Origin: Thermoanaerobaculia bacterium
GTDB lineage: Bacteria; Acidobacteriota; Thermoanaerobaculia; UBA5066; DATFVB01
Length of the DNA: 57,039 bases
Direction of reading: 5' to 3'
Assembly (NCBI GenBank): GCA_035260525.1
Contig: DATFVB010000156.1
Coordinates: 1-57,039 of the forward strand
Shown: one piece after another, positions 1 through 57,039 of the stretch
Layout of the letters: every line of letters starts with the position of its first letter
Position numbering within the stretch: position 1 is the stretch's first letter
The notes under the pieces: generated by a model
What the model was told of the DNA's origin: nothing
The model's database searches: none
Seen by the model: the letters and a program-made list of their open reading frames with translations, nothing else
Translations under genes and position numbers: made by a program

Positions 1-138
1 GCGGCGCGGGGCAATCTGCGGCGCCGCCGCGACTCGACGATGGCAACGCATCGCCATCATCGCGGCGACTGGCAGCTTACCCCGCGGCGCTCCGAACGCC
101 GCCATCGTTATTCCCGGGGCGGGACACCACTCCCGCGA

Positions 139-609
139 CTACAAAGGAGGCGGCTCGTTGAGCACGAGCCAATACAGCCCCAGCTGCCGGACGGCATCGA
201 CGAACTTCGCGAAATCGACCGGCTTCAGGATGTAGCTGTTCGCCCCCGTCCGGTAGCCCCGGATCAGGTCCTGCTCCTCGCGCGAGGAGGTCAGGATCAC
301 GACCGGCACGAGCCGCGTCCGATCGTCGGCGCGGATCCGCGCGAGCACGTCGAGCCCGCCGATCTTCGGAAGCTTGAGGTCGAGGAGGACCACCGCGGGG
401 GTCTTCGCGGGGTCGCGCCCCGCGTGCGTCCCTTCGCCGAAGAGATAGTCGATGGCTTCCGCGCCGTCGCGCGCGACGACCACCGGGTTCAGAATGTTGC
501 TTCGGGCGAGCGCGCGGAGCGTCAGCTCCTCGTCGTCCGGGTTGTCCTCGACGAGCAGGATGATCTTTTCTTCGAACATCGTTCCGGCGGCCTCTTTTCT
601 CGGGCCCAT
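139..609 (-). CDS. Single-domain CheY-like response regulator (receiver only)
   Basis: ORF translation has the receiver hallmarks: 'ILLVEDNPDD', 'VVLLDLKLPKIGG', 'VVILTSS', 'GANSYILKP'. There is no output domain. An alternative ATG at 579 (MFEEK...) is also preceded by an AAGAGG-like SD, so the start is ambiguous. Confidence 0.85.
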   Translation of the reverse strand: MGPRKEAAGTMFEEKIILLVEDNPDDEELTLRALARSNILNPVVVARDGAEAIDYLFGEGTHAGRDPAKTPAVVLLDLKLPKIGGLDVLARIRADDRTRLVPVVILTSSREEQDLIRGYRTGANSYILKPVDFAKFVDAVRQLGLYWLVLNEPPPL

Positions 610-769
610 CGTAGCGCCTCAGCCCGGCGCCCCCCACCCCGGTTCATGAAAGATTATACGGGGCCGACGACGCGTCGGTCGGCCGATCGCTCGTCCTTCC
701 AGCGGTTTGGACCGTCCGGAACCGTGGGGCACGGGCGGCCGGACCTCCTCTCGGGCCGCCGGGATCGCC

Positions 770-799
770 TTGACAGCCGCCGGGACGGATGCTTACGAT
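770..799 (+). promoter_or_regulatory. Putative sigma70-type promoter of the methionine operon
   Basis: Perfect TTGACA at 770-775, an 18-nt spacer, then TACGAT at 794-799. It lies about 15 nt upstream of the riboswitch P1 helix. Confidence 0.45.
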
Positions 800-814
800 C
801 TCTTTCGGTTCTTT

Positions 815-932
815 GATTTCATCCAGAGCGGCGGAGGGAATGGGCCCCGTGAAGCCGCGGCAACCGGGTTCCGTGTCGCGCGGAAAGCGTCAGGTGCCAA
901 ATCCCACCCCCGAGAGGGGAGAGATGAGATGA
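815..932 (+). promoter_or_regulatory. SAM-I (S-box) riboswitch aptamer
   Basis: The sequence 'TTCATCCAGAGCGGCGGAGGGAATGGGCCCCGTGAAGCCGCGGCAACC...GGTGCCAAATCCCACC...GAGAGATGAG' matches the remembered S-box core (AUC.AGAG.GGC.GAGGGA.UGGCCC..UGAAGCC..GCAACC...GGUGC.AAAUCC...AGAGAUGAG). The P1 arms TTCATC/GATGAG pair. It sits upstream of methionine genes, as expected. Confidence 0.8.
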
Positions 933-961
933 GAGGCTCGCGATCGATTTCCGCGGATTCC

Positions 962-989
962 GCCCCTCATCGACGTGGAGGGGCTTTTT
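962..989 (+). terminator. Riboswitch expression platform: intrinsic terminator that also sequesters the SD
   Basis: A perfect 7-bp stem GCCCCTC (962-968) / GAGGGGC (978-984) with a 9-nt loop is followed by TTTTT (985-989). The 3' arm contains the SD GGAGGGG, 7 nt before the ATG at 991. Confidence 0.7.
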
Positions 990-990
990 C

Positions 991-2867
991 ATGGCTGTAA
1001 ATTTCCGCCAGGCGCTCGAACACGACGTCCTTCTCGCCGACGGCGCGATCGGGACGCTCCTCGTCACGCGCGGCGCGGAGCCGTCGACGGCGAAGTCGTC
1101 GCTCTGCCTCTCGGCGCCCGACGCCGTGAGCGAGGTCCACGACGACTACGTCGACGCGGGCGCGCGCATCCTCACGACGAACACGTGGGACGCCAACCGG
1201 GTGAAGCTCCGCGAGCACGACTGGGCGGACTCGCTCGAGAAGATCAACCGCGCCGCGGTCGCGCTCGCCCGGGAGGCCGGCGCCGGCGAGCACATCTTCG
1301 TCGCCGGTTCCGTCGGACCGCTGGGCGCGATGGTCAAGCCGTACGGGTCTCTCGCGCTCTCCCAGGTCCGCGAGATCTTCGAGGAGCAGATCCGGATCCT
1401 CGTCGAGGAAGGGGTCGACCTCCTGCTTCTCGAGTCGTTCAGCAACCTGCTCGAGGCCGCGGAAGCCGTTCGGGCGGCGCGCGGCCTCTCGGCGGACATC
1501 CCGATCGTCGCGCAGATGACGTTCTACGCCGACGGGCGCACCGCGTTCGGCGAGCGGGCCGGAGACGCGCTCCGCACGCTCGTCGCGGCCGGGGCGGACG
1601 CCGCCGGGATCAACTGCACGCTCGGCCCGCAGGAGACGCTCGACGTCTTCGGACAGATCGCGTCGCAGGTCGGGGCGCCGCTCTCCGTGATGCCCAACGC
1701 CGGATATCCCACGCTGATCCGCGGGCGCAACGTCTACAACGCCTCGCCCGACTATTTCCGCGAGTACGCCCTCGAGTTCGTCGACCACGGCGCGGCGATC
1801 GTCGGCGGCTGTTGCGGGACGACCCCCGAGCACGTCCGCGCGATGGCGCGGGCGCTCTCCGGCGCCGCGCGGCGGCCGCTCGCGACGGCGGTCGAGGCGG
1901 TGCGGGAGAGCTACCCCCATGCGGTCGTCGGGGAGACGATCGAGACCTCGCATTTCAAGCGCAAGCTCGCCTCGACGTCCTTCGCGGTCACCGTCGAGGT
2001 CGAGCCGCCGCGGGGCGCGGACTGCCGCTCCTCGATCGAAGCCGCCCGCCTGCTCCGGGGCCTCGGCGTCGACGCCGTCAACGTCACGGACAACCCGATG
2101 GCGCGCCTGCGCATGTCCTCGGTCGCCGTCGCCGGGCTCATCCAGCGCGAGACCGGGCTCGACGCGATCGTGCAGTTCACGACGCGCGACCGCAACGTGC
2201 TCGGGATCCAATCGGACCTGCTCGGCGCCTCGGCGCTGGGGTTGAAGGCGCTGCTCTGCCTCGGAGGCGACCCGCTCAAGATCGGCGACTATCCCGACGG
2301 TCACCAGGTTTCCGAGGTCGACACGCTCGGCCTGCTGCGGATCGCGAAGATCTTAAACGCCGGCGCCGATCTCGTCGGGAACCCGATCGGCGCGCCGACG
2401 TCGTTTGCGATCGGCTGCGCGGCCAACCCCGCGGCGCGCGACCTCGAGGTCGAGTTCTCGAAGCTCCGGGCGAAGATCGAGGCGGGCGCCACGTTCGCGC
2501 AGACGCAGCCGGTCTTCGACCCGGCCGCGCTGGAGACGTTCTTCGCCCGCCCCGACGCCCGCGCGATACCGGTTCTCGTCGGGCTCATCCCGCTCAAGAG
2601 CCTGAAGCAGACGCTCTATTTCGCCAACGAGGTGCCGGGGATGGTCGTGCCCGAGGAGACGATCGCGCGGATGCGGCGCGCGGCCGAGCGCGGCCCCGAG
2701 TTCGAGGCGGAGGAAGGGCTTGCGATCGCGAGGGAGCTCGCGGCGGCCATCGCCGCGGTCGCCCCGGGGATGCACGTCATGCCGATGCAGAAGTACGCCT
2801 CGGTGGCGACGATCCTCGAGGCGGTGCCCGCCGCGGCCCGGCGCGCCGCGGCGGCCGAAGGCCCGTC

Positions 2868-2871
<4 letters not shown>
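991..2871 (+). CDS. Bifunctional homocysteine S-methyltransferase / 5,10-methylenetetrahydrofolate reductase (YitJ-like)
   Basis: 626 aa. The N-terminal Hcy-binding domain shows 'DGAIGT', 'TNTW', 'GCCGTTPEH'. The C-terminal half resembles the MTHFR TIM barrel ('[12 protein letters not shown]', 'DAVNVTDNP'). The same fusion is known from Bacillus yitJ, which is also S-box regulated. Confidence 0.85.
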
Positions 2872-6611
<3,740 letters not shown>

Positions 6612-6646
6612 CCCCTTCGCGCCGCTTTTCCGGAATTGTTCCGATT

Positions 6647-6667
6647 TGGCATGCCATCCGCTAGAAT
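6647..6667 (+). promoter_or_regulatory. Candidate promoter/operator upstream of the TPR gene
   Basis: A perfect 10-bp palindrome TGGCATGCCA (6647-6656) can also be read as a sigma54-like TGGCAT-N5-CCGC. TAGAAT at 6662-6667 is a possible -10. Neither reading can be resolved from sequence alone. Confidence 0.25.
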
Positions 6668-6693
6668 CCCGCCAACAAGAGGAGGAGGGTCTC

Positions 6694-7617
6694 ATGAAAT
6701 TCGTCGCCTCACGCGCCGCGCTGGCGGTCGCGGTCGCCCTGCTCTATGTTCCGCTCTACGCGGCGGAAGGAACGCTCGGCGGCATGGTCGTCGACGAGAG
6801 CGGCACGCCCGTGACGGGCGCCAAGATCACGATCACGACGCCCAAACAGAAAGACTTCAACAGCGTTCAGACGACGGACGAGAGCGGCCGGTTCACGGCG
6901 ACCGTGCCCAATGCGAAATGGGAATACGGTCTGCGCGTCGAACGGGACGGGTTCTCGCCGAGCCAGACGGAGACGCCGTCGGCCAACGGCAACCTGTCGA
7001 TCACGATGCATCCCCCCTTCCCCGGCACCGCTCCTCCTCCGCCGAAGGTCGATCCGGGCGTGGCCGCCTACAACGAGGGGGTCGAGCTCATCCAGAAAGG
7101 GGACAAGGCGGGAGCGGAGAAGAAGTTCGACGAGGCCGTCGCCGCCAAGCCCGATCTCGCGCAGGCGTGGAAAGTGATCTCGCAGCTCGCCTACGAGAGG
7201 AAGGACTACGCGAAGGCGCTCGCCGCCGGCCGCAAGCTCCTCGAGCTCGACGCGAAGGACAAGGACCTCTACGGCATCCTGATGGACTCGGCCCAGAAGA
7301 CCGGCGACACCGCCGCGGCGGTCGACTACAAGAAGAAATTCGTCGAGGCCAACGCCGACAACCCGGAGGTCAACTACAACGCCGGCGTCGAGTCGTACAC
7401 GGCCGGCGACTACGTTTCGGCGACCGCGTCGTTCGCGAAAGCGGTGCAGATCAAGCCCGACATGGCCAACGCGTACTTCTGGATGGCGATGTCCGAGTAC
7501 AACCAGAAGAGCTATCCGGCGAGCCGCCGCGACTTCCAGAAGTATCTCGAGCTCGCGCCGCAGGGAGATCAGGCGGATAACGCGAAGAAGATGCTGGAGG
7601 CATTACCTCCGAAATGA
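6694..7617 (+). CDS. Secreted carboxypeptidase-regulatory-like domain / TPR repeat protein
   Basis: The ATG at 6694 is preceded by GGAGGAGG. The signal peptide is 'MKFVASRAALAVAVALLYVPLYA'. The N-terminal domain is of the 'GMVVDESGTPVTGAKITI...DESGRF' type. The C-terminal half has TPR-like A/Y/L periodicity. Confidence 0.8.
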   Translation: MKFVASRAALAVAVALLYVPLYAAEGTLGGMVVDESGTPVTGAKITITTPKQKDFNSVQTTDESGRFTATVPNAKWEYGLRVERDGFSPSQTETPSANGNLSITMHPPFPGTAPPPPKVDPGVAAYNEGVELIQKGDKAGAEKKFDEAVAAKPDLAQAWKVISQLAYERKDYAKALAAGRKLLELDAKDKDLYGILMDSAQKTGDTAAAVDYKKKFVEANADNPEVNYNAGVESYTAGDYVSATASFAKAVQIKPDMANAYFWMAMSEYNQKSYPASRRDFQKYLELAPQGDQADNAKKMLEALPPK

Positions 7618-7626
7618 GCTTGCTGG

Positions 7627-7750
7627 CGGCGTGATGCATCGAGCCGGGCGGGCGCGTGCGCCACGACCCGCGGCCTTAACGTACGCCCCGGTACGCCGCG
7701 GCCGCGGGCTCGGGCGCCCGCATCCCGCCGGGCTCGCGCCTCGCGCCGCT
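7627..7750 (-). repeat. Dispersed ~120-nt intergenic repeat, copy A (inverted relative to copy B)
   Basis: The reverse complement aligns along its length with 10577-10697 and 48016-48136. Shared blocks are GCGGCGAGGCGCGA, GGGATGCGG, GCGTACC....GCGTACGTTAAGGCCGCGGG and GGCTCGATGCATC. Confidence 0.85.
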
Positions 7751-7920
7751 TTCGACTTCTCCGAACTGAACAACTGATTTCCAGAATCACCGGTGCGAGA
7801 GAACGTCCAAGCGATTTCCTGTACCCTAATCACCCGGGAAGTCTTGAGGCGCGGCGAGACGCGAGCGAGACGGGCGATCGCGGCGGGAATGATTGCTTCG
7901 CCTGCAACGTATTTGATTTC

Positions 7921-7985
7921 CGTCATTCCCGCGTAAGCGGGAATCCAGAAATCCAGCCCTGCGTCCGCGCTTTCGCGGGGACGAC
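7921..7985. repeat. Hairpin-pair repeat (the 'LDSRLRGNDG'-type spurious-ORF element), copy 1
   Basis: An 8-bp stem ATTCCCGC-gtaa-GCGGGAAT (7925-7944) is followed by an imperfect GC hairpin (7963-7982). The related copy at 51425-51478 is inverted. The overlapping ORF translates to 'FLDSRLRGNDG'. Confidence 0.7.
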
Positions 7986-8000
7986 CGCTTTGCGCGCGCT

Positions 8001-9203
8001 TTACCCCCTCGTAAACGAGTCGAACTCCTCCGCATGCGGCGCCCGCGCGCGGGCCTCGTCGGCCGCGACGAGCCCCGCTTTCGCGAGCTTCGCCAGCGAC
8101 TGCTCGAGCGACACGGCGCCGAACTTTCGCGCGATCGCGATCTCCTGGTGGAGGTGGTGCAGCGCGTTCTTCCGGATGTGCTGGCGGGCGCCGTCGGTCG
8201 CGAGCAGCAGCTCGATCGCGACGACCCGCCCCTTTGCGTCCGCCCGCGGCAGAAGGTGCTGCGAGAGGATCGCCGCGACCGCCATCGCGATCTCCTGGCG
8301 CACGGTCGCCTGGCGCTCGGGGGGGAAGGAGTCGGCGAGCCGCGCGACGGCTCCCGCGGTGTCGGAGCTGTGGAGCGTCGAGAGGACGAGATGCCCCGTT
8401 TCGGCCGCGGCGAGCGCGATCGCCATCGTCTCCGGGTCGCGCATCTCGCCGATCACGAGGACGTCGGGCGCCTGCCGGAGCGACGCGCGGAGCGCCGAGG
8501 CGAAGTCCGGGGCGTCGACGCCGATCTCGATCTGCTCGATCACGGACTTGCGGTGCGCGTGCTCGTACTCGATCGGGTCCTCGATCGTCACGACGTGCCG
8601 CGCGCTCGAGCGGTTGATCTCAGCCACCAGCGCGGCGAGCGTCGTCGTCTTCCCCGACCCGGTCGGACCGGTGACGAGCACGAGACCGCGCGCGAGATGG
8701 GCGAGACGGGCGACTTCCTCCGGGAGGCCGAGTGCCGCAAACGACGGCGGCTCGGCCGGCAGCGCGCGAATCGCGGCGGCGGCCCGGCCGCGTTCCCGGT
8801 GGAGGTTGACGCGGAACCGCTGCCCTCCGCGGCGAAGGGACGCGTCCGCGTTCCACCGCTCACGGTAGGCCCGGCGCGCCGGCGCGGAGAGAGCGGGGAG
8901 GACGGCGCGCTCGATCTCGGGCCCCGAGAGCCTTTCGGCGTCCAGGAACTGGAAGTCCGCGTCGCGGCGGACCGCGGGCGGCGCGTCCGCGACGAGGAGG
9001 AGATCGCTGCCCTTCCTCGCGACGAGCTGCGCGAGCCAGCCGTCCAGACGCAGATCTCCGCCCGGGGAAACGTCGATGGCGGCGCCGGACGAGATCTCGA
9101 AGTCCTCGGATCCCGTTTCGTCCGCCTTTTCCCGCGGGGCGGCCTCGGCGTTCAACTCCGCGATGAGGCGGTTGATGTCTTCGGCGTCTTCCATCGGCGT
9201 CAA
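8001..9203 (-). CDS. pilT: PilT-family type IV pilus retraction/secretion ATPase with an N-terminal extension
   Basis: 400 aa. Walker A is 'GPTGSGKTTTLA'. Also present are 'VVTIEDPIEYEH', 'APDVLVIGEMRD' and the His box 'TGHLVLSTLHS'. Confidence 0.85.
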   Translation of the reverse strand: MTPMEDAEDINRLIAELNAEAAPREKADETGSEDFEISSGAAIDVSPGGDLRLDGWLAQLVARKGSDLLLVADAPPAVRRDADFQFLDAERLSGPEIERAVLPALSAPARRAYRERWNADASLRRGGQRFRVNLHRERGRAAAAIRALPAEPPSFAALGLPEEVARLAHLARGLVLVTGPTGSGKTTTLAALVAEINRSSARHVVTIEDPIEYEHAHRKSVIEQIEIGVDAPDFASALRASLRQAPDVLVIGEMRDPETMAIALAAAETGHLVLSTLHSSDTAGAVARLADSFPPERQATVRQEIAMAVAAILSQHLLPRADAKGRVVAIELLLATDGARQHIRKNALHHLHQEIAIARKFGAVSLEQSLAKLAKAGLVAADEARARAPHAEEFDSFTRG

Positions 9204-9269
9204 TCTTACGCAGGAAACGCGCCGAGCGCGGAGTTCCTATTCCGTAAGTCTTGGGAAATAATGCGTTGA

Positions 9270-10508
9270 ATGCAGTCTCGGCGCCAGGCAGACGACTATG
9301 ACGTCCTCGTCAAGGGATGCTCGCACGTCATCGATGAAACCGACCTCCGCCGCAAGCTCGCGCGCTCCGAGAAGGAGGGGCGCCCGCTCGTCGTCAAGGT
9401 CGGCTTCGATCCCTCGGCCCCCGACATCCATCTCGGCCACACCGTGCTCCTCCACAAGATGCGGCATTTCCAGAACCGGGATCACCGCGTCATCTTCCTG
9501 ATCGGCGATTTCACGGGCCTGATCGGCGATCCGAGCGGAAAGAAGAGCACGCGACCGCAGCTCACGCGCGGGGAGATCGAGAAGAACGCCGAGACGTACG
9601 CGCAGCAGTGCTACAAGGTGCTCGATCCCGAGAAGACCGAGATCCGCTACAACTCGGAGTGGTTCCTCGGGGGCGGGAAGGAGAACCGTCCGCCGCTCGG
9701 CGCCGACGGGTTCGTCCGGCTCGCGTCGCGGATCACCGTCGCGCGCGTTCTCGAGCGCGACGATTTCCAGCGGCGGTGGAACGCGCACCAGCCGATCGCC
9801 CTCCACGAGCTGATGTACCCGCTGTCCCAGGGCTACGACTCCGTGGCCCTCGGCGCCGACGTCGAGCTCGGCGGGACCGATCAGCTCTTCAACCTCCTTC
9901 TCGGCCGCGATCTGATGCGCGAGGAGGGAATGGAGCCGCAGGTCGTGATGACGGTGCCGCTCCTCGTCGGGACCGACGGTGTCGAGAAGATGTCGAAGTC
10001 GCTGGGCAACGCGATCGGCGTGAGCGACCCCCCGTCCGAGATGTACGGCAAGCTCATGTCGATCTCCGACGAGACGATGTGGAGCTATTACCTCCTCCTG
10101 ACGGACGATCTCCCGGAGGTCATCGAGGAGAAGAAGCGGACGATGCACCCCATGGACGCGAAGAAGGCGCTCGCGAGGCAGATCGTCGGCCGATACCACG
10201 GCGGCGACGAAGCGGGACGCGCCGCCGAGGAGGAGTTCGTCCGCGTCTTCTCGAAGCGGGAGGACCCGGCGCGCTACGAGGAGATCGTGCTGCCGGCCTC
10301 CGGCGCTGAGGAGGTTCTTCCGAAGATTCTCTGCGAGGCAGGGCTCGCCCCGTCGAACGCCGAGGCGCGGCGCCTCATCGCGTCAGGCGCGGTCGACGTG
10401 GACGACGTTCGCGCGTCGGACCCGAAGCAAACGATTCCGCGCGTCGCGGGTGGCGAAGTCCGCCTGCGTGTCGGAAAGCGCCGCTTCGCGAAGATCATTT
10501 TTCGCTAA
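9270..10508 (+). CDS. tyrS: Tyrosine--tRNA ligase
   Basis: 412 aa. The HIGH motif is 'DIHLGHTV' and KMSKS is 'KMSKSLGN'. The C-terminal S4-like domain shows '[18 protein letters not shown]'. Confidence 0.92.
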
Positions 10509-10576
10509 GCTCAACAATACACGACATCCTGGGATCTCGAGGGCTGCCGAGAAGTGCAGCGAGGACTCTTGCCGAG

Positions 10577-10697
10577 GCGCGGCGAGGCGCGAACCCGACG
10601 GGATGCGGGGAGCCCGGCCCGCGGCCGCGGCGTACCGTGGCGTACGTTAAGGCCGCGGGCGGGCTCCACGCGCCCGTCCGGCTCGATGCATCGCCGT
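10577..10697 (+). repeat. Dispersed ~120-nt intergenic repeat, copy B (reference orientation)
   Basis: See copy A. It lies in the convergent gap between the 3' ends of tyrS and the ABC-ATPase/DtxR fusion. Confidence 0.85.
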
Positions 10698-10705
10698 GCC
10701 CATCC

Positions 10706-11788
10706 TCAGATGCAGCAGGCACCGCGCGGAATCTCCGCGCCGTGCGGACACGCCCTCGGGTGCTTCAGAAACGCGCAGATCGAATCGGTGACCTCCAGCG
10801 ACAGGATGTGCTCGAAGCGGCAAGCCTCCCGCTCGGTGACCTTCGCGTCGAGCGAGAGAGTCTGAGTGAAGAGCATCTCCGCCAGCCGCTGGCGCCGGAT
10901 GAGGTTCCGGGCGCGCTCGTAGCCCGTTTCGGTCAGCTCGACGGAATCGTCCGCGAAGGCGATGAGCCCCCGGTCGGCGATTCGCTTCAAGAGCGTCGGC
11001 GGCGCGCCGTGCGGGCCGGAGACGAGGCGGTGCATGCTGCGGTCGCCGCGCTCCCGCAGGATCCAGATCCGCTCGAGCGCCTCGTCCATCGCTTCCTCCG
11101 CCTCGGCGGGCGTCATGAACGAGCCGACGATTCGCCCGTGCTCGAGCGTGAGCCGCCGGTCGGCGAGCTTGGAGACGGTGAGGTCGTGCGTCACCATGAC
11201 GATCGTCTGCCCCTCGCGGTGGAGCTCCTGGAAGAGCTCGAGCACGACGTTCTCGTTCTCCTCGTCGAGGTTGCCCGTGGGCTCGTCGGCGAGGAGGAGC
11301 TTCGGCCGGTTGATGAGGGCGCGCGCGATGCAGACGCGCTGGAGCTCGCCTCCCGAGAGCTGCGAGGGGAGCGCGTCGGACCTCGCGGCGAGCCCGACCC
11401 TCCCGAGCACTTCGCGCGCCTCTTTCTCGTCGACGAGCGAATGGAGATCCTGCGCGAGCATGACGTTCTCGACAGCCGTCAGATAGGGCACGGTGTAGAA
11501 CGCCTGGAAGACGAGCCCGATCTTCTCGCGGCGGAGGCGAATTCGCTCCCTCTCGGAGACGGCGGTCGTGTCGACGCCGTCGACGACGATACGCCCCCGG
11601 TCCGGGCGGTCGAGCCCGGCGGCCAGATGCAGGAGAGTCGATTTTCCGGATCCCGAAGGTCCGACGACCGCCACGAATTCGCCCGCGGCGATCGAGACGC
11701 TGACGTCGTCGAGCGCGAGCGGTCCGCGCGGATACGCGCGGGTGACGTTTTCGAAGACGAGGATGTCGTTCATTCGTTCATCGCTCAT
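10706..11788 (-). CDS. ABC transporter ATP-binding protein fused to a C-terminal DtxR/MntR-like metalloregulator module
   Basis: 360 aa. The N-terminal ~225 aa is a LolD/MacB-type NBD ('[11 protein letters not shown]', 'LSGGELQRV', '[12 protein letters not shown]'). The C-terminal ~130 aa looks like a complete DtxR-type wHTH plus dimerisation/metal domain ('[23 protein letters not shown]', '[10 protein letters not shown]', '[12 protein letters not shown]'). Confidence 0.85.
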
Positions 11789-11792
11789 TCGT

Positions 11793-12884
11793 CTATTCGT
11801 TCCTCAAGGCGGTGATCGCCTCGATCCGGAGCGCTCGCCCGACGGAGGGAAGCCCGGCCGCCGCGGCGGTCACGATCGAGAGCAGGAAGGGGACGGCCAC
11901 CCAGAACGCCGACACCGTCAGCGGAACGCCGAAGAGCGAACGTTCGAGCCGATCGGCGATCAGAAGGCCCGCCACCGACCCTGCGGCGCCGCCGATCGCC
12001 CCCAGCGCCGCGCCTTCGGCGAGGAAGCGCACGAAGAGTCGCCGCCCCTCCGCGCCGAGCGATTTCTCGAGCGCGATCTCGCGGCGGCGCTGGACGACGG
12101 CGGCCATCAGCGTCGTCGCCGTGCCGAGCGCCGCCAGCGCCGCGATCGCGATCCCCATCGCGGTGAGGAGTCCCCTCAGGCGCACGACGATCCGCCCTTC
12201 GGAGGTCGAGACCGCGAGCAGCGGGTCGACTCTCGCGCCGGAGGCGCGCTCGATTCCCGCGGCCGATCCGGTGATGCGGCGGCCGCTTCCCGCGATGCGA
12301 AGGAGCACGGCGTCCGCTTCCCCGGGATCCGTCCGCGGCAGATCCGCCCAGGGGAGGATGAGCTCTTCGTCTTCCCCCTCGCCGGTCGCCACCCGGCCGA
12401 CGATCCGGATCTTCCGCGCGCCCCCGGGAAGGCCGACCGTCACTTCGCGCGACCGGTCGAGGCCGAGCCGGTCGAACAGACGCACGCCGGCGACGGCTTC
12501 GCCGGGAGACGCCGGAAGCGCGCCGTCGAGGTCCCAGGTGGCGAAGAACGGTTTCGCCCGGGAGAAGTCGACGGCGACCGCGGTGACGCGGCGCGACCCG
12601 GCGGCGACATCCTGGATCCGGATCGGCAGCGCGCGCTCGACTTCCGGCGCCGCGAGGATCCGGCGCGTCGCGTCGCCGGGAAGGGGGCGGCCGTCGCGGC
12701 TTCGGGCGACCGCGTTCGGCCCGCGGAGCCGGAACTCCCGGGTCATCTTGCGGGAGACGTCGGAGGCGAGCGAGCCGAGGCCGCCGATCGCGGCGGCGGC
12801 GATCGCGATCGCGACGATCGCCGGGACGTAGCGCGGAAGCCGGCGCTGGAACGATCGCAGGAGCTGACGTCCGGCGAAGCTCAC
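11793..12884 (-). CDS. FtsX-family ABC transporter permease (iron-uptake operon)
   Basis: 363 aa with a GTG start. It has an N-terminal TM helix, a periplasmic domain and a C-terminal FtsX-like 3-TM bundle ('REIALEKSLGAEGRRL'). Confidence 0.8.
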   Translation of the reverse strand: MSFAGRQLLRSFQRRLPRYVPAIVAIAIAAAAIGGLGSLASDVSRKMTREFRLRGPNAVARSRDGRPLPGDATRRILAAPEVERALPIRIQDVAAGSRRVTAVAVDFSRAKPFFATWDLDGALPASPGEAVAGVRLFDRLGLDRSREVTVGLPGGARKIRIVGRVATGEGEDEELILPWADLPRTDPGEADAVLLRIAGSGRRITGSAAGIERASGARVDPLLAVSTSEGRIVVRLRGLLTAMGIAIAALAALGTATTLMAAVVQRRREIALEKSLGAEGRRLFVRFLAEGAALGAIGGAAGSVAGLLIADRLERSLFGVPLTVSAFWVAVPFLLSIVTAAAAGLPSVGRALRIEAITALRNE

Positions 12885-12888
12885 CGCG

Positions 12889-14166
12889 TCACGCTTCCCG
12901 GAGCGCCGCGATCGGCTCGAGGGCGATCGCGCGCCGGACCGGCTCCAGCGAGGCGGCGACCGAGACGAAGACCGCCGCCGCCACGGCGACGGCGGCCAGC
13001 AGCGGCGTCCGAACGACGGAGAAGCCGAAGATCGCGCGCGCCAGCGCCGGCGCGGCGAGGAACCCGGCGGCCGCTCCCGCCGCGCCGCCGAGAAGCCCGT
13101 TCACGGCGGCTTCGGCGAGGAACACCGCGGCGACCTTCTCCGGCTCGGCGCCGAGGGCCTTCCAGAGGCCGATCTCGGGTGCTCGCTCGGTGACGGAGTC
13201 GAAGAGCGTCGAGAACACCGCGAGCAGCGCGGCGAGCAGGGCGGCCCCCGCCGCGAAGAGGAGCAGGGTCTCGGCGACGTGGGCGGAACGCTCCTCGTCG
13301 GCGGTCACCCGGCGCAGCGGCGCGGCGCGCGCGCCGGGGATCGCCTCTCCGATCTGCGCGGCGATCGACGAAGCGTAGGGGGTGCAGTACCAGCGATCAT
13401 ACTCGGCCGGCGGGAGCTTCCTCGGGTCGCGATGGAGGGCGGCCTGGAGCTTCGACTCGGGGGTCGTCATCGCGGTGACGTCGATGCGGCCGATGCGTCC
13501 CGGCGCGCCGGCGATCGCCTGCGCGGCCGAAAGCGGCAGGAGGAGGGCCGTGTCCTCCCGCTCGCCGGAACGGAAGATCCCCGTGATCGTCACGGTCCGC
13601 GTCCCTCCCGGGCCGGCGACCGCGAGCCGGGTTCCCGGGGCCCACGGGCGCCCGTCGGCCGCGCGGACGCCCGCCGCCGCCTCCTCGGCGCCGTCGGAGG
13701 GCCAGCGCCCCCGCTCGATCTTCCAAGCGGGATGCGCCCCGAGGACGCTCGTCTCGAGGGGCTCTCCCTTCTCCGTGCGGCGCTCTCTCCGGAAATCGAC
13801 CCCCTCCGCCGCGACCGGGCTCCCGTTGGCCGTCGCGGAGAATTCGAGAACGGGCGAGATCGCCGTGATGTTGTTCTTCCAGAAGAGATCGGGGAAGGCG
13901 TCGAGCGCCCGTTCGGGCAGCGCCTGCGGCGACGGGGGCGCGGGAAGCGGAGCGCCGAGGATCGACGGCGACGCCTTCGCCGTCTCGGGAAGGACGACGA
14001 TGTTCGCGCCGTACGCGGTCAGGTCGCGGCGCGCGCGGTCGCCGATGCCCGACCCGATCGCGAGGACGAGCGTCCAGACCGCGGACGCGATCGCGAGCGC
14101 GATGAAGGCCACCGTCTTGCGCCGGCGGCTCCGGCGGAACGAACTGGCGAGGATCCGAAAGAACAT
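12889..14166 (-). CDS. FtsX-family ABC transporter permease (iron-uptake operon)
   Basis: 425 aa with the same architecture ('PEIGLWKALGAEPEKV'). It is a paralog of the downstream permease. Confidence 0.8.
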   Translation of the reverse strand: MFFRILASSFRRSRRRKTVAFIALAIASAVWTLVLAIGSGIGDRARRDLTAYGANIVVLPETAKASPSILGAPLPAPPSPQALPERALDAFPDLFWKNNITAISPVLEFSATANGSPVAAEGVDFRRERRTEKGEPLETSVLGAHPAWKIERGRWPSDGAEEAAAGVRAADGRPWAPGTRLAVAGPGGTRTVTITGIFRSGEREDTALLLPLSAAQAIAGAPGRIGRIDVTAMTTPESKLQAALHRDPRKLPPAEYDRWYCTPYASSIAAQIGEAIPGARAAPLRRVTADEERSAHVAETLLLFAAGAALLAALLAVFSTLFDSVTERAPEIGLWKALGAEPEKVAAVFLAEAAVNGLLGGAAGAAAGFLAAPALARAIFGFSVVRTPLLAAVAVAAAVFVSVAASLEPVRRAIALEPIAALREA

Positions 14167-14173
14167 CCGTTCC

Positions 14174-15421
14174 TCAGCGCCCGCCCGGGGCGGCCGGAAA
14201 CTGCGCCGCTTCGGCGGCGAGGTCCGACGCGCGGATCACGACCGAATTCCCCTCGACGCGGGAGGGGAGCGGGATCGGGTTGCAGCCGCCCGGCCGTCCG
14301 ATCGTCGGGATGTTGATGTTGGCGTCGCAGTTGAGGCAGACGACATTGCCGCCGATCTCGTTGTACCCGTCCGTCCCGCAGACCTGGCAGGCGTCGAACG
14401 CGGTCTTGACCTCCTTCCCGGCCCGGATCACGAGGAAGCGCGCCGCGTGGCCCGCGACGTCGGTGCTGAACCGATGGAGGTGCCCGTCGGAGACCGTCGC
14501 GACCGGGATGCGCAGCTCGCCGCCCGCGACGGGCACGACGATCGCCGGCGTGAGCCGGCGGCCCGTTTCGGCGCGAACGAAGCTCACTCCGAGAACGACG
14601 AGGATCAAGGCGGAGAGGGCCGCGGCGACCCGGAGACCCCGCTTTTCGCGGAGGTCGCGGGCGCGGACCAGCCGCGCTTCCGGCCCCTCTCCGGCGGGCG
14701 TCGCCCCTTTCCGGGCGGTCGCGATCGCGAAGAAGGGGACGAGGAGCACGGCGAGCACGAAGATCACGTTGTTCTTCACGACCGGGCCGATCACCGCCAT
14801 CTCGGTCCGGCCCACCGGGATCAGGCCCGCCTCGGCGAGCTCATGCAGGCCGCCCACGAAGAGCTGGACGAGGAGGAGCCCGAGCACGAAGCTCGTGATC
14901 GCGAAGAATCGTTTGAGATCGATCCGGAGGCTGCCGCGCGCGAACGCGACGCCGAAGGCGACCGCGACCGCGAGGCCGAGCGTGCCGCCGGCCACTGCGG
15001 CGAGCGTGGCGCTGTTCAACGACGCCGCAGAGAGGAAGAGCACCGCCTCGATCCCCTCGCGCGCGACGAGCAGGAACGTCAGCCAGAAGACCGCCGCGCC
15101 GCCGCGGCCGAGCGCGGACGCGACGCGCGTGCCCACCTGCTCCCGCATGCGGTGGGAGGTCCGGTGAATCCACACCATCATCGTCGCGACGAACCCCGCC
15201 GCGACGAGCATCAGGAAGCCCTCGAAGACGTCCTCGTCGAGCGCGAAGCCGCGCAGCAAGATCCCGCCGGCGATCGACGCCGCGACCGCGAGCGCGATCC
15301 CGAGCGCGACCCGGCCGTAGAGGTCTTCCCGCCCCGCCTTCCGCAGCGCGCCGACGACGATCGCGACCACGAGCGCGGCCTCGATCCCTTCCCGCAGGAC
15401 GATGACGAAACTCTCGAGCAT
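14174..15421 (-). CDS. FTR1/EfeU-type high-affinity iron permease fused to a DUF2318-like Cys-rich domain
   Basis: The ATG at 15421 (MLESF...) has AGGAG upstream. There are two REGxE motifs ('LREGIEAAL', 'AREGIEAVL'). The C-terminal part, 'CQVCGTDGYNEIGGNVVCLNCDANINIPTIGRPGGCNPIPLP', resembles DUF2318. Confidence 0.82.
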   Translation of the reverse strand: MLESFVIVLREGIEAALVVAIVVGALRKAGREDLYGRVALGIALAVAASIAGGILLRGFALDEDVFEGFLMLVAAGFVATMMVWIHRTSHRMREQVGTRVASALGRGGAAVFWLTFLLVAREGIEAVLFLSAASLNSATLAAVAGGTLGLAVAVAFGVAFARGSLRIDLKRFFAITSFVLGLLLVQLFVGGLHELAEAGLIPVGRTEMAVIGPVVKNNVIFVLAVLLVPFFAIATARKGATPAGEGPEARLVRARDLREKRGLRVAAALSALILVVLGVSFVRAETGRRLTPAIVVPVAGGELRIPVATVSDGHLHRFSTDVAGHAARFLVIRAGKEVKTAFDACQVCGTDGYNEIGGNVVCLNCDANINIPTIGRPGGCNPIPLPSRVEGNSVVIRASDLAAEAAQFPAAPGGR

Positions 15422-15472
15422 GGCCGGCGATCTCCTCTTGACAACGGGCCGCGTCCGGGACAGTATCACGGC

Positions 15473-15484
15473 TGAGACTGAGTC
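15473..15484. promoter_or_regulatory. Candidate Fur-type operator in the divergent FTR1/fur promoter region
   Basis: TGAGACTGAGTC contains the palindrome GACT-N-AGTC and is repeated exactly at 16021-16032. It lies just downstream of a candidate fur promoter (TTGACA at 15438-15443, 17 nt, CAGTAT). Confidence 0.4.
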
Positions 15485-15523
15485 GCAATGTCAACCACGC
15501 GCGTTCCCCGCGCCGCCTGACCG

Positions 15524-16036
15524 ATGCCGAACCGACGCGAAGCCGTCCTCTTCGAGGCGTACCTGAAGCGGCACGGCCTGAAATTCACGCCGGAGCGGCG
15601 CGTCCTCTTCGACGAGATCTTCAAGCGCCACGAGCATTTCGAGGCGGACGAGCTCCTCTTCCGGATGAAGCAGCGGGGGAGGAAGATCTCCCGGGCGACG
15701 ATCTATCGCGGGCTCGAGCTCCTGATCGCCGCGGGCGTCGTCGGCCGGGTGCGCGTGGGCGACGAGGGGTTCCTCTACGAACGCCTCCACGCGGGGGAGC
15801 ATCACGACCACATGATCTGTCTCGGGTGCGGCAAGATCATCGAGTTCTTCGAGCCGAAGATCGAGGAGCTCCAGGATCGCGTATGCGCCCGCGCGGGGTT
15901 TCGCGCGGTCACCCACAGCCACCACATCCGGGGATTCTGCCGGGACTGCCGGAAGAGCACGGCGGTCGATCCGGAAATCGAAAGCGCGCGGCCGCCCCGC
16001 GACGGGGCGCGCCTCCTGATTGAGACTGAGTCTTAG
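15524..16036 (+). CDS. fur: Fur-family transcriptional regulator
   Basis: 170 aa. Motifs are 'TPERRVLFDEI', 'ISRATIYRGLELL', 'HHDHMICLGCGKIIEF' and 'GFCRDC'. Confidence 0.9.
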   Translation: MPNRREAVLFEAYLKRHGLKFTPERRVLFDEIFKRHEHFEADELLFRMKQRGRKISRATIYRGLELLIAAGVVGRVRVGDEGFLYERLHAGEHHDHMICLGCGKIIEFFEPKIEELQDRVCARAGFRAVTHSHHIRGFCRDCRKSTAVDPEIESARPPRDGARLLIETES

Positions 16037-16041
16037 AATCA
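16017..16041. promoter_or_regulatory. Second copy of the candidate Fur-type operator, as a nested palindrome
   Basis: TGATT-G-AGACTGAGTCT-TAG-AATCA has inner arms AGACT/AGTCT and outer arms TGATT/AATCA. It overlaps the fur stop codon and abuts the next gene. Confidence 0.4.
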
Positions 16042-16056
16042 ATGAAAGGAACGCCG

Positions 16057-16782
16057 ATGGCCCCGCGAGTCCGGGTTTCGGCGTGCGCCGTGGCGGTGCT
16101 GCTCCTCGGGTTCGCCGCCTCCGCCCGCGCCGACCGCAAGTTCTACCTCTTCACGTACCCGTACGCGACGCTTCCGAAGGGCGCCGCCGAGCTCGAGACC
16201 TGGATCACGCGGGAGGACGACGACGCCGTCCCGAAGCAGATCGACGGCCAGCTCCAGATCGAGGGGGAGTTCGGCCTGACGGACCGGCTCGACATCTCGC
16301 TCTACACGATCCTCGCCAGGGAAGGGGACTCCTCTCTCGACTGGGACGCCTCGAAGATCGAGGCGAAGTACCGGCTCGGAGAGCCGGGGAAGTGGCCGGT
16401 CGACGTCGAGCTCTACGCCGAGTACGAGCAGCCGTTCAAGGTGCACGGCTGGGGGGAGCCGGAATTCAAGCTCATCCTCGCTCGCGACTTCGGCGCGGTG
16501 AACGTCGCCGGGAACTTCATCTTCTTGCGCCCCGTCGACGACGAGACGGGGCGGCATCTCCCGTGGCGGAAGGAATGGGCCGCCGGCGCCTCGTACGAGC
16601 TTTCGCCGCGGGTCAATCTCGGCGTCGAGGGGCACGGCTCTTTCTCGGAGTCCAACGGGAAGATCGGCCCGGTCGTCTCCTATCAGGGGGAGAAGGCGTG
16701 GATCGCGCTCGGGCCGTACTTCGGATTGACCTCGCGGGACGGCGACGTCGGCGCGCGGGCGATCCTCGGCTTCTACTTTTGA
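16057..16782 (+). CDS. Putative outer-membrane beta-barrel protein (iron-locus associated)
   Basis: The ATG at 16057 has AAGGA 6 nt upstream; the track start at 16042 has no SD. The signal peptide is 'MAPRVRVSACAVAVLLLGFAASARA'. The sequence has alternating-hydrophobic strands and ends in 'ILGFYF', a C-terminal aromatic. Confidence 0.65.
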   Translation: MAPRVRVSACAVAVLLLGFAASARADRKFYLFTYPYATLPKGAAELETWITREDDDAVPKQIDGQLQIEGEFGLTDRLDISLYTILAREGDSSLDWDASKIEAKYRLGEPGKWPVDVELYAEYEQPFKVHGWGEPEFKLILARDFGAVNVAGNFIFLRPVDDETGRHLPWRKEWAAGASYELSPRVNLGVEGHGSFSESNGKIGPVVSYQGEKAWIALGPYFGLTSRDGDVGARAILGFYF

Positions 16783-17063
16783 GGCGGGTCGGGAGCGCGC
16801 TCGCCGTCGCCTGGGCTTTGGCCGCGGCCGCCGCGTGCGCCACGACCCTCCCGCCGGCGACTCCCGAAACTGCTCCCGGGCGCGCCCTCTACACGGCGAA
16901 ATGCCACGCGTGCCACCGGATGTACCGGCCCGACCGGGTCGGACCCGAGAAATGGCCGGCGCTCCTCGAGAAGATGGCGGAGAAGGCGAAGCTGACTCCC
17001 GAGGAAGAGAAGCAGGTTCTCGATTACGTGCTCGCCGTGTCGCCGCCGGGCCCTCCGAAGTAG
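16779..17063 (+). CDS. Small c-type-cytochrome-like lipoprotein
   Basis: The in-frame TTG at 16779 overlaps the upstream stop (TTGA). The lipobox-like signal is 'LAVAWALAAAAAC'. There is a single CxxCH ('CHACH'). Confidence 0.5.
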   Translation: MRRVGSALAVAWALAAAAACATTLPPATPETAPGRALYTAKCHACHRMYRPDRVGPEKWPALLEKMAEKAKLTPEEEKQVLDYVLAVSPPGPPK

Positions 17064-17118
17064 CACCTCCCGTGAACGGCCGGCGGCGGCGTCGGGAAAC
17101 CGCCGCGGAAGGAATGGC

Positions 17119-18054
17119 TCAAGGAGGAGGAGCCAGGCCGGTTTCCCGGCGGCGCGGTATCCGCGACGGATCGAAGCCCGCGAGCGCCCGGTCGAGCGTC
17201 GGTTCCTGCCCGAGCGTCGTCAGGAGGGCGGCGACGATGTCCGGAAGCTGCCCCCTTCCCGCGGCCTCCGCGAGCTGCCGGCTGCCGGCGCGCTTGGACA
17301 GCTTCTCTCCCTGGGAGCTGACGAGCACCGGGACGTGGGCGTAGCGCAGCGGCGGCAACCCGAGCGACCGCGCGAGCAGGATCTGGCGCGGCGTCGAGTC
17401 GAGCAGGTCCGCGCCCCGGACGACCTGCGTCATCTCCTGCTCGGCGTCGTCGACGACGACCGCGAACTGGTAGGCGTATGCGCGCGCGGGCTGCTCGCGC
17501 CGCACGACGAAATCGCCGACGTCGCGGGCGACGTCCTGACGCTCTCGCCCGAACACTTCGTCGACGAATTCGACGGCTCCTTCCTCGACCCGGAACCGCC
17601 AGGCGCGGGCGTCGGCCGGATCGACGTCCGCGTCGCGGCAGGTTCCGGGATAGACCGGCTCGGCCGCTCCGTGCGGCGCCGAGGCCGACGTCGCGATCTC
17701 CCGGCGCGAGCAGCGGCACGGGTAGACGAGCCCGGCGTCGAGGAGCTCGCGGAAGCGCTCGTCGTAGAGCGGGACTCGTTCCGACTGCCGGACCACCGGG
17801 CCGTCGCTTTCGAGGCCGCAGAGGGACAGGAGCCGGATTTGCTCCTGTGCGCATCCGTCGATCACGCGCGGAGCGTCGAGGTCCTCGATCCGCACGAGCC
17901 ACTCCCCGCCTTCGCGGCCGAAGCCGCTCCGGCGCGGCGAAGGTCCTCCGGCGCTCCGGGCGAAGAGCCACGACGCGAGCGCCGTCATCAAGGATCCGAA
18001 GTGGAGCGGACCGGAAGGCGTCGGCGCGAAACGGCCGCGTTCTACCGCGAGAAG
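17119..18054 (-). CDS. gluQ: tRNA glutamyl-Q(34) synthetase (GluQRS); start codon unresolved
   Basis: Motifs are 'GRFAPTPSGPLHFGSL' (HIGH-like), 'VRIEDLD', 'YPCRCSRREI', 'FAVVVDD' and 'LSKR'. There is no ATG/GTG/TTG between the conserved N-terminus (~18045) and the GTGs at 18258/18267. Those GTGs would overlap the cytochrome c gene by ~220 nt. Confidence 0.75.
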   Translation of the reverse strand, partial: LLAVERGRFAPTPSGPLHFGSLMTALASWLFARSAGGPSPRRSGFGREGGEWLVRIEDLDAPRVIDGCAQEQIRLLSLCGLESDGPVVRQSERVPLYDERFRELLDAGLVYPCRCSRREIATSASAPHGAAEPVYPGTCRDADVDPADARAWRFRVEEGAVEFVDEVFGRERQDVARDVGDFVVRREQPARAYAYQFAVVVDDAEQEMTQVVRGADLLDSTPRQILLARSLGLPPLRYAHVPVLVSSQGEKLSKRAGSRQLAEAAGRGQLPDIVAALLTTLGQEPTLDRALAGFDPSRIPRRRETGLAPPP

Positions 18055-18377
18055 CTCCGCACGACGCCGAGGAGAGACTCGATCTCCTGGGGCGTGAGCA
18101 GCTTGCCGAAGGCCGGCATGTCCTTGTCGGTGCCGTTCGTGATCGCCTCGACGAGCCGGGAGTCGCTCTTGTGCTGCTGGAAATCGGGGTCGGTGAAATC
18201 CTGAGCCTTGAGCTTCTTCCCTTTCGGCGTCTGCGCGCGCCCGTCCTCGCCGTGGCACTTCGCGCACTTCTGGAGGAAGAGCGGCGACGGGCGCGCGCCC
18301 GCGTCGGCGGCGAGCGCCCAGACGCCCCCGGCGGCAAACGACAGGAAGACGGCGGCGGCGACGGAGCGAACGAACAT
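18042..18377 (-). CDS. Periplasmic monohaem cytochrome c
   Basis: The start is at MFVRS (18377). It has a signal peptide, 'CAKCH' and a distal Met in 'DKDMPAF'. Confidence 0.8.
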   Translation of the reverse strand: MFVRSVAAAVFLSFAAGGVWALAADAGARPSPLFLQKCAKCHGEDGRAQTPKGKKLKAQDFTDPDFQQHKSDSRLVEAITNGTDKDMPAFGKLLTPQEIESLLGVVRSFSR

Positions 18378-18427
18378 CGGGCCTCCTCGGCGAAGACTTT
18401 CCGCCGGACCTTCCGGCGGCGCAGGGG

Positions 18428-19729
18428 TCATTTTCTCAGAGCCGCGAGGTCCGCGAGCACGTCTTCATGTTTCCAGTCCCGGCCTTCATGGCGTCCGAGA
18501 ACCGTCCCGTCGGGGCCGATCGTGACGACGACGAGGGAGTGCGTGATCGAGCTTCCGTCACGCTCGAAGAAGGCTCCCGCGTGCTCCGCGACCGCGGCGA
18601 TCGCCTCGGGGTTCCCCGTCGCGAACGACCACCGGCCGCTTCCGACGTCCACCTGCCGGGCGTAGTCGTGGAGCACCGCGGGGGTGTCGTTCTTCGGGTC
18701 GAGCGTCACGAGGACGAAATGGGGAGCCAGGTCGGAAGCGCCGACGCGCGCGAGCCGGGCGACGGTCGCCGGACAGGCCCACGGCAGGGGACAGCGTGTG
18801 TAGATGAAGGAGAGGACGACGGGCTTTCCCCGAAAATCCGAGAGCGCGAAGGATCTTCCGTCCTGGTCGACGAGCCGGAAGTCGGGGAAAGGCCGTCCGA
18901 CGGCGGCGATCTTCGCCGGGTCGATCGCCGGCGCCTCGCCCGGGGTCTTCTTTCGGGCGATCACCGAGATCTCGTCGAGGCGTGAACGGGACCCGTCGAC
19001 GACGAGGCGCGCCGTGATCTCGTCCCCGGGCGCGAGCGCGTCGAGGCGCACGGCCGGGTCCACCGGAAAGGGCATCGTCATCGCGCCCATGTAGCCGGGG
19101 ACGGCTTCGTGCTCGACCGTGATCTCCCGCCGCTGCGCGTCGATCGCCGTGATCACGCCCCGCAGCGCGTGCGACGTGGCGGCCGGGGCGGCCGGCCGTT
19201 CGGCCGCGGGACGGCAGCCGGCGGCGGCGATGAGCAGGACGCCGAGCAACGCGCCGGCGGCCGTCCCGCGGCGGGAGCGCCGCTTTCCGATCCCGAGGAC
19301 GAAAACCGCGACCGCGACGAGCGCGCCGTCGCGGACGAGCACCCACCGCATCTCCCCGATCAGCTCGGCGTGCGTCTTCTGCGCGGCGTGGACGTCGAAG
19401 CAGCCGCACTGGACGGCCCGGTCGCGCGCGAGATTCGTCCCGATCGCGAGGATGAACACCACGAGCATCGCCGCGGCGAGCTTGCCCGCCGTCCTCCAGA
19501 AGACCCCCGAGACGAGGGCGAGGCCGCAGAGCATCTCGATCCACGGGAGGACGAGCGCCGCCGCGTGCACGAGGGAGAGGGGAAAGAGCCGGTAGTTCGC
19601 GATCATGTGCGCGAATCCCGGGGGATCCATGATCTTTGGCCCCGCCGCGACGATGAACACGGCGCCGAGGACGAGCCGCCCGATCAGGACGGCCGAACGG
19701 AGGAGCAGAGACGGCCGGGCGGCGTTCAT
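18428..19729 (-). CDS. Tri-domain fusion: MauE/DoxX-like membrane domain + CusF-like metal-binding domain + SCO1/SenC-type thioredoxin fold
   Basis: The ATG at 19729 overlaps the upstream stop (ATGA). The N-terminal 4-TM part contains 'GCFDVH'. The middle is 'GVITAIDAQRREITVEHEAVPGYMGAMTMPF'. The C-terminal part is 'VVLSFIYTRCPLPWACP...THSLVVVTIGPDG'. Confidence 0.8.
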   Translation of the reverse strand: MNAARPSLLLRSAVLIGRLVLGAVFIVAAGPKIMDPPGFAHMIANYRLFPLSLVHAAALVLPWIEMLCGLALVSGVFWRTAGKLAAAMLVVFILAIGTNLARDRAVQCGCFDVHAAQKTHAELIGEMRWVLVRDGALVAVAVFVLGIGKRRSRRGTAAGALLGVLLIAAAGCRPAAERPAAPAATSHALRGVITAIDAQRREITVEHEAVPGYMGAMTMPFPVDPAVRLDALAPGDEITARLVVDGSRSRLDEISVIARKKTPGEAPAIDPAKIAAVGRPFPDFRLVDQDGRSFALSDFRGKPVVLSFIYTRCPLPWACPATVARLARVGASDLAPHFVLVTLDPKNDTPAVLHDYARQVDVGSGRWSFATGNPEAIAAVAEHAGAFFERDGSSITHSLVVVTIGPDGTVLGRHEGRDWKHEDVLADLAALRK

Positions 19730-20418
19730 TTTTCCTCCCCGGCCGCGACGGGCCATCCGTGCTTCTGCCAGTCGGGGAATCCGTCGCGGTAGACGTAGAC
19801 GTTGTCGAACGTCACGCCCCAGAGCTTCTGCGCGAGCTGGTGCGAGTCCTCGCAGTCGCCGCCGCTGCAGTAGGCGACGATCGGAGCGTTCGTGTCGCGC
19901 CCTTCGTCGAGGAGGGCCTTGATCTTCTCGTCGGCGTCCGATTCCCAGACGGAGATCGAGCGGGCGCCGCGGACGTGTCCCTCCCGGAAGGCGGCGCTGC
20001 GGCGCGCGTCGACGAAGAGCGCGCCGCGGTCGAAGAGCGTCTTCGCCTGCTCGGGCGCGATCTCGATCCAGGGCCGGTCGGGATGGGGAGCGAAATCGGA
20101 CGCGGTCGGAGCGGGAGAGGCGGCGGGACGGGCGGGGGGGGGCGGCGCGGCCGCGCCGGACGCGGGGGCCGGCGCCTTCGGCTTCGTCGTGGCGGCCGGC
20201 GCGGGCGCCGACGGCGAAGTCGCCGGTGGCGTCGCCGGGGGGATCGGTTGCAGCGACGCGGGGGGCGCGACGGCCACGGCGACCGGCGGCCGGCCGAGCC
20301 AGGCGAGCTTGCGCTCCCGCCGGGCGAACGCGTTCGAGACGAAAGCCGCGACGACCGCGAGACCGACGATGATCGCCGCCTCGCGGAGGAACCCGCGTTC
20401 CCCCTGCCGGCGGATCAC
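19726..20418 (-). CDS. Membrane-anchored rhodanese-domain protein with a Pro/Ala-rich linker
   Basis: The GTG at 20418 overlaps the upstream stop (GTGA). It has one TM helix, then a PA-rich linker, then a rhodanese fold with the active-site loop 'VAYCSGGDCEDS'. Confidence 0.75.
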   Translation of the reverse strand: MIRRQGERGFLREAAIIVGLAVVAAFVSNAFARRERKLAWLGRPPVAVAVAPPASLQPIPPATPPATSPSAPAPAATTKPKAPAPASGAAAPPPPARPAASPAPTASDFAPHPDRPWIEIAPEQAKTLFDRGALFVDARRSAAFREGHVRGARSISVWESDADEKIKALLDEGRDTNAPIVAYCSGGDCEDSHQLAQKLWGVTFDNVYVYRDGFPDWQKHGWPVAAGEEK

Positions 20419-21374
20419 AGGCGGACCTGCAGGCCGCCGAGGACGTTGTACTTCGACGCGATGTTCACGCCGTTGATTCTCTGGTAGATCGGGATCTGGA
20501 AATAGATGTAGATCGCCGTCTTCGGCGTGAAGGCGACCCGCAGGCCGGGCGAGACGTACACGAAAGTCCCGCCGGTGTCGTCGCGGATCGCGTCGGTCCG
20601 CCCGACGTCGTCCTTCGTCCGGAACCGCGAGTTGAGCTGCAGGAGCGCCTGGAACGTCTCCGAGACCGGATAGTGGGCGCCCGCGTTGATCTGGAGCTCG
20701 TTTCCGGCCCGGTAGTCCTTCGAACCCACCCCGTTTCGCCGTCCCGTGGCGGAGACGAACCAGGGAAGGGCCGCGGTGTTCCCGAGCGGGCCGTACGTGA
20801 GCGAGGGGACGTTGACCGTTCCCTGCCAGACGAGGCTCGCGGACACGTCCGTGGATCCGGTTCCCGGGGCGATCGTCGGCTCGGCCTCGGCGCCCTCGGC
20901 GTTCCTGGCCGATCGGCCTCCCGTCGGAAGCTTGACGGCGAGAGCGGCCGAGAGATCCGCCACGAACCGGTAGCGCGCCGCGATCGAGACGTCCCCGAGA
21001 CCGTCGAGGCGGAAGCGCTCGAGCGCGCCGTCCTCGAAATGCTCGTGGTAGCGCGACACGTACGGAACCGAGAGGGAGAAGAACAGGTCGGGGGTCGCCG
21101 CGTAGTTGGAGAGGAGCGTCGTGATCCGGTTGACGGTGCGATGTTCGAGCTCCCCTTCCTCGGGGACGACCGGATGCGGGACGCGGTCGCGCCCGGAACG
21201 GAGCTCGTCCTGGTCGATGTACTGGAACGACAGGTCGAGCGTCCACTGGCCGGGAGAAGGCAGGTTCAGCGACTGCGGGTCGATCGGGCAGGTCGCCGAG
21301 CCGCAGCTCGCCACTTCGATCGCGGGGGCGGCGAGCGCAGCGGCGAACATGAGAGCGAGAACGCGAAACTTCAT
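20415..21374 (-). CDS. Putative outer-membrane beta-barrel protein
   Basis: The start is at MKF (21374) with the signal peptide 'MKFRVLALMFAAALAAPA'. It has a long alternating-strand pattern, and Cys-x4-Cys follows the signal. Confidence 0.65.
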   Translation of the reverse strand: MKFRVLALMFAAALAAPAIEVASCGSATCPIDPQSLNLPSPGQWTLDLSFQYIDQDELRSGRDRVPHPVVPEEGELEHRTVNRITTLLSNYAATPDLFFSLSVPYVSRYHEHFEDGALERFRLDGLGDVSIAARYRFVADLSAALAVKLPTGGRSARNAEGAEAEPTIAPGTGSTDVSASLVWQGTVNVPSLTYGPLGNTAALPWFVSATGRRNGVGSKDYRAGNELQINAGAHYPVSETFQALLQLNSRFRTKDDVGRTDAIRDDTGGTFVYVSPGLRVAFTPKTAIYIYFQIPIYQRINGVNIASKYNVLGGLQVRL

Positions 21375-21438
21375 CGAGTCGTTCCTCGAGGACAAAGGAT
21401 TGATTTTCGGACGGGCGTCCGTCCGCGGCGGCGGAGGA

Positions 21439-21762
21439 TCAGCCGCGGGGGGGCTCTTCGGGAGGGGAGAGGAACGCGACGCGGGGCGACGCCCCGGCGA
21501 ACGTCGCGGCCGGGAGCGAGAGGAGAAGCCGCGGCGCGGCGGCCGCGGCCGCGAGGATCGCCGGGGGAAGCCCGGGGAGGACCGCCTCGGCCCGGTCGAC
21601 CGGCGGGCAGCTCCTCATCGCGCATTCGGCGCCGGGAAGGCAGCAGGCCATCGCGGCTCCGCCGCGGCAGCACGCCATCGCGGACGGCGCGGCAGACCGA
21701 ACCGGCATCGCCAGTGCGGCGAGAACGGAGACCACCGCGATCAGACCGATCGAACGACGCAT
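21439..21762 (-). CDS. Small secreted Cys/Met-rich protein
   Basis: 107 aa with a signal peptide, then 'AMACCRGGAAMACCLPGAECAMRSCPP'. Supported only by context in the copper/redox operon and by the signal peptide. Confidence 0.45.
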   Translation of the reverse strand: MRRSIGLIAVVSVLAALAMPVRSAAPSAMACCRGGAAMACCLPGAECAMRSCPPVDRAEAVLPGLPPAILAAAAAAPRLLLSLPAATFAGASPRVAFLSPPEEPPRG

Positions 21763-21817
21763 TCCGGGAAAACGATAGCACGCGGGCGCCGGCTTCCGGC
21801 GCCCGCGTGCCCTGCCT

Positions 21818-22384
21818 TCATTTTTCGGGCGCCGCCGGCTTTTCCGCGACCACCCCGCAGCCGATCCGTCCGCCGGCGTTGCCCGTCGGCTGCGTATGCA
21901 TGTCGTCCTCTTTCGCGTGCACGACGATCGCCCGGCCGACGACCGAGCGGTCGCCCGGCGTGACCGTCAGCATCGTCGTGTCGAGCTCCAGATGTCCGCG
22001 CCCCTCGCCGCCGACCGTCATGTTCCCGAAATCGCCGGCGTGGTGGCTGGCTGCGTCGGGGGAGCCGTGCTCCATGTGCATCGGGTTGAAATGGCCTCCC
22101 GCCGAGGCGGCGTCGGGTGCGGAGCAATCCCCCTTTTCGTGCAGGTGCACCGCGTGGACGCCCTCCGGAGCGTTGGCCACGTCGACCGTGACATGGACGG
22201 CGTCTCCGTTCTGGACGAACGTCGCCGTGCCGGTCAGGGTGCTTGCGCTCCGCCCTTCGATCATGGCGGTCGCCGTCGGGCCCGCGTGGGGCGCCGTCGT
22301 GGCCGTCGTCGAGGATTTCGAGCCCGCGCAGGCGGCGAGGCAGACGAGAGGGACGATCGCGATGAATGGCCGGATGAGACGCAT
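21818..22384 (-). CDS. sodC: Cu/Zn superoxide dismutase lipoprotein
   Basis: The lipobox is 'LVCLAAC'. Motifs are 'HAVHLHEKGDC', 'GGHFNP', 'HAGDFGN' and 'IVVHAKEDD'. Confidence 0.9.
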   Translation of the reverse strand: MRLIRPFIAIVPLVCLAACAGSKSSTTATTAPHAGPTATAMIEGRSASTLTGTATFVQNGDAVHVTVDVANAPEGVHAVHLHEKGDCSAPDAASAGGHFNPMHMEHGSPDAASHHAGDFGNMTVGGEGRGHLELDTTMLTVTPGDRSVVGRAIVVHAKEDDMHTQPTGNAGGRIGCGVVAEKPAAPEK

Positions 22385-22405
22385 GGGACCACCTCCGGGT
22401 CGATT

Positions 22406-22873
22406 CTATGCGGCTGGCGAACGACGGCGCGGGCGCCGTGCTTTCGCCTTCGAAGACTTTGCCGGGCTCTTGGACCGGCCCTTCGACCGTTTCGACGCTT
22501 TCCCGCCGCGTTTGCCGCCGCCGCGCCGGCCGAGCGCTCCCGCCTCGATCGGCTCGACGGTCAGGGAATAGAACACGCCGTTGAACCCGATGCGGGTCTC
22601 CGCGGTCTGTCCGGCCGGCACGGCGCCCTTGAACCGGCCGCGCTCGCTCGCGACGAGGACTCCGTTCTCCCAGGCTCGGGCCTCGAAGGCGATCTTTCGC
22701 CCATCGAGGGTGTGCCGTGTGTCGTTGCGGGCGACGACGCGGCAGATCGTGACGGCGTCGGAGGAGACGTAGGGATCGGGCTCGATCGAAAGCGTCGCGT
22801 CGCCGGCGCGAGCCGAGCCGGGGAAAAGCATCAGGAGCGGGGCGAAGAGGAGGAGCGTTGGCGTTTTCATCAT
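22406..22873 (-). CDS. Secreted hypothetical protein with a K/R/S-rich C-terminal tail
   Basis: The start is ATGATG at 22873 with the signal peptide 'MMKTPTLLLFAPLLMLFPGSARA'. A ~90-aa beta-rich domain is followed by 'GRRGGGKRGGKASKRSKGRSKSPAKSSKAKARRPRRR'. Confidence 0.55.
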   Translation of the reverse strand: MMKTPTLLLFAPLLMLFPGSARAGDATLSIEPDPYVSSDAVTICRVVARNDTRHTLDGRKIAFEARAWENGVLVASERGRFKGAVPAGQTAETRIGFNGVFYSLTVEPIEAGALGRRGGGKRGGKASKRSKGRSKSPAKSSKAKARRPRRRSPAA

Positions 22874-23192
22874 CCTTCCTTTCGGGAGGGATGAAGGCGC
22901 CGCGGGAGACGAGGACGAGGAGAAAGCTATCACACGGGCGCGCCGGGATCGTTCAGAAAGTCGAGGAAGATTACTTCGAAACCGGTCATTCCGGGGCCGC
23001 GGGCCGATGCCTATTCGAAGAATCCGAGCATCAAAGATGCGAGCCTCTGATCCGGGGGCCGATCGCCACGGCCGCGTTGCGGCCTCGCGATGACGGTATG
23101 AGGGAGCGCGGATTCGGCGGGCCGCCCGTTGTCCGCCCGGCCGGCATTCCCGGGCACCACCCCGTTGACTTCCGGTGTAGTGTGGAAGAGCG

Positions 23193-24131
23193 ATGCCCCG
23201 CACGCTTTCCGCCGCGATCACGGAATTCCTGCGGGCGCTCTCCCTCGAACGGAACTTCTCTCCTCAGACGGTGCGCGCCTACGCTTCCGACCTCGCGCGA
23301 TTCTGCGAATTCTGGGAGAAGGAGTTCGCCAACGTCCCGGCGTCGAAGACGCCCATCGACCGGATCGACGCGCTCGCCGTCCGCGCGCACGTCGCTTCGC
23401 TCCACCGGGCGAACCTCTCGAGCCGGTCGCTCGCCCGGCACCTCTCCGCCCTCCGCTCGCTCTTCCGGTGGGCCTGCCGCTCCGGATGGTGCGCCGCCAA
23501 CCCGGCAGCCGGCGTACCGACGCCGCGACAGCCGAAGACGCTTCCGCGCGCGCTGACCTTCGCCGACACCGAGCGGCTCCTCTCGGCCGACGAGGAGGGG
23601 GCGCCGTTCCCCGAGCGGGACCGCGCCATGTTCGAGATGCTCTACGCGACCGGGATCCGGGTCTCGGAGCTTTCCGGGCTCGACCTGGACGATCTCGACT
23701 CCGCGCAGCGGCTCGCGCGCGTGCTCGGAAAGGGGGGAAAGGAGCGGATCGTCCCGTACGGCGAGCCCGCCGCCGACGCGCTCCGCGCCTATCTCCCGGC
23801 GCGCGCGGCGCTTCGATCGGGGGCCGAGGCGCGCGGAGACGCCGGCGACGGGCGCGAGCCGCTATTGGTCAACCACCGCGGAGGCCGCCTCACCTCTCGT
23901 TCGGTCGCGAGGATCTTGAAGCGCCGCCTGCGCGAGGCCGGTCTCCCCGACCGGATCTCGCCGCACGCCCTTCGCCACACCTTCGCGACGCACCTCCTGT
24001 CCGCGGGCGCCGACCTTCGATCGATCCAGGAGCTCCTCGGCCACGCCTCGCTCTCGACGACGCAGAAGTACACGCACGTCGATGCGGCGAGGCTGATGGA
24101 GGTTTACAAGAAGTCCCACCCGAAAGCATAG
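23193..24131 (+). CDS. xerC: Tyrosine recombinase XerC/XerD family
   Basis: 312 aa. The N-terminal SAM-like domain shows 'FSPQTVRAYASDL'. Catalytic motifs are 'TGIRVSEL', 'HALRHTFATHLL' and 'LLGHASLSTTQKYTH'. Confidence 0.88.
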   Translation: MPRTLSAAITEFLRALSLERNFSPQTVRAYASDLARFCEFWEKEFANVPASKTPIDRIDALAVRAHVASLHRANLSSRSLARHLSALRSLFRWACRSGWCAANPAAGVPTPRQPKTLPRALTFADTERLLSADEEGAPFPERDRAMFEMLYATGIRVSELSGLDLDDLDSAQRLARVLGKGGKERIVPYGEPAADALRAYLPARAALRSGAEARGDAGDGREPLLVNHRGGRLTSRSVARILKRRLREAGLPDRISPHALRHTFATHLLSAGADLRSIQELLGHASLSTTQKYTHVDAARLMEVYKKSHPKA

Positions 24132-24149
24132 GGGCCGGCGCGGACCATA

Positions 24150-24268
24150 CGGGTCGTTATATGGGACGCGGCCGCCCGGCCGGCGGCGCTCAACGTACGC
24201 CCGGGTACGCCTCGGCCGCCGGCCCGGGCGCCCGCGCCCGTCTTCCAACCCGTCTGGCCGCGCCTCGA
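24150..24268 (-). repeat. Dispersed ~120-nt repeat, copy C (inverted, diverged at one end)
   Basis: It contains the central CAACGTACGC...GGTACGCC block and the GCGCCTCG end. The ATGCATCGAGCC end is degenerate. Confidence 0.6.
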
Positions 24269-24369
24269 ACTCTCTGGTACTGAAATCGTGTATTTTGACG
24301 AGCAAGGTGACGAGCCAACTCACCCGGGCCCCGAATGCTATCTGAACGAGGGTAGGGCGAAGCGATCAG

Positions 24370-24490
24370 GTGCGGCGAGGCGCGAGCGAGACGGGATGCG
24401 GGCACGCCTGACGAGTCCCGAGGCGTACCGAGAGCGTACGTTCAGGGCGCGGCAGGCGGGCACGCGCCCGTATCGCTCGATGCATCGCCG
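24370..24490 (+). repeat. Dispersed ~120-nt repeat, copy D
   Basis: Full-length match to copies B, E and F. Together with copy C it forms an inverted pair about 100 nt apart. Confidence 0.85.
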
Positions 24491-24496
24491 CACCAG

Positions 24497-24748
24497 CTAC
24501 TCTGTCGCGATCGCGATGTCGTCGGGAAAGTGATGCCACCTTCGGAAGTTCGACGGCGAGCATTCCCGGGCTTCCTCGGCCGTCGCGTGCCGCGCGTTCC
24601 ATGCGGTGTTGACGTGGAGATAGAGGTGCATCATCGCGGCGAGCAGCTTCTCTTCGTCGAAGGTGGGCTCGCTTTCGAGCCGGCGGATCGTGCCGGCGAG
24701 CGCCGACTCCGCTTCCTTGAGGTTGAAGAGCACGTAGTCACGGTTCAT
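24497..24748 (-). CDS. Hypothetical protein (83 aa)
   Basis: 'MNRDYVLFNLKEAESALAGTIRRL...' has non-biased composition. Its ATG overlaps the stop of the DinB gene (ATGA). Confidence 0.55.
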   Translation of the reverse strand: MNRDYVLFNLKEAESALAGTIRRLESEPTFDEEKLLAAMMHLYLHVNTAWNARHATAEEARECSPSNFRRWHHFPDDIAIATE

Positions 24749-25263
24749 CGTTTCCTCCCCGGCCGGCCGCCGGGCGTCCGGGGCCGCGGCATCATGCGTT
24801 TGATCAGCTGGACCTGTCCCGCGTGGTACAGATCGTGGGCCGCCGCGCCCGTGACGAGCGCCGTCCGCGACGTCTTCCTTCCGGGAAGCCGCCGGTCGAG
24901 CGCGGCCGGATCGATTCGGGCGATCGCATCGCGCAGCGACCGGTGCGTCGCGTCGAGGAGCGCCACGTCCGCCTTCCACTCCGCTTCCGAACCGCCGGGC
25001 CGCTCGAACCAGTTGGAGCCCTTGCGGGCGAACGATCCCCTCGGCGCTCCCGTCAGCGACCGGATCACGACATACTTCCAGTAGGCGGCATGGACCGCGA
25101 TCTCCCAGATGTTGTGGCGCCGCTTGCCGGGCCGCCACGAGGCTTCCTTCGCCGAAAGCCCCCGCAGCGCGCCGCGAAGGTTCGTGCCGTGCCAGGACTT
25201 TCGGTCATAGGCCCGGTCGCAGGCGGAGAGAAGGACGTCGATCACCGCGGGGAATCGGGCCAT
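24745..25263 (-). CDS. DinB-family (DinB_2-like) four-helix-bundle protein
   Basis: Motifs 'WHGTNLRGAL', 'NIWEIAVHAAYW' and 'HDLYHAGQVQLIKR' carry the His triad typical of DinB-superfamily proteins. The start is taken at MARFPAV; 25287 is an alternative. Confidence 0.7.
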   Translation of the reverse strand: MARFPAVIDVLLSACDRAYDRKSWHGTNLRGALRGLSAKEASWRPGKRRHNIWEIAVHAAYWKYVVIRSLTGAPRGSFARKGSNWFERPGGSEAEWKADVALLDATHRSLRDAIARIDPAALDRRLPGRKTSRTALVTGAAAHDLYHAGQVQLIKRMMPRPRTPGGRPGRKR

Positions 25264-25410
25264 GGTTCGGGCCGTGGTTCGGGCCATGATCCGGGAGGAT
25301 AACGCGGGGAGGTGGAAACGGGTGTCGCCGGACGGCGGTCCGGGCGGGAGGGCGGCAGAAAGCGATCTACCGGACGGCCTGGCCGTCCGGACGCCGGAGC
25401 GCCCCTAGCG

Positions 25411-25566
25411 TCAGCGGGTCATCATGAGGGAGAGTCCCCGGACCACTCCCCAGATCTCCGCGGCGACCGATGCGATTCCCAGGATCGTGATCGCGACCGG
25501 GACCCAGCGCCCGCCGGAAGGCTTCCGGCGGGCGTCGGCGTCGTCCCGATCTTCCCCTTCGCTCAT
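25411..25566 (-). CDS. Possible small single-TM protein (51 aa)
   Basis: 'MSEGEDRDDADARRKPSGGRWVPVAITILGIASVAAEIWGVV...' has GGGAG 7 nt upstream of the ATG. There is no homology support. Confidence 0.25.
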   Translation of the reverse strand: MSEGEDRDDADARRKPSGGRWVPVAITILGIASVAAEIWGVVRGLSLMMTR

Positions 25567-25774
25567 CGAACCGCTCCCGCACCTATGCATACGGTGTTCC
25601 CATGCCTTTGTACGGTCCCCGAGGCGAAACGGTTTGATCAGGCGCGGCCGGCGAGAGTCGTTAGAATGCCCCGTCGAAGGAAGGCACGCCACGCGTCGAA
25701 ATTCCACCGCAAACCGCGAGCGGCGGACGCCGGGAGGCGCCCGGCCGGAGCTGACGACGCCCCGCGGCGCCCGC

Positions 25775-26917
25775 GTGGCGGTTTTGCTGCTCGCGAGCGG
25801 CGTCCTCCTCCTTCTCCCCGGCTGCCGCCAACGGACGTCCGTGAGCGTCGCGTCGGCGAGGCGGCAGGACCTCGCGATTCCCGTTCTCTGCGACGGCACG
25901 CTCGAACCGGAGCCGGGAAGCGAGGTGCGGGCGGCCGACGGGGCGACCGTCGACCGCATCGTGGTCCGGGACGGCGCCCGAGTCGCGGCGGGAGACGCGC
26001 TCGTTCGCCTCTCGGCGCCGGATCTCGAGCGGCAGGCGCGGGAAGCGCGGGCGGAGGCGACGGCGCTCGCGGCCGAGCGCGTTTCGCTCGCGGCGGAGGC
26101 GGCGAGTCTCGAGGCCGAGGCCGGGCGCCGCTCCCGGACGGCCGAGTCCGACGAGCGGCTGCTTCGCTCCGGCGCGATCACCGCGGAGGTCCGCGACGCC
26201 GACGCGGCGGCCGCCGACGAGGCGCGGGCGCGCCTCTCCGCCTCCCGCGCCCGCCTCGCCGCGCTCGCTCCCGGCGGAGCGTCGCGCCTCGATCTGGCGA
26301 GGCGCTCCGCGGACGATCTGGAAGCTCGCGTCGCGCGGCTCACCGTCAAGGCGCCGTCGGCCGGAATCGCCTACGGTCTCCCGCGGAGGGAAGGCGAGCG
26401 CGTTGAGGCCGGTCAGGTCGTCGCCGCGATCGCCGATCCCGTGCGCCGGCGGCTCCGCGCCCGCGTCGACGAGCCGGACCTCCCGCGGATCGCTCCCGGT
26501 CAGCCGTTGACCGCGACGTTCGACGGTCTGCCGGGACGCGAGTGGCGCGGAAAGGTCACTGCGGTTTCGAAGACGCTGCGCGACGAGGGGGGCCGGCGCG
26601 TCGGCGATGTGACCGGCGAGATCGCCGACCGCGCCGCCGAGCTCCCGGGCAACGCCTCGCTCAACGTCTCGATCGTGACGGCTTCGCGCCGGGGGGCGCT
26701 CGTGGTGCCTCGCGCGGCGCTCCAGCGCGACGGCGACCGCCGGTTCGTCTTCGTGCTCGACGGCGGCCTCGCGAGGCGGCGCGACGTGGCGGTCGGGCTG
26801 CTCGGCGCGACCGAGGCGGAGATCACCTCCGGGCTCCCGGAGGGGGCGCGCGTCATCCTGCCGGGCGCCGCGCCCTTGAAGGACGGATCGCGGGTCTCGG
26901 CCTCCGGAGCGTCCTGA
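25775..26917 (+). CDS. HlyD/MacA-type periplasmic adaptor lipoprotein
   Basis: The GTG at 25775 gives the lipobox 'LLLLPGC'. It has a barrel-sandwich hybrid ('DRIVVRDGARVAAGDALVRL'), a long coiled coil and a beta-barrel domain. Confidence 0.8.
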   Translation: MAVLLLASGVLLLLPGCRQRTSVSVASARRQDLAIPVLCDGTLEPEPGSEVRAADGATVDRIVVRDGARVAAGDALVRLSAPDLERQAREARAEATALAAERVSLAAEAASLEAEAGRRSRTAESDERLLRSGAITAEVRDADAAAADEARARLSASRARLAALAPGGASRLDLARRSADDLEARVARLTVKAPSAGIAYGLPRREGERVEAGQVVAAIADPVRRRLRARVDEPDLPRIAPGQPLTATFDGLPGREWRGKVTAVSKTLRDEGGRRVGDVTGEIADRAAELPGNASLNVSIVTASRRGALVVPRAALQRDGDRRFVFVLDGGLARRRDVAVGLLGATEAEITSGLPEGARVILPGAAPLKDGSRVSASGAS

Positions 26918-28122
26918 TGTTCCCCCGCGAGGTCTTCGAGGCCGCTTTCCACCGGTTCCGCACGCACCCGCTCCAGACCGCGCTGACGCTCACGGGGCTC
27001 GTCGTCGGGACCGCGTCGATCATCCTCGTCGTCACGCTCGGCCTGACCGGGCGCGGGTACGTCATGTCGCAGATCGAAGGCGTCGGCTCGCACCTCATCT
27101 GGGCGAGCTACGACGGGACCGTGACCTCCGGCGTGTCCCGCACGCTCGACGACCAGATCACCGACGCGGACGTCCGCGCCGTGGCGGCGAGGACCGACCT
27201 CTTCTCCGGGGTCACGCCGCTCGTCGCGCTTCACGACGAGATCGCCGTTCTGTCGGGCGTCCGGAACCTCACCATCCTCGGGACGGACGAGAATTATCCG
27301 GCGGTCCGCAAGAACCTGCGCATCCTCCAGGGACGTTTCTTCGACCGCGACGACGTGGAGCAGCGGGCCAAGGTCTGCGTCGTCAACCGGGAGCTCTACG
27401 GAAAGCTCTGGCGCGGCGACGACCCTCCCGGGAAGACCGTGCGGGCGCTCGACACGACGTTTCGCGTCGTCGGCGAGTTCGAGGAGCCGGTCGACACGCT
27501 CGGGCAGGGCGACGTGACTCCGGACACGATCTTCATTCCCTCGACGGTCGCGTGGTACTTCACCCCCCGGCGGCGCGTCGACACGCTCTTTGCCGAGGTG
27601 CGGGACTTCGCCCGGATCCCCGACGCCGTCGAGGAGACGCAGAAGCTGCTGGCCGAGCGCCACCACACGGGCTCGGTCTACCGGGTCGACAGCATGACGA
27701 CCGTGATCCGGCTCGCGCGCCGGATCTCGCTCGGATTGATCGTGGCGTTCGTCATCGCCGCGGGGATCGCCGTCGTCGTCGGGGGGGTCGGGATCATGAA
27801 CATCCTGCTCGCGTCGGTCGAGCAGCGCACCCGGGAGATCGGGCTGCGGCTTTCGGTCGGCGCCCGGCGGCGGGACATCCTTCGGCAGTTCCTGCTCGAG
27901 GCGCTGATGCTCGGCGCCGCCGGCTCGCTCATCGGGGTCGTCCTCGGGACCGCGATCCCGCTCGTTCTGCGCTGGATCGTCACGCGCGTCGCGATCCGGA
28001 TCTCTCCGGCATCCGCGATGTTCGCCTTCCTCTTCTCGTGTCTGGTGACGCTCCTCTTCGGCGCGGTTCCGGCCTACCGGGCCGCGCGCCTGAGCCCGAC
28101 GGAGGCCCTTCGCCATGAATAG
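26917..28122 (+). CDS. MacB-type permease (MacB_PCD + FtsX domains) without an ATPase domain
   Basis: The ATG overlaps the upstream stop. It shows 'HPLQTALTLTGLVVGTASI' and 'REIGLRLSVGARRRDI'. There is no Walker motif in this ORF or in the operon. Confidence 0.85.
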   Translation: MFPREVFEAAFHRFRTHPLQTALTLTGLVVGTASIILVVTLGLTGRGYVMSQIEGVGSHLIWASYDGTVTSGVSRTLDDQITDADVRAVAARTDLFSGVTPLVALHDEIAVLSGVRNLTILGTDENYPAVRKNLRILQGRFFDRDDVEQRAKVCVVNRELYGKLWRGDDPPGKTVRALDTTFRVVGEFEEPVDTLGQGDVTPDTIFIPSTVAWYFTPRRRVDTLFAEVRDFARIPDAVEETQKLLAERHHTGSVYRVDSMTTVIRLARRISLGLIVAFVIAAGIAVVVGGVGIMNILLASVEQRTREIGLRLSVGARRRDILRQFLLEALMLGAAGSLIGVVLGTAIPLVLRWIVTRVAIRISPASAMFAFLFSCLVTLLFGAVPAYRAARLSPTEALRHE

Positions 28123-29413
28123 CTTTCCCGTTCTCGCCGCCGCGTTCCTGGTCGGGGCCGGCGCTCCCGCGGGCGCGCAGACGCCCGCCTCCGCCCCTCC
28201 GCAGGTCGTGACGCTCCGTTCGGCGGTCGCGGCGGCCCTCGCCCGTTCGCCGTCGCTCGCGGCGGCCGAGGCGGCGAGCGACGAAGGCGCCGCCGGCGCG
28301 CGCCTGGCGCGCGACGCGTACCGCCCTTCGGCGTCGCTCATCGCGACCCCCGGCTACGCGAGCGGGCTCCCGGTCGCGGTCGCGGGCCAGGTGCCGGCGA
28401 TCGCGGGAATCGACGTGCGGCAGACGATCTGGGACCCGGCCGCGAAGGCCGAGGAGCTCGGCTCCGAGGCGGCGCGGGAGGAGCTCGACGGCGCGCGCGA
28501 ATCCGCGCGGATCGAAACGGCGCGCGCGGTCGTCGAGCTCTACGCGCGCTGCCGCGCGGACGGGGCGGTCGCGGAGGCGGCCGCGCGCCGCGTCGACGCC
28601 GCCCAGGAAGTCCTCCGCCACGTCGAGGCCCGGCAAAAGGAAGGTCGCGAGACCGACCTCGCCGTCGAGCGCGCGGCGCTCCTCCTCGCGCGAGCGCGGC
28701 AGAAGTCCCTCGACGCGGCCTCCGACGCCGACCTCGATCTGCGCGAGCTGCGGATGGCGATCGGCGCCTCGCCGGGACGGGAGCTGCTCCTCCCCGACGA
28801 CCCCGCGAGCGTCCTCCCGGCGGAGGTTCCCGACCGCGAGGCGGCGTTCGCCGCGGACCCGGCGCTGTGCGCGCTCGAACGCCGCGGCGAGATCCTCGAT
28901 GCGCTGCGGCGCGCGAAGGCGCGGCCGATCGCGCCCGTCGTGCAGGCGGAGGCGCAATACTGGCGCCTCGCCTCCGGGAGCTACGCGCGGTACTACAACC
29001 ATTTCAAGGCCGACGACTGGAGCGTCGGCGTCGCCGTGGCGGTGCCGCTCTTCTCCGGCGGACGGCTCGCCGAGGAGCGCGCCCGGAGCGAGAGTGCCTG
29101 GAGGCGCGTCGAGGCGCAGGCGCGCGAGCGCCGCGAGACGCTCGACCTCCTCTTCGCGCGCGCGGAGGCGGCCGCTGCCCGCGCGGGGTCGGCCGCCGCG
29201 CTCGCCCGCCGGGCCCGGGGCGTCGCCGAAGGCGCGCTCGAAGCCGCCGAGGCCCTCGCGCGGGAGGGGAGGGGCGACGCGGACGCGCCGGCGCTGCGCC
29301 GCCTCGAGCTCTCCGACGCCGACGAGGAAGTCGCGGACGCCGAGCGCGCGCTCGCGGCGGCCCGGGGCGAGCTGCTTGCGGTGTCGGGGCGCCTCCTCGC
29401 CGCCCTCCAATAA
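28115..29413 (+). CDS. TolC-family outer-membrane efflux protein
   Basis: 432 aa with a signal peptide. 'LRSAVAAALARSPSLAAAEA' starts a twofold repeated coiled-coil/beta pattern. Confidence 0.8.
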   Translation: MNSFPVLAAAFLVGAGAPAGAQTPASAPPQVVTLRSAVAAALARSPSLAAAEAASDEGAAGARLARDAYRPSASLIATPGYASGLPVAVAGQVPAIAGIDVRQTIWDPAAKAEELGSEAAREELDGARESARIETARAVVELYARCRADGAVAEAAARRVDAAQEVLRHVEARQKEGRETDLAVERAALLLARARQKSLDAASDADLDLRELRMAIGASPGRELLLPDDPASVLPAEVPDREAAFAADPALCALERRGEILDALRRAKARPIAPVVQAEAQYWRLASGSYARYYNHFKADDWSVGVAVAVPLFSGGRLAEERARSESAWRRVEAQARERRETLDLLFARAEAAAARAGSAAALARRARGVAEGALEAAEALAREGRGDADAPALRRLELSDADEEVADAERALAAARGELLAVSGRLLAALQ

Positions 29414-29565
29414 GAGCCGGCGCGGCGACCTGTCCCGCCGAAGCCTTGGCGGAGGTGGATACATCGAGCGAGTGCCGTCGCACTGGCGTGCTTGGCGATC
29501 GGCGCGCTCAGTGCTCGCGCACTGGCCGCTTCGCGGCTGATCCGCCGCATTGCGGCGGCCGCGCT

Positions 29566-29680
29566 GGATACCCGGGCGCGTGCCGGCCCGCCGCGCCCTC
29601 AACGTACGCTCTCGGTACGCCTCGGGACGCGGCGTGCCTGCCCGCATCCCGTCTGGCTCGCGTCTGGCCGCGCCTCGTCG
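29566..29680 (-). repeat. Dispersed ~120-nt repeat, copy E (inverted)
   Basis: The reverse complement aligns closely with copy D (GACGGGATGCGGGCA...GAGGCGTACCGAGAGCGTACGTT.AGGGCGCGGC). Possible extra degenerate fragments lie at 29455-29560. Confidence 0.8.
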
Positions 29681-29848
29681 TCGGTGCAACTGAGCTCGCC
29701 CTCGAAGGGAAAGCGGATACATGGAGCCCGGCGGGCGCGTGGCCGGCCGCGGTGTCGTCGCCGTTCGTTCTCGTTTGCGATTTCAGCGAACGGTAGGGCA
29801 TTCGAAGAATTCGACAATCCCAAAGATGCGCGGTAATCGAGCGGCCTC

Positions 29849-29876
29849 TTGACGTATAAGTAAATATCTGTATAGT
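29849..29876 (+). promoter_or_regulatory. Strong-looking sigma70 promoter giving a leaderless tetR transcript
   Basis: TTGACG (29849-29854), a 16-nt AT-rich spacer, then TATAGT (29871-29876). The ATG at 29885 is only 8 nt downstream and has no SD. Confidence 0.55.
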
Positions 29877-29884
29877 TATTTTCT

Positions 29885-30526
29885 ATGGGACGCCGGGCGA
29901 GAGTCACGCGAGCGCAGGTGCTGGCGGCGGCGCGGGAAGCGTTCGCCGAGGGGGGATTCGACGGGACGACGCTCGCCGCGATCGCCGCGCGGCTCGGGCT
30001 CAGTCCCGCCGCGCTGCTTCGCCACGCTCCGACGAAGGAGGCGCTGTTCGGAGCGGCGATGGCGGCGGGCGGTCCCGCCATGTCCGTCCCGCTCGACTTT
30101 CTCGGCGCCCTCGACGGGAGCGAGGACCCGATCGCAGTGCTGCGTCAGATCGCCGAACGGGTGATTCCCGTCCTCGAGGCGACGTTTGCCGAGACGATCG
30201 TCGGCTGGCTTCACGCCCGGAAGAAAGCCGGGCCCGTCGCCATGCCGCTTCCGTTCGACCCGCGCCTTCGCTCCTCGCCGCCGCAGCTGGCGTTTCGCGC
30301 GATCGAGGCGTATCTCCGGAAGGCGGTGCGGAAGGGACGCCTCCGCGTCGCCGATCCCCGGGCCGCGGCGACCGCGTTCCAGGGCGCCCTCTTCGCTTAC
30401 GTCGCGTTCCACAAGCTCTTCCGCATCCTCGACCCGCCGCTGCCGCTCGACCGGTACCTCGCGACGGTCCTCGAGATCTGGGCGCATGGCGCCGCCCCGC
30501 CCGCGCCGAAAGGGAGGCGCCGATGA
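29885..30526 (+). CDS. TetR-family transcriptional regulator
   Basis: The HTH is 'FDGTTLAAIAARLGLSPAALLRHAPTKEALF'. 213 aa. Confidence 0.88.
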   Translation: MGRRARVTRAQVLAAAREAFAEGGFDGTTLAAIAARLGLSPAALLRHAPTKEALFGAAMAAGGPAMSVPLDFLGALDGSEDPIAVLRQIAERVIPVLEATFAETIVGWLHARKKAGPVAMPLPFDPRLRSSPPQLAFRAIEAYLRKAVRKGRLRVADPRAAATAFQGALFAYVAFHKLFRILDPPLPLDRYLATVLEIWAHGAAPPAPKGRRR

Positions 30527-31455
30527 AGAAGAAGATCGCCCTGTCCGTCATCCTCCTGCTCGCGGCGGCGGGCGCGGCGTTCTGGTGGATCACCTCGCGA
30601 GCCCGTTCGAAGCCGCTCGAGCTCTCCGGGTCGATCGAGGCGCGCGACGCGCAGGTCGGCTCGCTCGTCGGGGGGCGGGTCGTTCGCGTGCGGGTCGACG
30701 AGGGAGCGGTCGTGAAGAAGGGGGACACGCTCGTCTTCCTCGAATCGGACCTGCTCGACCGGCAGATCGAGCAGGAGCGCGGCAACGTCGCCGCGCAGAG
30801 GGCGAACCTCGAGAAAGTCGTGCGCGGTCCGCGGACCGAGGAGATCGCCCGCGCGCGCGCGGACTGGGGAAACGCGGAGACGAAACGCCGGCGCAGCGAG
30901 GCCCTGCTCCAATCGGGGCTCCTGAGCCCGCAGGAATACGACGCCGACGCCGCGCAGGCCAGGATGCTCGGCGAGACCTACCGGGAGCTCGCGCGCGGCA
31001 ACCGCCCCGAGGACATCGCCCAGGCGCGGGCCCAGCTCGCCGCCGAGGAGGGCCGGCTGGCCTATCTCCTCGAGCAGAAGGACGAGCTGGTCGTCCGCGC
31101 GCCCGCCGACGGGATCGTCCAGACCATGGACCTGCGTCCCGGCGATCTCGTCGCGGCCAACCAGGGGATCGTGACGATCCTCGAGCCGTCCGAGATCTGG
31201 GTGCGCGTCTACGTGCCGGAGCCGAAGCTCGGCCTCGTCCGCGTCGGTCAGTCGGCGGCGATTTCGATCGACACGTTTCCCGGCCGGAGCTTCCGCGGAC
31301 GCGTCGTCGAGATCCGCCAGCAGTCGGAATACACGCCGAGAAACGTGCAGACGCTCGAACAGCGCGGCGACCAGGTCTTCGGCGTGAAGATCGCGATCGA
31401 GCCCGCGCCGGAGCTCAAGCCCGGCATGACCGCCGTCGTCCGGCTGTCCCCGTGA
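30523..31455 (+). CDS. HlyD-family membrane-fusion protein (ABC-2 associated)
   Basis: There is an ATGA overlap with tetR. It has an N-terminal TM helix, 'VRVDEGAVVKKGDTLVFLE', a coiled coil and 'RVYVPE...VGQSAAISIDTFPG'. Confidence 0.85.
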   Translation: MKKKIALSVILLLAAAGAAFWWITSRARSKPLELSGSIEARDAQVGSLVGGRVVRVRVDEGAVVKKGDTLVFLESDLLDRQIEQERGNVAAQRANLEKVVRGPRTEEIARARADWGNAETKRRRSEALLQSGLLSPQEYDADAAQARMLGETYRELARGNRPEDIAQARAQLAAEEGRLAYLLEQKDELVVRAPADGIVQTMDLRPGDLVAANQGIVTILEPSEIWVRVYVPEPKLGLVRVGQSAAISIDTFPGRSFRGRVVEIRQQSEYTPRNVQTLEQRGDQVFGVKIAIEPAPELKPGMTAVVRLSP

Positions 31456-32450
31456 CGGGGAACGGGGACCTCGGCATCGAGGTTCGAAGCGTGACGCGCG
31501 ACTTCGGTCCGGTGCGCGCGCTCGACTCGGTCTCGCTGTCGATCTCGCGGGGGGAGATCTTCGGGCTCCTCGGCCCGAACGGATCCGGCAAGTCCACGCT
31601 CATCCGGATTCTCTGCGGCCTGCTCGTCCCGACCGCCGGCGCGGCTTTCGTCGACGGCCTCGACGTCTCGACCTCGGGCGAGGAGGTGCGCCGCCGGATC
31701 GGCTACGTTCCGCAGCGGTTCTCCCTCTACGAGGACCTGACGGTGCTCGAGAACCTCGACTTCTTCGCGTCGGTGTACGGCCTCGAAGGAGAAAAGGCGA
31801 AGGAGCGCCGGCAATGGGCAATCGACCTCACCGGGATCGGCCCGTACCGCGAGCGCCTGGCGGCGCAGCTCTCGGGCGGATGGAAGCAGCGACTCGCGCT
31901 CGCCGCCTCGCTCATGCACGATCCTCGCGTCCTCTTCCTCGACGAGCCGACGGCGGGGATCGATCCGGTCGCGCGGCGCGAGCTGTGGAACCTCCTGTTC
32001 GAGCTCGCGGGCCGCGGGACGACGGTCCTCGTCGCCACCCACTACATGGACGAGGCGGAGCGATGCGGCACGGTCGCGTACCTGTACCTCTCGAAGCTGC
32101 TCGTCTACGGCAAGCCCGACGAGCTCACGCGGTTGCCCGAGGTCACGCCGGGAGGGATGCGGCGGATCGAGGCCGCGTGCGATCAGGGGGTCGCGACCTT
32201 GATGGGCCACGCCCGGACGCTGCCGTACGTCGAGGACGTGACGATCTTCGGCAATTCGCTGCACCTCCTCGTGCGCGCCGGCCGGGATGACGCGGCGATC
32301 GCCCGCGATCTCGAGAGGGAGACCGGCTCGCGGGTCGTGGTTCGCCCGATCGAGGCCGCGCTCGAGGACGTCTTCGTGCGGCTGACGAAGATCCACGCCG
32401 GGCGAAACGGAGCTCCGGTTTCCCCGGCGGGCCCGGGAGGGAATCCATGA
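31452..32450 (+). CDS. ABC-2-type transporter ATP-binding protein
   Basis: There is a GTGA overlap with the upstream gene. Motifs are 'GPNGSGKST', 'LSGGWKQRL' and 'VLFLDEPTAGIDP'. Confidence 0.9.
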   Translation: MTGNGDLGIEVRSVTRDFGPVRALDSVSLSISRGEIFGLLGPNGSGKSTLIRILCGLLVPTAGAAFVDGLDVSTSGEEVRRRIGYVPQRFSLYEDLTVLENLDFFASVYGLEGEKAKERRQWAIDLTGIGPYRERLAAQLSGGWKQRLALAASLMHDPRVLFLDEPTAGIDPVARRELWNLLFELAGRGTTVLVATHYMDEAERCGTVAYLYLSKLLVYGKPDELTRLPEVTPGGMRRIEAACDQGVATLMGHARTLPYVEDVTIFGNSLHLLVRAGRDDAAIARDLERETGSRVVVRPIEAALEDVFVRLTKIHAGRNGAPVSPAGPGGNP

Positions 32451-33553
32451 GGGGCCTCCGTGCGGTTCTCCGCAAGGAATGGACCCAGATGTTCCGGGAT
32501 CAATGGACCCTCCGGATGGCGTTCGTGATCCCCATCCTGGAGCTCGTGCTCTTCGGCCTGATCGACACCAACGTGCATCACGTTCCGACTGCCGTCTTCG
32601 ATCAGAGCCGGACGCCGGAGAGCCGCCAGCTGGTGCAGGACCTGGTGAACACGGGCTACTTCGAGATCCGCTCCCTTCCCGGCTCCGCGGAGGACGTTCG
32701 GCGGGAGATCGTCGCGGGAAAGACCTCGGTGGGAGTCCTGATCCCGCCCGATTTCGCGCGGCGCCGCTTGAACGGCGAGCCGGCCGATTTCCAGGTCCTG
32801 ATCGACGGCTCCGACTCGACGATCTCGTCGCAGACGCTCGCGGCGGCGAGCGGCGTGGCGTTCCAGCGCTCGCTCGAGGAGATCGCCGCCCGCGCGCACG
32901 TCACCGACCTGCCCTTGCGGCTCCACCCGCTCCTGCTCTTCAATCCCGACTCGCGAAGCGCGAATCTCCTGATCCCCGGGCTGATCGCCATCCTGCTGAC
33001 GTTCTCGGCGACGTTTCTCGCCGCGTTCGGGATCGTCAAGGAACGCGAGCGGGGAACCCTCGAGCAGCTGATGGTCACCCCGGTCTCGCCGGCCGCCGTC
33101 GTGATCGGAAAGCTCCTTCCGTACCTGGCGCTCGCCTTCGCCCAGCTGATCGTGATCCTGATCCTGATGGCGACGCTCTTCCGTGTGCCCATCCACGGCA
33201 GCGTTGCGCTCCTCTTCGGACTTTCGACGATCTATCTCTTCTCGCTCCTCGCGCTCGGGCTCCTCGTGTCGTCGCGGGCGAAGACGCAGATGGAGGCGAT
33301 CCAGCGGGCGCAGGTCATTCTGCTTCCGTCCTTTCTCCTCTCCGGCTACTTCTTCCCGATTTCGTCTCTTCCCGCCTGGCTGCGGCCCATGGCCTACGTG
33401 CTGCCCGCGACGTACTACATCAAGATCGCCCGGGGCATCATCATCCGCGGCGCGGGGTTCGTCGACCTCTGGCCGAGCGTGGCGGCGCTCGTGGCGATTT
33501 CCGCGATACTCGTCGCGGCGAGCACGCGGGCTTTCAAGAAGACGATCGGCTAG
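32447..33553 (+). CDS. ABC-2-type transporter permease
   Basis: 368 aa with an ATGA overlap. It has an N-terminal TM helix, a large periplasmic loop and then 5 TM helices. Confidence 0.85.
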   Translation: MRGLRAVLRKEWTQMFRDQWTLRMAFVIPILELVLFGLIDTNVHHVPTAVFDQSRTPESRQLVQDLVNTGYFEIRSLPGSAEDVRREIVAGKTSVGVLIPPDFARRRLNGEPADFQVLIDGSDSTISSQTLAAASGVAFQRSLEEIAARAHVTDLPLRLHPLLLFNPDSRSANLLIPGLIAILLTFSATFLAAFGIVKERERGTLEQLMVTPVSPAAVVIGKLLPYLALAFAQLIVILILMATLFRVPIHGSVALLFGLSTIYLFSLLALGLLVSSRAKTQMEAIQRAQVILLPSFLLSGYFFPISSLPAWLRPMAYVLPATYYIKIARGIIIRGAGFVDLWPSVAALVAISAILVAASTRAFKKTIG

Positions 33554-33573
33554 GCGCGATACCATCGCGCCTG

Positions 33574-35448
33574 ATGTGCGGGATCGCCGGCCTCGTGGAT
33601 CTCGACGGCGTCCCGCCGGACCGCCCTCTCCTGCTGTCGATGATGCGGCGGATCGCGCATCGCGGCCCCGACGGCGGAGGCTGGATGGAAGACACGGCGG
33701 GGTCGATTCTCGAGGGCGGCCGCGAGTCGTCGGTTCCCGCCTCCGGACGGCGCTTCGCGCCCCGCCGGCCCGGCGCCTCCGCGGCGCTCGGCCATCAGCG
33801 CCTCGCGATCACCGATCTCTCGGAGGCGGGCCGGCAGCCGATGTCCCGCGGCGACGGGCGGTGGTGGATCGTCTTCAACGGCGCGATCTTCAACGCGCCC
33901 GAGCTCCGGCGGGAGCTCGAGGAGGCGGGCGAGCGCTTCACCAGCGCGACGGACACGGAGGTCCTCCTCGCCGCGTGGATCCGGTGGGGCGCCGCGGCGC
34001 TCGACCGGTTCAACGGGATGTGGGCCTTCGCGATCTGGGACGCGCGGGATCGCGAGCTCGTCTGCGCGCGCGACCGGTACGGGATCAAGCCGTTCTATTG
34101 GACGACCGCGGGGGACGTCTTCGCGTTCGGATCGGAGCCGAAGGCGCTCCGGCCCGTTCGCCCGGCGGCGCCCGACCTGAAGCTGGTGGCGGACTATCTC
34201 GCCTGGGGGTCGAGTATCCCCGGGGGCGACGCCACCGGCTACGACGGCTACCACGAGCTTCCGGCGGGCTCGATGCTCCGCACGGACGCGTCGGGCATCC
34301 GGGTGGAGACATGGTACGACCTCGACGAGCGGGTCCGCGACGCTCCGCCCGCGCCGCCGTTCGAGGAAGCCGCCGCGCGACTGCGGGAGCTCCTCGACGA
34401 CGCGATCCGGATCCGCCTCCGGGCCGACGTCCCCGTCGGACTCCTGCTTTCGGGCGGCGTCGATTCCTCCGGGATCGCCGGCATCCTCGCGGCACGTCAC
34501 CGCGGCGCGTTCTCGGGTCCGGCGATATCGCTCCGCTATCGGCGGAAGGAGATCGACGAAAGCCGCTACTCGGACGCGGTTCTCCGTGCGACGGGGATTC
34601 CGGGCGTATACGTCGAACCGACGCCCGAGAGCTTCGATCGAAACCTCGACGAATACATGGCGAGAACCGGCCACCTGACCATGGGCTCGGTCGGGTACGC
34701 CCAGTACCTTCTGTACGCGCGGGCGCGCGCCGTCGGGCTTCCGGTGATCCTGGTAGGGCAGGGATCCGACGAGCTCTTCGGCGGCTACGAGCCCTGGGAC
34801 GTGCACGTGACGCAGCTCTGGAACCGGGGACGGAAGTGGACGGCCGTCCGCGAGGGCCTCCTCTCCGGGCGGCGTCAGTGGGGATGGCCGATCGGGATCC
34901 GGCATACCGTCGGCGTCCTGCGGACGGCCCGGCGGCCCCCGCGATGCCGGTGCGACCGCGCCGGGACGCTCCAGGATCACCAGCGGCACTTGCTGCTCCT
35001 CGACTACCTGCCCGCGATCCTCGAGGGCGAGGATCGCAACTCGATGGCCTCCGCCGTCGAGTCGCGGCTGCCTTTCCTCGATCATCGGATCGTCGAATTC
35101 GCGCGAACCCTTCCCCCGGATTACCTCTGCCGCGGCGGCTGGACGAAGGCCGTGCTTCGCCGCGCGCTCGACGGACTCGTTCCGGAATACGTGCTCCGGC
35201 GGCCGCGCAAGCTCGGTCTCCCCGGCCCGCTCGCGGGGCTGGCCTGCCCGCCGGAGGCCGACGCCGCGCGCCGGCGCCTCATCGAAGGCGGGTGGTTCCC
35301 GGCATCCCTCGTCGGCGAGGCCGGCTCCGCGCTCTCCGCCGCCGGGCAGATGCGCCTTCGCCTTCTCGACGCCTGGGCCCGAAGCTGCCTCGACCGGCCC
35401 GCGGTCAGCCCGGCGCCGCCGGAGGAGTCCCGCGCCACCGTTGCGTGA
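33574..35448 (+). CDS. asnB: Asparagine synthetase B-type glutamine amidotransferase (class II GATase + PP-loop synthetase)
   Basis: 'MCGIAG' provides the Cys2 nucleophile. Also present are 'HRGPDG', 'NGAIFN', the PP-loop 'LLLSGGVDSS' and 'EDRNSMA...ESRLPFLD'. It starts 20 nt after the permease gene, and its 3' end overlaps array paralog 1 by 44 bp. Confidence 0.88.
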   Translation: MCGIAGLVDLDGVPPDRPLLLSMMRRIAHRGPDGGGWMEDTAGSILEGGRESSVPASGRRFAPRRPGASAALGHQRLAITDLSEAGRQPMSRGDGRWWIVFNGAIFNAPELRRELEEAGERFTSATDTEVLLAAWIRWGAAALDRFNGMWAFAIWDARDRELVCARDRYGIKPFYWTTAGDVFAFGSEPKALRPVRPAAPDLKLVADYLAWGSSIPGGDATGYDGYHELPAGSMLRTDASGIRVETWYDLDERVRDAPPAPPFEEAAARLRELLDDAIRIRLRADVPVGLLLSGGVDSSGIAGILAARHRGAFSGPAISLRYRRKEIDESRYSDAVLRATGIPGVYVEPTPESFDRNLDEYMARTGHLTMGSVGYAQYLLYARARAVGLPVILVGQGSDELFGGYEPWDVHVTQLWNRGRKWTAVREGLLSGRRQWGWPIGIRHTVGVLRTARRPPRCRCDRAGTLQDHQRHLLLLDYLPAILEGEDRNSMASAVESRLPFLDHRIVEFARTLPPDYLCRGGWTKAVLRRALDGLVPEYVLRRPRKLGLPGPLAGLACPPEADAARRRLIEGGWFPASLVGEAGSALSAAGQMRLRLLDAWARSCLDRPAVSPAPPEESRATVA

Positions 35449-36670
35449 CCCGCTGGAGCGTGCCGCCGAGGAGCCCGCGGTCGAGGCGGCGGAGCTTCCC
35501 CTTCCAGCCCGCGTCGCGGTGCCACCGTTCGATCCGGCGCGCCTCGGCGATCTTTGCGCGCACTGCCGCCGCGATCCGGCCGGCGCCCCCCCGTTCGAGA
35601 AGCGGGACGAGCGGAGCCCAGTAGAGCGCGAAGTTCTCCGGTGAGTATCCGAACGTCATCGACTCGATCGCCTCGGGCGTGACCCGCCGGCCGCCGAAAG
35701 CGGCGAAATCGTCGAGAACGCCGAGCGCGGCGAGGGCGGTCATCGTGCGGAGGCACTTCTCGCAGCGCCCGCAGTTCGACTCGCCGTCCGGCAGCGGTCC
35801 CTCGAAGCACACCTGGAGGTGCCGGCGCGCGACGTCCCACCCGGCGATCTCCGCGATCTTCTCCGAGCGGCCCGGGCGGAACTCCTCGTGCCGTATTTCG
35901 ACGCCGGAGCTCGAGAAGAGAGGGTCGAGCAGCGGATGGGTCCCCCAACGGTGGAGCGCGCCCGCGTCGAGCGTCGCCGCGATCGACGCCGAGCCGATCC
36001 GTTGCGCGAAGGCGTGGGCGGCCGAAGCGAGGAGCGCGCCCTGGTCCTGGGGGCCGGCCAGCACGACGCCGCCCAAAATGCGGAAGTTGCCGTCGATCTC
36101 CACGACTTCGAGGTCGTTCCGGGCGGCGATCTCCGCGACGGCCTTCGCGTGGCGGCGGGCGAGATCGCCGGCGCGGGGTGTGGGCACCTCTTCGGCAAAC
36201 GACATGCTCCGAATGGAAATCGCGTCGCGGAAGGACGCCGGGTGCCCGGCGGGGAAGGCCTGCCGGTTCTTCCGGAGCAGATGAAGGGAATCGACTCCGC
36301 CGGTCAGGAACAGGGCCGACCGTTCTCGCCGCCCGGCGAACGGACGAAAACCGTCCGACGGCTCCAGGGCCGCCGGAGGGCGGTCGCGCTTCCACCATGC
36401 GGAGAGGAGCCGCTGGACGGCTGCGATCCCGTCTCGGAGGCGCGGACAGACCGCTCCCTCGACCGCGATCCGCCGTTCTCCGGAGCGCCAGGCGGGGACG
36501 ACCGAGGCGAGCAGGAAAGGGTGCGGGTCGGCTCCGAGTACGTCGGCCCCCGTTCCGCGGGAGGTGAACGTCAGCTCGAAGGGAGGGCGGCCGGATTCTT
36601 CCCATTCGACCCGTGCGGAGAGCGCGACGCGGTCCCCGTTCCGCGCGAGGGAAACGCCGCCGATCCTCAT
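35405..36670 (-). CDS. Tandem-array paralog 1 of 10 (last transcribed): PP-loop / QueC-like four-Cys protein, function unknown
   Basis: 421 aa. Motifs are 'GERRIAVEGAVCPRL', 'FLTGGVDSL', 'WGTHPLLDP', 'VCFEGPLPDGESNCGRCEKC' and the tail 'AGWKGKLRRLDRGLLGG'. The ATG at 36668-36670 overlaps the stop of paralog 2. Confidence 0.85.
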   Translation of the reverse strand: MRIGGVSLARNGDRVALSARVEWEESGRPPFELTFTSRGTGADVLGADPHPFLLASVVPAWRSGERRIAVEGAVCPRLRDGIAAVQRLLSAWWKRDRPPAALEPSDGFRPFAGRRERSALFLTGGVDSLHLLRKNRQAFPAGHPASFRDAISIRSMSFAEEVPTPRAGDLARRHAKAVAEIAARNDLEVVEIDGNFRILGGVVLAGPQDQGALLASAAHAFAQRIGSASIAATLDAGALHRWGTHPLLDPLFSSSGVEIRHEEFRPGRSEKIAEIAGWDVARRHLQVCFEGPLPDGESNCGRCEKCLRTMTALAALGVLDDFAAFGGRRVTPEAIESMTFGYSPENFALYWAPLVPLLERGGAGRIAAAVRAKIAEARRIERWHRDAGWKGKLRRLDRGLLGGTLQRVTQRWRGTPPAAPG

Positions 36671-37905
36671 GTCGCCCTTGCCACCGCGCGGCGGATCGCG
36701 AGGAGACGTCCGCCGAGGAGCCGGCGGTCGGCGCGGCGGAGCAGGCCCTTCCATCCCGCGTCCTCGAACCACCGCGCCTGCCGTGCGGCGACGGCGAGCC
36801 GGCGCTCCACCGCACCGGCGAGGTCGTCGCGGCGGCCGCGGAGGAGCGGAAGGAGATCGCGCCAGTAGGGGGCGTAATGCGGACCGAAGTCGAAGGCCCC
36901 GACCGTCCGCGCGAGATCGAGGGCCGGGAACTCGCGCGCCTCCTCGAGACGTCCGAAAGCGGCGAGCGCGGTCATGGTGCGGAGGCACTTCTCGCAGCGG
37001 CCGCAGTTGAGGAGCGGCGGCGGGGGCCCGCTCATGCAGACGAGGAGCCGCGAAACGGCGCCTCCCGCAGCGCAGAGCTCGGCGATCCGGTCGGGCCGGG
37101 AGATTCCGATTCCCTCGTGGCGGACCGCAACGGCGGCGCTTCCGAGAGCGGCGTCGATCAGGGGATGCGTCCCGAGCGGGACGAGAATCGTCACATCGCG
37201 CCCGGAGGCGAGCGTCGCCGAGCTCCATCGGGACGGGAAGAGGTGCGCGGCGGACGCGAGCACGGACGAAAGCGAACGTTTCGCGATGAACTCGATTTCC
37301 GGCGCGAGCGCCGTGACGTTCGTCGCGACCGACACGAGCGCGAGACCCGATTCCGCGGCGGTCTCCTCCAACACGGCCCGGGTGCGGGCGTAACCGGCGA
37401 ACGGCTCCGCCGGGTCGAGCTGGTCCGGCGCGTAGAGGCCGAAGACGGCGAGCGCGTCGGTAAACGATTCGGGATGGTCGCGGGGGAAGTCGGCGCGGTT
37501 GCGACGCAGCAGGTGCGTCGAGTCGACACCCCCCGTCAGGAAGACCGCCGCCCGCGGCGGGCGGCGGGGAAAGGCGGCGCAAAACCCTTCGCGCGCCTCG
37601 ATCCGGGGCGGCTCCGAAGACGTCCCGCGCCACCCGTCGAAGACGCGCGCGATCGTGAGGAGTCCTTCGGCGAGCCGCGGGCAGACCGGTCCCTCGAGCG
37701 CGACTCGGCGCTCCCCGCTCGAGGCCGCCGGAAGGAATGCCGCCGCGAGGACCGCGTCGGACGAGGCGGCGAGATCGGCCGCAGCGGCGCCTTCGACTTC
37801 CCACCAGACGTCGAGGGGCGGACGCCCGCTTTCCTCCCAGAGGACGCGGGCGGCGACGCGGGCGCCCGCGCGGGTCGGCTCCCGACGAAGGTCGACGATC
37901 CTCAT
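36667..37905 (-). CDS. Tandem-array paralog 2 of 10
   Basis: 412 aa. Motifs are 'GERRVALEGPVCPRL', 'FLTGGVDST', 'LGTHPLIDA', 'VCMSGPPPPLLNCGRCEKC' and 'AGWKGLLRRADRRLLGG'. There are ATGA overlaps at both ends. Confidence 0.85.
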   Translation of the reverse strand: MRIVDLRREPTRAGARVAARVLWEESGRPPLDVWWEVEGAAAADLAASSDAVLAAAFLPAASSGERRVALEGPVCPRLAEGLLTIARVFDGWRGTSSEPPRIEAREGFCAAFPRRPPRAAVFLTGGVDSTHLLRRNRADFPRDHPESFTDALAVFGLYAPDQLDPAEPFAGYARTRAVLEETAAESGLALVSVATNVTALAPEIEFIAKRSLSSVLASAAHLFPSRWSSATLASGRDVTILVPLGTHPLIDAALGSAAVAVRHEGIGISRPDRIAELCAAGGAVSRLLVCMSGPPPPLLNCGRCEKCLRTMTALAAFGRLEEAREFPALDLARTVGAFDFGPHYAPYWRDLLPLLRGRRDDLAGAVERRLAVAARQARWFEDAGWKGLLRRADRRLLGGRLLAIRRAVARAT

Positions 37906-39149
37906 CGCGCCCCTCGGGCGATCCGCCGCCGGAACGCGAGCGCGCGCCCGCCGAGCCACCGCCGGTCGAGACGCCGAAGCAGGCCGGTCCATCCGCGATC
38001 CCGCTCCCACTCCTCCGCGCGGCGGTTGGCCTCGAGCCTCTCGTCGATGGCATCGGCGAGGTCGGGGCGCCCCGCGCGGCGCGCCCCGGAAGCCATCGGT
38101 TCCCAGTAGTAGTCGAGACGGCGGTACGATGGGACGCCGGGGAGGCTCCGGATCGCATCGGCCGTGACGTCGCGCGGGAACGTCTCGGACTCCGCGAGCG
38201 CGCCGGCGACGAGGAGCTCCACCATCGTTCGCAGGCACTTCTCGCAGCGACCGCAATTGAGCAACGGGTCGCCGGGAAGCGGGAAGCTGCAGGTATAGAG
38301 GTGGCGGCGGCCGGGCTCGGATCCTCCCACCCGGGCCGCCTTTTCTTCGCGCTTTATGCCGATCCCGTCGTGGACGAAGCGCACGGCCGACGTTCCGAAG
38401 AGCGGGTCGAGCAGGGGGTGCGATCCCCAGGGATGGAGACCCGACATGACGTCGTCGGACGCCGCGAGGGCGACGGTCGAGACTCGTCCGGAGAGGAGCT
38501 GCGCGATTGCGGCGAAGAACGAGCCGTGCGACTCGAGTGCGAACGAGCGAAGGCTTCCCTGGAGCCCGAGCAGGTTCGTGGAGACCACCGTCAACGGCAG
38601 CCCGGCTTCGGCCGCGGTCGCCCGGACCGCGCGTTCCGATCGCGCGCCCGTCTCGGCGAGCTGCGGTTCGTCCGGAAAAAGGCCGCAACGCGTGACGAAG
38701 ATGGCGCGCCGGACCGCGGCCGGGTGCTCCCGCGGTAAGCCGGCTCCTCGCGAGAGGAGGAGGTCCAGGGAGTCGAGCCCGCCGCTGAGGAAGATCGCTT
38801 CCCCTCCGGCGGCGGGAGGATAACCCGCGCGAAATCCTTCGGAGGGCTCGAGCGCCGGCATCCGGCGGTCGCCGCCGTACCAGCTCCCGAGGACCGCCGC
38901 CGCGGCGCGGAGCCCGTCGCGGAGGACGGGGCAGATCGCCCCTTCCACGGCGATGCGGCGCTCTCCATCGCGGAGGGCGGCGACGAACACCGCGATCAGG
39001 AACGCGTTCGGGTCGGCGGCGGGGACGTCGCCGGAAAGGAACGAGAAATGGAGGTCGAACGGCGGGCGGCCGGCGTCCTCCCACTCGACGCGCGCCTCGA
39101 TCGTGTCTTCCCCGGCGGTCCCGGTGCGGCGAATCGCCCCGATCTTCAT
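37902..39149 (-). CDS. Tandem-array paralog 3 of 10
   Basis: 415 aa. Motifs are 'GERRIAVEGAICPVL', 'FLSGGLDSL', 'WGSHPLLDP', 'TCSFPLPGDPLLNCGRCEKC' and 'RGWTGLLRRLDRRWLGG'. Confidence 0.85.
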   Translation of the reverse strand: MKIGAIRRTGTAGEDTIEARVEWEDAGRPPFDLHFSFLSGDVPAADPNAFLIAVFVAALRDGERRIAVEGAICPVLRDGLRAAAAVLGSWYGGDRRMPALEPSEGFRAGYPPAAGGEAIFLSGGLDSLDLLLSRGAGLPREHPAAVRRAIFVTRCGLFPDEPQLAETGARSERAVRATAAEAGLPLTVVSTNLLGLQGSLRSFALESHGSFFAAIAQLLSGRVSTVALAASDDVMSGLHPWGSHPLLDPLFGTSAVRFVHDGIGIKREEKAARVGGSEPGRRHLYTCSFPLPGDPLLNCGRCEKCLRTMVELLVAGALAESETFPRDVTADAIRSLPGVPSYRRLDYYWEPMASGARRAGRPDLADAIDERLEANRRAEEWERDRGWTGLLRRLDRRWLGGRALAFRRRIARGAR

Positions 39150-40396
39150 CGCGGCCGTCGCGCCCGCCGGGCCCGGCGGAGCGCGCCGCCGAGCCACCGC
39201 TCGTCGGTGCGCCGCAGCGCTCCCTTCCACCCCTGGGCCCGGAACCAGCGGTCGTGCGCCTCCTGGCGGGCGATCAGCCGTCCGATCGCGGCGGCGAGGT
39301 CCCGGCGGCCCGCGTCGCGCGCAGCGGGGGCGAGCTCGTCCCAGTAATAGCTCATGATCCGGAACCCTTCGAGAGGCGCGATCGCATCGATCGTCTCGGC
39401 CGAAACGCGTCCCGGGGGAAACGTCGGCGGTTCCTCGATTCCGGCGCCGACGAGGAGCGAGACGCGGGTCCGCACGCACTTCTCACAGGCTCCGCAGTTC
39501 GCCGTCTCGCCGGGGAGGGGGCCCTGGCCGCACACGTAGAGCGACGCGAGAGCCGCCGGCCATCGGGCGATCGCCGCCGTCTTCCGGAGGCGCGACGATT
39601 CGATTCCCCGGTGGTGGACGGCGACGGCGGCGGTGCCGAAGTTCGGGTCGATGAGCGGGTGCGATCCCCAGGCCCGGAGGCCCTGAACCAGGTCGTGCGA
39701 AGCGCTGATCGTCACGTCGGTCAGATCCCGCCCGGCGGCTATTCCGGCGGCCGCGAGCAGCGAACCGTGCGTCCACCGCATATGGCCCTCGGCCTCCGGC
39801 TCCAGAACGGCGGCGTTCGTGGAGACTTCCGATCGTTCCAGGCCGGCGGCGTCTGCGATCGCCCAGACCGAGCGAGAGCTGCGGGCTTCGACGTGCGCGC
39901 GGCGTTCCGGAGAGGAGTCGACCGGAAAAATGAAGTCGCCCAGGCGGACCGCCTCGCGAAACGAGAGCGGGTGGTCGACCGGAAGATCGCGACGGTTCCG
40001 GAGGATCTCGAAGGTCGAGTCGATCCCCCCCGAAGCGAGAATCGCCGCGCGGCGGCGCGCCGCCGGACGCGGAGGAACGAAACCGCCCGCCGGCTCGATC
40101 GCGGGCGTCGGCCCGGGATGCCGATGCCACGCGCCGAGGAGCGCGGCGGCCGCGGCGATCCCGTCGCGCAACCGCGGGCAGACGCTTCCCTCGACCGCGA
40201 TCCGCCGTTCTCCCCGGCGGTACGCCGGCATCGCCGCCGCGGCGACGAACGCATTCGCGTCGACTTCGCGCCCCGACGGCCCGGCGACGTCGAAAAAGAC
40301 GACGAACGCGGGCCGGTCCGCCTCTTCCCAGACGATCGTCGCCTCGGTCCGCACGCGCCCGGCGGCGGAGGCCGTCCGAAATCCTTCGATCCTCAC
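39146..40396 (-). CDS. Tandem-array paralog 4 of 10
   Basis: 416 aa, an exact ORF in the track. Motifs are 'GERRIAVEGSVCPRL', 'LASGGIDST', 'WGSHPLIDP', 'VCGQGPLPGETANCGACEKC' and 'QGWKGALRRTDERWLGG'. Confidence 0.88.
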   Translation of the reverse strand: MRIEGFRTASAAGRVRTEATIVWEEADRPAFVVFFDVAGPSGREVDANAFVAAAAMPAYRRGERRIAVEGSVCPRLRDGIAAAAALLGAWHRHPGPTPAIEPAGGFVPPRPAARRRAAILASGGIDSTFEILRNRRDLPVDHPLSFREAVRLGDFIFPVDSSPERRAHVEARSSRSVWAIADAAGLERSEVSTNAAVLEPEAEGHMRWTHGSLLAAAGIAAGRDLTDVTISASHDLVQGLRAWGSHPLIDPNFGTAAVAVHHRGIESSRLRKTAAIARWPAALASLYVCGQGPLPGETANCGACEKCVRTRVSLLVGAGIEEPPTFPPGRVSAETIDAIAPLEGFRIMSYYWDELAPAARDAGRRDLAAAIGRLIARQEAHDRWFRAQGWKGALRRTDERWLGGALRRARRARRPR

Positions 40397-41631
40397 GCGA
40401 AGAGCCTGCGGTAGAGCTTTTTGATCCGGCCGCCGAGGACGTCGCGGTCGAAACGCCGGATCGCGCCGGTCCAGTCGACGCCTTCCACCCGCTGCCGGTG
40501 GTGGATTGTCGCGCGGATCTTCCGCTCGATCGCGGAGGCGAGGTCACCGCGTCCGCGCGCGCGGATCGGGTCGACGAGCGTTCCCCAGAAATATTCCGTT
40601 CCGTTGTCGAACTCGAGACCGCGGATCGTCTCCGCGGTCACGCGCACGGACGGGAAGGACCGCGCGTGCTCGAGCACGCCGCTCGCTTCCATCTCGACGA
40701 GCGTCCGAACGCACTTGGTGCACCGGCCGCAGTTGATCGACGCGCCGGCGGGAGCGTTGCCGCAGCAGATCAGCCGCGCGAGCGCGGCGGTCCGTTCTCG
40801 GAGGCGTGCGACCTTCTCGACGCGGCGGAGCCCGAGCGCCTCGTGCCGGATCGCCAGCGCCGCGCTTCCGTAGCTCGGGTCGAGGAGCGGGTGGCTTCCC
40901 CACGGCACGAGGTGCTCGCCGGGCCACGAGGAGCCGAGGGCGACGGTGCTGAAGCGTCCGGCCAGCAGGTGCGCGCCCGATAGGAGCGCGGCTCCGAGAA
41001 AGCGGTGGGCGAAGAACGCGAGATCGTCGTCCAGGCGCCGCAGGTTCGTCGTGATCGGCGCGAGCCTCACGCCGACGTCGGCCGCGATCTCGCGGAGCGG
41101 GATCTCGAGGCGGGCGTACTGCGAGACGGCCCACGGCGACTCCTCCGCTCCCGGGTAGTCGAGCCCCCGGATCCACAGCGCGTGCGAGAAGCGAGCAGGA
41201 TGGCCGGCCGGGAAGTCCTCCCGGTTGGAATAGAAGAGGTGGAGGGAGTCGATGCCGCCGGTCAGGTAACCCGCGGAGGCCGGCTCGGCGCGCGGAGTCG
41301 CCGCCCTCCATGCGTCGCGGGGCTCGATGCGGGGGACCGGCCCCGTGGCCGGGTGCCAGGACCGGATCACTCCCCCGACGGCCTCGAGGCCCGCCGCGAG
41401 GAGCGGACACACCGCGCCTTCGACGGCGATCCGCCGTTCCCCGTGGCGCAGCGCCGGCACGAACGCGGCGGCGACGAACGCGTTCGGGTCCGGGAAGGCG
41501 TCGGCCGCGAGGTCCTCGTCGAGGTCCCACCAGATCTCGACGGGCGGGCGGTGCGAGTCCTCCCAGACGACGGTCGCCGCGAAACGCGTCCCGAAGGTCC
41601 CCGGTCCCGTCCGGATCCCGCCGATCCTCAT
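40393..41631 (-). CDS. Tandem-array paralog 5 of 10
   Basis: 412 aa. Motifs are 'GERRIAVEGAVCPLL', 'YLTGGIDSL', 'WGSHPLLDP', 'CCGNAPAGASINCGRCTKC' and 'VDWTGAIRRFDRDVLGG'. Confidence 0.85.
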   Translation of the reverse strand: MRIGGIRTGPGTFGTRFAATVVWEDSHRPPVEIWWDLDEDLAADAFPDPNAFVAAAFVPALRHGERRIAVEGAVCPLLAAGLEAVGGVIRSWHPATGPVPRIEPRDAWRAATPRAEPASAGYLTGGIDSLHLFYSNREDFPAGHPARFSHALWIRGLDYPGAEESPWAVSQYARLEIPLREIAADVGVRLAPITTNLRRLDDDLAFFAHRFLGAALLSGAHLLAGRFSTVALGSSWPGEHLVPWGSHPLLDPSYGSAALAIRHEALGLRRVEKVARLRERTAALARLICCGNAPAGASINCGRCTKCVRTLVEMEASGVLEHARSFPSVRVTAETIRGLEFDNGTEYFWGTLVDPIRARGRGDLASAIERKIRATIHHRQRVEGVDWTGAIRRFDRDVLGGRIKKLYRRLFA

Positions 41632-42884
41632 GCGGACCGCCGGCTCCGCAGGCGCCGACTCGACTGGAGGAGCGCCGACCCGAGGAAACGGCGGTCGAGT
41701 CGGCGAAGCATTCCCTTCCAGCCGCGGTGAAAGCGCCACGCGTCGGCGACGTGCGCCCGGGAGACGAGCTCCTCGGCTGCCGACGCGAGCTCGCTTTGAC
41801 CTCGCGCGCGAAACGACTCCACGATCTCGCTCCAGAAATCGGCGACCGCCCACGGGTGAAGGCCGGTGCTCAGTTTCCGCAGGAGCGCGGGCGTGAGGTC
41901 GGTCTCGTCGAAGCTCGCCGCCCGGGCCGCCGTCGGCCCGAGCGCGGCGAGGGTCCGCACGCACTTCTCGCATCGTCCGCAGTTGAGCGAACCGGAGCCG
42001 AGGGGCCCGCGGGTACAGACCATCAGCGAAGCGAGGGCCTCCGGCCAGGCGGCGATCCGGCCGGCTTTCCCGATCCGCGGCGTCTCGATCCCCTCGTGGA
42101 ACACCGCCAGCGCGCTTCCGGAATAGAGCGGATCGAGAACGGGATGCGAGCCCCAGGCACGCAGGTTCGCGGCGTCGAGACCGGCCGCGATCGTCGCGGA
42201 GGAGATCCGACGCGAGAGGAGGTGTGCGACGGACGAAAGCATCGCGGCGTGATACTTCGCGCAGAAGAAGCCGATGTCGTCCTCGAGCACGCGCAGGTTC
42301 GTGCGAACGAAGATCGGATGGAGATCCGCGGCCGCGGCGAAGGCCGTCGTTGCTTTCTGCGTGCGGCGCCAGTAATCGCGCGCCCGCGGCGAGTCGTCCG
42401 TCGGCTCGAAGATGTACCCCTCCAGGACGACCGCGTCGCGCAACGACGCGGGGTGCTCGCGGGGATAGCGGTCGCGGTTGTGCGCGACCGCGAAAAGCGA
42501 ATCGAGGCCGCCGGAGAGGAAGACTCCGGCTCGGGGGACCGGCGGCGGGAACCGCGGCGCCGTGCCGCGAGAGGACTCGATGACGGGCGCGGGAAGAGCG
42601 GCGGAGAACCAGCGAGCGAGGAGCCTCGCCGCCGCCGCGAGCCCTTCGGCGAGCCTCGGGCAGAGCGTCCCCTCGACGATAAGGCGACGCTCTCCGTGGT
42701 GCTGCGCGACGACGGCCGCCGCGACGGCGAAACCGTCGAGCTCTTCCGTGAGCGCGGGACCGAGCGCCGGCGCGACCTCGGCCCAGATTTTCCGCGGGCG
42801 CCGATCGGAGTCCTCCCACGCGATCGTCGCGGCCACGCGGACCGCGTCGGCCGTCTCCTCGCGCCGGAGGTCGAATAGCCTCAT
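41628..42884 (-). CDS. Tandem-array paralog 6 of 10
   Basis: 418 aa. Motifs are 'GERRLIVEGTLCPRL', 'FLSGGLDSL', 'WGSHPVLDP', 'VCTRGPLGSGSLNCGRCEKC' and 'RGWKGMLRRLDRRFLGS'. Confidence 0.85.
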   Translation of the reverse strand: MRLFDLRREETADAVRVAATIAWEDSDRRPRKIWAEVAPALGPALTEELDGFAVAAAVVAQHHGERRLIVEGTLCPRLAEGLAAAARLLARWFSAALPAPVIESSRGTAPRFPPPVPRAGVFLSGGLDSLFAVAHNRDRYPREHPASLRDAVVLEGYIFEPTDDSPRARDYWRRTQKATTAFAAAADLHPIFVRTNLRVLEDDIGFFCAKYHAAMLSSVAHLLSRRISSATIAAGLDAANLRAWGSHPVLDPLYSGSALAVFHEGIETPRIGKAGRIAAWPEALASLMVCTRGPLGSGSLNCGRCEKCVRTLAALGPTAARAASFDETDLTPALLRKLSTGLHPWAVADFWSEIVESFRARGQSELASAAEELVSRAHVADAWRFHRGWKGMLRRLDRRFLGSALLQSSRRLRSRRSA

Positions 42885-44131
42885 GGGCGCGCGCCCGTCA
42901 GGAGGAGTCTTCGGGCGCGGAGGAGCCGCCCGCCGAAGAGTTTCCGATCGGTCCGGCGAAGGACGCCGCGCCACCCCGCGTCCGCGTGCCAGCGCCGAAC
43001 GGCCCGCGCCCGCACCCCGCGGCGCTCGACGGCGCGCGCGAGGTCCGCGCGTCCGCGCCGTCTCAGGGGCTCGACGAGCGGCAGCCAGAAGAACTCGAGG
43101 TCGGGAGCAACGGCGGCCGACTCGACGGCGGCCGGGGAGAGCTCCACCGCGAAGGACCCGGCGCCGGCCGGCGCGCCCGCGGCCGCGAGCTCGGTCATCG
43201 TCCGCACGCACTTCTCGCACCGCCCGCAGTTGAGCGCCGGCCCCGGCAGCGGTCCTTCGTGGCAGACGAGGAGGCGGGGGAGGAGCTCCGGCCGCGCCGC
43301 GATCGCCTCGATCTTCTCCAGACGCGTGCGGTCCGCGCCCTCGTGCCGGATCTCGAGCGCGCCGGAGGAAAAGAGCGGGTCGAGGAGCGGATGCGAACCG
43401 GCGGGGGTGAGCATCGCCGGGATTTCGTGCCCGGACGCGAGCGCGACCGACGTCCAGCGCGACGAGAAGAGGTGGGCCATCGACGCGTAAGCCGCGGCGA
43501 AGTATTCGCGGCCGGAGAACGCGACGTTCGATTCGACGGCGAGGAGATTCGTGTCGACCCGGGTCAACGGGACCTCGAGTGCGGCGGCGAGCGCCGTGGA
43601 GGCGCGGGCCGCCCGGTCGCGGAGATCGCGATCGGCGGACGAGCCGGGCGGATGGACGTAAGGAAAGCCCGAGACGTGGAGCGCGTCCCGGATCGAGGCC
43701 GGATGGTTCGCGTCGAACCGCGAACGGTTTCGGAGGAGAACGTCGAGGGAGTCCGCGCCCCCGGACAGGAAGCACGCCGCCCGCGGCGGGGGCGGGGCGG
43801 GCGCGCGGAATCCCTCGGAGGGCTCGATCCCCGGGAGCGTCCGCGGCTCTTCGTACCACGATTGGACCAGACCGGCCGCCGCCTCGAGCCCGTCGCGGAG
43901 GCGCGGGCAGACGGCTCCGTCGATCGCGACGCGGCGTTCGCCGTGGCGCATCGCCGGGAACGCGGCGGCCAGGAGAAAGGCGTTGGCGTCCGGCTGGAGC
44001 GATTCCGCCGCTTCCCCCTCCGCCGCGTAGACGATCTCGACGGGAATCCGGCCGGAATCCTCCCAGATCACCGTCGCGCCGACCTCGACGCGGGCGCCCG
44101 CCCGGGTGCGCCGGAGCCGCTCGATCCTCAA
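42881..44131 (-). CDS. Tandem-array paralog 7 of 10 (TTG start)
   Basis: 416 aa. The TTG at 44129-44131 overlaps the stop of paralog 8 (TTGA) and aligns with the M-R-I start of its siblings. Motifs are 'GERRVAIDGAVCPRL', 'FLSGGADSL', 'AGSHPLLDP', 'VCHEGPLPGPALNCGRCEKC' and 'AGWRGVLRRTDRKLFGG'. Confidence 0.8.
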   Translation of the reverse strand: MRIERLRRTRAGARVEVGATVIWEDSGRIPVEIVYAAEGEAAESLQPDANAFLLAAAFPAMRHGERRVAIDGAVCPRLRDGLEAAAGLVQSWYEEPRTLPGIEPSEGFRAPAPPPPRAACFLSGGADSLDVLLRNRSRFDANHPASIRDALHVSGFPYVHPPGSSADRDLRDRAARASTALAAALEVPLTRVDTNLLAVESNVAFSGREYFAAAYASMAHLFSSRWTSVALASGHEIPAMLTPAGSHPLLDPLFSSGALEIRHEGADRTRLEKIEAIAARPELLPRLLVCHEGPLPGPALNCGRCEKCVRTMTELAAAGAPAGAGSFAVELSPAAVESAAVAPDLEFFWLPLVEPLRRRGRADLARAVERRGVRARAVRRWHADAGWRGVLRRTDRKLFGGRLLRARRLLLTGARP

Positions 44132-45378
44132 CTCGCCGGCCCCGGGCGAAGCAAACGGCGCGCGTCGAGCAGCGCCGATCGGAAATGCTTTCGATCCAGG
44201 CGGCGAAGCCGGCCTTTCCATCCCGCGTCGCGAGTCCACGCCCGGACCCGGTCCATCTGCGCGATCTTCTCCGCGATCGCACTCGCGAGGTCGGACCGCC
44301 CGGCCCGGCGGAGCCGCTCCGGAAGCGGGCGCCAGAAGAAGGCCGTGTGAGGATCCGCGCGGAGCGCCCGGATCGACTCCGCGGTGAGGCAACCTTCCGG
44401 GAACGCATTCGCGGGCGCTCCCGCGAGGAGGAGCTCGATCTGGCTGTGCAGGCATTTCTCGCACCGGCCGCAGTTGGCGCCCGGCGCATCGAGGGGCGTG
44501 GTCAGGCAGACGTGGAGGTGGGGGAGGAGATCGGGGCGCCGCGCGAGCGACGCCGCCTTCTCGATCCGTCCCCGGTCCGCTCCCGCGTGCCGGAACCGCA
44601 GCGCGCCCGTCGAGAAGAGCGGGTCGAGCAGCGGGTGCGACCCGAGCGGGTCGAGCCTCACGCCGAGCTGCTGCGCCGACGCGTAGGAAACCTCCGTGAG
44701 CCGGCGCGAGAACAGATGCGCGACCGCGGCGTAGGCGCTGCCGAACCATTCCTGGCGGAAAAAAAGGAAGTCGCGGTCCAGCTCGCCCAGGTTCGTGCGC
44801 ACGAGCGACAGCGGCGCGTCGAGCCGGCGGGCGAGCGCGGCGGCCGCCGTGCGACCGCGCGACACGAAGCTCTCGCTCGAAGGCGATCCGGGCGGCCCCG
44901 TCCAGGGAAGGCCGGAGACGTGCAGCGCGTCCTCGAAGCGAGCGGGATGTCCCGGGGGGAAGTAGGCGCGGTTGCGCACGAAGACGTCGAGGGAATCCAT
45001 TCCGCCCGACAGGAACGCCGCGGCGCGCGGGACCGGCGCCGGAGCCGGGGAAATGAATCCTTCCGCCGGCTCGATCGCGGGAAGCGTCCGGGGAGCGCCG
45101 TACCACGATTTCAGGACCGTGGCGGCGGCGCGAAGCCCGTCGCGCAGCGCGGGGCACACCGTCCCTTCGACGGCGATCCGCCGCTCGCCGTGCCGCATCG
45201 CCGGAAACGCCGCGGCGAGGAGCATCGCGTCGGGATCGGCGCGGAGCGACGACGCCGCGGCGCCGCGCGCCTCGAAGAAGAGGTCGAAAGGCTCGCGGGC
45301 CGCGTCTTCCCATCGAATTCGTGCGGACGCGCGCGCGCCGTCTCCCGTCACGCGGCAGTCGAGAGCGTCGATCCTCAT
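44128..45378 (-). CDS. Tandem-array paralog 8 of 10
   Basis: 416 aa. Motifs are 'GERRIAVEGTVCPAL', 'FLSGGMDSL', 'LGSHPLLDP', 'VCLTTPLDAPGANCGRCEKC' and 'AGWKGRLRRLDRKHFRS'. Confidence 0.85.
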   Translation of the reverse strand: MRIDALDCRVTGDGARASARIRWEDAAREPFDLFFEARGAAASSLRADPDAMLLAAAFPAMRHGERRIAVEGTVCPALRDGLRAAATVLKSWYGAPRTLPAIEPAEGFISPAPAPVPRAAAFLSGGMDSLDVFVRNRAYFPPGHPARFEDALHVSGLPWTGPPGSPSSESFVSRGRTAAAALARRLDAPLSLVRTNLGELDRDFLFFRQEWFGSAYAAVAHLFSRRLTEVSYASAQQLGVRLDPLGSHPLLDPLFSTGALRFRHAGADRGRIEKAASLARRPDLLPHLHVCLTTPLDAPGANCGRCEKCLHSQIELLLAGAPANAFPEGCLTAESIRALRADPHTAFFWRPLPERLRRAGRSDLASAIAEKIAQMDRVRAWTRDAGWKGRLRRLDRKHFRSALLDARRLLRPGPAS

Positions 45379-46628
45379 GGCGCTCCGGCCCGCCGGACGG
45401 CGCGCGCCGCCGCGGCGAGGCTTCCGTGGAGGAACATCCGATCGAAGCGCTTGACGAGGCCCTTCCAGTCCTCCTCGTCGCGCCATCGGCGGAAACGACG
45501 CGCGGCGTCGAGCTTCTCCTCGACGATCGCCGCGAGATCGTCTCGTCCCGCCCGGCGAAGAGGAACGACGAGCTCCTCCCAGAACTCCTCGAATCCGGTC
45601 GTCCACTCGAGCGCGCGGAGGGCTTCGGGCGAGACGTCGCTCTCGGAAAACGTTTCGGCTTCCGCGAGCCGGCCGAGAACGAGGAGTCCCACCGCTGTCC
45701 GCAGGCACTTTTCGCAGGCGCCGCAGTTGAGGCGCTCCCGCGGCGGCGGCCGCCAGTTGCACGTCTGGAGGCGCCGCAGCCCCTCCGGCCATTCCGCGAC
45801 GACGGCGAGCTTCTCGAGCCGCGTGCGGCCCGCGCCGTCGTGCCGGATCGCGAGCGCGGAGCTCGCGTAGTTCGGGTCGAGCAGCGGGTGCGATGCGCAC
45901 GGGAGGAGATGGCCGAGGTCGTAGGAGGAGGGAATCGACAGCGCCGATATCCGCGCGGTCAACGCGTGTCCCGCCGCGGCGAGCGCGGCGCCGAAGAAGT
46001 CGTGGATGTAGAAGTCGAGGTCGTCGTCGAGCTCGCGCAGGTTGAAGCGCATCGGGACGAGGTCGATCCCGCACTCGCGCGCGAGCCCCGACAGCGACGC
46101 GACGCGCCGGTCGAAGCGCTCGAACTCGAGCGGGCTCGAGTCGGGGAGCCCGAAGTCGTGTCCGAGGATCAGGATCCCGTCGCGGATCGACGCCGGGTGC
46201 TCCCGCGGGATCTCGAGGAGGTTCATCCGGAGCGTGAAGAGCGAGTCGACGCCGCCCGAGAAGAACGCGGCGGCGCGCGGAGGGTTCCGCCGCGGCGGCG
46301 GGCGGAAGCCCTCGGACGCTTCGATCGCGATCTCGGGACGGGGGGCCCCCCTCCACGAGGCGAGAACCGTGAGCGCCCCGCGGAGCCCCTCGCGCAGCTC
46401 GGGACAGACGGCGCCTTCGACCCGGATCCGCCGCTCTCCGTGGCGCGCCGCGGGAACGATGCATCCCGTGACGAACGCGTCGGGGCTGGGCGAGAGCGCG
46501 TCGGCGAGGCCTTCGTCGGTCTCGAAGCAGACCGTCCGGGAGGGGCGGTCGGCGTCCTCCCAGACCACGTCCGCGGCCACCCTCGCCCGCCCGTTCGACC
46601 GCTCGCGTCGGAGAGCGGAGATCCTCAT
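45375..46628 (-). CDS. Tandem-array paralog 9 of 10
   Basis: 417 aa. Motifs are 'GERRIRVEGAVCPEL', 'FFSGGVDSL', 'CASHPLLDP', 'TCNWRPPPRERLNCGACEKC' and 'EDWKGLVKRFDRMFLHG'. Confidence 0.85.
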   Translation of the reverse strand: MRISALRRERSNGRARVAADVVWEDADRPSRTVCFETDEGLADALSPSPDAFVTGCIVPAARHGERRIRVEGAVCPELREGLRGALTVLASWRGAPRPEIAIEASEGFRPPPRRNPPRAAAFFSGGVDSLFTLRMNLLEIPREHPASIRDGILILGHDFGLPDSSPLEFERFDRRVASLSGLARECGIDLVPMRFNLRELDDDLDFYIHDFFGAALAAAGHALTARISALSIPSSYDLGHLLPCASHPLLDPNYASSALAIRHDGAGRTRLEKLAVVAEWPEGLRRLQTCNWRPPPRERLNCGACEKCLRTAVGLLVLGRLAEAETFSESDVSPEALRALEWTTGFEEFWEELVVPLRRAGRDDLAAIVEEKLDAARRFRRWRDEEDWKGLVKRFDRMFLHGSLAAAARAVRRAGAP

Positions 46629-47884
46629 GAGGCGGGCCAGGGGACCCGGCCCAGGACCCGCCGGCCGAGCTCCATGCCTCGCCCGCCGAGGACGCGAGCG
46701 TCGAGCCGGCGGAGGGCTCCTCTCCAGCCGTCTCCGAGAACCCATGCTCTTCGACGCCTCGCCGCCGCTGCGAACCGGGCGGCCGCGCGCGCGAGATCGT
46801 CGCGGCCGGCCTCCCGGAGCGGCGCGACCAGGGGCGCCCAGAAGACCGCGGAGTCGTCGTGGAGCTCCGAGCGCCAGATCCGCTCCGCGGTCAGGGTCCC
46901 GCGCGGAAACGACTCCGCGCGGTCGAGCGCGCCGCAGACGAGGATCTCCGCCAGCGTGCGCAGACACTTCTCGCATCGGCCGCAGTTCGGCGCCTCGGGC
47001 GCCGGCCAGGAGTGACAGACGAAGAGGTGGCGCAGCGCGGGGTGAGCGGCGATCCCGCGGACCTTCTCGAGCCGGCTCCGATCGGCGCCGTCGTGCCGGA
47101 TCTCGACGGCGCCGGTCGAGAAGAGCGCGTCGAGCTCCGGGTGCGACCCGGAAGGCATCAGCCCGGACGCGAGGTGGTGTGCCGACGCGAAGGACGCGCT
47201 CGTCACGGTGCCCGCGAGCAGGTGTACGCCCGAGAGGAAGGCCGATCCGTACCACCGCCGCTGGAAGAACATGTAGCTCGGCTCGATCTCGACGAGGTTC
47301 GTCCGGATCTCGACGAAGCGCGATCCCGTCGCGCGAGCCATCGCTTCCGCGGCCCTTCGGCTACGCTCCGAGACGCTCTCCACGGCGGGAGAGCCGGGCG
47401 GGCCGACGTAGCCGACCCCCGAAACGTGGACGACGTCCCGGAACGAAGCGAGATCGGGAGGCGGGAACCGCGAACGGTTCCGGAGGAGCAGGTCGAGCGA
47501 GTCGACGCCTCCCGAAAGGAGAACGGCGGCGCGCGGCATCTCTGCCTTCCGGGGTGCCGCGAAGCCGCGCGAAGGCTCGACAAGGGCAGAGACGCGCCGG
47601 TCGCGATACCAGGAGCCGAGGAGGGCGAGGGCCGAGGAGAGGCCGTCGCGGAGCCGCGGGCAGATCGTCCCCTCGATCGCGACGCGCCGCTCGCCGCGCC
47701 CGAACGCCGGGACGGCGCACGCGAGGAGGAACGCTTCGGCGGCGGGGCGGACGTCGCTGCCGGCTTCGCCGTCGACTTCGAACCAGAGCGTCATCGGCGG
47801 GCGATCGACCTCCTCCCATTCGACGCGGGCCGAGGCGCGGACGCCGTTCGGGATGGAGGTCCTCTGGAGGTCGGTGATCTTCAA
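46625..47884 (-). CDS. Tandem-array paralog 10 of 10 (first transcribed; TTG start)
   Basis: 419 aa, an exact ORF in the track. The start codon at 47882-47884 is TTG. Motifs are 'GERRVAIEGTICPRL', 'LLSGGVDSL', 'SGSHPELDA', 'VCHSWPAPEAPNCGRCEKC' and 'DGWRGALRRLDARVLGG'. Confidence 0.85.
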   Translation of the reverse strand: MKITDLQRTSIPNGVRASARVEWEEVDRPPMTLWFEVDGEAGSDVRPAAEAFLLACAVPAFGRGERRVAIEGTICPRLRDGLSSALALLGSWYRDRRVSALVEPSRGFAAPRKAEMPRAAVLLSGGVDSLDLLLRNRSRFPPPDLASFRDVVHVSGVGYVGPPGSPAVESVSERSRRAAEAMARATGSRFVEIRTNLVEIEPSYMFFQRRWYGSAFLSGVHLLAGTVTSASFASAHHLASGLMPSGSHPELDALFSTGAVEIRHDGADRSRLEKVRGIAAHPALRHLFVCHSWPAPEAPNCGRCEKCLRTLAEILVCGALDRAESFPRGTLTAERIWRSELHDDSAVFWAPLVAPLREAGRDDLARAAARFAAAARRRRAWVLGDGWRGALRRLDARVLGGRGMELGRRVLGRVPWPAS

Positions 47885-47920
47885 GAGTTACGGGAGTTTT
47901 CGGCTCTCCCGAGGGCGGGC

Positions 47921-47950
47921 AGCTTAACGGAGCCCGGCCGAAAGTGTCAA
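47921..47950 (-). promoter_or_regulatory. Candidate sigma70 promoter of the ten-paralog operon
   Basis: On the minus strand there is a perfect TTGACA (47950-47945), an 18-nt spacer and TAAGCT (47926-47921). A 6-bp hairpin CGGGAG-N9-CTCCCG (47911-47891) lies in the short leader. Confidence 0.4.
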
Positions 47951-48015
47951 ACACGGTCCTCACAGACGGCCGCGGGTGATCCATCTCCGTCGATGGCGTT
48001 GGAGAGGCGTCAGAA

Positions 48016-48136
48016 GCGCGGCGAGGCGCGAGCCCGGTGGGATGCGGTCGTCCCGCCCGAGGCCGCAGCGTACCGAAAGCGTACTTTAAGGCCGCGGGCG
48101 GGGCGAATGCGGTCGTCCGGCTCGATGCATCGCCGC
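48016..48136 (+). repeat. Dispersed ~120-nt repeat, copy F
   Basis: Full-length match to copy B. It sits between the 3' end of the upstream ABC operon and the promoter of the paralog array. Confidence 0.85.
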
Positions 48137-48143
48137 GCCTGCT

Positions 48144-48881
48144 TCAGGCGGAGGTGGCGCCGTCGGCGACGACTGTCCCGTCGCGCATCTCGACGATCCG
48201 GCTCGTCCGGCGGGCCAGCGTCATGTCGTGGGTGATCACGACGAGCGTGCGTCCCTGTTTCCAGAGCTCGGAGAAGAGGCTCATGATGTCCGTCCCCGAG
48301 CTCGTGTCGAGGTTCCCCGTCGGCTCGTCGGCGAGCAGGATGTCGGGCTCCATCGCGAGCGCGCGGGCGATCGCCACGCGCTGCATCTGGCCGCCCGAGA
48401 GCTCGGTCGGCCGGTGCTCGCCCCGGTCGGCCAGGCCGACGCGGGCGAGGAGCTCCTCGGCGCGCCGCCGCCGTTCCTTCGGGGGGACGCCGCCGAAGAG
48501 CATCGGCATCTCGACGTTCTCGATCGCGGTGATCTGGGGCAGCAGGTTGAAGCTCTGGAAGACGAAGCCGACCCGCCGGTTGCGGACGTCGGCGAGCGCG
48601 TCGCGCGAAAGCCCCGCCACCCGCTCTCCGGCGAGCGCATATTCGCCCCCGGTCGGCGTGTCGAGGCAGCCGATGAGGTTCATCAGGGTGGACTTCCCGG
48701 AGCCGGAAGGGCCGACGATCGCCGCGAACTCTCCGCGGCGGATCTCGAGGTCGATCCCCTTCAGCGCCTCGACCTTCACGCGGCCGGTGTCGTAGATCTT
48801 CCGGATCTCCTTCATCGCGATGATCGGCCCGCCGTTCGTCGCGGCGGACGCCTCGGGACCTCTCTTCGGGTTTCTACTCAT
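48144..48881 (-). CDS. MacB/LolD-type ABC transporter ATP-binding protein
   Basis: 245 aa. Motifs are '[12 protein letters not shown]', 'LSGGQMQRV' and '[12 protein letters not shown]'. Confidence 0.9.
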   Translation of the reverse strand: MSRNPKRGPEASAATNGGPIIAMKEIRKIYDTGRVKVEALKGIDLEIRRGEFAAIVGPSGSGKSTLMNLIGCLDTPTGGEYALAGERVAGLSRDALADVRNRRVGFVFQSFNLLPQITAIENVEMPMLFGGVPPKERRRRAEELLARVGLADRGEHRPTELSGGQMQRVAIARALAMEPDILLADEPTGNLDTSSGTDIMSLFSELWKQGRTLVVITHDMTLARRTSRIVEMRDGTVVADGATSA

Positions 48882-50148
48882 AGCGCAGGGTCTCCGCGGG
48901 ATCGATCGCCGCGGCCCGCCGGGCCGGGAAGTAGCCGGCGGCGAGCCCGATCGCTCCCAGAATGAAGGTCGTCACGGCGCCGATCGGCGCCGAGATCCGG
49001 GGATGGCCGAGGTAGCCCATCACCTCGCTCGAGTCGAGCGGAATCAAGGAGAGGAGGGTGACGAGAGCGAGCGCGATCGCGATCCCGGCGGCTCCGCCGA
49101 CGAAGGTGTAGAGCGTCGCCTCGAGGACGAACGGGCCCGTGATCCAGCGCGGCCTCGCGCCGAGCGCCATCTTCACGCCGATCTCGCGCGTCCTCTCCTT
49201 CACGACGGCATACATGATGTTGGCGACCCCCACGCCGCCGACGATCAGCGTGAGCGCGCCGACGATTCCGAGGAAGACCTGGATCCCGAGCAGCATCTGC
49301 GCTTCCTCCTTGTTGTCGGAGACCGTGTCCCACACTCCGAGCGCCCGGTCGTCGCCGGGATCGAAACGGTGGCGCGCGCCGAGGACGTGCCGCAGGCGGT
49401 CGAGAGCGGCCGGCATCTGCGTCGGGTCGGCGACCCCCACGACCAGGTTGTCGAGGTTCTGGTGTCCGAACATCGCGAGGAACGTCGGCAGCGGGATGAA
49501 CGTCTGGTTCTCGTCCTGGTTCATGTAGCTGTTGTCCTGGATTCGGTGCTTCAGCACTCCGATGACGAGGAACGGGGCGTTCGCGACGAGGATCGTCTTC
49601 CCGACCGGGTCTTCGGTTCCGAAGATGTCCTTCGCCTGCTTGTCGCCCAGGAAGATCACGCGCCGCGAGTCGCGGATGTCGCGGCCGTCGATGAACCGAC
49701 CGCCGGGCACCGGCCCCTGGTTGCGCCACGTCCGGTAGGGCGCCTCGACGCCGACGACGCTCCCGTTGACGGTCTTGCGCCCGTAGACGAGCGGGACGCG
49801 TCCCTTCTGGATTTCGCCGATCACCGTCGCGACGTCGGCCATCCGCGCCTGCGCGTACTCCGATTCGCTTTCGGGGAACACGAGGCGGCGGCCCGGCGGC
49901 ATCCCGGCGAACGGCTTCGTCGTCTGCCCCGGCCAGATGATCGCGATGTCCTTCCCCATCCCCTGGGAGTTCCGGATGAGCTGCTCCCGGAAGCCCTGGC
50001 CGAACGCGAGGAGGAGCAGGACCGAAACGGTCCCCCATGCGATCGCGGCGACCGTCAGCACCGCCCGCTTCCTCTTCAGCCGCGCCGTCTGCAGGAAGAG
50101 GTGCAGAACCACCGCGAACGTGGAGGCGCGGGGGGTTTTCGCACTCAC
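48874..50148 (-). CDS. MacB-type permease (MacB_PCD + FtsX)
   Basis: 424 aa. The GTG at 50148 overlaps the upstream stop (GTGA). 'REIGVKMALGARPRWI' is present. Confidence 0.82.
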   Translation of the reverse strand: MSAKTPRASTFAVVLHLFLQTARLKRKRAVLTVAAIAWGTVSVLLLLAFGQGFREQLIRNSQGMGKDIAIIWPGQTTKPFAGMPPGRRLVFPESESEYAQARMADVATVIGEIQKGRVPLVYGRKTVNGSVVGVEAPYRTWRNQGPVPGGRFIDGRDIRDSRRVIFLGDKQAKDIFGTEDPVGKTILVANAPFLVIGVLKHRIQDNSYMNQDENQTFIPLPTFLAMFGHQNLDNLVVGVADPTQMPAALDRLRHVLGARHRFDPGDDRALGVWDTVSDNKEEAQMLLGIQVFLGIVGALTLIVGGVGVANIMYAVVKERTREIGVKMALGARPRWITGPFVLEATLYTFVGGAAGIAIALALVTLLSLIPLDSSEVMGYLGHPRISAPIGAVTTFILGAIGLAAGYFPARRAAAIDPAETLRYE

Positions 50149-51368
50149 AGCTTCATCGCCACGACCGGGTCGAGCCGCGACGCCTCCCTGGCCGGGAAGT
50201 ACCCCGCCAGGAACCCGATCGTCCCGAGGACCGCCGCGGTCACGAGCGCGATCACCGGGGAGAGCTCCGGGCGGCCGATCGTGTCGCCGAGCCCCTTCGT
50301 CGGGACCGCGAGGCAGATCACGAGCGAGAGAAGCAGCCCGATCGCGCCGCCCGTTCCGGTCAGCACCATCGTCTCGACGAGGAGCTGCCGGAGCACGAAC
50401 CTCTCCCGGGCGCCGAGCGCCATCTTGATGCCGATCTCGCGCGTGCGCTCGTCGACGATGACGTTCATGATGTTCGACACGCCGATGCCCCCGACGATCA
50501 GCGTCAGGACGCCGATGATCCCGAGGAACAGGTTGAACGCGAGGAAGAAGACGTCGAAGAAATGGAACTGCTCGGTCGTGTCCCAGATCGAGAGCGCTTC
50601 CTTGTCGTTCGGATCGAAGCCGGTCCGGCGGGCGAGGATGCCTCGCACCTCCGCGATCGCCTCCTTCGAGGGGCGCGAAGGCTTCGGCTGGAAGATGATG
50701 TTGTTGCAGTACTTCTCGCCGATGAGCACCCGCATCGTGCTCGCGGGCACATAGATCTTGTTCGCGTCGCGCCCGCCGTACGACGAGTTCTGGAGCTTGT
50801 GCGTCTGCACGCCGATCACGAGGAACGGCGTGTCCTGGATGAACACGGTCTTCCCGACGACCGGGTCCTTCCCGAACATGTCGGTCGCGAGCTTGTCGCC
50901 GACGAACGCGACGCGCCGCTGTCCGGAGATGTCGAGCGGGTCGAGGAAGCGCCCGCCGGCCTGGGGGTTGAGGTTGCGTACCTCGCCGAAGAAGGGATTG
51001 ACGCCGGAGACCCCGACGTTGAATGTCTTCGCCCCGACGCGGACTTTCAGCTCTTTCCGGTATTCCGAGGAGATACCGGTGATCTGCGTCGCCTGCGCGC
51101 GGACGGCCTCGATGTCCTCTTCCGCGACGCGGACCTTGCGCCCCTTTCCCAGCCCGTTGTACGGGACCGACGTCAGGCCCGGCCAGGCGATGACGATGCG
51201 GTCGCCGAGCCCCTTGACGCGGCGGATCTGCTGATGCTTCAGGCCCACGCCGAAGGCGAGGAGGAGCGACACGGCGGTCGTCCCCCACACGATCCCGAAG
51301 AGGGTCAGCAGCGTTCGCAGCTTTTGCGACCGCAGATCGCGCCAGAGCTGCCGGAAGGCTTCGGTCAT
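50145..51368 (-). CDS. MacB-type permease (MacB_PCD + FtsX)
   Basis: 407 aa. It shows 'QKLRTLLTLFGIVWGTTAV' and 'REIGIKMALGARERFV'. Confidence 0.85.
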   Translation of the reverse strand: MTEAFRQLWRDLRSQKLRTLLTLFGIVWGTTAVSLLLAFGVGLKHQQIRRVKGLGDRIVIAWPGLTSVPYNGLGKGRKVRVAEEDIEAVRAQATQITGISSEYRKELKVRVGAKTFNVGVSGVNPFFGEVRNLNPQAGGRFLDPLDISGQRRVAFVGDKLATDMFGKDPVVGKTVFIQDTPFLVIGVQTHKLQNSSYGGRDANKIYVPASTMRVLIGEKYCNNIIFQPKPSRPSKEAIAEVRGILARRTGFDPNDKEALSIWDTTEQFHFFDVFFLAFNLFLGIIGVLTLIVGGIGVSNIMNVIVDERTREIGIKMALGARERFVLRQLLVETMVLTGTGGAIGLLLSLVICLAVPTKGLGDTIGRPELSPVIALVTAAVLGTIGFLAGYFPAREASRLDPVVAMKL

Positions 51369-51424
51369 CGGCCTTCCACGATCACGTCCCGAGTCTGGCG
51401 GGTCGGCAAGATCCTGTTGTCACC

Positions 51425-51478
51425 CCCGCGAAAGCGGAGGTCCAGGTCTCTGGATTCCTGCTTTCGCAGGAATGACAC
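51425..51478. repeat. Hairpin-pair repeat, copy 2 (inverted relative to 7921-7985)
   Basis: An imperfect GC hairpin (51423-51440) is followed by an 8-bp stem ATTCCTGC-tttc-GCAGGAAT (51454-51473). It lies between the adaptor and permease genes. Confidence 0.7.
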
Positions 51479-51528
51479 GAAGTCTCCCAAGTAGTTCCGA
51501 ACGACACGCGATTTCTCAGGCCGCTCCG

Positions 51529-52638
51529 TCACGACGCCGTGATTTCCTTCGGCGGCTTTTCGACGAGCTTCTGGCCGGCGGAGACCCCGGAGACGATCTC
51601 GACGTTCAGCCCGTCCGAGATTCCGACCTTGACCTCCGTCTTGACCGGCTTCGCCTTCGGGTCCGCGGCAGCGACCTCGACGAACGCCTTGTTGCCGCCG
51701 TCCTCGAATTCGACGAGGCGCTCCGGGATCGTCAGCACGCCCTTCTTCTCCCGGATGACGATCTCGGCGTTGGCCGAGTACCCGGCCCGGAGCATGACCT
51801 CGCTCCCGGGATCGAGCTCGACCCAGACGTCGAACAGGGTCGCGCCCTCCTTCTGCTGCGCCTGCGGTGCAATGCGGGTGACGCGGCCGGTGACCGTATC
51901 CGAGGGGAGAGCTCCGACCTTGATCCGCGCCGGCATGCCGACGGCGATCTTCCCGACGTCGATCTCGTCGATCGTCCCCCGGAAGAGGAGATCGCTCATG
52001 TCGGCAATCGACGCGAGCTCGGTCCCGGGCTGGTACGGCGTCAGGGGAACGACCGGCTCGCCCGGGTTGACCGTGCGGGTGAGGATGGTCCCGGCCGCCG
52101 GCGCCCGGATGATCGACTCGAGCGTGATCCCGCCGCCGCTCACCCGCCCCGTCATCGTGAGCTCCCGCGTCTGGACCGCCTTGTCGAGGGTGATCTTCGC
52201 GAGGTCGTAGGTCGTCTTCGCGGAGTCGAGCGCCGACTTCGCGGCGATCCCCTGCTTGTAGAGCGACTGCTGGCGGGCGTAATCGATCTGCGCCTGCTCG
52301 AAGGAGCTCCGCGCGGTGTCGACCGCGGTCGAGGCGTCGGTGACGTCGGTCGGGGTGGGGTCCGGCGCGATCTCGAAGAGGGGGTCGCCCGGCCGAACCT
52401 TGTCTCCGACCTGGACGACGCACGTCTTCACGACGCCCGAGATCTTCGATTTGATCGAGTACTTCTGGCGCGGCTCGATCTGGCCGACCGCGAGGGCCTT
52501 TTCGGTGATGCTCCCGGTCTCGACGCTGACGAGCTTGGTCTTACCATCCTTCTTGTCGGCGCTCGCCCAGGCGTACAGTGCGGCGGCAACCGCCACGATT
52601 CCCAGCAAAATAAAGAAGATACGAAAAAGCTTCTTCAT
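51529..52638 (-). CDS. HlyD/MacA-type periplasmic adaptor
   Basis: The start is at MKKLF (52638). It has a TM anchor, 'VVQVGDKVRPGDPLFEI', a coiled coil and 'IDEIDVGKIAVGMPARIKV'. Confidence 0.85.
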   Translation of the reverse strand: MKKLFRIFFILLGIVAVAAALYAWASADKKDGKTKLVSVETGSITEKALAVGQIEPRQKYSIKSKISGVVKTCVVQVGDKVRPGDPLFEIAPDPTPTDVTDASTAVDTARSSFEQAQIDYARQQSLYKQGIAAKSALDSAKTTYDLAKITLDKAVQTRELTMTGRVSGGGITLESIIRAPAAGTILTRTVNPGEPVVPLTPYQPGTELASIADMSDLLFRGTIDEIDVGKIAVGMPARIKVGALPSDTVTGRVTRIAPQAQQKEGATLFDVWVELDPGSEVMLRAGYSANAEIVIREKKGVLTIPERLVEFEDGGNKAFVEVAAADPKAKPVKTEVKVGISDGLNVEIVSGVSAGQKLVEKPPKEITAS

Positions 52639-52731
52639 CGCGGACCCCCTCCATCCGGCGAACACCGGGCTCGCTTTCCCTCTATGACGTGGATACCGGA
52701 AGGAAGTTCTGCGGGAAAGAGGACGGGACGG

Positions 52732-53190
52732 CTACCGGGGCTTGATCCCGCCCGGGAACTCGCGCGACGCCCGGAGGATCGGCGCCTTCTTCTCGAACGG
52801 GATGCCCATGGAGGCGAGCCATTCCTCGGCGCGCTCGCGGGCCCGCCGCTGCTTGAACTGGAAGAAGAGCCCCTCTTCGCGCGGGTGCGCCAGCAGCGCC
52901 GCGCGGTAGGCGTCGGAGGGGTCCGCCGCCGAGAGCGCCCGGCGGAGCTCCTCCCGGGTCTTCTCGTCCTCGACTTCCTCGACGAAGAGCTCCATTTCGC
53001 CCGCGCCCCGCTCCCCGCGGTCGCGGGGGAGCGCGAGATACCGGCGGGAGCCCGAGAGCTCGGCGTGGCGCGCCGGCTCCCGCGTCTCGACGACCTGCAC
53101 GACATCTCCCGTCTCCCGGTCGAGGAAGTGCGTGATCTGCTGCGACCGGCTCTCGAAACCGACGACGAGTCCTTCCCAGTCGAGGTTCAT
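52732..53190 (-). CDS. Hypothetical cytoplasmic protein (152 aa) translationally coupled to purL
   Basis: '[31 protein letters not shown]...' has ordinary composition. Its ATG overlaps the purL stop (ATGA). It may be UPF0158-like, but that is from memory only. Confidence 0.55.
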
Positions 53191-55463
53191 TCGACCGTCG
53201 GGTCCTTCTCGACCGCGGTCTGAAACGCGGTCGACCAGAGGGCGCGCAGCGGATCGAGCGGGGCGTCGATCACGGTGCGCCCGTCGAGCGCGACGCGGAT
53301 CGAGCCGCCGGAGACCGTTCCGACGACGGAAAACGGAACGCCGGCGGAGGCCGCCCGGTCGCGGAGCGTCTCGGCGTTGCCGCGCGGAAAGCTCACGAGG
53401 GCGCGGCCCGTCGACTCGCCGAAGAGGACGGCCGACGGGCGGACACCTTCGGACACGAGCGTGATCCGCGCGCCGAGCCCCCGCGGAAACGCGCTCTCGC
53501 ACAGGGCGACCGCGAACCCGCCGTCGGAGACGTCGTGCGCGGAGGAGAGGAGCGAAGCCACTGCGGCGCCGACGAGGAACTCGATGAGGTGCTTCTCGGC
53601 CGGCAGGTCGAGCGATGGGCAGGGTCCCTCGTCGCGTCCGCGGATCACGCGCAGGAACTCGGAGCCGCCGAGCTCGTCTCGGGTCTCGCCGGCGAGAGCG
53701 ATCAGGTCGCCGTCGCCGCGAAAGCCGATCGAAACGTGCTTCTCGACGTCGTCGAGCAGTCCGACCATGCCGATCGTCGGCGTCGGAAGGATCGCGCGCC
53801 CTTCCGTCTCGTTGTAGAACGAGACGTTTCCCGACACGACCGGCGTCTCGAGCGCGCGGCACGCCTCGGAAATTCCTTCGACGGCGAGGGCGAACTGCTC
53901 CATCACCTCGGGTTTCTCGGGGCTCCCGAAGTTGAGGCAGTCGGTGACGGCGAGGGGACGCGCGCCGGTCGCCGCGATCGAGCGCGCGCACTCGGCGACC
54001 GCGATCGAGGCCCCCGTCTTCGGATCGAGAGCGCAGAAGAACGGGTTGACGTCGGTCTTGAGCGCCAGGCCCCTCTGATGCGCGGACGGCCGTCCGGGCT
54101 GCCCCGCGCCCGAGTCGTCGACCCACATCGTCGCCTTCAGCCGGATCACGGCGGCGTCGCCGCCGGGGCGCTCGACCGTGTTCGACCGCACCATGTGGTC
54201 GTACTGGTTCCAGATCCATCTTTTTTCGGCGATGTTCGGCGAGGCGAGAAGCCGTTCGAGGCACTGCCGGTAGTCGGCCGGCTCGGGCTCCTCCGTCCAT
54301 CGGAACGGACCCCCGGCGGCCGGAAGCGGCGCGCGCGGCCGGCGGTACACCGGCGCCCGGTCGGCGAGCGGGCCGACCGGCATGTCCGCCACGACCTGGC
54401 CGTGAAACTTCAACACGACGCGCCCCGTGTCGGTCACCGTCCCGATCCGCACCGCGTCGAGCTCCCACTTGTGGAAGACGGCGAGTACTTCCGCGAGCCG
54501 CTCGGGCCTCGCGACGAGGAGCATCCGCTCCTGGGATTCGGAGAGCATGATCTCGTAGGGCGTCATCCCCGGCTCGCGCGTGGGGACGTCGGAGAGCTCG
54601 ATCTCGAGGCCGGCGCCGCCGCGCCCGGCCATCTCGAAGGAGGACGACGTCAGTCCCGCCGCGCCCATGTCCTGGATCCCGACGACCGCGTCTCCCTTGA
54701 AAATCTCGAGGCAGGCCTCGAGGAGCAGCTTCTCGGTGAACGGGTCGCCGACCTGGACGTTCGGACGCTTCGACGCCGCTCCGCCTTCGCCGAATTCCGC
54801 GGACGCCATCGTCGCGCCGTGGATCCCGTCCCGGCCGGTCTTCGAGCCGACGTAGACGACCGCGTTCCCGGGCCCGGCGGCCGTTCCCTTGAAGATGCGC
54901 TCGCGCCGGACGAGGCCGACGTTCATGACGTTGACGAGGATGTTCCCGTTGTACGCCGGATGGAACGTCGTCTCGCCGCCGAGCGTCGGGATCCCGATGC
55001 AGTTGCCGTAGCCGGCGATGCCCCGCACGACGCCGTCGACGAGGTGGCGCATGCGCGGCGCGTCGAGGTCGCCGAATCGCAGGGAGTTCAGCGACGCGAT
55101 GGGCCGCGCGCCCATCGTGAAGACGTCGCGCAGGATCCCGCCGACGCCGGTCGCCGCGCCCTGATACGGCTCGATGAAGGACGGGTGGTTGTGCGACTCC
55201 ATCTTGAAGGCGGCGCAGAGGCCGTCGCCGAGATCCACGACGCCGGCGTTCTCGCCGGGGCCCTGGACGACCCGGGGACCGGTCGTCGGGAAGGTCTTGA
55301 GGTATATCCGCGACGACTTGTACGAGCAGTGCTCCGACCACATCGCGGAGAAGATCCCGAGCTCCGTGATCGTCGGCTCGCGTCCCAGGATCTCGAGGAT
55401 GTTCCGGTACTCCTCGTCGGTGAGCTGGTGCTCGGCGACGAGATCGGGTGTGATCGAGGTCAT
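53187..55463 (-). CDS. purL: Phosphoribosylformylglycinamidine synthase subunit PurL
   Basis: 758 aa. Motifs are '[13 protein letters not shown]', 'VVDLGDG...[10 protein letters not shown]' and duplicated AIRS-type domains. Confidence 0.93.
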
Positions 55464-55469
55464 CTCCCG

Positions 55470-57039
55470 CTAATTTATCTCATCCGGCTTGGAAAGCGTC
55501 TCGTGTCCGCGCTCCCGCTCTTTGGCGCTCCGCACGCTCTTTTCCTCGGGCTCTCCGAAAAGCGCCGGCTCGAGGTATGTTCCCTGTTCCTGTTCCGGCT
55601 TGATCTCCTCGACCGGAATGCGGTGCGCGTCGGCCCAGGCATCGTGACGGATGCCGGTCACCATCCAGGATACTTCCGCTCCGGGAACTCCGCCGGCGAT
55701 TCGAAACGTGTTGCCACTCACCTTCTGCGCGACGTAGAGGCTCGGCTGAGGCGTTCCGATCGCCGTGAGCTGGTACCGGAAATCGCGATTCAACGCCTCG
55801 AACCAATCGGGAAGCGTGATCGTGGCCGTGCCCGACGTATCGAGAGTCGTCACACCGTCGTAGATGTTCTTCATGTCGGGAGACTCGACGAAGGAGTGGG
55901 AAAGGTACTTGTGGGCGGGATCGAGCGGATGGTCGATCTTGAAGGAACCACCCAACTTCGAAAGCGTGCCGTTGACGTGGACGTCACCGTCGAAGTAACC
56001 GGCATAGCTCGCGCCGTGGCTGTTGCCGTAAATGGCGTACGCCCCTGCGTGACCGGTCTCTCCGTACACGCCGACACCGCTGCTGCTGTCTTCTCCATGA
56101 ACTCCGGCACTGAAGCCCCCGCTCGAGCTCCGCCCGTCGACGCCATCGAGGGCGCTGCTGCCGAACACGCCGTAGTTCTGCCCGGCCAGGTAGCCGACGG
56201 TTCCGGTGGTCAGGTTTTGGCCCTGAACTCCCGCGGCTGTCGCAAAGCTCGTCTCTCCGATGATCCCGTTGCCGGCGAGGCTGTTGCCCTCAATCCCGGT
56301 CCCTTTGTTATTGAAGCCGAAGACGCCGACTCCGTCGGAGGAGGAGGCGTTTCCGTAGACGCCGATGCCGGCCGTGCCGGCGCCCGCGGACCCGAGAACG
56401 CCATACGATGCACCCTCTCCCCAGACGCCGGCGCTGGCTCCGCTCTTGCCGTATACGCCGGAATTCTCTGTATTGGTGACGGAAAACGCCGGATGGTCAG
56501 AAATGGAGGTGGTCCCCGCATAAGGCAAAGTGAGCCCACCCCCTCCCGTCACCGCGTCGATCGTGATCGTCTTGCCGCTGACGTTGACCGTCGTGTTGGC
56601 GCCGTGCGCGATCGTCAGCGCCCCCGTCAATCCGTTCAGGCTCGTCACCCCCGCCGTTCCCCCGCCGCTTCCGAGGATGTCGTCGCGGAAGCTCATCTCG
56701 AACCCCGAGGAGTCCTGGGACACGTTGGCGACCTGGGCACCGGCGAGAAGGACCGAGCCGGTCCCCTCCGTCACCGTCGCTGTGATCCGGGCGTTCGTCG
56801 TGTGGATTCCGGAGACGACGTCTCCCACTCCCGGCTGGAGCTGTTCGTACGGAGAGAGCGGGAACGCCCTCTGCCCGAGCAGCGCACCGGTGCCGTCGAA
56901 GACCTGGACGTTGACGGTCGGCGATCCTCCTCCCGTCTCGACGAGACCGAAGTTGTACCGGAAATCTTCCGAGCCTCCCTGGTCCACCCCCTGGATCGAC
57001 GCCGACTGCCCCGCCGATATCGAGAAGCTCTTCGGCACC
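55470..57039 (-). CDS. Partial (N-terminus off-window) Gly-rich repeat surface/fibre-like protein with a conserved globular C-terminal domain
   Basis: More than 522 aa. It has about 12 degenerate repeats of the type 'G.GV.G.S..G.GV.G', then 'GDVHVNGTLSKLGGSFKIDHPLDPAHKYLSHSFVESPDMKNIYDG'. By eye it is less GC-rich than its neighbours. Confidence 0.7.
   Translation of the reverse strand, partial: VPKSFSISAGQSASIQGVDQGGSEDFRYNFGLVETGGGSPTVNVQVFDGTGALLGQRAFPLSPYEQLQPGVGDVVSGIHTTNARITATVTEGTGSVLLAGAQVANVSQDSSGFEMSFRDDILGSGGGTAGVTSLNGLTGALTIAHGANTTVNVSGKTITIDAVTGGGGLTLPYAGTTSISDHPAFSVTNTENSGVYGKSGASAGVWGEGASYGVLGSAGAGTAGIGVYGNASSSDGVGVFGFNNKGTGIEGNSLAGNGIIGETSFATAAGVQGQNLTTGTVGYLAGQNYGVFGSSALDGVDGRSSSGGFSAGVHGEDSSSGVGVYGETGHAGAYAIYGNSHGASYAGYFDGDVHVNGTLSKLGGSFKIDHPLDPAHKYLSHSFVESPDMKNIYDGVTTLDTSGTATITLPDWFEALNRDFRYQLTAIGTPQPSLYVAQKVSGNTFRIAGGVPGAEVSWMVTGIRHDAWADAHRIPVEEIKPEQEQGTYLEPALFGEPEEKSVRSAKERERGHETLSKPDEIN

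Follow-up and report, generated by a model that had tools for sequence, protein, structure and literature searches.

A FetD-type ABC ATPase carrying a C-terminal DtxR-like module in an iron-uptake operon

In the window, i.e. the whole 57,039-nucleotide stretch of DNA that was analysed, from an Acidobacteria-like genome, a single open reading frame (ORF) on the minus strand (positions 10706-11788, ATG start, stop codon at 10706-10708, uninterrupted) encodes a 360-aa protein in which a FetD-type ABC ATPase continues into a DtxR-like module. This ATPase-DtxR fusion is genuine and under selection. It is conserved and apparently unstudied; a search of the available literature found no paper characterising it, in agreement with the first-pass annotation, which had regarded it as uncharacterised. 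As for its function, we propose trans-inhibition: the module would bind Fe2+ from the cytoplasm and hold back the ATPase allosterically. We judge the chances of this proposal being right or wrong to be evenly balanced.

The ATPase half and the reality of the fusion

The nucleotide-binding domain (NBD; residues 1-226, positions 11111-11788, minus strand) is of the type VII ABC class (MacB/LolD/FtsE/YbbA-like) with a full set of catalytic motifs, as judged from Pfam, NCBIfam, Foldseek and its identity to FetD. ABC_tran (PF00005) of Pfam matched ORF residues 26-171 (E=1.7e-34), and the top NCBIfam matches of the ATPase half were FtsE and LolD. The Walker A, signature and Walker B motifs by which a standard NBD had been recognised in the first-pass annotation were all found: Walker A GPSGSGKST at residues 43-51, signature LSGGE at 144-148 and Walker B LLLADEPT at 164-171 with the catalytic Glu, together with the Q-loop (Q95) and the H-switch (H201). 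All of these are invariant in a family alignment of 109 sequences. By Foldseek, the NBD fold matched the MacB NBD, MJ0796, YbbA and FtsE with TMt of 0.84-0.90, MetN being also among the matches, and the two FtsX+MacB_PCD genes upstream are partners that fit the MacB/LolD/FtsE class. The ATPase half is a type VII MacB/FtsEX-like mechanotransducer, homologous to FetBCD and supporting the FTR1 permease, not an importer channel. The protein had been described as containing the motor of an iron importer; its location in an iron-uptake operon agrees with this, but since the ABC part is a mechanotransducer and not a channel, the notion of gating an importer motor is right only loosely. When the full-length model was searched by Foldseek, no solved chain spanning both halves was found (TMq <= 0.58).

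Of the 120 best protein clusters (53-100% identity), 119 combine PF00005 with PF02742 in proteins of 344-415 aa. The fusion was also found in 50 of 80 loci from reference genomes, each with FTR1/FtrD-FtsX-FtsX-NBD synteny. The spacing between ..HG, the final motif of the NBD, and the aromatic residue of alpha1 is precisely 25 residues in 143 of the 161 fused sequences; the AF2 model shows a strand (219-223) and then a helix (227-246). Approximately 11% of the fused members possess a longer, Cys-rich linker, which fits rigid coupling less well. The junction between NBD and module is rigid and of fixed length, the N-terminus of the module being welded to the ATPase.

A frameshift or an assembly error might have joined the ATPase gene with a separate DtxR-family gene, and the module does appear as a small separate protein in some database entries (P0123, P0131 and P0132). 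However, such "separate" proteins stem from frameshift-ridden or mis-called contigs: locus L055 yields one continuous fused frame by tblastn, and the genes of L054 are all fragmented. With a single ORF in the great majority of clusters and in 50 independent genomes, and with a conserved, gap-free junction, the probability of an artefact is negligible, and the concern about a sequencing frameshift voiced in the first-pass annotation could be laid to rest. P0131 and P0132, which match PF02742 only, had been considered as Rosetta-stone "split" versions of the fusion and were rejected because of their frameshifted or mis-called contigs.

Operon, promoter and adjacent repeat

The first gene of the operon encodes an FTR1 iron permease that is joined in one protein with a Cys-rich FtrD-like/DUF2318 domain (14174-15469, minus strand, Pfam), equivalent to FetM plus FetA; N-terminal alignment across loci points to Met17 at 15421 as its likely true start. 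Two FtsX/MacB_PCD permeases follow, one FetB-like (12889-14166) and one FetC-like (11793-12884; both minus strand, Pfam), and then the gene of the fused ATPase. In the window, the operon is flanked by Fur, an outer membrane protein (OMP)-like gene, a small cytochrome c and tyrS. With the unfused FetD of an E. coli plasmid, where the gene order is the same, the NBD shares 59% identity; with unfused betaproteobacterial orthologues it shares 53-55%. The E. coli plasmid cluster comprises FTR1, an iron transporter (P19), an Fe-S protein, two permeases, the ATPase and TlpA. By sequence and synteny, the ATPase is the FetD orthologue of an FetMP-FetABCDEF (FTR1/P19) iron system, which serves the uptake of ferrous iron; neither P19 (FetP) nor thioredoxins (FetE/F) adjoin the operon in the window. 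The cluster of C. jejuni FetD (Cj1663 / CJJ81176_1654) has a role under iron limitation (PMC6083913, PMC10783030), and fetA-D are each required for growth in such conditions (PMC10783030). Even in C. jejuni, no substrate or role has been assigned to the FetBCD-type ABC (PMC10783030); therefore, the purpose that its "inhibition" would serve is something that we infer.

A Fur-family regulator is encoded divergently from the operon (15524-16036, plus strand; PF01475, E=7e-29), and Fur is also adjacent in loci L001, L003, L056, L057 and L065. The operon promoter contains a 7-1-7 palindrome, TGAGACTnAGTCGCA (15472-15488), which resembles a Fur-family operator and does not vary between the window and loci L001 and L003. 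A second copy, TGAGACTGAGTCTTA (16020-16036), which immediately precedes the outer-membrane-like gene (16042-16782), was found in an analysis that included a shuffle control, and the sites are conserved in L001 and L003. Upstream of FTR1, a site with <=3 mismatches from the Fur 7-1-7 box was present in 21 of 44 fused loci, compared to 0.15 expected from shuffles, and none was seen in coding controls; the DtxR-type 19-bp box was not enriched upstream of the 44 fused operons.

In principle, the module itself could bind the AT-rich promoter palindromes. In a rival reading, the protein would be a membrane-tethered one-component repressor: the metal-loaded fused module would bind operator DNA, for example these palindromes, and repress while attached to the transporter, possibly besides an effect on the ATPase. 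The conservation of the palindromes speaks for such repression, as does the fact that Fur adjacency is confined to some clades, most Terriglobia-type loci having no adjacent regulator gene. On the other hand, the palindromes fit the Fur 7-1-7 pattern and not the DtxR box, and a Fur gene is present next to them.

At the other end of the operon, the first-pass annotation had noticed a repeat close to the end of the ORF and advised checking the C-terminus for sequence derived from it. The repeat is real: a dispersed intergenic element of ~130 nt (10575-10704, plus strand) abuts the stop codon and lies outside the gene. Further copies are located at 24368-24498 and 48014-48143, along with three partial reverse copies, and an Rfam scan at the locus gave no match. 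Since the terminal ...IPRGxCC is invariant across the family, the C-terminus of the ORF is not element-derived.

The DtxR-like module and its relatives

The module consists of a degenerate winged-helix subdomain (residues 227-285, 10934-11110, minus strand), delimited by AF2 secondary structure and residue mapping to DtxR, and a metal-binding/dimerisation domain (residues 286-360, 10709-10933, minus strand), delimited by PF02742 and conservation. These correspond to DtxR domains 1 and 2, and the SH3/FeoA-like domain 3 is absent. PF02742 (Fe_dep_repr_C) matched residues 286-355 over its whole profile (1-70/70, E=8e-23; E=2e-23 with the C-terminus taken alone), as the first-pass annotation had anticipated. 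PF01325, the DtxR HTH profile that it had also named, found no match in the module alone even at E<=10, and its description of the metalloregulator as "complete" does not hold: one domain is lacking, and the HTH half escapes the profile while keeping the fold. By phmmer against PDB, module residues ~244-354 aligned with DtxR 18-133 (E=3e-12), and alignments to 3HRS and 5CVI were obtained as well. The AF2 model of the module (pLDDT 95.5, pTM 0.88) superposed by Foldseek on two-domain IdeR/DtxR structures with TM of 0.82-0.86 and rmsd of 1.8-1.9 A over 126-131 of 135 columns. In this model, alpha1 (227-246) carries the putative ligands E236 and E239, alpha2 is short (252-256) and separated by a Pro/Gly loop of seven residues from an alpha3 (264-272) that is likewise short, and the wing (276-285) comes next. 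Support for the winged-helix half is at the level of the predicted fold only.

The three strings originally quoted from the DtxR half are all present, at residues 298-307, 321-327 (EACRFEH) and 343-354. The second had been equated with the metal-site positions C102/E105/H106 of DtxR, and C323/E326/H327 do align on these by phmmer against PDB; they are invariant in 118/118 sequences. At the ancillary site (H79/E83/H98 in DtxR), E304 (DtxR E83) is invariant too, and E319 is found at the position of DtxR H98. The position of DtxR M10 is occupied by Glu (E236) in 115 of the 118 sequences, as in Mn-type members, and position 300 is His in 79/118 and Gln in 36/118, the present ORF having Q300. Ligand-capable residues occupy what we take to be all six positions equivalent to the binuclear site of MntR, and the CPHG motif (C347, H349) presumably corresponds to C123/H125 of ScaR/SloR. 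Additional invariant residues are C338, H343, C347, H349, C358 and C359; the CPHG motif and the CC pair at the C-terminus could act as substitutes for the absent SH3 domain. That the module dimerises and binds metal, which metal this is and that ATPase activity responds at all are points that we only infer.

As for DNA binding, the winged-helix and dimerisation folds, predicted with high confidence, superpose on DNA-bound IdeR, in favour of a tethered repressor. R269, R271 and R273 are conserved in the alpha3 region of the fused family, and the net charge of this region (+2.0 in the fused family, -1.7 in free-standing relatives and 0 in DtxR) is positive, albeit ambiguous with respect to DNA binding. 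A DNA- or membrane-contacting role is possible because of these arginines, the net positive alpha3 and the well-predicted fold. However, the DNA contacts of DtxR include R27, R29, T40, S42, R47, R50 and R60 (PMC7762939), and four of the five arginines among them are lost from the module, where R269 (equivalent of R47) is the sole one conserved, the equivalent of R27 is deleted and the positions of R50 and R60 are non-basic. The wing tip is acidic or Pro-rich, the HTH contains the Pro/Gly loop and shortened helices, and PF01325 is unmatched. Moreover, residues 3-6 at the N-terminus of DtxR alpha1 already abut DNA (PMC7762939), while the same end of the fused protein is attached to a 225-aa ATPase domain by the fixed short junction. 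The DNA surface of the module is degenerate, though the two-domain fold is kept. Repression by a transporter-bound module is weakened by this surface, by the rigid 25-residue junction and by Fur and Fur boxes at the promoter, and we consider it unlikely.

Relatives of the module were gathered by an exhaustive representative search and a pattern scan of genomes; these superseded an earlier word-indexed search with the module alone, in which 58 candidates, mostly fragments, were scored. The nearest relatives (45-50% identity) are free-standing "module + FeoA" proteins (e.g. P0126, P0137 and P0140). They share the invariant Cys/His set and the PF01325-negative N-terminal half, PF01325 being present in the more distant P0135 and P0136. 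Unlike the fused protein, they have no ATPase at the N-terminus but a FeoA/SH3 domain at the C-terminus, and their alpha3 is acidic on average. Nine of 30 free-standing genes directly follow feoB, so the description of the whole sub-family as feoB-linked is only partly true; many are found in unrelated neighbourhoods, the Nitrospirota copies among housekeeping genes. In databases, these proteins are annotated simply as metal-dependent or DtxR-family regulators. Three apparent fusions of the module to other proteins were rejected: P0244 (FeoB "Gate" domain) has out-of-frame junk between its parts, and in P0193 (transketolase) and P0197 (phage sheath) separate gene calls appear to have been merged.

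Proposed role and comparison with known systems

The model of trans-inhibition assumes that two ATPase subunits are positioned under the FtsX-type heterodimer and that their C-terminal modules pair via the DtxR dimerisation domain. Upon an increase in cytoplasmic Fe2+ (or Mn2+), the metal would be bound between alpha1 (E236/E239), which directly continues the ATPase, and alpha4/alpha5 (H/Q300, E304, C323, E326 and H327). In DtxR, metal binding drives a caliper-like movement of domains. A similar movement would be relayed through the rigid, fixed-length junction to both NBDs, restraining their ATP-driven closure and shutting down the mechanotransducer needed for FTR1-mediated uptake. Such fast post-translational trans-inhibition would act atop the transcriptional repression mediated by Fur. 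A ligand-binding-type domain C-terminal to the NBD, here at a fixed-length junction, is the architecture of trans-inhibited ABC systems, and in MetNI and ModBC C-terminal regulatory domains of the ATPases mediate trans-inhibition (reviewed in PMC10710835).

Two other readings also take the module to act on the protein level. In the first, it would be purely structural, a constitutively metal-loaded (e.g. Zn or Fe) dimerisation clamp for the ATPase pair under the heterodimeric FtsX, with no sensing. Dimer contacts are also made by C-terminal domains in MalK and MetN, the junction is rigid, and the extra invariant residues from C338 to C359 point to a metal that is held tightly and may be structural. 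Yet the residues of the regulatory (primary) site of DtxR are invariant, beyond the merely structural ones, and unfused FetD orthologues work without a clamp. The occurrence of the module in free-standing form with a FeoA domain, in some cases beside feoB, speaks for a component with a regulatory task and not for a scaffold, and we regard the clamp as rather improbable. In the second reading, the module would be an iron acceptor, taking Fe2+ from the FTR1 permease and passing it onward as a chaperone, not a regulator. This would suit its thiolate- and imidazole-rich sites near a membrane complex, as well as the unknown function of FetBCD. Nevertheless, it leaves the rigid coupling to the ATPase unexplained, unfused systems need no such acceptor, and we know of no DtxR-family member that is a chaperone; this hand-off is very improbable.

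If trans-inhibition is correct, it may reach further: a branch of the DtxR family would no longer serve in transcription but as a portable Fe2+ brake, attached to proteins and acting post-translationally, either fused to FetD or fused to FeoA and docking on FeoB. Its range would include Acidobacteriota, Nitrospirota, Planctomycetota and further phyla. We consider this broader scheme conceivable but doubtful. Iron uptake needs a quick shut-off to avoid Fenton damage. To our knowledge, the control of bacterial iron importers is almost entirely transcriptional, by Fur and DtxR. Among ABC systems, methionine and molybdate-type cases are the only ones in which direct feedback by the product has been documented (PMC10710835). 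Should the module be an Fe2+-operated brake, a transcription-factor fold would have been reused as an allosteric domain, and a layer of post-translational iron homeostasis would exist in abundant soil phyla. It would also provide a handle on the function of the FetBCD-type ABC component in FTR1/P19 systems, relevant to pathogens such as Campylobacter, because the ligand sensed by the module is likely tied to what the ATPase drives. If the portable brake is real, this would be the first metal trans-inhibition on a type VII ABC mechanotransducer, and the fixed junction and small size make the module an appealing natural template for ATPases that can be switched by metal.

Among known systems, FetD of C. 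jejuni fetMP-fetABCDEF and of the E. coli-Salmonella plasmid FetMP-Fls has an orthologous NBD and the same neighbours (FTR1, DUF2318/Fe-S protein and two FtsX-type permeases), but the known FetD proteins are ~230 aa long and lack the C-terminal module. The locus in the window differs further in having FTR1 fused to DUF2318 and no P19 or thioredoxins. With DtxR/IdeR (PDB 1C0W, 2IT0 and 7B1Y), the module shares the two-domain fold, the full-length PF02742 match and the residues C102/E105/H106 and E83. It differs from them in the lack of a free N-terminus, of a PF01325 match and of the SH3-like domain 3, in shortened alpha2/alpha3, in Glu for both M10 and H98, in the loss of four of five DNA-contact arginines and in its six additional invariant Cys/His residues. 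MntR, ScaR and SloR resemble the module in the acidic residue at the M10 position, and E239 is acidic at the position of MntR E11; unlike them, the module keeps Cys at the C102 position (Fe-type), is fused to an ATPase and has an HTH undetectable by profile. Finally, MetNI (C2/ACT-like domain), ModBC (TOBE) and MalK carry a ligand-binding dimerising domain C-terminal to the NBD, as here, and the logic of MetNI and ModBC, in which the cytoplasmic product restrains NBD closure (PMC10710835), is the one proposed for the fused protein. In contrast to these systems, the putative regulatory fold here is derived from a transcription factor, it is attached to a type VII mechanotransducer and not to a type I importer, and the ion that it would sense is carried by a separate permease, FTR1.

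An ABC ATPase and a DtxR-like module in one gene

The gene at 10706-11788 (-) is a single unbroken ORF of 360 aa. Its ABC ATPase domain (Pfam, residues 26-171, E=1.7e-34) contains the full set of catalytic motifs, invariant in a 109-sequence family alignment. In a phmmer search against the PDB, the C-terminal 135 residues aligned with DtxR 18-133 and IdeR (E about 3e-12), placing C323/E326/H327 on DtxR C102/E105/H106. The protein strings quoted in the first-pass annotation occur in the ORF, and its assignment of the Cys/Glu/His of EACRFEH to these DtxR positions is borne out.

AlphaFold2, run with the family alignment as input, returned a confident model of the full-length protein (pLDDT 89.2) and a very confident one of residues 226-360 (pLDDT 95.5, pTM 0.88). 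In the latter, the order of elements is that of DtxR: long alpha1, short alpha2 and alpha3, two-strand wing, long alpha4, alpha5 and alpha6. Foldseek aligned the module with two-domain IdeR/DtxR (TM 0.82-0.86, rmsd 1.8-1.9 A, 126-131 of 135 columns). From this, the module is predicted to consist of DtxR domains 1 and 2, with the SH3/FeoA-like domain 3 missing. The description of a "complete" DtxR module therefore needs qualification: the fold of both domains is present and PF02742 (DtxR metal-binding/dimerisation) is matched over its full length (profile 1-70/70, residues 286-355, E=8e-23), but domain 3 is absent and PF01325, the DtxR HTH profile that the first-pass annotation had also proposed as a check, gave no match in the isolated C-terminus even at E<=10. 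The ATPase half resembles MacB, LolD, FtsE, YbbA and MJ0796 (TMt 0.84-0.90), and a Foldseek search with the full-length model found no solved chain spanning both halves.

The fusion is genuine and not the product of a frameshift. In a cluster search drawing on 5.8 billion proteins, 119 of the best 120 clusters combined PF00005 with PF02742 (344-415 aa, 53-100% identity). They came from Acidobacteriota, Polarisedimenticolia and similar sources, and were named only "ATP-binding cassette domain-containing protein" or "putative ABC transport system ATP-binding protein". A pattern scan with the module alignment (one genome per species) yielded at least 588 loci, of which 80 were kept; in 50 of these the ATPase lies directly upstream in the same open frame, and all 50 share the gene order FTR1/FtrD-like, FtsX, FtsX, ATPase-module. 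Most belong to Acidobacteriota, Terriglobia included, with some MAGs labelled Planctomycetota, Dormibacterota, Methylomirabilota or Udaeobacter. The junction is free of gaps, and exactly 25 residues separate the last conserved NBD motif from the alpha1 aromatic residue in 143 of 161 fused sequences. Given this, the probability of an artefact is negligible. The other 18 sequences (including loci L078, L079 and L090) have a Cys-rich junction insert, CPLxxTxDCC, of 21-25 residues. This sub-clade (the same three plus 15 loci; protein P0177) also has an insertion of about 30 residues within the winged-helix region. Small "separate" module proteins in databases were rejected, as they arise from fragmented or mis-called contigs.

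Metal-sensing and DNA-binding halves of the module

We aligned 118 fused modules and 95 free-standing relatives with DtxR. The primary site of DtxR is represented by E236 in place of M10 (Glu in 115/118) and by C323, E326 and H327, all invariant; ancillary-site positions are held by H/Q300, E304 (invariant) and E319. E239 sits at the position of MntR E11, so that each of the six binuclear-site positions of MntR is filled by a ligand-capable residue. Invariance extends to six more residues (C338, H343, C347, H349, C358 and C359), C347/H349 forming a CPHG motif that corresponds to the ScaR/SloR ligands C123/H125. Such conservation points to strong constraint on the metal-sensing half, whose candidate site bridges alpha1, the helix running straight out of the ATPase, and alpha4/alpha5. 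That the module is a metal clamp with a structural role only is, in our view, unlikely; that it is an iron acceptor is very unlikely.

The DNA-binding half, in contrast, is degraded. In the module model, alpha2 and alpha3 comprise only 5 and 9 residues, separated by a 7-residue Pro/Gly loop. Among the DNA-contact arginines of DtxR (PMC7762939), the equivalent of R27 is deleted, the positions of R29, R50 and R60 are not conserved as basic, and only that of R47 (R269) is retained; the wing tip, DD in our protein, is proline-rich across the family. DtxR residues 3-6 would clash with DNA unless unwound (PMC7762939), and their equivalents, 229-232, are joined to a 225-residue domain by a fixed junction. 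DNA binding is therefore disfavoured, yet the fold is kept and alpha3 has a net charge of +2.0 in the fused family, with R269/R271/R273 conserved. The suggestion that the module tethers a repressor to the transporter is unlikely.

Transcriptional control seems to be supplied separately. A Fur-family gene (15524-16036; PF01475, E=7e-29) is divergent from the operon; in loci L001 and L003 Fur is likewise a neighbour, and in L056, L057 and L065 it heads the operon, while such a neighbour is missing from most Terriglobia-type fused loci. Within the short promoter lies an invariant 7-1-7 palindrome, TGAGACTnAGTCGCA (15472-15488), and a second copy precedes the next gene (16020-16036); L001 and L003 have conserved both, and chance would not be expected to produce them. 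Upstream of FTR1, 21 of 44 fused loci, many mutually related, have a site that differs from the classical Fur 7-1-7 box at no more than 3 positions, against 0.15 predicted from shuffles and 0 in coding controls. A DtxR box was not enriched upstream of FTR1 in these 44 loci, this box being that of DtxR and possibly not that of the module. A Planctomycetales MAG (L002) has a fused operon without an adjacent Fur gene, yet upstream of FTR1 there is an inverted repeat, AT-rich and Fur-like (positions 770-800 of L002; TGAGAAT...TCAGAATCAATCTCA).

Free-standing relatives and other elements

An exhaustive phmmer search with the module gave 2664 representatives at E<=1e-3. Closest to it are free-standing proteins, about 220 aa long, that combine the module with a FeoA domain, share the invariant Cys/His set and likewise give no PF01325 match. 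Of 30 such genes, nine immediately follow feoB, sometimes with Fur in front (for example L009 7989-8648; L011 7917-8657; also L068, L076, L100 and others, Fur being upstream in L011, L076 and L100), while others, in Nitrospirota, have housekeeping-gene surroundings. One sensor type therefore appears to be linked with two different ferrous-iron uptake systems, by fusion in one case and by gene neighbourhood in the other. The putative recognition helix of feoB-linked proteins is acidic; rather than repressors, these may be FeoA variants that sense metal.

Elsewhere in the window, about ten tandem paralogous genes (35400-48200 (-); each ~1247 nt, ~416 aa, 60-80% nucleotide identity) have no Pfam match at E<=1e-3. 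They share a PP-loop-like SGG[IV]DS motif and, at the C-terminus, NCGxCEKC, and amount to an unusual tandem expansion within an uncharacterised family, putatively ATP-pyrophosphatase-like. An intergenic repeat, GC-rich and dispersed, has no Rfam match and looks REP/MITE-like. It is present in full (10575-10704, 24368-24498, 48014-48143) and partial reverse copies (7689-7749, 24203-24263, 29613-29673); its core of ~75 nt reads GCGGCGAGGCGCG...GGGATGCGGG...GGCGTACCGnnGCGTACGTT, and in three copies it is extended by ~55 nt that end in GCTCGATGCATCGCCG. A SAM riboswitch lies at 816-930 (+) (RF00162, 76.9 bits, E=2e-16).

The iron-uptake operon and known systems

The operon (-) opens with a gene in which an FTR1 permease and an FtrD-like/DUF2318 domain are fused (14174-15469), followed by two FtsX/MacB_PCD permeases (12889-14166 and 11793-12884) and, last, the ATPase-module gene. 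Among annotated proteins, the best relative for the NBD (59% identity) is an unfused 231-aa ATPase from an E. coli plasmid cluster, the FetMP-FetABCDEF/Fls system, whose products are an FTR1 family protein, an iron transporter (P19), an Fe-S-containing protein, two permeases, this ATPase and TlpA-type reductases. In Betaproteobacteria, too, the orthologues (53-55% identity) lack a fusion, and genes for thioredoxin and cytochrome c come after them. [quoted passage not shown] These relationships identify the ATPase as an orthologue of FetD. As a type VII mechanotransducer, the ABC part supports the FTR1 permease, so that "motor of an iron importer" fits the operon and the orthology but not an ABC part that is itself no iron channel. 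Behind the second palindrome, downstream of fur, an outer-membrane-like protein without Pfam match (16042-16782 (+)) and a small CxxCH cytochrome (16779-17063 (+)) are candidate lineage-specific partners. Further on, close to the iron operon, a 442-aa protein with MauE/DoxX membrane, CusF-like copper-binding and SCO1/SenC thioredoxin-like domains (18428-19756 (-)) and a rhodanese-domain protein following it (19726-21246) may form a copper-handling or redox module.

In the mechanism we propose, two ATPase subunits would sit beneath the FtsX heterodimer, their modules paired via the DtxR dimerisation domain. Binding of cytoplasmic Fe2+ (or Mn2+) between alpha1 and alpha4/alpha5 would set off a DtxR-type domain movement, which the rigid junction would relay to the NBDs and which would restrain their ATP cycle. 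The outcome would be trans-inhibition, quicker than Fur repression; we give module-mediated inhibition by Fe2+ about an even chance. No account of an ABC ATPase-DtxR fusion was found in the literature searched on DtxR, trans-inhibition, FeoB, FetMP/FetABCDEF and Acidobacteria FTR1, and a 2023 review of transporter regulation nowhere mentions DtxR. The first-pass annotation, which knew of no characterised example, is supported in this respect. Both component families are well known, and the proposed logic has precedent. In comparison with the FetMP-FetABCDEF/Fls cluster of the E. coli plasmid, which has P19 and TlpA-type reductases, no P19 or thioredoxin genes were found at the operon locus in the window, and whereas the plasmid and betaproteobacterial ATPases are unfused, this one carries a DtxR-like module, for whose proposed action on the ATPase the trans-inhibition of MetNI and ModBC (PMC10710835) offers an analogy.

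Follow-up and report, generated by a model that had tools for sequence, protein, structure and literature searches.

Closest described systems

QatC, of the anti-phage system QatABCD, and Cap9, of type IV CBASS, are QueC-family PP-loop enzymes which modify protein N-termini. In QatC, an N-terminal alpha/beta extension precedes the QueC core, which holds the SGGxDS motif and a Zn-Cys4 site, and the C-terminal extension is basic and helical (PMC13279940). In the AsnB family, a class II glutamine amidotransferase is combined with a PP-loop synthetase, and specialised members include the hydroxyamidotransferase 7ylz, the N-acetylglutaminylglutamine amidotransferase (TIGR03104), the XrtA/PEP-CTERM amidotransferase (TIGR03108) and the lasso-peptide cyclases (NF033535). 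The N-acetylglutaminylglutamine amide 'trio' consists of a GNAT/ATP-grasp synthetase, an AsnB-type amidotransferase and a peptidase. Among efflux systems, cecR(ybiH)-ybhGFSR and rbbA-yhiI of E. coli (TetR, HlyD-like adaptor, ABC ATPase and ABC-2 permease) have the same gene order and domain set as the exporter cassette described here.

The window, a stretch of 57,039 nucleotides from a Thermoanaerobaculia bacterium, carries such a cassette and an AsnB on its plus strand and ten QatC-like paralogs on its minus strand. On balance it is probable that the plus-strand block comprises two evolutionary units, an autonomous efflux cassette and an AsnB that is the partner of the array, and that AsnB and the array belong to one amide-forming pathway. 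The grounds for this are gene structure, domains, fold and synteny statistics, from which we infer co-transcription, the shared pathway and its chemistry.

Gene organisation of the window

The plus-strand genes were delimited by GC3 frame analysis and direct reading of the window sequence, with domains assigned from Pfam/NCBIfam. The block begins with tetR (29885-30526; TetR-family regulator, TetR_N and TetR_C_7), followed through an ATGA junction by hlyD (30523-31455; HlyD/YbhG-like periplasmic adaptor or membrane fusion protein, HlyD_D23/HlyD_3), through a GTGA junction by a DrrA/RbbA-like ABC ATPase with a GTG start (31452-32450; ABC_tran), and through another ATGA junction by an RbbA/YbhS-like ABC-2 permease (32447-33553; ABC2_membrane_3). 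A sequence reading places a gap of 20 nt (33554-33573) between the permease gene and AsnB (33574-35448; 624 aa, GATase_7 and Asn_synthase), and nearly all of this gap is one perfect 8-bp hairpin, GGCGCGAT-ACC-ATCGCGCC, without a T-run. Ten paralogs, all intact and with a 4-nt overlap at every junction, fill the minus strand from 35405 to 47884: paralog 1 (35405-36670; 421 aa), which adjoins AsnB, paralog 2 (36667-37905; 412 aa), and paralogs 3 (37902-39149), 4 (39146-40396), 5 (40393-41631), 6 (41628-42884), 7 (42881-44131), 8 (44128-45378), 9 (45375-46628) and 10 (46625-47884). Since the paralog 1 stop codon lies at 35405-35407, 44 nt (35405-35448) are common to both convergent coding ends and encode the unconserved C-terminal tails ...RPAVSPAPPEESRATVA and ...WRGTPPAAPG. 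The gene coordinates, 4-nt junctions, 20-nt gap and 44-nt overlap given in the earlier note all proved correct on re-reading.

Between 29300 and 36800 there is a single promoter-like site, against 0.3 in shuffled sequence: TTGACG-16 nt-TATAGT on the plus strand (29849-29876; 10/12 matches). Position 29849 is the first base of its -35-like hexamer, and its -10 stops 8 nt short of the tetR start codon (ATG), a spacing that fits a leaderless or near-leaderless tetR transcript and agrees with the leaderless promoter previously placed at 29849. The AT-rich -10/operator block is kept in other copies of the cassette. A search for terminator-like sites in the permease/AsnB gap and at the AsnB/paralog-1 junction found none, in line with the earlier claim that the colliding units leave no room for terminators. 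Transcription from the tetR promoter probably continues into AsnB; of the proposed co-transcription of five genes, the operon-like packing behind one promoter-like site holds, but AsnB did not belong to the exporter operon ancestrally. A promoter-like site on the minus strand (TTGACA-N17-TAAGCT, 47921-47950), conserved in L005 and L029, lies about 37 nt upstream of the paralog 10 start.

Directly upstream of the array and on the same strand is a MacA/MacB-type exporter (48144-52665), with its adaptor at 51529-52665, two MacB permeases at 50145-51368 and 48874-50148, and the ATPase at 48144-48881. This exporter, present at 8/8 loci with that end visible, is the most constant transporter neighbour of the array, steadier than the ABC-2 cassette, and was missing from the earlier note. 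An adaptor - MacB - outer-membrane factor operon (25775-29413, plus strand) precedes tetR. Just 3' of the outer-membrane factor gene is a GC-rich hairpin repeat of about 110 nt (29575-29680, plus strand), with an inverted copy 3' of the MacB ATPase gene (48005-48110, minus strand) and a third at 24360-24465 (minus strand).

The paralog array and its neighbours across genomes

The GGxDS core of the SGGxDS motif is invariant in all ten paralogs, which agrees with their earlier designation as PP-loop enzymes, and the Cys4 site (Cx11CxxCxxC) is likewise invariant. They gave no match to Pfam, NCBIfam or PADLOC models, including PF06508 and the PADLOC Qat models, or to PDB sequences. However, the best PDB match of an AF2 model (pLDDT 93) is QatC (9y01_B; E 1e-6, probability 1.0, full length over 429 columns), and the paralogs are accordingly predicted to fold like this QueC-family PP-loop enzyme with a Zn-Cys4 site. 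The paralog tree resolves orthogroups that span genomes. Paralogs 3-10 each have orthologues in other genomes, those of paralog 1 occupy the same position in L001, L003, L004 and L008, and the triad paralog 2 - paralog 1 - AsnB is kept in both locus types.

Large arrays were found in 11 Thermoanaerobaculia/Acidobacteriota genomes (the window, L001, L003, L004, L005, L008, L010, L029, L104, L167 and L171), and a single AsnB clade is represented at all of them. At each, AsnB is convergent on a paralog run, adjoining the array or lying inside it (embedded in 5/11 genomes, with two copies at L003 and at L171). It never shares a strand with the run on which it converges and hence is never co-transcribed with it. 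Outside Acidobacteriota, paralogs stand alone or a few together and lack AsnB. No AsnB is nearby at 145 loci with one or two copies, nor at three-copy arrays in three other phyla. These smaller loci count in part against the single module of the earlier note, which named arrays without AsnB or ABC-2 neighbours as its refutation. AsnB is the constant companion of the array, and the exporter is often, but not always, present. The link between AsnB and array in the earlier note is upheld, although it may be partly inherited synteny rather than selection, because the array genomes all come from one class of uncultured Acidobacteriota.

The cassette lies at the distal end of 8/11 large-array loci. 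In three of these (L167, L008 and L171) it abuts a paralog rather than AsnB, and L003, L004 and L005 keep AsnB with no cassette at the locus. AsnB was considered as an ancestral gene of the exporter operon and rejected, since opposite-strand paralogs separate it from the exporter in the former three and the latter three have no exporter. The arrangement in which AsnB closes the exporter operon is a juxtaposition specific to the window's lineage, as AsnB is absent beside cassette copies elsewhere and three loci have the exporter against a paralog; AsnB comes to lie 20 nt behind the permease gene because in this lineage no paralogs stand between them.

Alternative readings

An unlikely alternative is that AsnB is a housekeeping glutamine-dependent asparagine synthetase (or a cell-wall amidotransferase) which adjoins the array through inherited gene order and has no functional bearing on it. 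Both catalytic centres are intact, with the glutaminase Cys2 in an MCGIAG nucleophile motif within GATase_7 and an SGGVDSS PP-loop, and every catalytic motif of such an enzyme is kept. The protein scores 377.9 bits (cut-off 267.1) on TIGR01536, the NCBIfam equivalog for true asparagine synthase and the only model it passes, the specialised ones giving 294.9/816.9, 272.9/570.1 and 251.6/525 (score/cut-off). The surrounding chromosomal region is otherwise housekeeping (metH, tyrS, purL, fur), and every example is from a single bacterial class. Against this, AsnB stays with the array despite rearrangements, is embedded at differing positions, and in L003 and L171 has two copies within the array. 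An insertion in its glutaminase domain (about residues 38-68) is specific to the clade, whereas a 17-aa C-terminal tail is lineage-specific. The clade, of about 43 clusters, is cut off from all other AsnB proteins by a gap in score: full-length members reach at least 494 bits (46-100% identity) and full-length outsiders at most 365 bits (at most 41% identity, with lower coverage), one 488-aa fragment scoring 377. All examined members at 57% identity or above to the window protein are array-linked, and the three examined at 46-50% (L165, L166, L170) stand alone. Of these, L165 shares a contig with L009 and a MAG with array locus L010, whose organism thus holds a second, non-array AsnB. The best relative of known structure by sequence is the natural-product hydroxyamidotransferase 7ylz (E 2e-49), whereas E. 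coli AsnB gives E 2e-31 over a fragmented alignment. Most likely, judging by sequence and synteny, the protein is a specialised glutamine amidotransferase that shares an amide-forming pathway with the array.

Whether the exporter belongs to that pathway is more doubtful. The earlier note proposed one module of AsnB, ten PP-loop enzymes and a dedicated TetR-gated exporter. On this view the enzymes make a single product and the ABC-2 exporter secretes it, with TetR sensing the product or an intermediate; the AsnB-array half of the module is consistent with the 11/11 linkage, while the whole seems rather improbable to us. The exporter is distal at most array loci in two configurations (beside AsnB or beside a paralog). 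The window permease is most closely related to those next to other arrays (75-94% identity), and the array-adjacent permeases fall largely in one part of the permease tree. In the L010 genome another, less closely related cassette lies at a separate site (L169, 71% identity), so that the copy beside the array belongs to a lineage of its own. The paralog also often adjoins an ABC-2 exporter in other phyla, but there it is Wzm/Wzt, a different subtype from the YbhS/RbbA-like permease. The three array genomes without exporter weigh against a single module, among them L005, in which both flanks are retained and the outer-membrane factor operon stands directly against AsnB. Moreover, permease homologues at 71-82% identity belong to TetR-HlyD-ABC-ABC-2 cassettes that have neither AsnB nor a paralog within 8 kb. 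These copies conserve the promoter/operator and leaderless ATGGGACG start, and with 3570 hits at E<=1e-30 the family of cassettes far exceeds the array/AsnB clade. A functional tie of exporter to array may nevertheless exist, given the presence of the exporter at eight loci and the grouping of the array-adjacent permeases. Least probable of all is that the 44-nt overlap is a regulatory device, through antisense or transcriptional interference, setting exporter/AsnB expression inverse to that of the array. The collision described earlier does exist in the window, its junction has no terminator-like hairpin with T-run, and tightly packed convergent AsnB/paralog ends are the rule among relatives. 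However, the overlap itself is not conserved (gaps of +3, -4, +21, +25, +13 and +257 nt in relatives), it stems from the non-conserved protein tails, and folding of the junction RNA is close to that of shuffled controls (z -1.3 and -2.2). It would rather be a by-product of the tight packing in this lineage.

Proposed function

In the preferred reading of two units, the tetR-hlyD-ABC-ABC-2 genes would form an autonomous TetR-gated YbhGFSR/RbbA-like efflux cassette with its own conserved leaderless promoter/operator, and the distinct-clade AsnB would be the fixed partner of large QatC/QueC-like PP-loop paralog arrays in Thermoanaerobaculia. AsnB is expected to hydrolyse glutamine at Cys2 and to adenylate a carboxylate in its PP-loop domain, with amidation following. 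Each array paralog, with a predicted PP-loop and Zn-Cys4 QueC core between QatC-like N- and C-terminal extensions, may likewise adenylate a carboxylate and join it to ammonia or an amine. Together they could place several amide bonds on one shared carboxylate-rich substrate, and the ancient orthogroups suggest that the paralogs represent distinct steps or sites rather than redundancy. A chemical hint comes by analogy from other phyla, where single paralogs lie in GNAT - RimK (alpha-L-glutamate ligase) - paralog operons and some in polysaccharide loci, contexts which both use carboxylate amidation or ligation. The neighbouring pumps, MacB-type, ABC-2 or both, may serve for export, although the data do not require this.

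Comparison with known systems

Like the specialised enzymes of its family, the window AsnB has two domains with an N-terminal Cys nucleophile and SGGxDSS, and is fixed beside what appear to be pathway-specific genes. Unlike them, it falls under the cut-off of every specialised NCBIfam model, its partners are QatC-like PP-loop paralogs, and its clade has its own glutaminase-domain insertion. The cassette has its best NCBIfam matches in the HlyD model PRK03598, DrrA and RbbA, with weak HH_YBHG hits for the adaptor of related loci, but all equivalog scores are below cut-off (172/393; 216-230/1050). It differs from the E. coli systems in having one permease gene instead of two, and only in the window lineage does an AsnB follow 20 nt downstream.

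The array paralogs match QatC in fold over their full length, yet at about 15% identity and without QatA, QatB or QatD neighbours. In contrast to QatC, they occur as 7-10 tandem ancient paralogs with AsnB, and their setting elsewhere is a RimK/GNAT or polysaccharide locus rather than a defence island. In the GNAT - RimK ATP-grasp - paralog operon of Desulfobacterales (with an M20 peptidase in L070), the paralog appears to take the amidotransferase slot of the trio, although the RimK protein scores 56/569 on the trio model and the paralog has no glutaminase domain. PP-loop sugar amidotransferases of the WbpG type sit in O-antigen loci (PMC13329287), and the single paralogs found in Wzm/Wzt-glycosyltransferase polysaccharide loci of other phyla may be placed in a comparable way.

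Association of AsnB with large paralog arrays

Genes in the window (~70% G+C) were called from third-position GC and each junction was read base by base. The AsnB-type amidotransferase (33574-35448, plus strand) converges on an array of ten minus-strand PP-loop paralogs (35405-47884), all of which are intact and joined at every pair by 4-nt overlaps. Paralog 1 (35405-36670) adjoins AsnB. For comparison, 171 related loci (L001-L171) from species-representative genomes and metagenomes were scored by tblastn with the window proteins, and among these large arrays, with four to ten copies in tandem, are found only in Thermoanaerobaculia or uncultured Acidobacteriota. The large-array genomes number 11 (window, L001, L003, L004, L005, L008, L010, L029, L104, L167 and L171). 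The earlier note had linked AsnB to the array, and this linkage extends to 11 of 11 genomes, in each of which an AsnB of one clade converges on a run of paralogs; where the end of the locus with the MacB exporter genes is visible, the run met by AsnB is always the one beside these genes. AsnB stands at the array end in six genomes (window, L001, L005, L010, L029 and L104) and is embedded in the other five, where further paralogs diverge from its 5' side. Two AsnB copies lie inside the array in L003 and in L171. In L167, genes for an Hpt protein and two response-regulator receiver proteins (8478-9617) are inserted between the paralogs and AsnB. A tree of 75 paralogs identifies orthologues in other genomes for each window paralog, and the gene order paralog 2 - paralog 1 - AsnB is kept in the window, L001, L003, L004 and L008. 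The array, which is ancient and non-redundant, has kept AsnB alongside it through rearrangements.

The AsnB protein starts with MCGIAGL (residues 1-7), placing the Cys nucleophile right after Met as in all clade members, and contains GATase_7 (3e-43) and Asn_synthase (3e-57) domains with an SGGVDSS PP-loop. A clear gap in score sets its clade apart: the full-length members reach 494 bits or more, are 46-100% identical to the window protein and have in common an insertion of ~28 residues in the glutaminase domain, and other full-length AsnB proteins reach at most 365 bits and 41% identity. Clade members examined at 57% identity or more are all array-linked, and the three checked at 46-50% identity stand alone. 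One of these three (L165) shares a contig with L009 and belongs to the same metagenome-assembled genome as the array locus L010, so that besides its array-linked AsnB this organism has a second one that is not part of the array. The window protein passes the general asparagine-synthase equivalog TIGR01536 (377.9 bits, cut-off 267.1); against E. coli AsnB (1ct9) it aligns only in fragments.

Nature of the paralogs

The paralogs are 37-43% identical to paralog 1 and share an NCGxCxKC cysteine motif as well as an invariant GGxDS core of the SGGxDS PP-loop, the leading residue of which is S or T. GxDS is present in all 81 aligned homologues, as are four invariant cysteines (C290, C302, C305 and C308 in paralog-9 numbering) that form a Zn-binding Cx(n)CxxCxxC pattern, Cx11CxxCxxC in the paralogs, ahead of an arginine-rich C-terminus. 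The paralogs match no Pfam or NCBIfam model at E<=0.01 or 0.1, including the QueC profile PF06508, and searches of Pfam, NCBIfam, PADLOC and PDB sequences returned nothing, whether the query was one sequence, a profile of 10 sequences or a profile of 81. Identification therefore came only from fold comparison. The AlphaFold2 model of paralog 9, built on the 81-sequence alignment, is confident (mean pLDDT 93) and has a single significant Foldseek match in the PDB, QatC of the QatABCD defence system (9y01_B; E 1e-6, probability 1.0, TM 0.41), in an alignment of 429 columns over the full paralog length, where the low TM-score may reflect a different domain arrangement. QatC is a QueC-family protein with an N-terminal alpha/beta extension, a PP-loop core with Zn-Cys4 and basic C-terminal helices that grip a protein substrate (PMC13279940). 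The paralogs share this build of N-terminal extension, QueC core with Zn-Cys4 and basic C-terminal helices.

QueC-family enzymes activate a carboxylate with ATP and then transfer it to ammonia or an amine, and modification of a protein N-terminus is known for Cap9 and thought to occur with QatC. Given this chemistry, the description of the paralogs as PP-loop adenylating enzymes is fair. The family comprises 8661 representatives at 50% identity with E<=1e-3 (3369 at E<=1e-30), and none of them has a match in Pfam-A or NCBIfam, making it a sizeable family without a curated profile.

Paralogs outside the large arrays

Outside Acidobacteriota the paralogs mostly occur in one or two copies, and no AsnB was found near any of the 145 such loci counted. 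Arrays of three copies without AsnB are present in Nitrospirae, Anaerolineales and Planctomycetota loci. The occurrence of arrays without AsnB, which the earlier note had named as evidence against a single module, thus holds across the family as a whole, with the large acidobacterial arrays as the exception.

Two recurrent contexts are found for these paralogs. In the first, at ~67 loci mostly of Desulfobacterales (e.g. L025-L082 and L105-L164), a single paralog follows genes for a GNAT-domain protein and a RimK-family alpha-L-glutamate ligase in one operon (L070, 7751-12446), with 176 bits on TIGR00768 (cut-off 143) for the RimK protein. In L070 the operon is followed by a glutamate-carboxypeptidase-like M20 gene. 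The layout of this operon parallels the N-acetylglutaminylglutamine-amide trio, in which an AsnB-type enzyme performs the amidation; by analogy, this hints that the paralog may amidate or ligate a glutamyl carboxylate. In the second, seen at 14 loci or more from Chloroflexota, Nitrospirota and other phyla, one or two paralogs lie directly behind Wzm/Wzt polysaccharide exporters with glycosyltransferase, pyruvyl transferase and PGA_cap genes among the neighbours. An example is L041 (7820-15599), with glycosyltransferases and a pyruvyl transferase nearby; others are L018, L021, L043, L059, L083, L113, L128 and L154, some from Desulfobacterales. PGA_cap and GMC oxidoreductase genes are further additions at loci of this type. 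Both contexts are ones in which carboxylates are ligated or amidated.

Promoters, repeats and flanks

On the plus strand, tetR (29885-30526), hlyD (30523-31455), the ABC ATPase gene (31452-32450, GTG start) and the ABC-2 permease gene (32447-33553) precede AsnB. All five calls rest on third-position GC, and Pfam and NCBIfam matches agree with every domain assignment of the earlier note; its 4-nt overlaps (junctions ATGA, GTGA and ATGA) and the 20-nt gap between permease and AsnB were reproduced at base level. The promoter placed at 29849 is likewise present, this being the first base of TTGACG-16-TATAGT, which ends 8 nt ahead of the tetR ATG and is the sole sigma-70-like site within the 7.5 kb scanned (shuffles give 0.3). 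Comparison of copies shows an AT-rich promoter block conserved among cassettes; a search with 6-nt seeds near the promoter found no TetR operator in the form of a simple inverted repeat.

The transcription units had also been described as leaving no room for terminators, and indeed neither the 20-nt gap nor the convergent junction contains a terminator-like site. Nearly all of the gap (33554-33573, plus strand) is taken up by a perfect 8-bp hairpin, GGCGCGAT-ACC-ATCGCGCC, ending 2 nt ahead of the AsnB ATG. Both a Shine-Dalgarno sequence and a T-run are absent from this gap. The hairpin could modulate read-through into AsnB or its translation.

Upstream of the array, TTGACA-N17-TAAGCT (47921-47950, minus strand) lies ~37 nt from the start of paralog 10, is conserved in L005 and L029, and is likely the array's promoter; its weak -10 hexamer kept it from being picked up in the consensus scan. 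The start codon of paralog 10 is TTG in the window and GTG or ATG in relatives. Since this conserved site and a hairpin repeat both lie between the MacB genes and the array, the array probably has its own promoter. The repeat is a GC-rich element of ~110 nt with three copies ~80% identical (24360-24465, minus; 29575-29680, plus; 48005-48110, minus), all with the exact core GTACGCTNTCGGTACGC and a long hairpin fold (z-scores of about -2, -2 and -0.4). All copies are intergenic, the second after the outer-membrane factor gene and the third after the MacB ATPase gene, where it is kept at the same place in L005 and L029. The element has no Rfam match and may be a REP-like or terminator element of the lineage; two copies flank the block from tetR to the array, but a role as the mark of a mobile unit is not supported, as a third copy lies elsewhere in the window and copies lie 3' of operon ends. 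Between the array and the MacB ATPase gene, all short ORFs overlap this non-coding repeat.

A XerC/XerD-like tyrosine recombinase gene (23193-24131, plus strand) lies ~1.6 kb upstream of the adaptor-MacB-outer-membrane factor operon, beside a DinB_2 gene; no signs of locus mobility were found. DinB_2 also flanks the locus in L001 and L005. Towards the start of the window, a SAM riboswitch (RF00162, 76.9 bits; 816-930, plus strand) precedes genes for a homocysteine S-methyltransferase/MTHFR fusion and a B12-dependent methionine synthase.

Exporters beside the array

A MacA-MacB-MacB-ATPase exporter is located directly upstream of the array and on the same strand in eight of the eight loci with that end visible. 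L167 has two further paralogs upstream of the MacA-MacB genes, so that the exporter is embedded between paralogs.

The TetR-HlyD-ABC-ABC-2 cassette forms one tight four-gene unit in the window, as judged from Pfam domains and the 4-nt overlaps, and in 8 of the 11 large-array genomes it occupies the distal end of the locus. It abuts AsnB in five (window, L001, L010, L029 and L104; gaps of 11-103 nt). In L008, L167 and L171 the cassette converges directly on a paralog, and genes on the opposite strand separate it from AsnB, which therefore lies outside the exporter operon there. The cassette is absent from the array locus in L003, L004 and L005; the flanks of L005 are those of the window, except that AsnB adjoins the outer-membrane factor gene, and the cassette is therefore dispensable. 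Membership of AsnB in an exporter operon, as first proposed, is probable for the window, where it is packed behind the permease gene, but fails as a general rule, the two being separated in three genomes and the exporter missing in another three.

The permease is better conserved than AsnB and the paralogs and far more widespread, with 3570 matches at E<=1e-30. The best 120 of these are all at least 68% identical and include none of the contigs of the exporter-less array genomes. The same four-gene unit stands alone in L168, L169 and one 412-kb contig: these three cassettes, with permeases 71-82% identical to that of the window, are in unrelated neighbourhoods, and no AsnB or paralog was found within 8 kb of them. 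Those of L168 and L169 have the window-like AT-rich promoter/operator and leaderless ATGGGACG start. As the cassette occurs elsewhere with its own promoter and without AsnB or paralogs, it is an autonomous unit. Copies next to arrays mostly cluster in a permease tree, with non-array members interspersed, a pattern that fits vertical inheritance of the adjacency and neither proves nor excludes a functional tie.

Interpretation

The reading favoured here, and considered reasonably probable from the genomic comparisons, is that AsnB is a specialised glutamine amidotransferase in the amide-forming pathway of the array; its position behind the exporter would be a lineage-specific juxtaposition, with AsnB probably under the tetR promoter. 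The weak points of this reading are that the array genomes all come from one uncultured class and that AsnB passes the asparagine-synthase cut-off. Both points would also be expected of a housekeeping AsnB held in place by inherited synteny, an explanation considered distinctly unlikely beside the bounded clade, its persistence through rearrangements and the second AsnB in the organism of L010. A single module that includes the exporter, as originally suggested, is unlikely: the distal cassette in most large-array genomes speaks for it, and the three exporter-less arrays and the cassettes that stand alone speak against it.

A regulatory role of the convergent overlap is compatible with any of these readings and is the most doubtful proposal. 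The AsnB 3' end does lie 44 nt inside that of paralog 1, as the earlier note described. The spacing in relatives is +3, -4, +13, +21, +25 and +257 nt, and the overlap stems from a 17-residue AsnB tail common only to the window, L005 and L029 and from a short extra tail on paralog 1, neither of which is conserved. A bidirectional terminator or special RNA structure was rejected, there being no terminator-like site and weak folding z-scores. The overlap is read here as a result of compaction and not as a regulatory device.

A more far-reaching reading is that array and AsnB constitute an unrecognised assembly or decoration line operating without a non-ribosomal peptide synthetase. Every one of the 7-10 anciently diverged paralogs would have its own carboxylate to adenylate and would make a single, specific amide bond, with a peptide-like, polyglutamyl or polysaccharide molecule as scaffold; alternatively, each would act on a protein N-terminus as Cap9 does. 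AsnB would supply a glutamine-derived terminal amide, and the product would be exported by the flanking MacB pump, the ABC-2 pump or both and be sensed by TetR. This proposal is unlikely. If the link between AsnB and the array is functional, it would provide the first pathway context for a large paralog family (~3,400 clusters) and would extend the QueC/QatC scaffold beyond nucleobase and defence chemistry to multi-enzyme amide-forming metabolism. The pairing of AsnB clade and array could then be profiled across genomes, and the genes, from an uncultured acidobacterial lineage, are compact enough to be expressed in a heterologous host. Most of what makes the locus interesting is the array together with its AsnB; the features of operon and overlap contribute little. 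A caution also follows: what looks like an operon of five genes can be an autonomous efflux cassette and a pathway enzyme that have recently come to lie side by side.

Comparison with known systems

The window AsnB falls below the cut-offs of the lasso-peptide isopeptide-forming cyclase NF033535 (251.6 of 525 bits), the XrtA/PEP-CTERM amidotransferase TIGR03108 (294.9 of 816.9) and the NAGGN amidotransferase TIGR03104 (272.9 of 570.1). A lasso cyclase or other RiPP enzyme was rejected on the sub-cut-off score and the intact glutaminase Cys; neither a precursor peptide nor a B-protease was found among the AsnB neighbours. In contrast to QatABCD, the array has no QatA, QatB or QatD neighbours and no PADLOC match, its neighbours being AsnB and transporters, and an anti-phage Qat-like system was set aside as the main reading since relatives occur in metabolic and polysaccharide operons. 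The cassette, with TetR, adaptor, ABC ATPase and ABC-2 permease, is of the E. coli YbhGFSR or RbbA-YhiI type but does not match the E. coli proteins at equivalog level (172.4 of 393 for the HlyD model PRK03598; 230.3 and 216.1 of 1050 for RbbA). The components come from known superfamilies and the exporter is ordinary; the novelty lies in a distinct AsnB clade being constantly paired with a large QatC-like array.

Follow-up and report, generated by a model that had tools for sequence, protein, structure and literature searches.

A tandem array of ten QueC-like PP-loop proteins in an uncultured Acidobacteriota bacterium

Introduction

N-acetyl-sugar amidotransferases (TIGR03573; WbuX, PseA, and LfnA) are PP-loop enzymes of O-antigen and nonulosonic-acid clusters. 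They put nitrogen on an activated carbonyl and work with a separate glutamine amidotransferase. The AsnB-type asparagine, beta-lactam, and carbapenam synthetases combine the PP-loop fold with acyl-adenylate chemistry. ATP-dependent conversion of a carboxylate to an amide and on to a nitrile, or of an amide to a nitrile, is described for QueC/ToyM, ArtA/NitB, and the AS-like PesC (PMC13060819).

Here we describe ten tandem genes of a Thermoanaerobaculia bacterium, an uncultured member of the Acidobacteriota. The window, i.e., the whole stretch of DNA that was analysed, is contig DATFVB010000156.1 of assembly GCA_035260525.1 (57,039 nt). A first-pass annotation had noted ten paralogs with shared motifs and had read them as QueC-like PP-loop proteins. 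We confirm the observation, and models and profile alignments support the reading. With a probability of about 0.6, the ten are specialized QueC-like adenylating enzymes that act, with an AsnB partner, on a carboxylate or amide substrate on a polymer or an exported molecule.

Organization of the array

A tblastn search with paralog 4 as the query returned ten full-length tandem copies spanning positions 35405–47884 (E 1e-56 to 3e-73, 37–42% identity). All of them lie on the minus strand, and all ten ORFs are intact (412–421 aa). The array begins with paralog 10 (46625–47884), which has a TTG start. It continues through paralogs 9 (45375–46628), 8 (44128–45378), 7 (42881–44131), 6 (41628–42884), and 5 (40393–41631) to paralog 4 (39146–40396; 416 aa, GTG start), the seventh of the ten in transcription order and our example throughout. 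Paralogs 3 (37902–39149), 2 (36667–37905), and 1 (35405–36670) follow. The last gene, paralog 1, shares 44 nt at its 3' end with the 3' end of a convergent AsnB gene. Throughout the array, the start of each gene overlaps the preceding stop by 4 nt (coupled starts). The count of internal promoters and terminators found by a consensus scan is not above chance expectation. An Rfam scan placed no riboswitch near the array; the only one found, a SAM riboswitch, is far away. Pairwise identity among the ten paralogs is 33–50%.

Fold and domain architecture

None of the ten paralogs scored above threshold in Pfam or NCBIfam, and a sequence-profile search of the PDB returned noise only. The full-length AlphaFold model had no significant match in the PDB by Foldseek, and the core was therefore modelled alone. 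The best 50 PDB matches of this core model are all PP-loop ATP pyrophosphatases, with MnmA at the top and QueC, ArtA, TtuA, NadE, AsnS, LarE, TilS, YcfA, and GMP synthetase among them. Four of these have E ≤ 1e-3, and the best has a modest E of about 3e-4 at a probability of 1.00. The best TM-scores belong to QueC (3bl5; 0.51/0.57 over 220 columns). When the full model was compared with BFVD, the two best matches were phage 7-cyano-7-deazaguanine synthases (QueC). In the model, SGGIDS sits between the strand 117–121 and the helix 125–137. The PP-loop/adenine-nucleotide alpha-hydrolase fold proposed in the first-pass annotation is thus supported by the predicted structure, and no other fold appears among the best 50.

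The link to QueC has four separate supports: these TM-scores, the BFVD matches, profile alignment, and weak Pfam matches. With hhalign, the probability against a three-sequence QueC profile was 20–24% and rose to 86–91% (E about 1e-6) once ten annotated phage QueCs had been added to give a 13-sequence profile. The alignment pairs K272 with the Lys of QueC, and C289, C301, C304, and C307 with its four zinc-binding Cys residues. The earlier suggestion of a QueC-type zinc site thereby gains support, and so does the relationship to QueC itself, although no library match rises above threshold. Sub-threshold Pfam matches to QueC occur in 15 of 120 family members (best E 0.0022), and the one such match with its position shown (P0110) falls on the Cys region. 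The only other weak Pfam match that recurs among the 120 relatives is DUF6395 (31). The four Cys residues presumably form a zinc knuckle of the QueC type; they could instead hold an Fe-S cluster.

Paralog 4 consists of three parts. The N-terminal domain (residues 1–105; 40082–40396, minus strand, as for all features of this gene) forms a beta/alpha unit in which WE, GERR, and CP are invariant. It had been described as conserved but impossible to place, and so it remains: Pfam, NCBIfam, the PDB profile search, and Foldseek against the PDB gave no match. The PP-loop/QueC-like core spans residues 106–330 (39407–40081). It carries the motif ILASGGIDST at residues 119–128 (40013–40042), close to the estimate of ~120–130 made before, and the motif VC-x11-NCGACEKCVRT at residues 288–310 (39467–39535). 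The gap between the two is about 165–180 residues rather than the ~190 given earlier. The C-terminal region (residues 331–416; 39149–39406) is predicted to be helical, and its last 36 residues contain 13 K/R and 3 D/E. Across the ten paralogs, this stretch holds 8–13 K/R against 1–5 D/E, in agreement with the basic helical tail of the first reading.

Conservation and turnover of the arrays

All ten paralogs keep (S/T)GGxDS and C-x11-C-x2-C-x2-C, just as had been claimed. Invariant in the ten-way alignment are G123, G124, D126, S127, C289, C301, C304, and C307, together with W23-E24, G62-E63-R64-R65, C73-P74, N194, H246-P247, D250, H262, R269, and K306. Besides GGxDS, K272, and the four Cys residues, around 45 other positions are identical in all ten. 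The four Cys residues and the PP-loop glycine are also invariant across 120 distant relatives from many phyla. The first PP-loop position is Thr in exactly the copies reported, namely paralogs 1, 2, and 5.

The variable stretches are likewise where they had been placed: mean column identity drops to 0.16 at residues 151–170 and to 0.10–0.32 at residues 311–350. Two further patches, residues 31–40 and 201–210, had been missed. The blocks 31–40, 151–170, 201–210, and 341–350 are only 10–21% identical between paralogs and 74–84% identical between orthologs, which favors the idea that such stretches are specificity loops.

Acidobacteriota arrays contain 7–10 copies each. Orthology with one of them (L009) is collinear and one-to-one at 72–86% identity, compared with 33–50% between paralogs. 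Paralogs 1 and 2 have no ortholog in the seven- and eight-gene arrays, and paralog 7 has no separate ortholog in the seven-gene arrays (L005 and L010). Eight ortholog pairs gave dN/dS values of 0.15–0.29, which point to purifying selection on the array copies. We take all ten to be functional genes, because the ORFs are intact, the catalytic motif is invariant, and dN/dS is low. The copies also appear to be old and non-redundant, since orthology is collinear and one-to-one and the variable blocks are conserved between orthologs. In a related lineage, an entirely different array lies between conserved flanks that are 73–91% identical. In one strain variant, an indel has joined two copies into one ORF of 830 aa.

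Neighboring genes and the wider family

The convergent gene next to paralog 1 (33574–35448, plus strand; 624 aa) encodes an AsnB-type glutamine-hydrolysing amidotransferase. It has the N-terminus MCGIAG with the Cys2 nucleophile and the motif LLLSGGVDSS. The protein scores 377.9 bits against TIGR01536 (cutoff 267.1) but stays short of the cutoffs set for AsnB proper, lasso cyclase, and PEP-CTERM amidotransferase. A lasso-peptide assignment was rejected (252 bits where 525 are required; no B-protein or precursor). The convergent AsnB gene is found in all examined Acidobacteriota array loci that include that array end, even where the genes on its far side differ. A relative with 32% identity has AsnB directly upstream on the same strand, within a nucleotide-sugar cluster. 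Nearly all family members outside the Acidobacteriota lack AsnB within 10 kb. The neighbor could simply be a housekeeping asparagine synthetase.

Directly upstream of the array, on the same strand, lies a MacA/MacB-type efflux operon (48144–52731, minus strand), comprising an adaptor (51529–52731), two permeases (50145–51419 and 48874–50148), and an ATPase (48144–48881). A candidate promoter, TTGACA-N18-TAAGCT (47921–47950, minus strand), precedes the first array gene. It is likely a dedicated array promoter, because TTGAC-N17/18-TAAGCT is kept in four genomes; it does not pass a more stringent consensus scan, and its conservation is the whole of the case. The window contains no glycan-synthesis genes, and the neighbors of the array are efflux pumps and housekeeping genes. 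A rhodanese-domain gene is present at 19726–21246.

At 50% identity, the family falls into 9129 or more clusters from about a dozen phyla. We found no Pfam or NCBIfam model, solved structure, or literature for it, and literature searches on DUF6395, on QueC-like proteins with polysaccharide, and on PP-loop tandem paralogs returned nothing relevant. Fusion partners within the family are polysaccharide pyruvyl transferase (three proteins), GT2, a sulfotransferase, and a GNAT. Its neighbors include RimK-type ATP-grasp ligases (7), PGA_cap (3), GMC oxidoreductases (4), Wzm/Wzt-type ABC-2 transporters, glycosyltransferases, and Polysacc_synt. The contexts are mixed, with FGE-sulfatase, radical SAM, ferredoxins, and adenylate cyclases as well. 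The basic tail is missing in around 44 of 118 family genes.

Proposed function

In the reading that we favor, the ten paralogs, each with a family-only 105-residue N-domain, a PP-loop core that ends in the four-Cys knuckle, and a basic helical tail, would be expressed together. By analogy with QueC, ArtA, AsnB, and TilS, Mg-ATP would be bound by (S/T)GGxDS. An oxygen of the substrate carboxylate or carboxamide may then attack the alpha-phosphate to give an acyl- or imidoyl-adenylate and PPi. A nitrogen nucleophile would displace AMP to form an amide or amidine; alternatively, AMP may be eliminated, turning an amide into a nitrile. The paralog-specific loops most likely steer each copy to its own site on, or its own variant of, a single carboxylate-rich substrate, and each copy may have a distinct substrate. 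Family fusions, family neighbors, and the basic tail suggest that this substrate may be a cell-envelope glycan, another anionic polymer, or an exported metabolite. The AsnB-type neighbor probably shares this substrate, perhaps forming its first amide, and the transporter may be a further partner.

Fixed-order arrays and their replacement between lineages suggest combinatorial, strain-specific chemistry. A bolder and rather doubtful version of the favored reading would make the 7–10 QueC-like enzymes and the one AsnB a strain-variable modification cassette that patterns amides, amidines, or nitriles on one envelope polymer or exported molecule. Many distinct carboxylates would be modified in a lineage-specific pattern, and whole sets would be swapped as at O-antigen loci. 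If true, this would add a new family (> 9000 sequence clusters) devoted to post-assembly carboxylate editing of bacterial surface polymers.

The position of the exporter allows another interpretation, in which array, AsnB, and MacB-type exporter form a natural-product pathway. The exported peptide or small molecule would have its side-chain or C-terminal carboxylates amidated, or converted to nitriles, by the PP-loop enzymes and AsnB. In one RiPP, an AS-like enzyme makes the nitrile at the C-terminus, and amide dehydration by ArtA/NitB likewise gives nitriles (PMC13060819). The order exporter–array–AsnB is kept in all Acidobacteriota arrays, and the ATPase of the MacB-type exporter is similar to that of the darobactin exporter (222 bits; cutoff 375); the rank of ArtA, third among the PDB matches, also fits. 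We nevertheless consider this pathway unlikely. The 260-nt gap upstream of the array, the sole sizeable intergenic gap, contains no small ORF or precursor peptide conserved across four genomes, and the conserved promoter-like element separates array and exporter operon. Protease, leader-binding domain, NRPS, and PKS are all absent from the window, and the wider family suggests polymers over peptides.

Sulfur insertion of the TtuA/LarE/YcfA/MnmA kind, in which the Cys motif, in place of structural zinc, would bind a [4Fe-4S] cluster or carry a persulfide and sulfur would replace the adenylated oxygen, is quite improbable. It would suit the four invariant Cys residues, the rhodanese-domain gene, and the rank of MnmA as the top PDB match, with the Fe-S enzyme TtuA, LarE, the sulfurtransferase 5ztb, and YcfA among the best. 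However, the Cys motif aligns specifically with the zinc site of QueC, which also has the best TM-scores and the best BFVD match. It offers four ligands in C-x(n)-C-x2-C-x2-C, whereas the Fe-S pattern has three Cys residues. The array is linked with neither a cysteine desulfurase nor a sulfur carrier, and its conserved partner is a glutamine amidotransferase, i.e., an enzyme of nitrogen chemistry.

The strongly basic helical tail could also bind tRNA or rRNA, so that each paralog would modify its own RNA or position in the manner of TilS, MnmA, or ThiI. The PDB matches include MnmA and TilS, and those in BFVD include ThiI and TilS. Pfam and NCBIfam detect no THUMP, PUA, or TilS C-terminal domain, however, and the family fusion partners are glycan-modifying enzymes, with no RNA enzymes among them. 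The tail is missing in part of the family, as counted above, and replacement of a whole array between conserved flanks is unlike conserved translation machinery. We regard RNA modification as very unlikely.

Least probable of all is that the copies are non-enzymatic, whether a structural, scaffold, or decoy family on an ancestral nucleotide-binding fold or redundant drifting duplicates: no family member has a known activity, the paralogs are highly divergent, array content turns over, and one variant has two copies fused, but the invariant residues of all ten copies, the Cys residues and glycine shared by the 120 relatives, the low dN/dS values, and the conserved gene order speak against it.

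The reading as adenylating enzymes gives an unannotated family a testable biochemical hypothesis, that of a QueC-like PP-loop enzyme with its own N-domain. Arrays of 7–10 old paralogs in fixed order, with a set that differs in a related lineage, are unusual for biosynthetic enzymes. If polymers or exported molecules are indeed amidated or given nitriles, this would bear on the envelope diversity of abundant uncultured soil bacteria and add to the few ATP-dependent enzymes known to form nitriles or amides.

Comparison with known systems

QueC-like defence proteins (QatC of Qat and Cap9 of CBASS) were considered and rejected: PADLOC gave one unrelated weak match (E 0.017) in one of the ten copies, and no QatABD, TGT, or OGG-like partner genes were seen in the window. 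DUF6395 (PF19932, of unknown function) is the commonest weak Pfam match, seen in three paralogs of the array and in 31 of the 120 relatives. It lies immediately ahead of the Cys motif and spans only around 35 of 174 model positions. The scores shown (22.4 and 17.4 bits) are below the 25-bit gathering cutoff, and the lowest E among the 120 relatives is 8.4e-4.

AsnB-type synthetases are among the Foldseek matches of the core model. The array proteins have no glutaminase domain, the AsnB-type enzymes have no Cys4 motif, and a weak Asn_synthase match occurs in only 2 of the 120 relatives. The logic of the TIGR03573 enzymes resembles that of the array family with AsnB in glycan clusters. Their Cys-rich element is N-terminal and their partner is of the HisH/HisF type, whereas the array family has another domain order and an AsnB-type partner. 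Neither the ten paralogs, at E up to 1, nor three distant relatives had a match in NCBIfam, TIGR03573 included.

ArtA/NitB (PDB ID: 9lei) is a PP-loop enzyme and matches the core model with E 5.9e-4 at a low TM-score of 0.36/0.24. Its substrate is an amide, which another enzyme could supply, and this would fit an AsnB partner (PMC13060819). The array has no polyketide or amino-acid pathway context.

The closest likeness is to QueC/ToyM (PF06508). Both have SGGxDS at the start of the core and a Lys-helix followed by C-x(n)-C-x2-C-x2-C, and the alignment is collinear from end to end (residues 114–333 of paralog 4 with 1–231 of QueC). None of the ten paralogs matches QueC in Pfam or NCBIfam at E up to 1, and the first Cys spacing is 11 residues, whereas QueC from E. 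coli and B. subtilis has 8. QueC is a single-domain protein of ~220–230 aa, whereas the array proteins, at 412–421 aa, add the 105-aa N-domain and an 85-aa helical C-terminal region. The genes folE, queD, queE, queF, tgt, and dpd are absent among the Pfam-annotated genes of the window; control phage QueC genes, unlike the array genes, adjoin queD, queE, or tgt. The array proteins thus have a QueC-like core and yet are not QueC, given the missing library assignment, the additional N-domain and basic tail, and the lack of deazaguanine genes nearby. Unlike QueC, they come in arrays of 7–10 copies.

Organization and motifs of the array

The G+C content of the window is around 70%. Paralog 4 (39146-40396, minus strand) is an intact open reading frame encoding 416 amino acids. 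A tblastn search of the window with its protein sequence recovered ten full-length copies, all on the minus strand (35405-47884), with identities to paralog 4 of 37-42% and E values from 1e-56 to 3e-73. All ten are intact open reading frames of 412-421 amino acids that start with ATG, GTG or TTG. Each start codon overlaps the preceding stop codon by 4 nt, which indicates co-expression of the array genes and, probably, translational coupling.

The first-pass annotation had described an unplaced N-terminal domain, a PP-loop core with a QueC-like Cys site and a helical basic tail. A ten-way alignment locates ILASGGIDST at residues 119-128 (paralog 4 numbering). The G, G, D and S of the (S/T)GGxDS core are invariant, and Thr replaces Ser at its first position in copies 1, 2 and 5, exactly as described. 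The motif VC-x11-NCGACEKCVRT is found at residues 288-310, and its four cysteines are present in every copy. The separation of the two motifs, earlier put at about 190 residues, is in fact approximately 165-180. The stretches named as variable correspond to blocks 151-170 and 311-350, which are indeed the most variable; blocks 31-40 and 201-210 are also highly variable. The last 36 residues contain 8-13 Lys or Arg against 1-5 Asp or Glu and are predicted to be helical, in agreement with the proposed tail. The N-terminal domain is still without a placement.

Fold and predicted metal site

No Pfam or NCBIfam family matches the ten paralogs above threshold. Weak Pfam matches are confined to DUF6395, in three of the ten, and a profile search of PDB sequences gave no match. 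The full-length AlphaFold model of paralog 4 is confident (mean pLDDT 88.9, pTM 0.87) and places the PP-loop between a strand (117-121) and a helix (125-137). A Foldseek search of the PDB with the whole model returned no significant match, so the core (residues 106-330) was modeled alone (pLDDT 79). The best 50 PDB matches of the core model are, without exception, PP-loop ATP pyrophosphatases, which bears out the proposed fold. Matches of the core model include MnmA (E 2.9e-4), QueC (3bl5; E 3.3e-4, top TM-scores of 0.51/0.57 over 220 columns), the nitrile synthetase ArtA (E 5.9e-4), TtuA, NAD synthetase, asparagine synthetase, carbapenam and beta-lactam synthetases, LarE, YcfA, TilS and GMP synthetase. 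In a viral structure library, the top two matches of the full model are phage 7-cyano-7-deazaguanine synthases (E 5.2e-4 and 1.9e-3).

We compared the family profile by hhalign with a profile of 13 QueC sequences: E. coli QueC (matching PDB 2pg3 at E 5e-130), two QueCs from the PDB and ten annotated phage QueCs. The probability of the match is 86-91%, with an E value of approximately 1e-6. K272 falls on the conserved lysine of QueC, and C289, C301, C304 and C307 fall on its four zinc cysteines. When the alignment threshold is relaxed, the two profiles align collinearly all the way from the PP-loop to the C terminus of QueC. When 120 relatives were scanned singly, only DUF6395 (31) and QueC (15) recurred among Pfam families, the others matching one or two relatives each. 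The QueC match of relative P0110, the sole match with its position shown, covers the Cys-motif part of the model. Structure, profile and recurrent weak matches together support both the PP-loop core and the QueC-type Cys site.

Size, spread and context of the family

Searching 1.84 billion cluster representatives with the family profile yielded 9129 family proteins at E ≤1e-3 and 4079 at E ≤1e-30; nearly all of the best 150 of the 9129 are full-length matches. At least 543 family loci were confirmed in a scan of GTDB species genomes. The taxa among those listed include Acidobacteriota, Desulfobacterota, Chloroflexota, Planctomycetota, Verrucomicrobiota, Nitrospirota, Actinomycetota, Cyanobacteria, Gemmatimonadota, Myxococcota, Armatimonadota and Proteobacteria, and the carriers listed include two cultured strains with one copy each, Mesorhizobium sp. 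M00.F.Ca.ET.216.01.1.1 and Dethiosulfatarculus sandiegensis SPR. The genomes closest to the window are MAGs that carry the label Acidobacteriota or Thermoanaerobaculia. Source records call these family proteins 'hypothetical protein', and a literature search found no paper mentioning DUF6395. The four cysteines and G124 are invariant across the 120 relatives. The basic tail is missing in around 44 of the 118 family genes in fetched loci and is therefore an accessory module. Copy number outside the Acidobacteriota arrays is usually one, or two to three. The wider family also contains two-module fusion proteins, for example P0069 (719 aa) and P0129 (799 aa). The fold class itself was unsurprising after testing; the size of the family, the complete absence of annotation and the behavior of the arrays are noteworthy and directly testable.

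Fusion partners within the family are polysaccharide pyruvyl transferase (three proteins), a family-2 glycosyltransferase, a sulfotransferase and a GNAT. Among 36 diverse loci, the direct neighbors include RimK-type ATP-grasp ligases (7), GMC oxidoreductases (4), PGA_cap (3), ABC transporters, Polysacc_synt and GT1. At the second and third positions, ABC-2/Wzm-type transporters, GT2, FGE-sulfatase-like proteins and ferredoxins also occur. Two distant members are housed in O-antigen-like clusters, in one of which an AsnB-type gene lies directly upstream of the member and a GMC oxidoreductase directly downstream. The overall picture is mixed; its most recurrent theme is surface polymers together with enzymes that create or join carboxylates.

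In Desulfobacterales (fetched loci L051:9065-11128 and L057:8715-12399; similar in L041, L046, L072 and L085), a short, tail-less member directly follows a RimK-type ATP-grasp ligase. In L051 and L057 the member is followed by a HAMP-adenylate cyclase, with a radical-SAM protein between them in one of the two. The arrangement resembles a separate, conserved operon type of the QueC-like family.

Neighborhood and evolution of the array

A MacA/MacB-type efflux operon (adaptor, two permeases, ATPase) lies upstream of the array on the same strand. The 260 nt separating this operon from the first array gene contain no conserved small open reading frame. This gap carries TTGAC-N17/18-TAAGCT, which a consensus promoter scanner did not list; its conservation in four genomes makes it a likely promoter. 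Beyond the other end is a convergent AsnB-type amidotransferase gene (33574-35448, plus strand) encoding 624 amino acids with an MCG N-terminus and SGGVDS, which reaches 378 bits with the TIGR01536 model (cutoff 267).

Three separate efflux systems, tripartite or of the ABC kind, flank AsnB and the array (within 25424-33553 and 48144-52731): adaptor-MacB-OEP (25424-29413), TetR-HlyD-ABC-ABC2 (29885-33553) and adaptor-MacB-MacB-ATPase (48144-52731). The TetR/ABC-2 unit is absent or decayed in some related genomes, where the adjacency of AsnB and the array is kept.

The remainder of the window holds housekeeping genes and additional efflux pumps; glycan genes are absent from the window. A SAM riboswitch (RF00162, 816-930, plus strand, 76.9 bits) directly precedes a fused homocysteine S-methyltransferase/MTHFR gene (991-2871), after which comes a B12-dependent methionine synthase (approximately 2901-6611). 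An iron cluster (10706-16036) includes an ABC ATPase fused to an iron-dependent-repressor C-terminal domain (10706-11788), two MacB-like permeases, an FTR1/FtrD-like permease (14174-15469) and a divergent Fur-family regulator (15524-16036). A MauE/DoxX-CusF-SCO1 fusion protein (18428-19756, minus strand), the adjoining rhodanese-domain protein (19726-21246, minus strand) and a Cu/Zn superoxide dismutase (21818-22384) look like a copper/redox island.

Related Acidobacteriota genomes carry the array at the same place with 7, 7, 8 and 10 copies. A convergent AsnB is present in every array locus that covers the AsnB-proximal end, even where different genes lie beyond it. Counted in the direction of transcription, the first eight array genes of the window each have one ortholog, in the same order, among the eight genes of related locus L009 (72-86% identity), and identity between paralogs is just 33-50%. 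The last two, paralogs 2 and 1, are extra relative to L009, and the seven-gene arrays have no separate ortholog of paralog 7. All eight ortholog pairs have dN/dS values of 0.15-0.29. Orthologs share 74-84% identity in the paralog-variable blocks 31-40, 151-170, 201-210 and 341-350; such blocks resemble specificity determinants and are unlike unconstrained loops.

In two Acidobacteriota MAGs (L015:6203-16251 and L013:846-9572), the genes flanking the array (adaptor, permeases, ATPase, ABC-2 permease) share 73-91% identity with their counterparts in the window, and AsnB shares 60-61%. Their array genes are at most 44% identical to any window paralog and mutually orthologous at 81-90%. Conserved flanks thus enclose no fewer than two types of array, a pattern like that of hypervariable loci for surface antigens. 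In Acidobacteriota the family has grown into arrays of 7-10 genes that keep their order, are maintained by selection, can be swapped between lineages and lie next to an AsnB-type amidotransferase.

In one metagenome sample, two neighboring array genes (L003:5024-7516, corresponding to paralogs 8 and 7, 42881-45378) are joined into an 830-aa open reading frame by an indel close to L001 position 6094. The merger reflects either strain variation or an error in assembly.

Proposed mechanism and alternatives

The analysis establishes the domain architecture, the PP-loop fold class, the QueC-type Lys/Cys4 module, copies that are intact, constrained and not redundant, the conserved neighbor AsnB, and links of the family to glycans and polymers. 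The chemistry we propose is inferred from established PP-loop enzymology (QueC, AsnB, TilS, ArtA), as summarized in PMC13060819. ATP would bind at (S/T)GGxDS, and a carboxylate or amide oxygen of the substrate would be adenylated with release of PPi. AMP would then be lost, through displacement by nitrogen or through elimination. The substrate that we consider most likely is rich in carboxylates and is either an envelope polymer or an exported molecule; each paralog may act on a different site of it, and AsnB may carry out glutamine-dependent amidation on the same substrate. The fold and class of chemistry are very probably as proposed, and the substrate class is put forward tentatively. For the explanation as a whole, we estimate a probability of roughly 0.6.

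A peptide or natural-product pathway with a MacB exporter is consistent with the gene layout and with nitrile-forming precedents, but comes without a conserved precursor. Sulfur insertion through an Fe-S-binding Cys motif is suggested by TtuA, LarE and YcfA among the structural matches; however, the motif fits the zinc site of QueC, and the conserved partner points to nitrogen chemistry. The presence of MnmA and TilS among the matches and the basic tail would suit tRNA modification, against which the fusion partners, the turnover of arrays and the optional nature of the tail all argue. That the copies are non-enzymatic or redundant is contradicted by invariant catalytic residues and purifying selection. 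A defense system was also considered as a candidate, and PADLOC gave no match.

Relation to QueC

Of the QueC-like reading in the first-pass annotation, the Cys site stands as a resemblance and not as membership: scores stay below curated thresholds, the paralogs are almost twice the length of QueC, and no deazaguanine genes are found near the array among the annotated genes of the window. The array proteins are not QueC. They belong to a large, unannotated PP-loop family that combines a predicted QueC-like zinc module with an N-terminal domain of its own and an optional basic tail.
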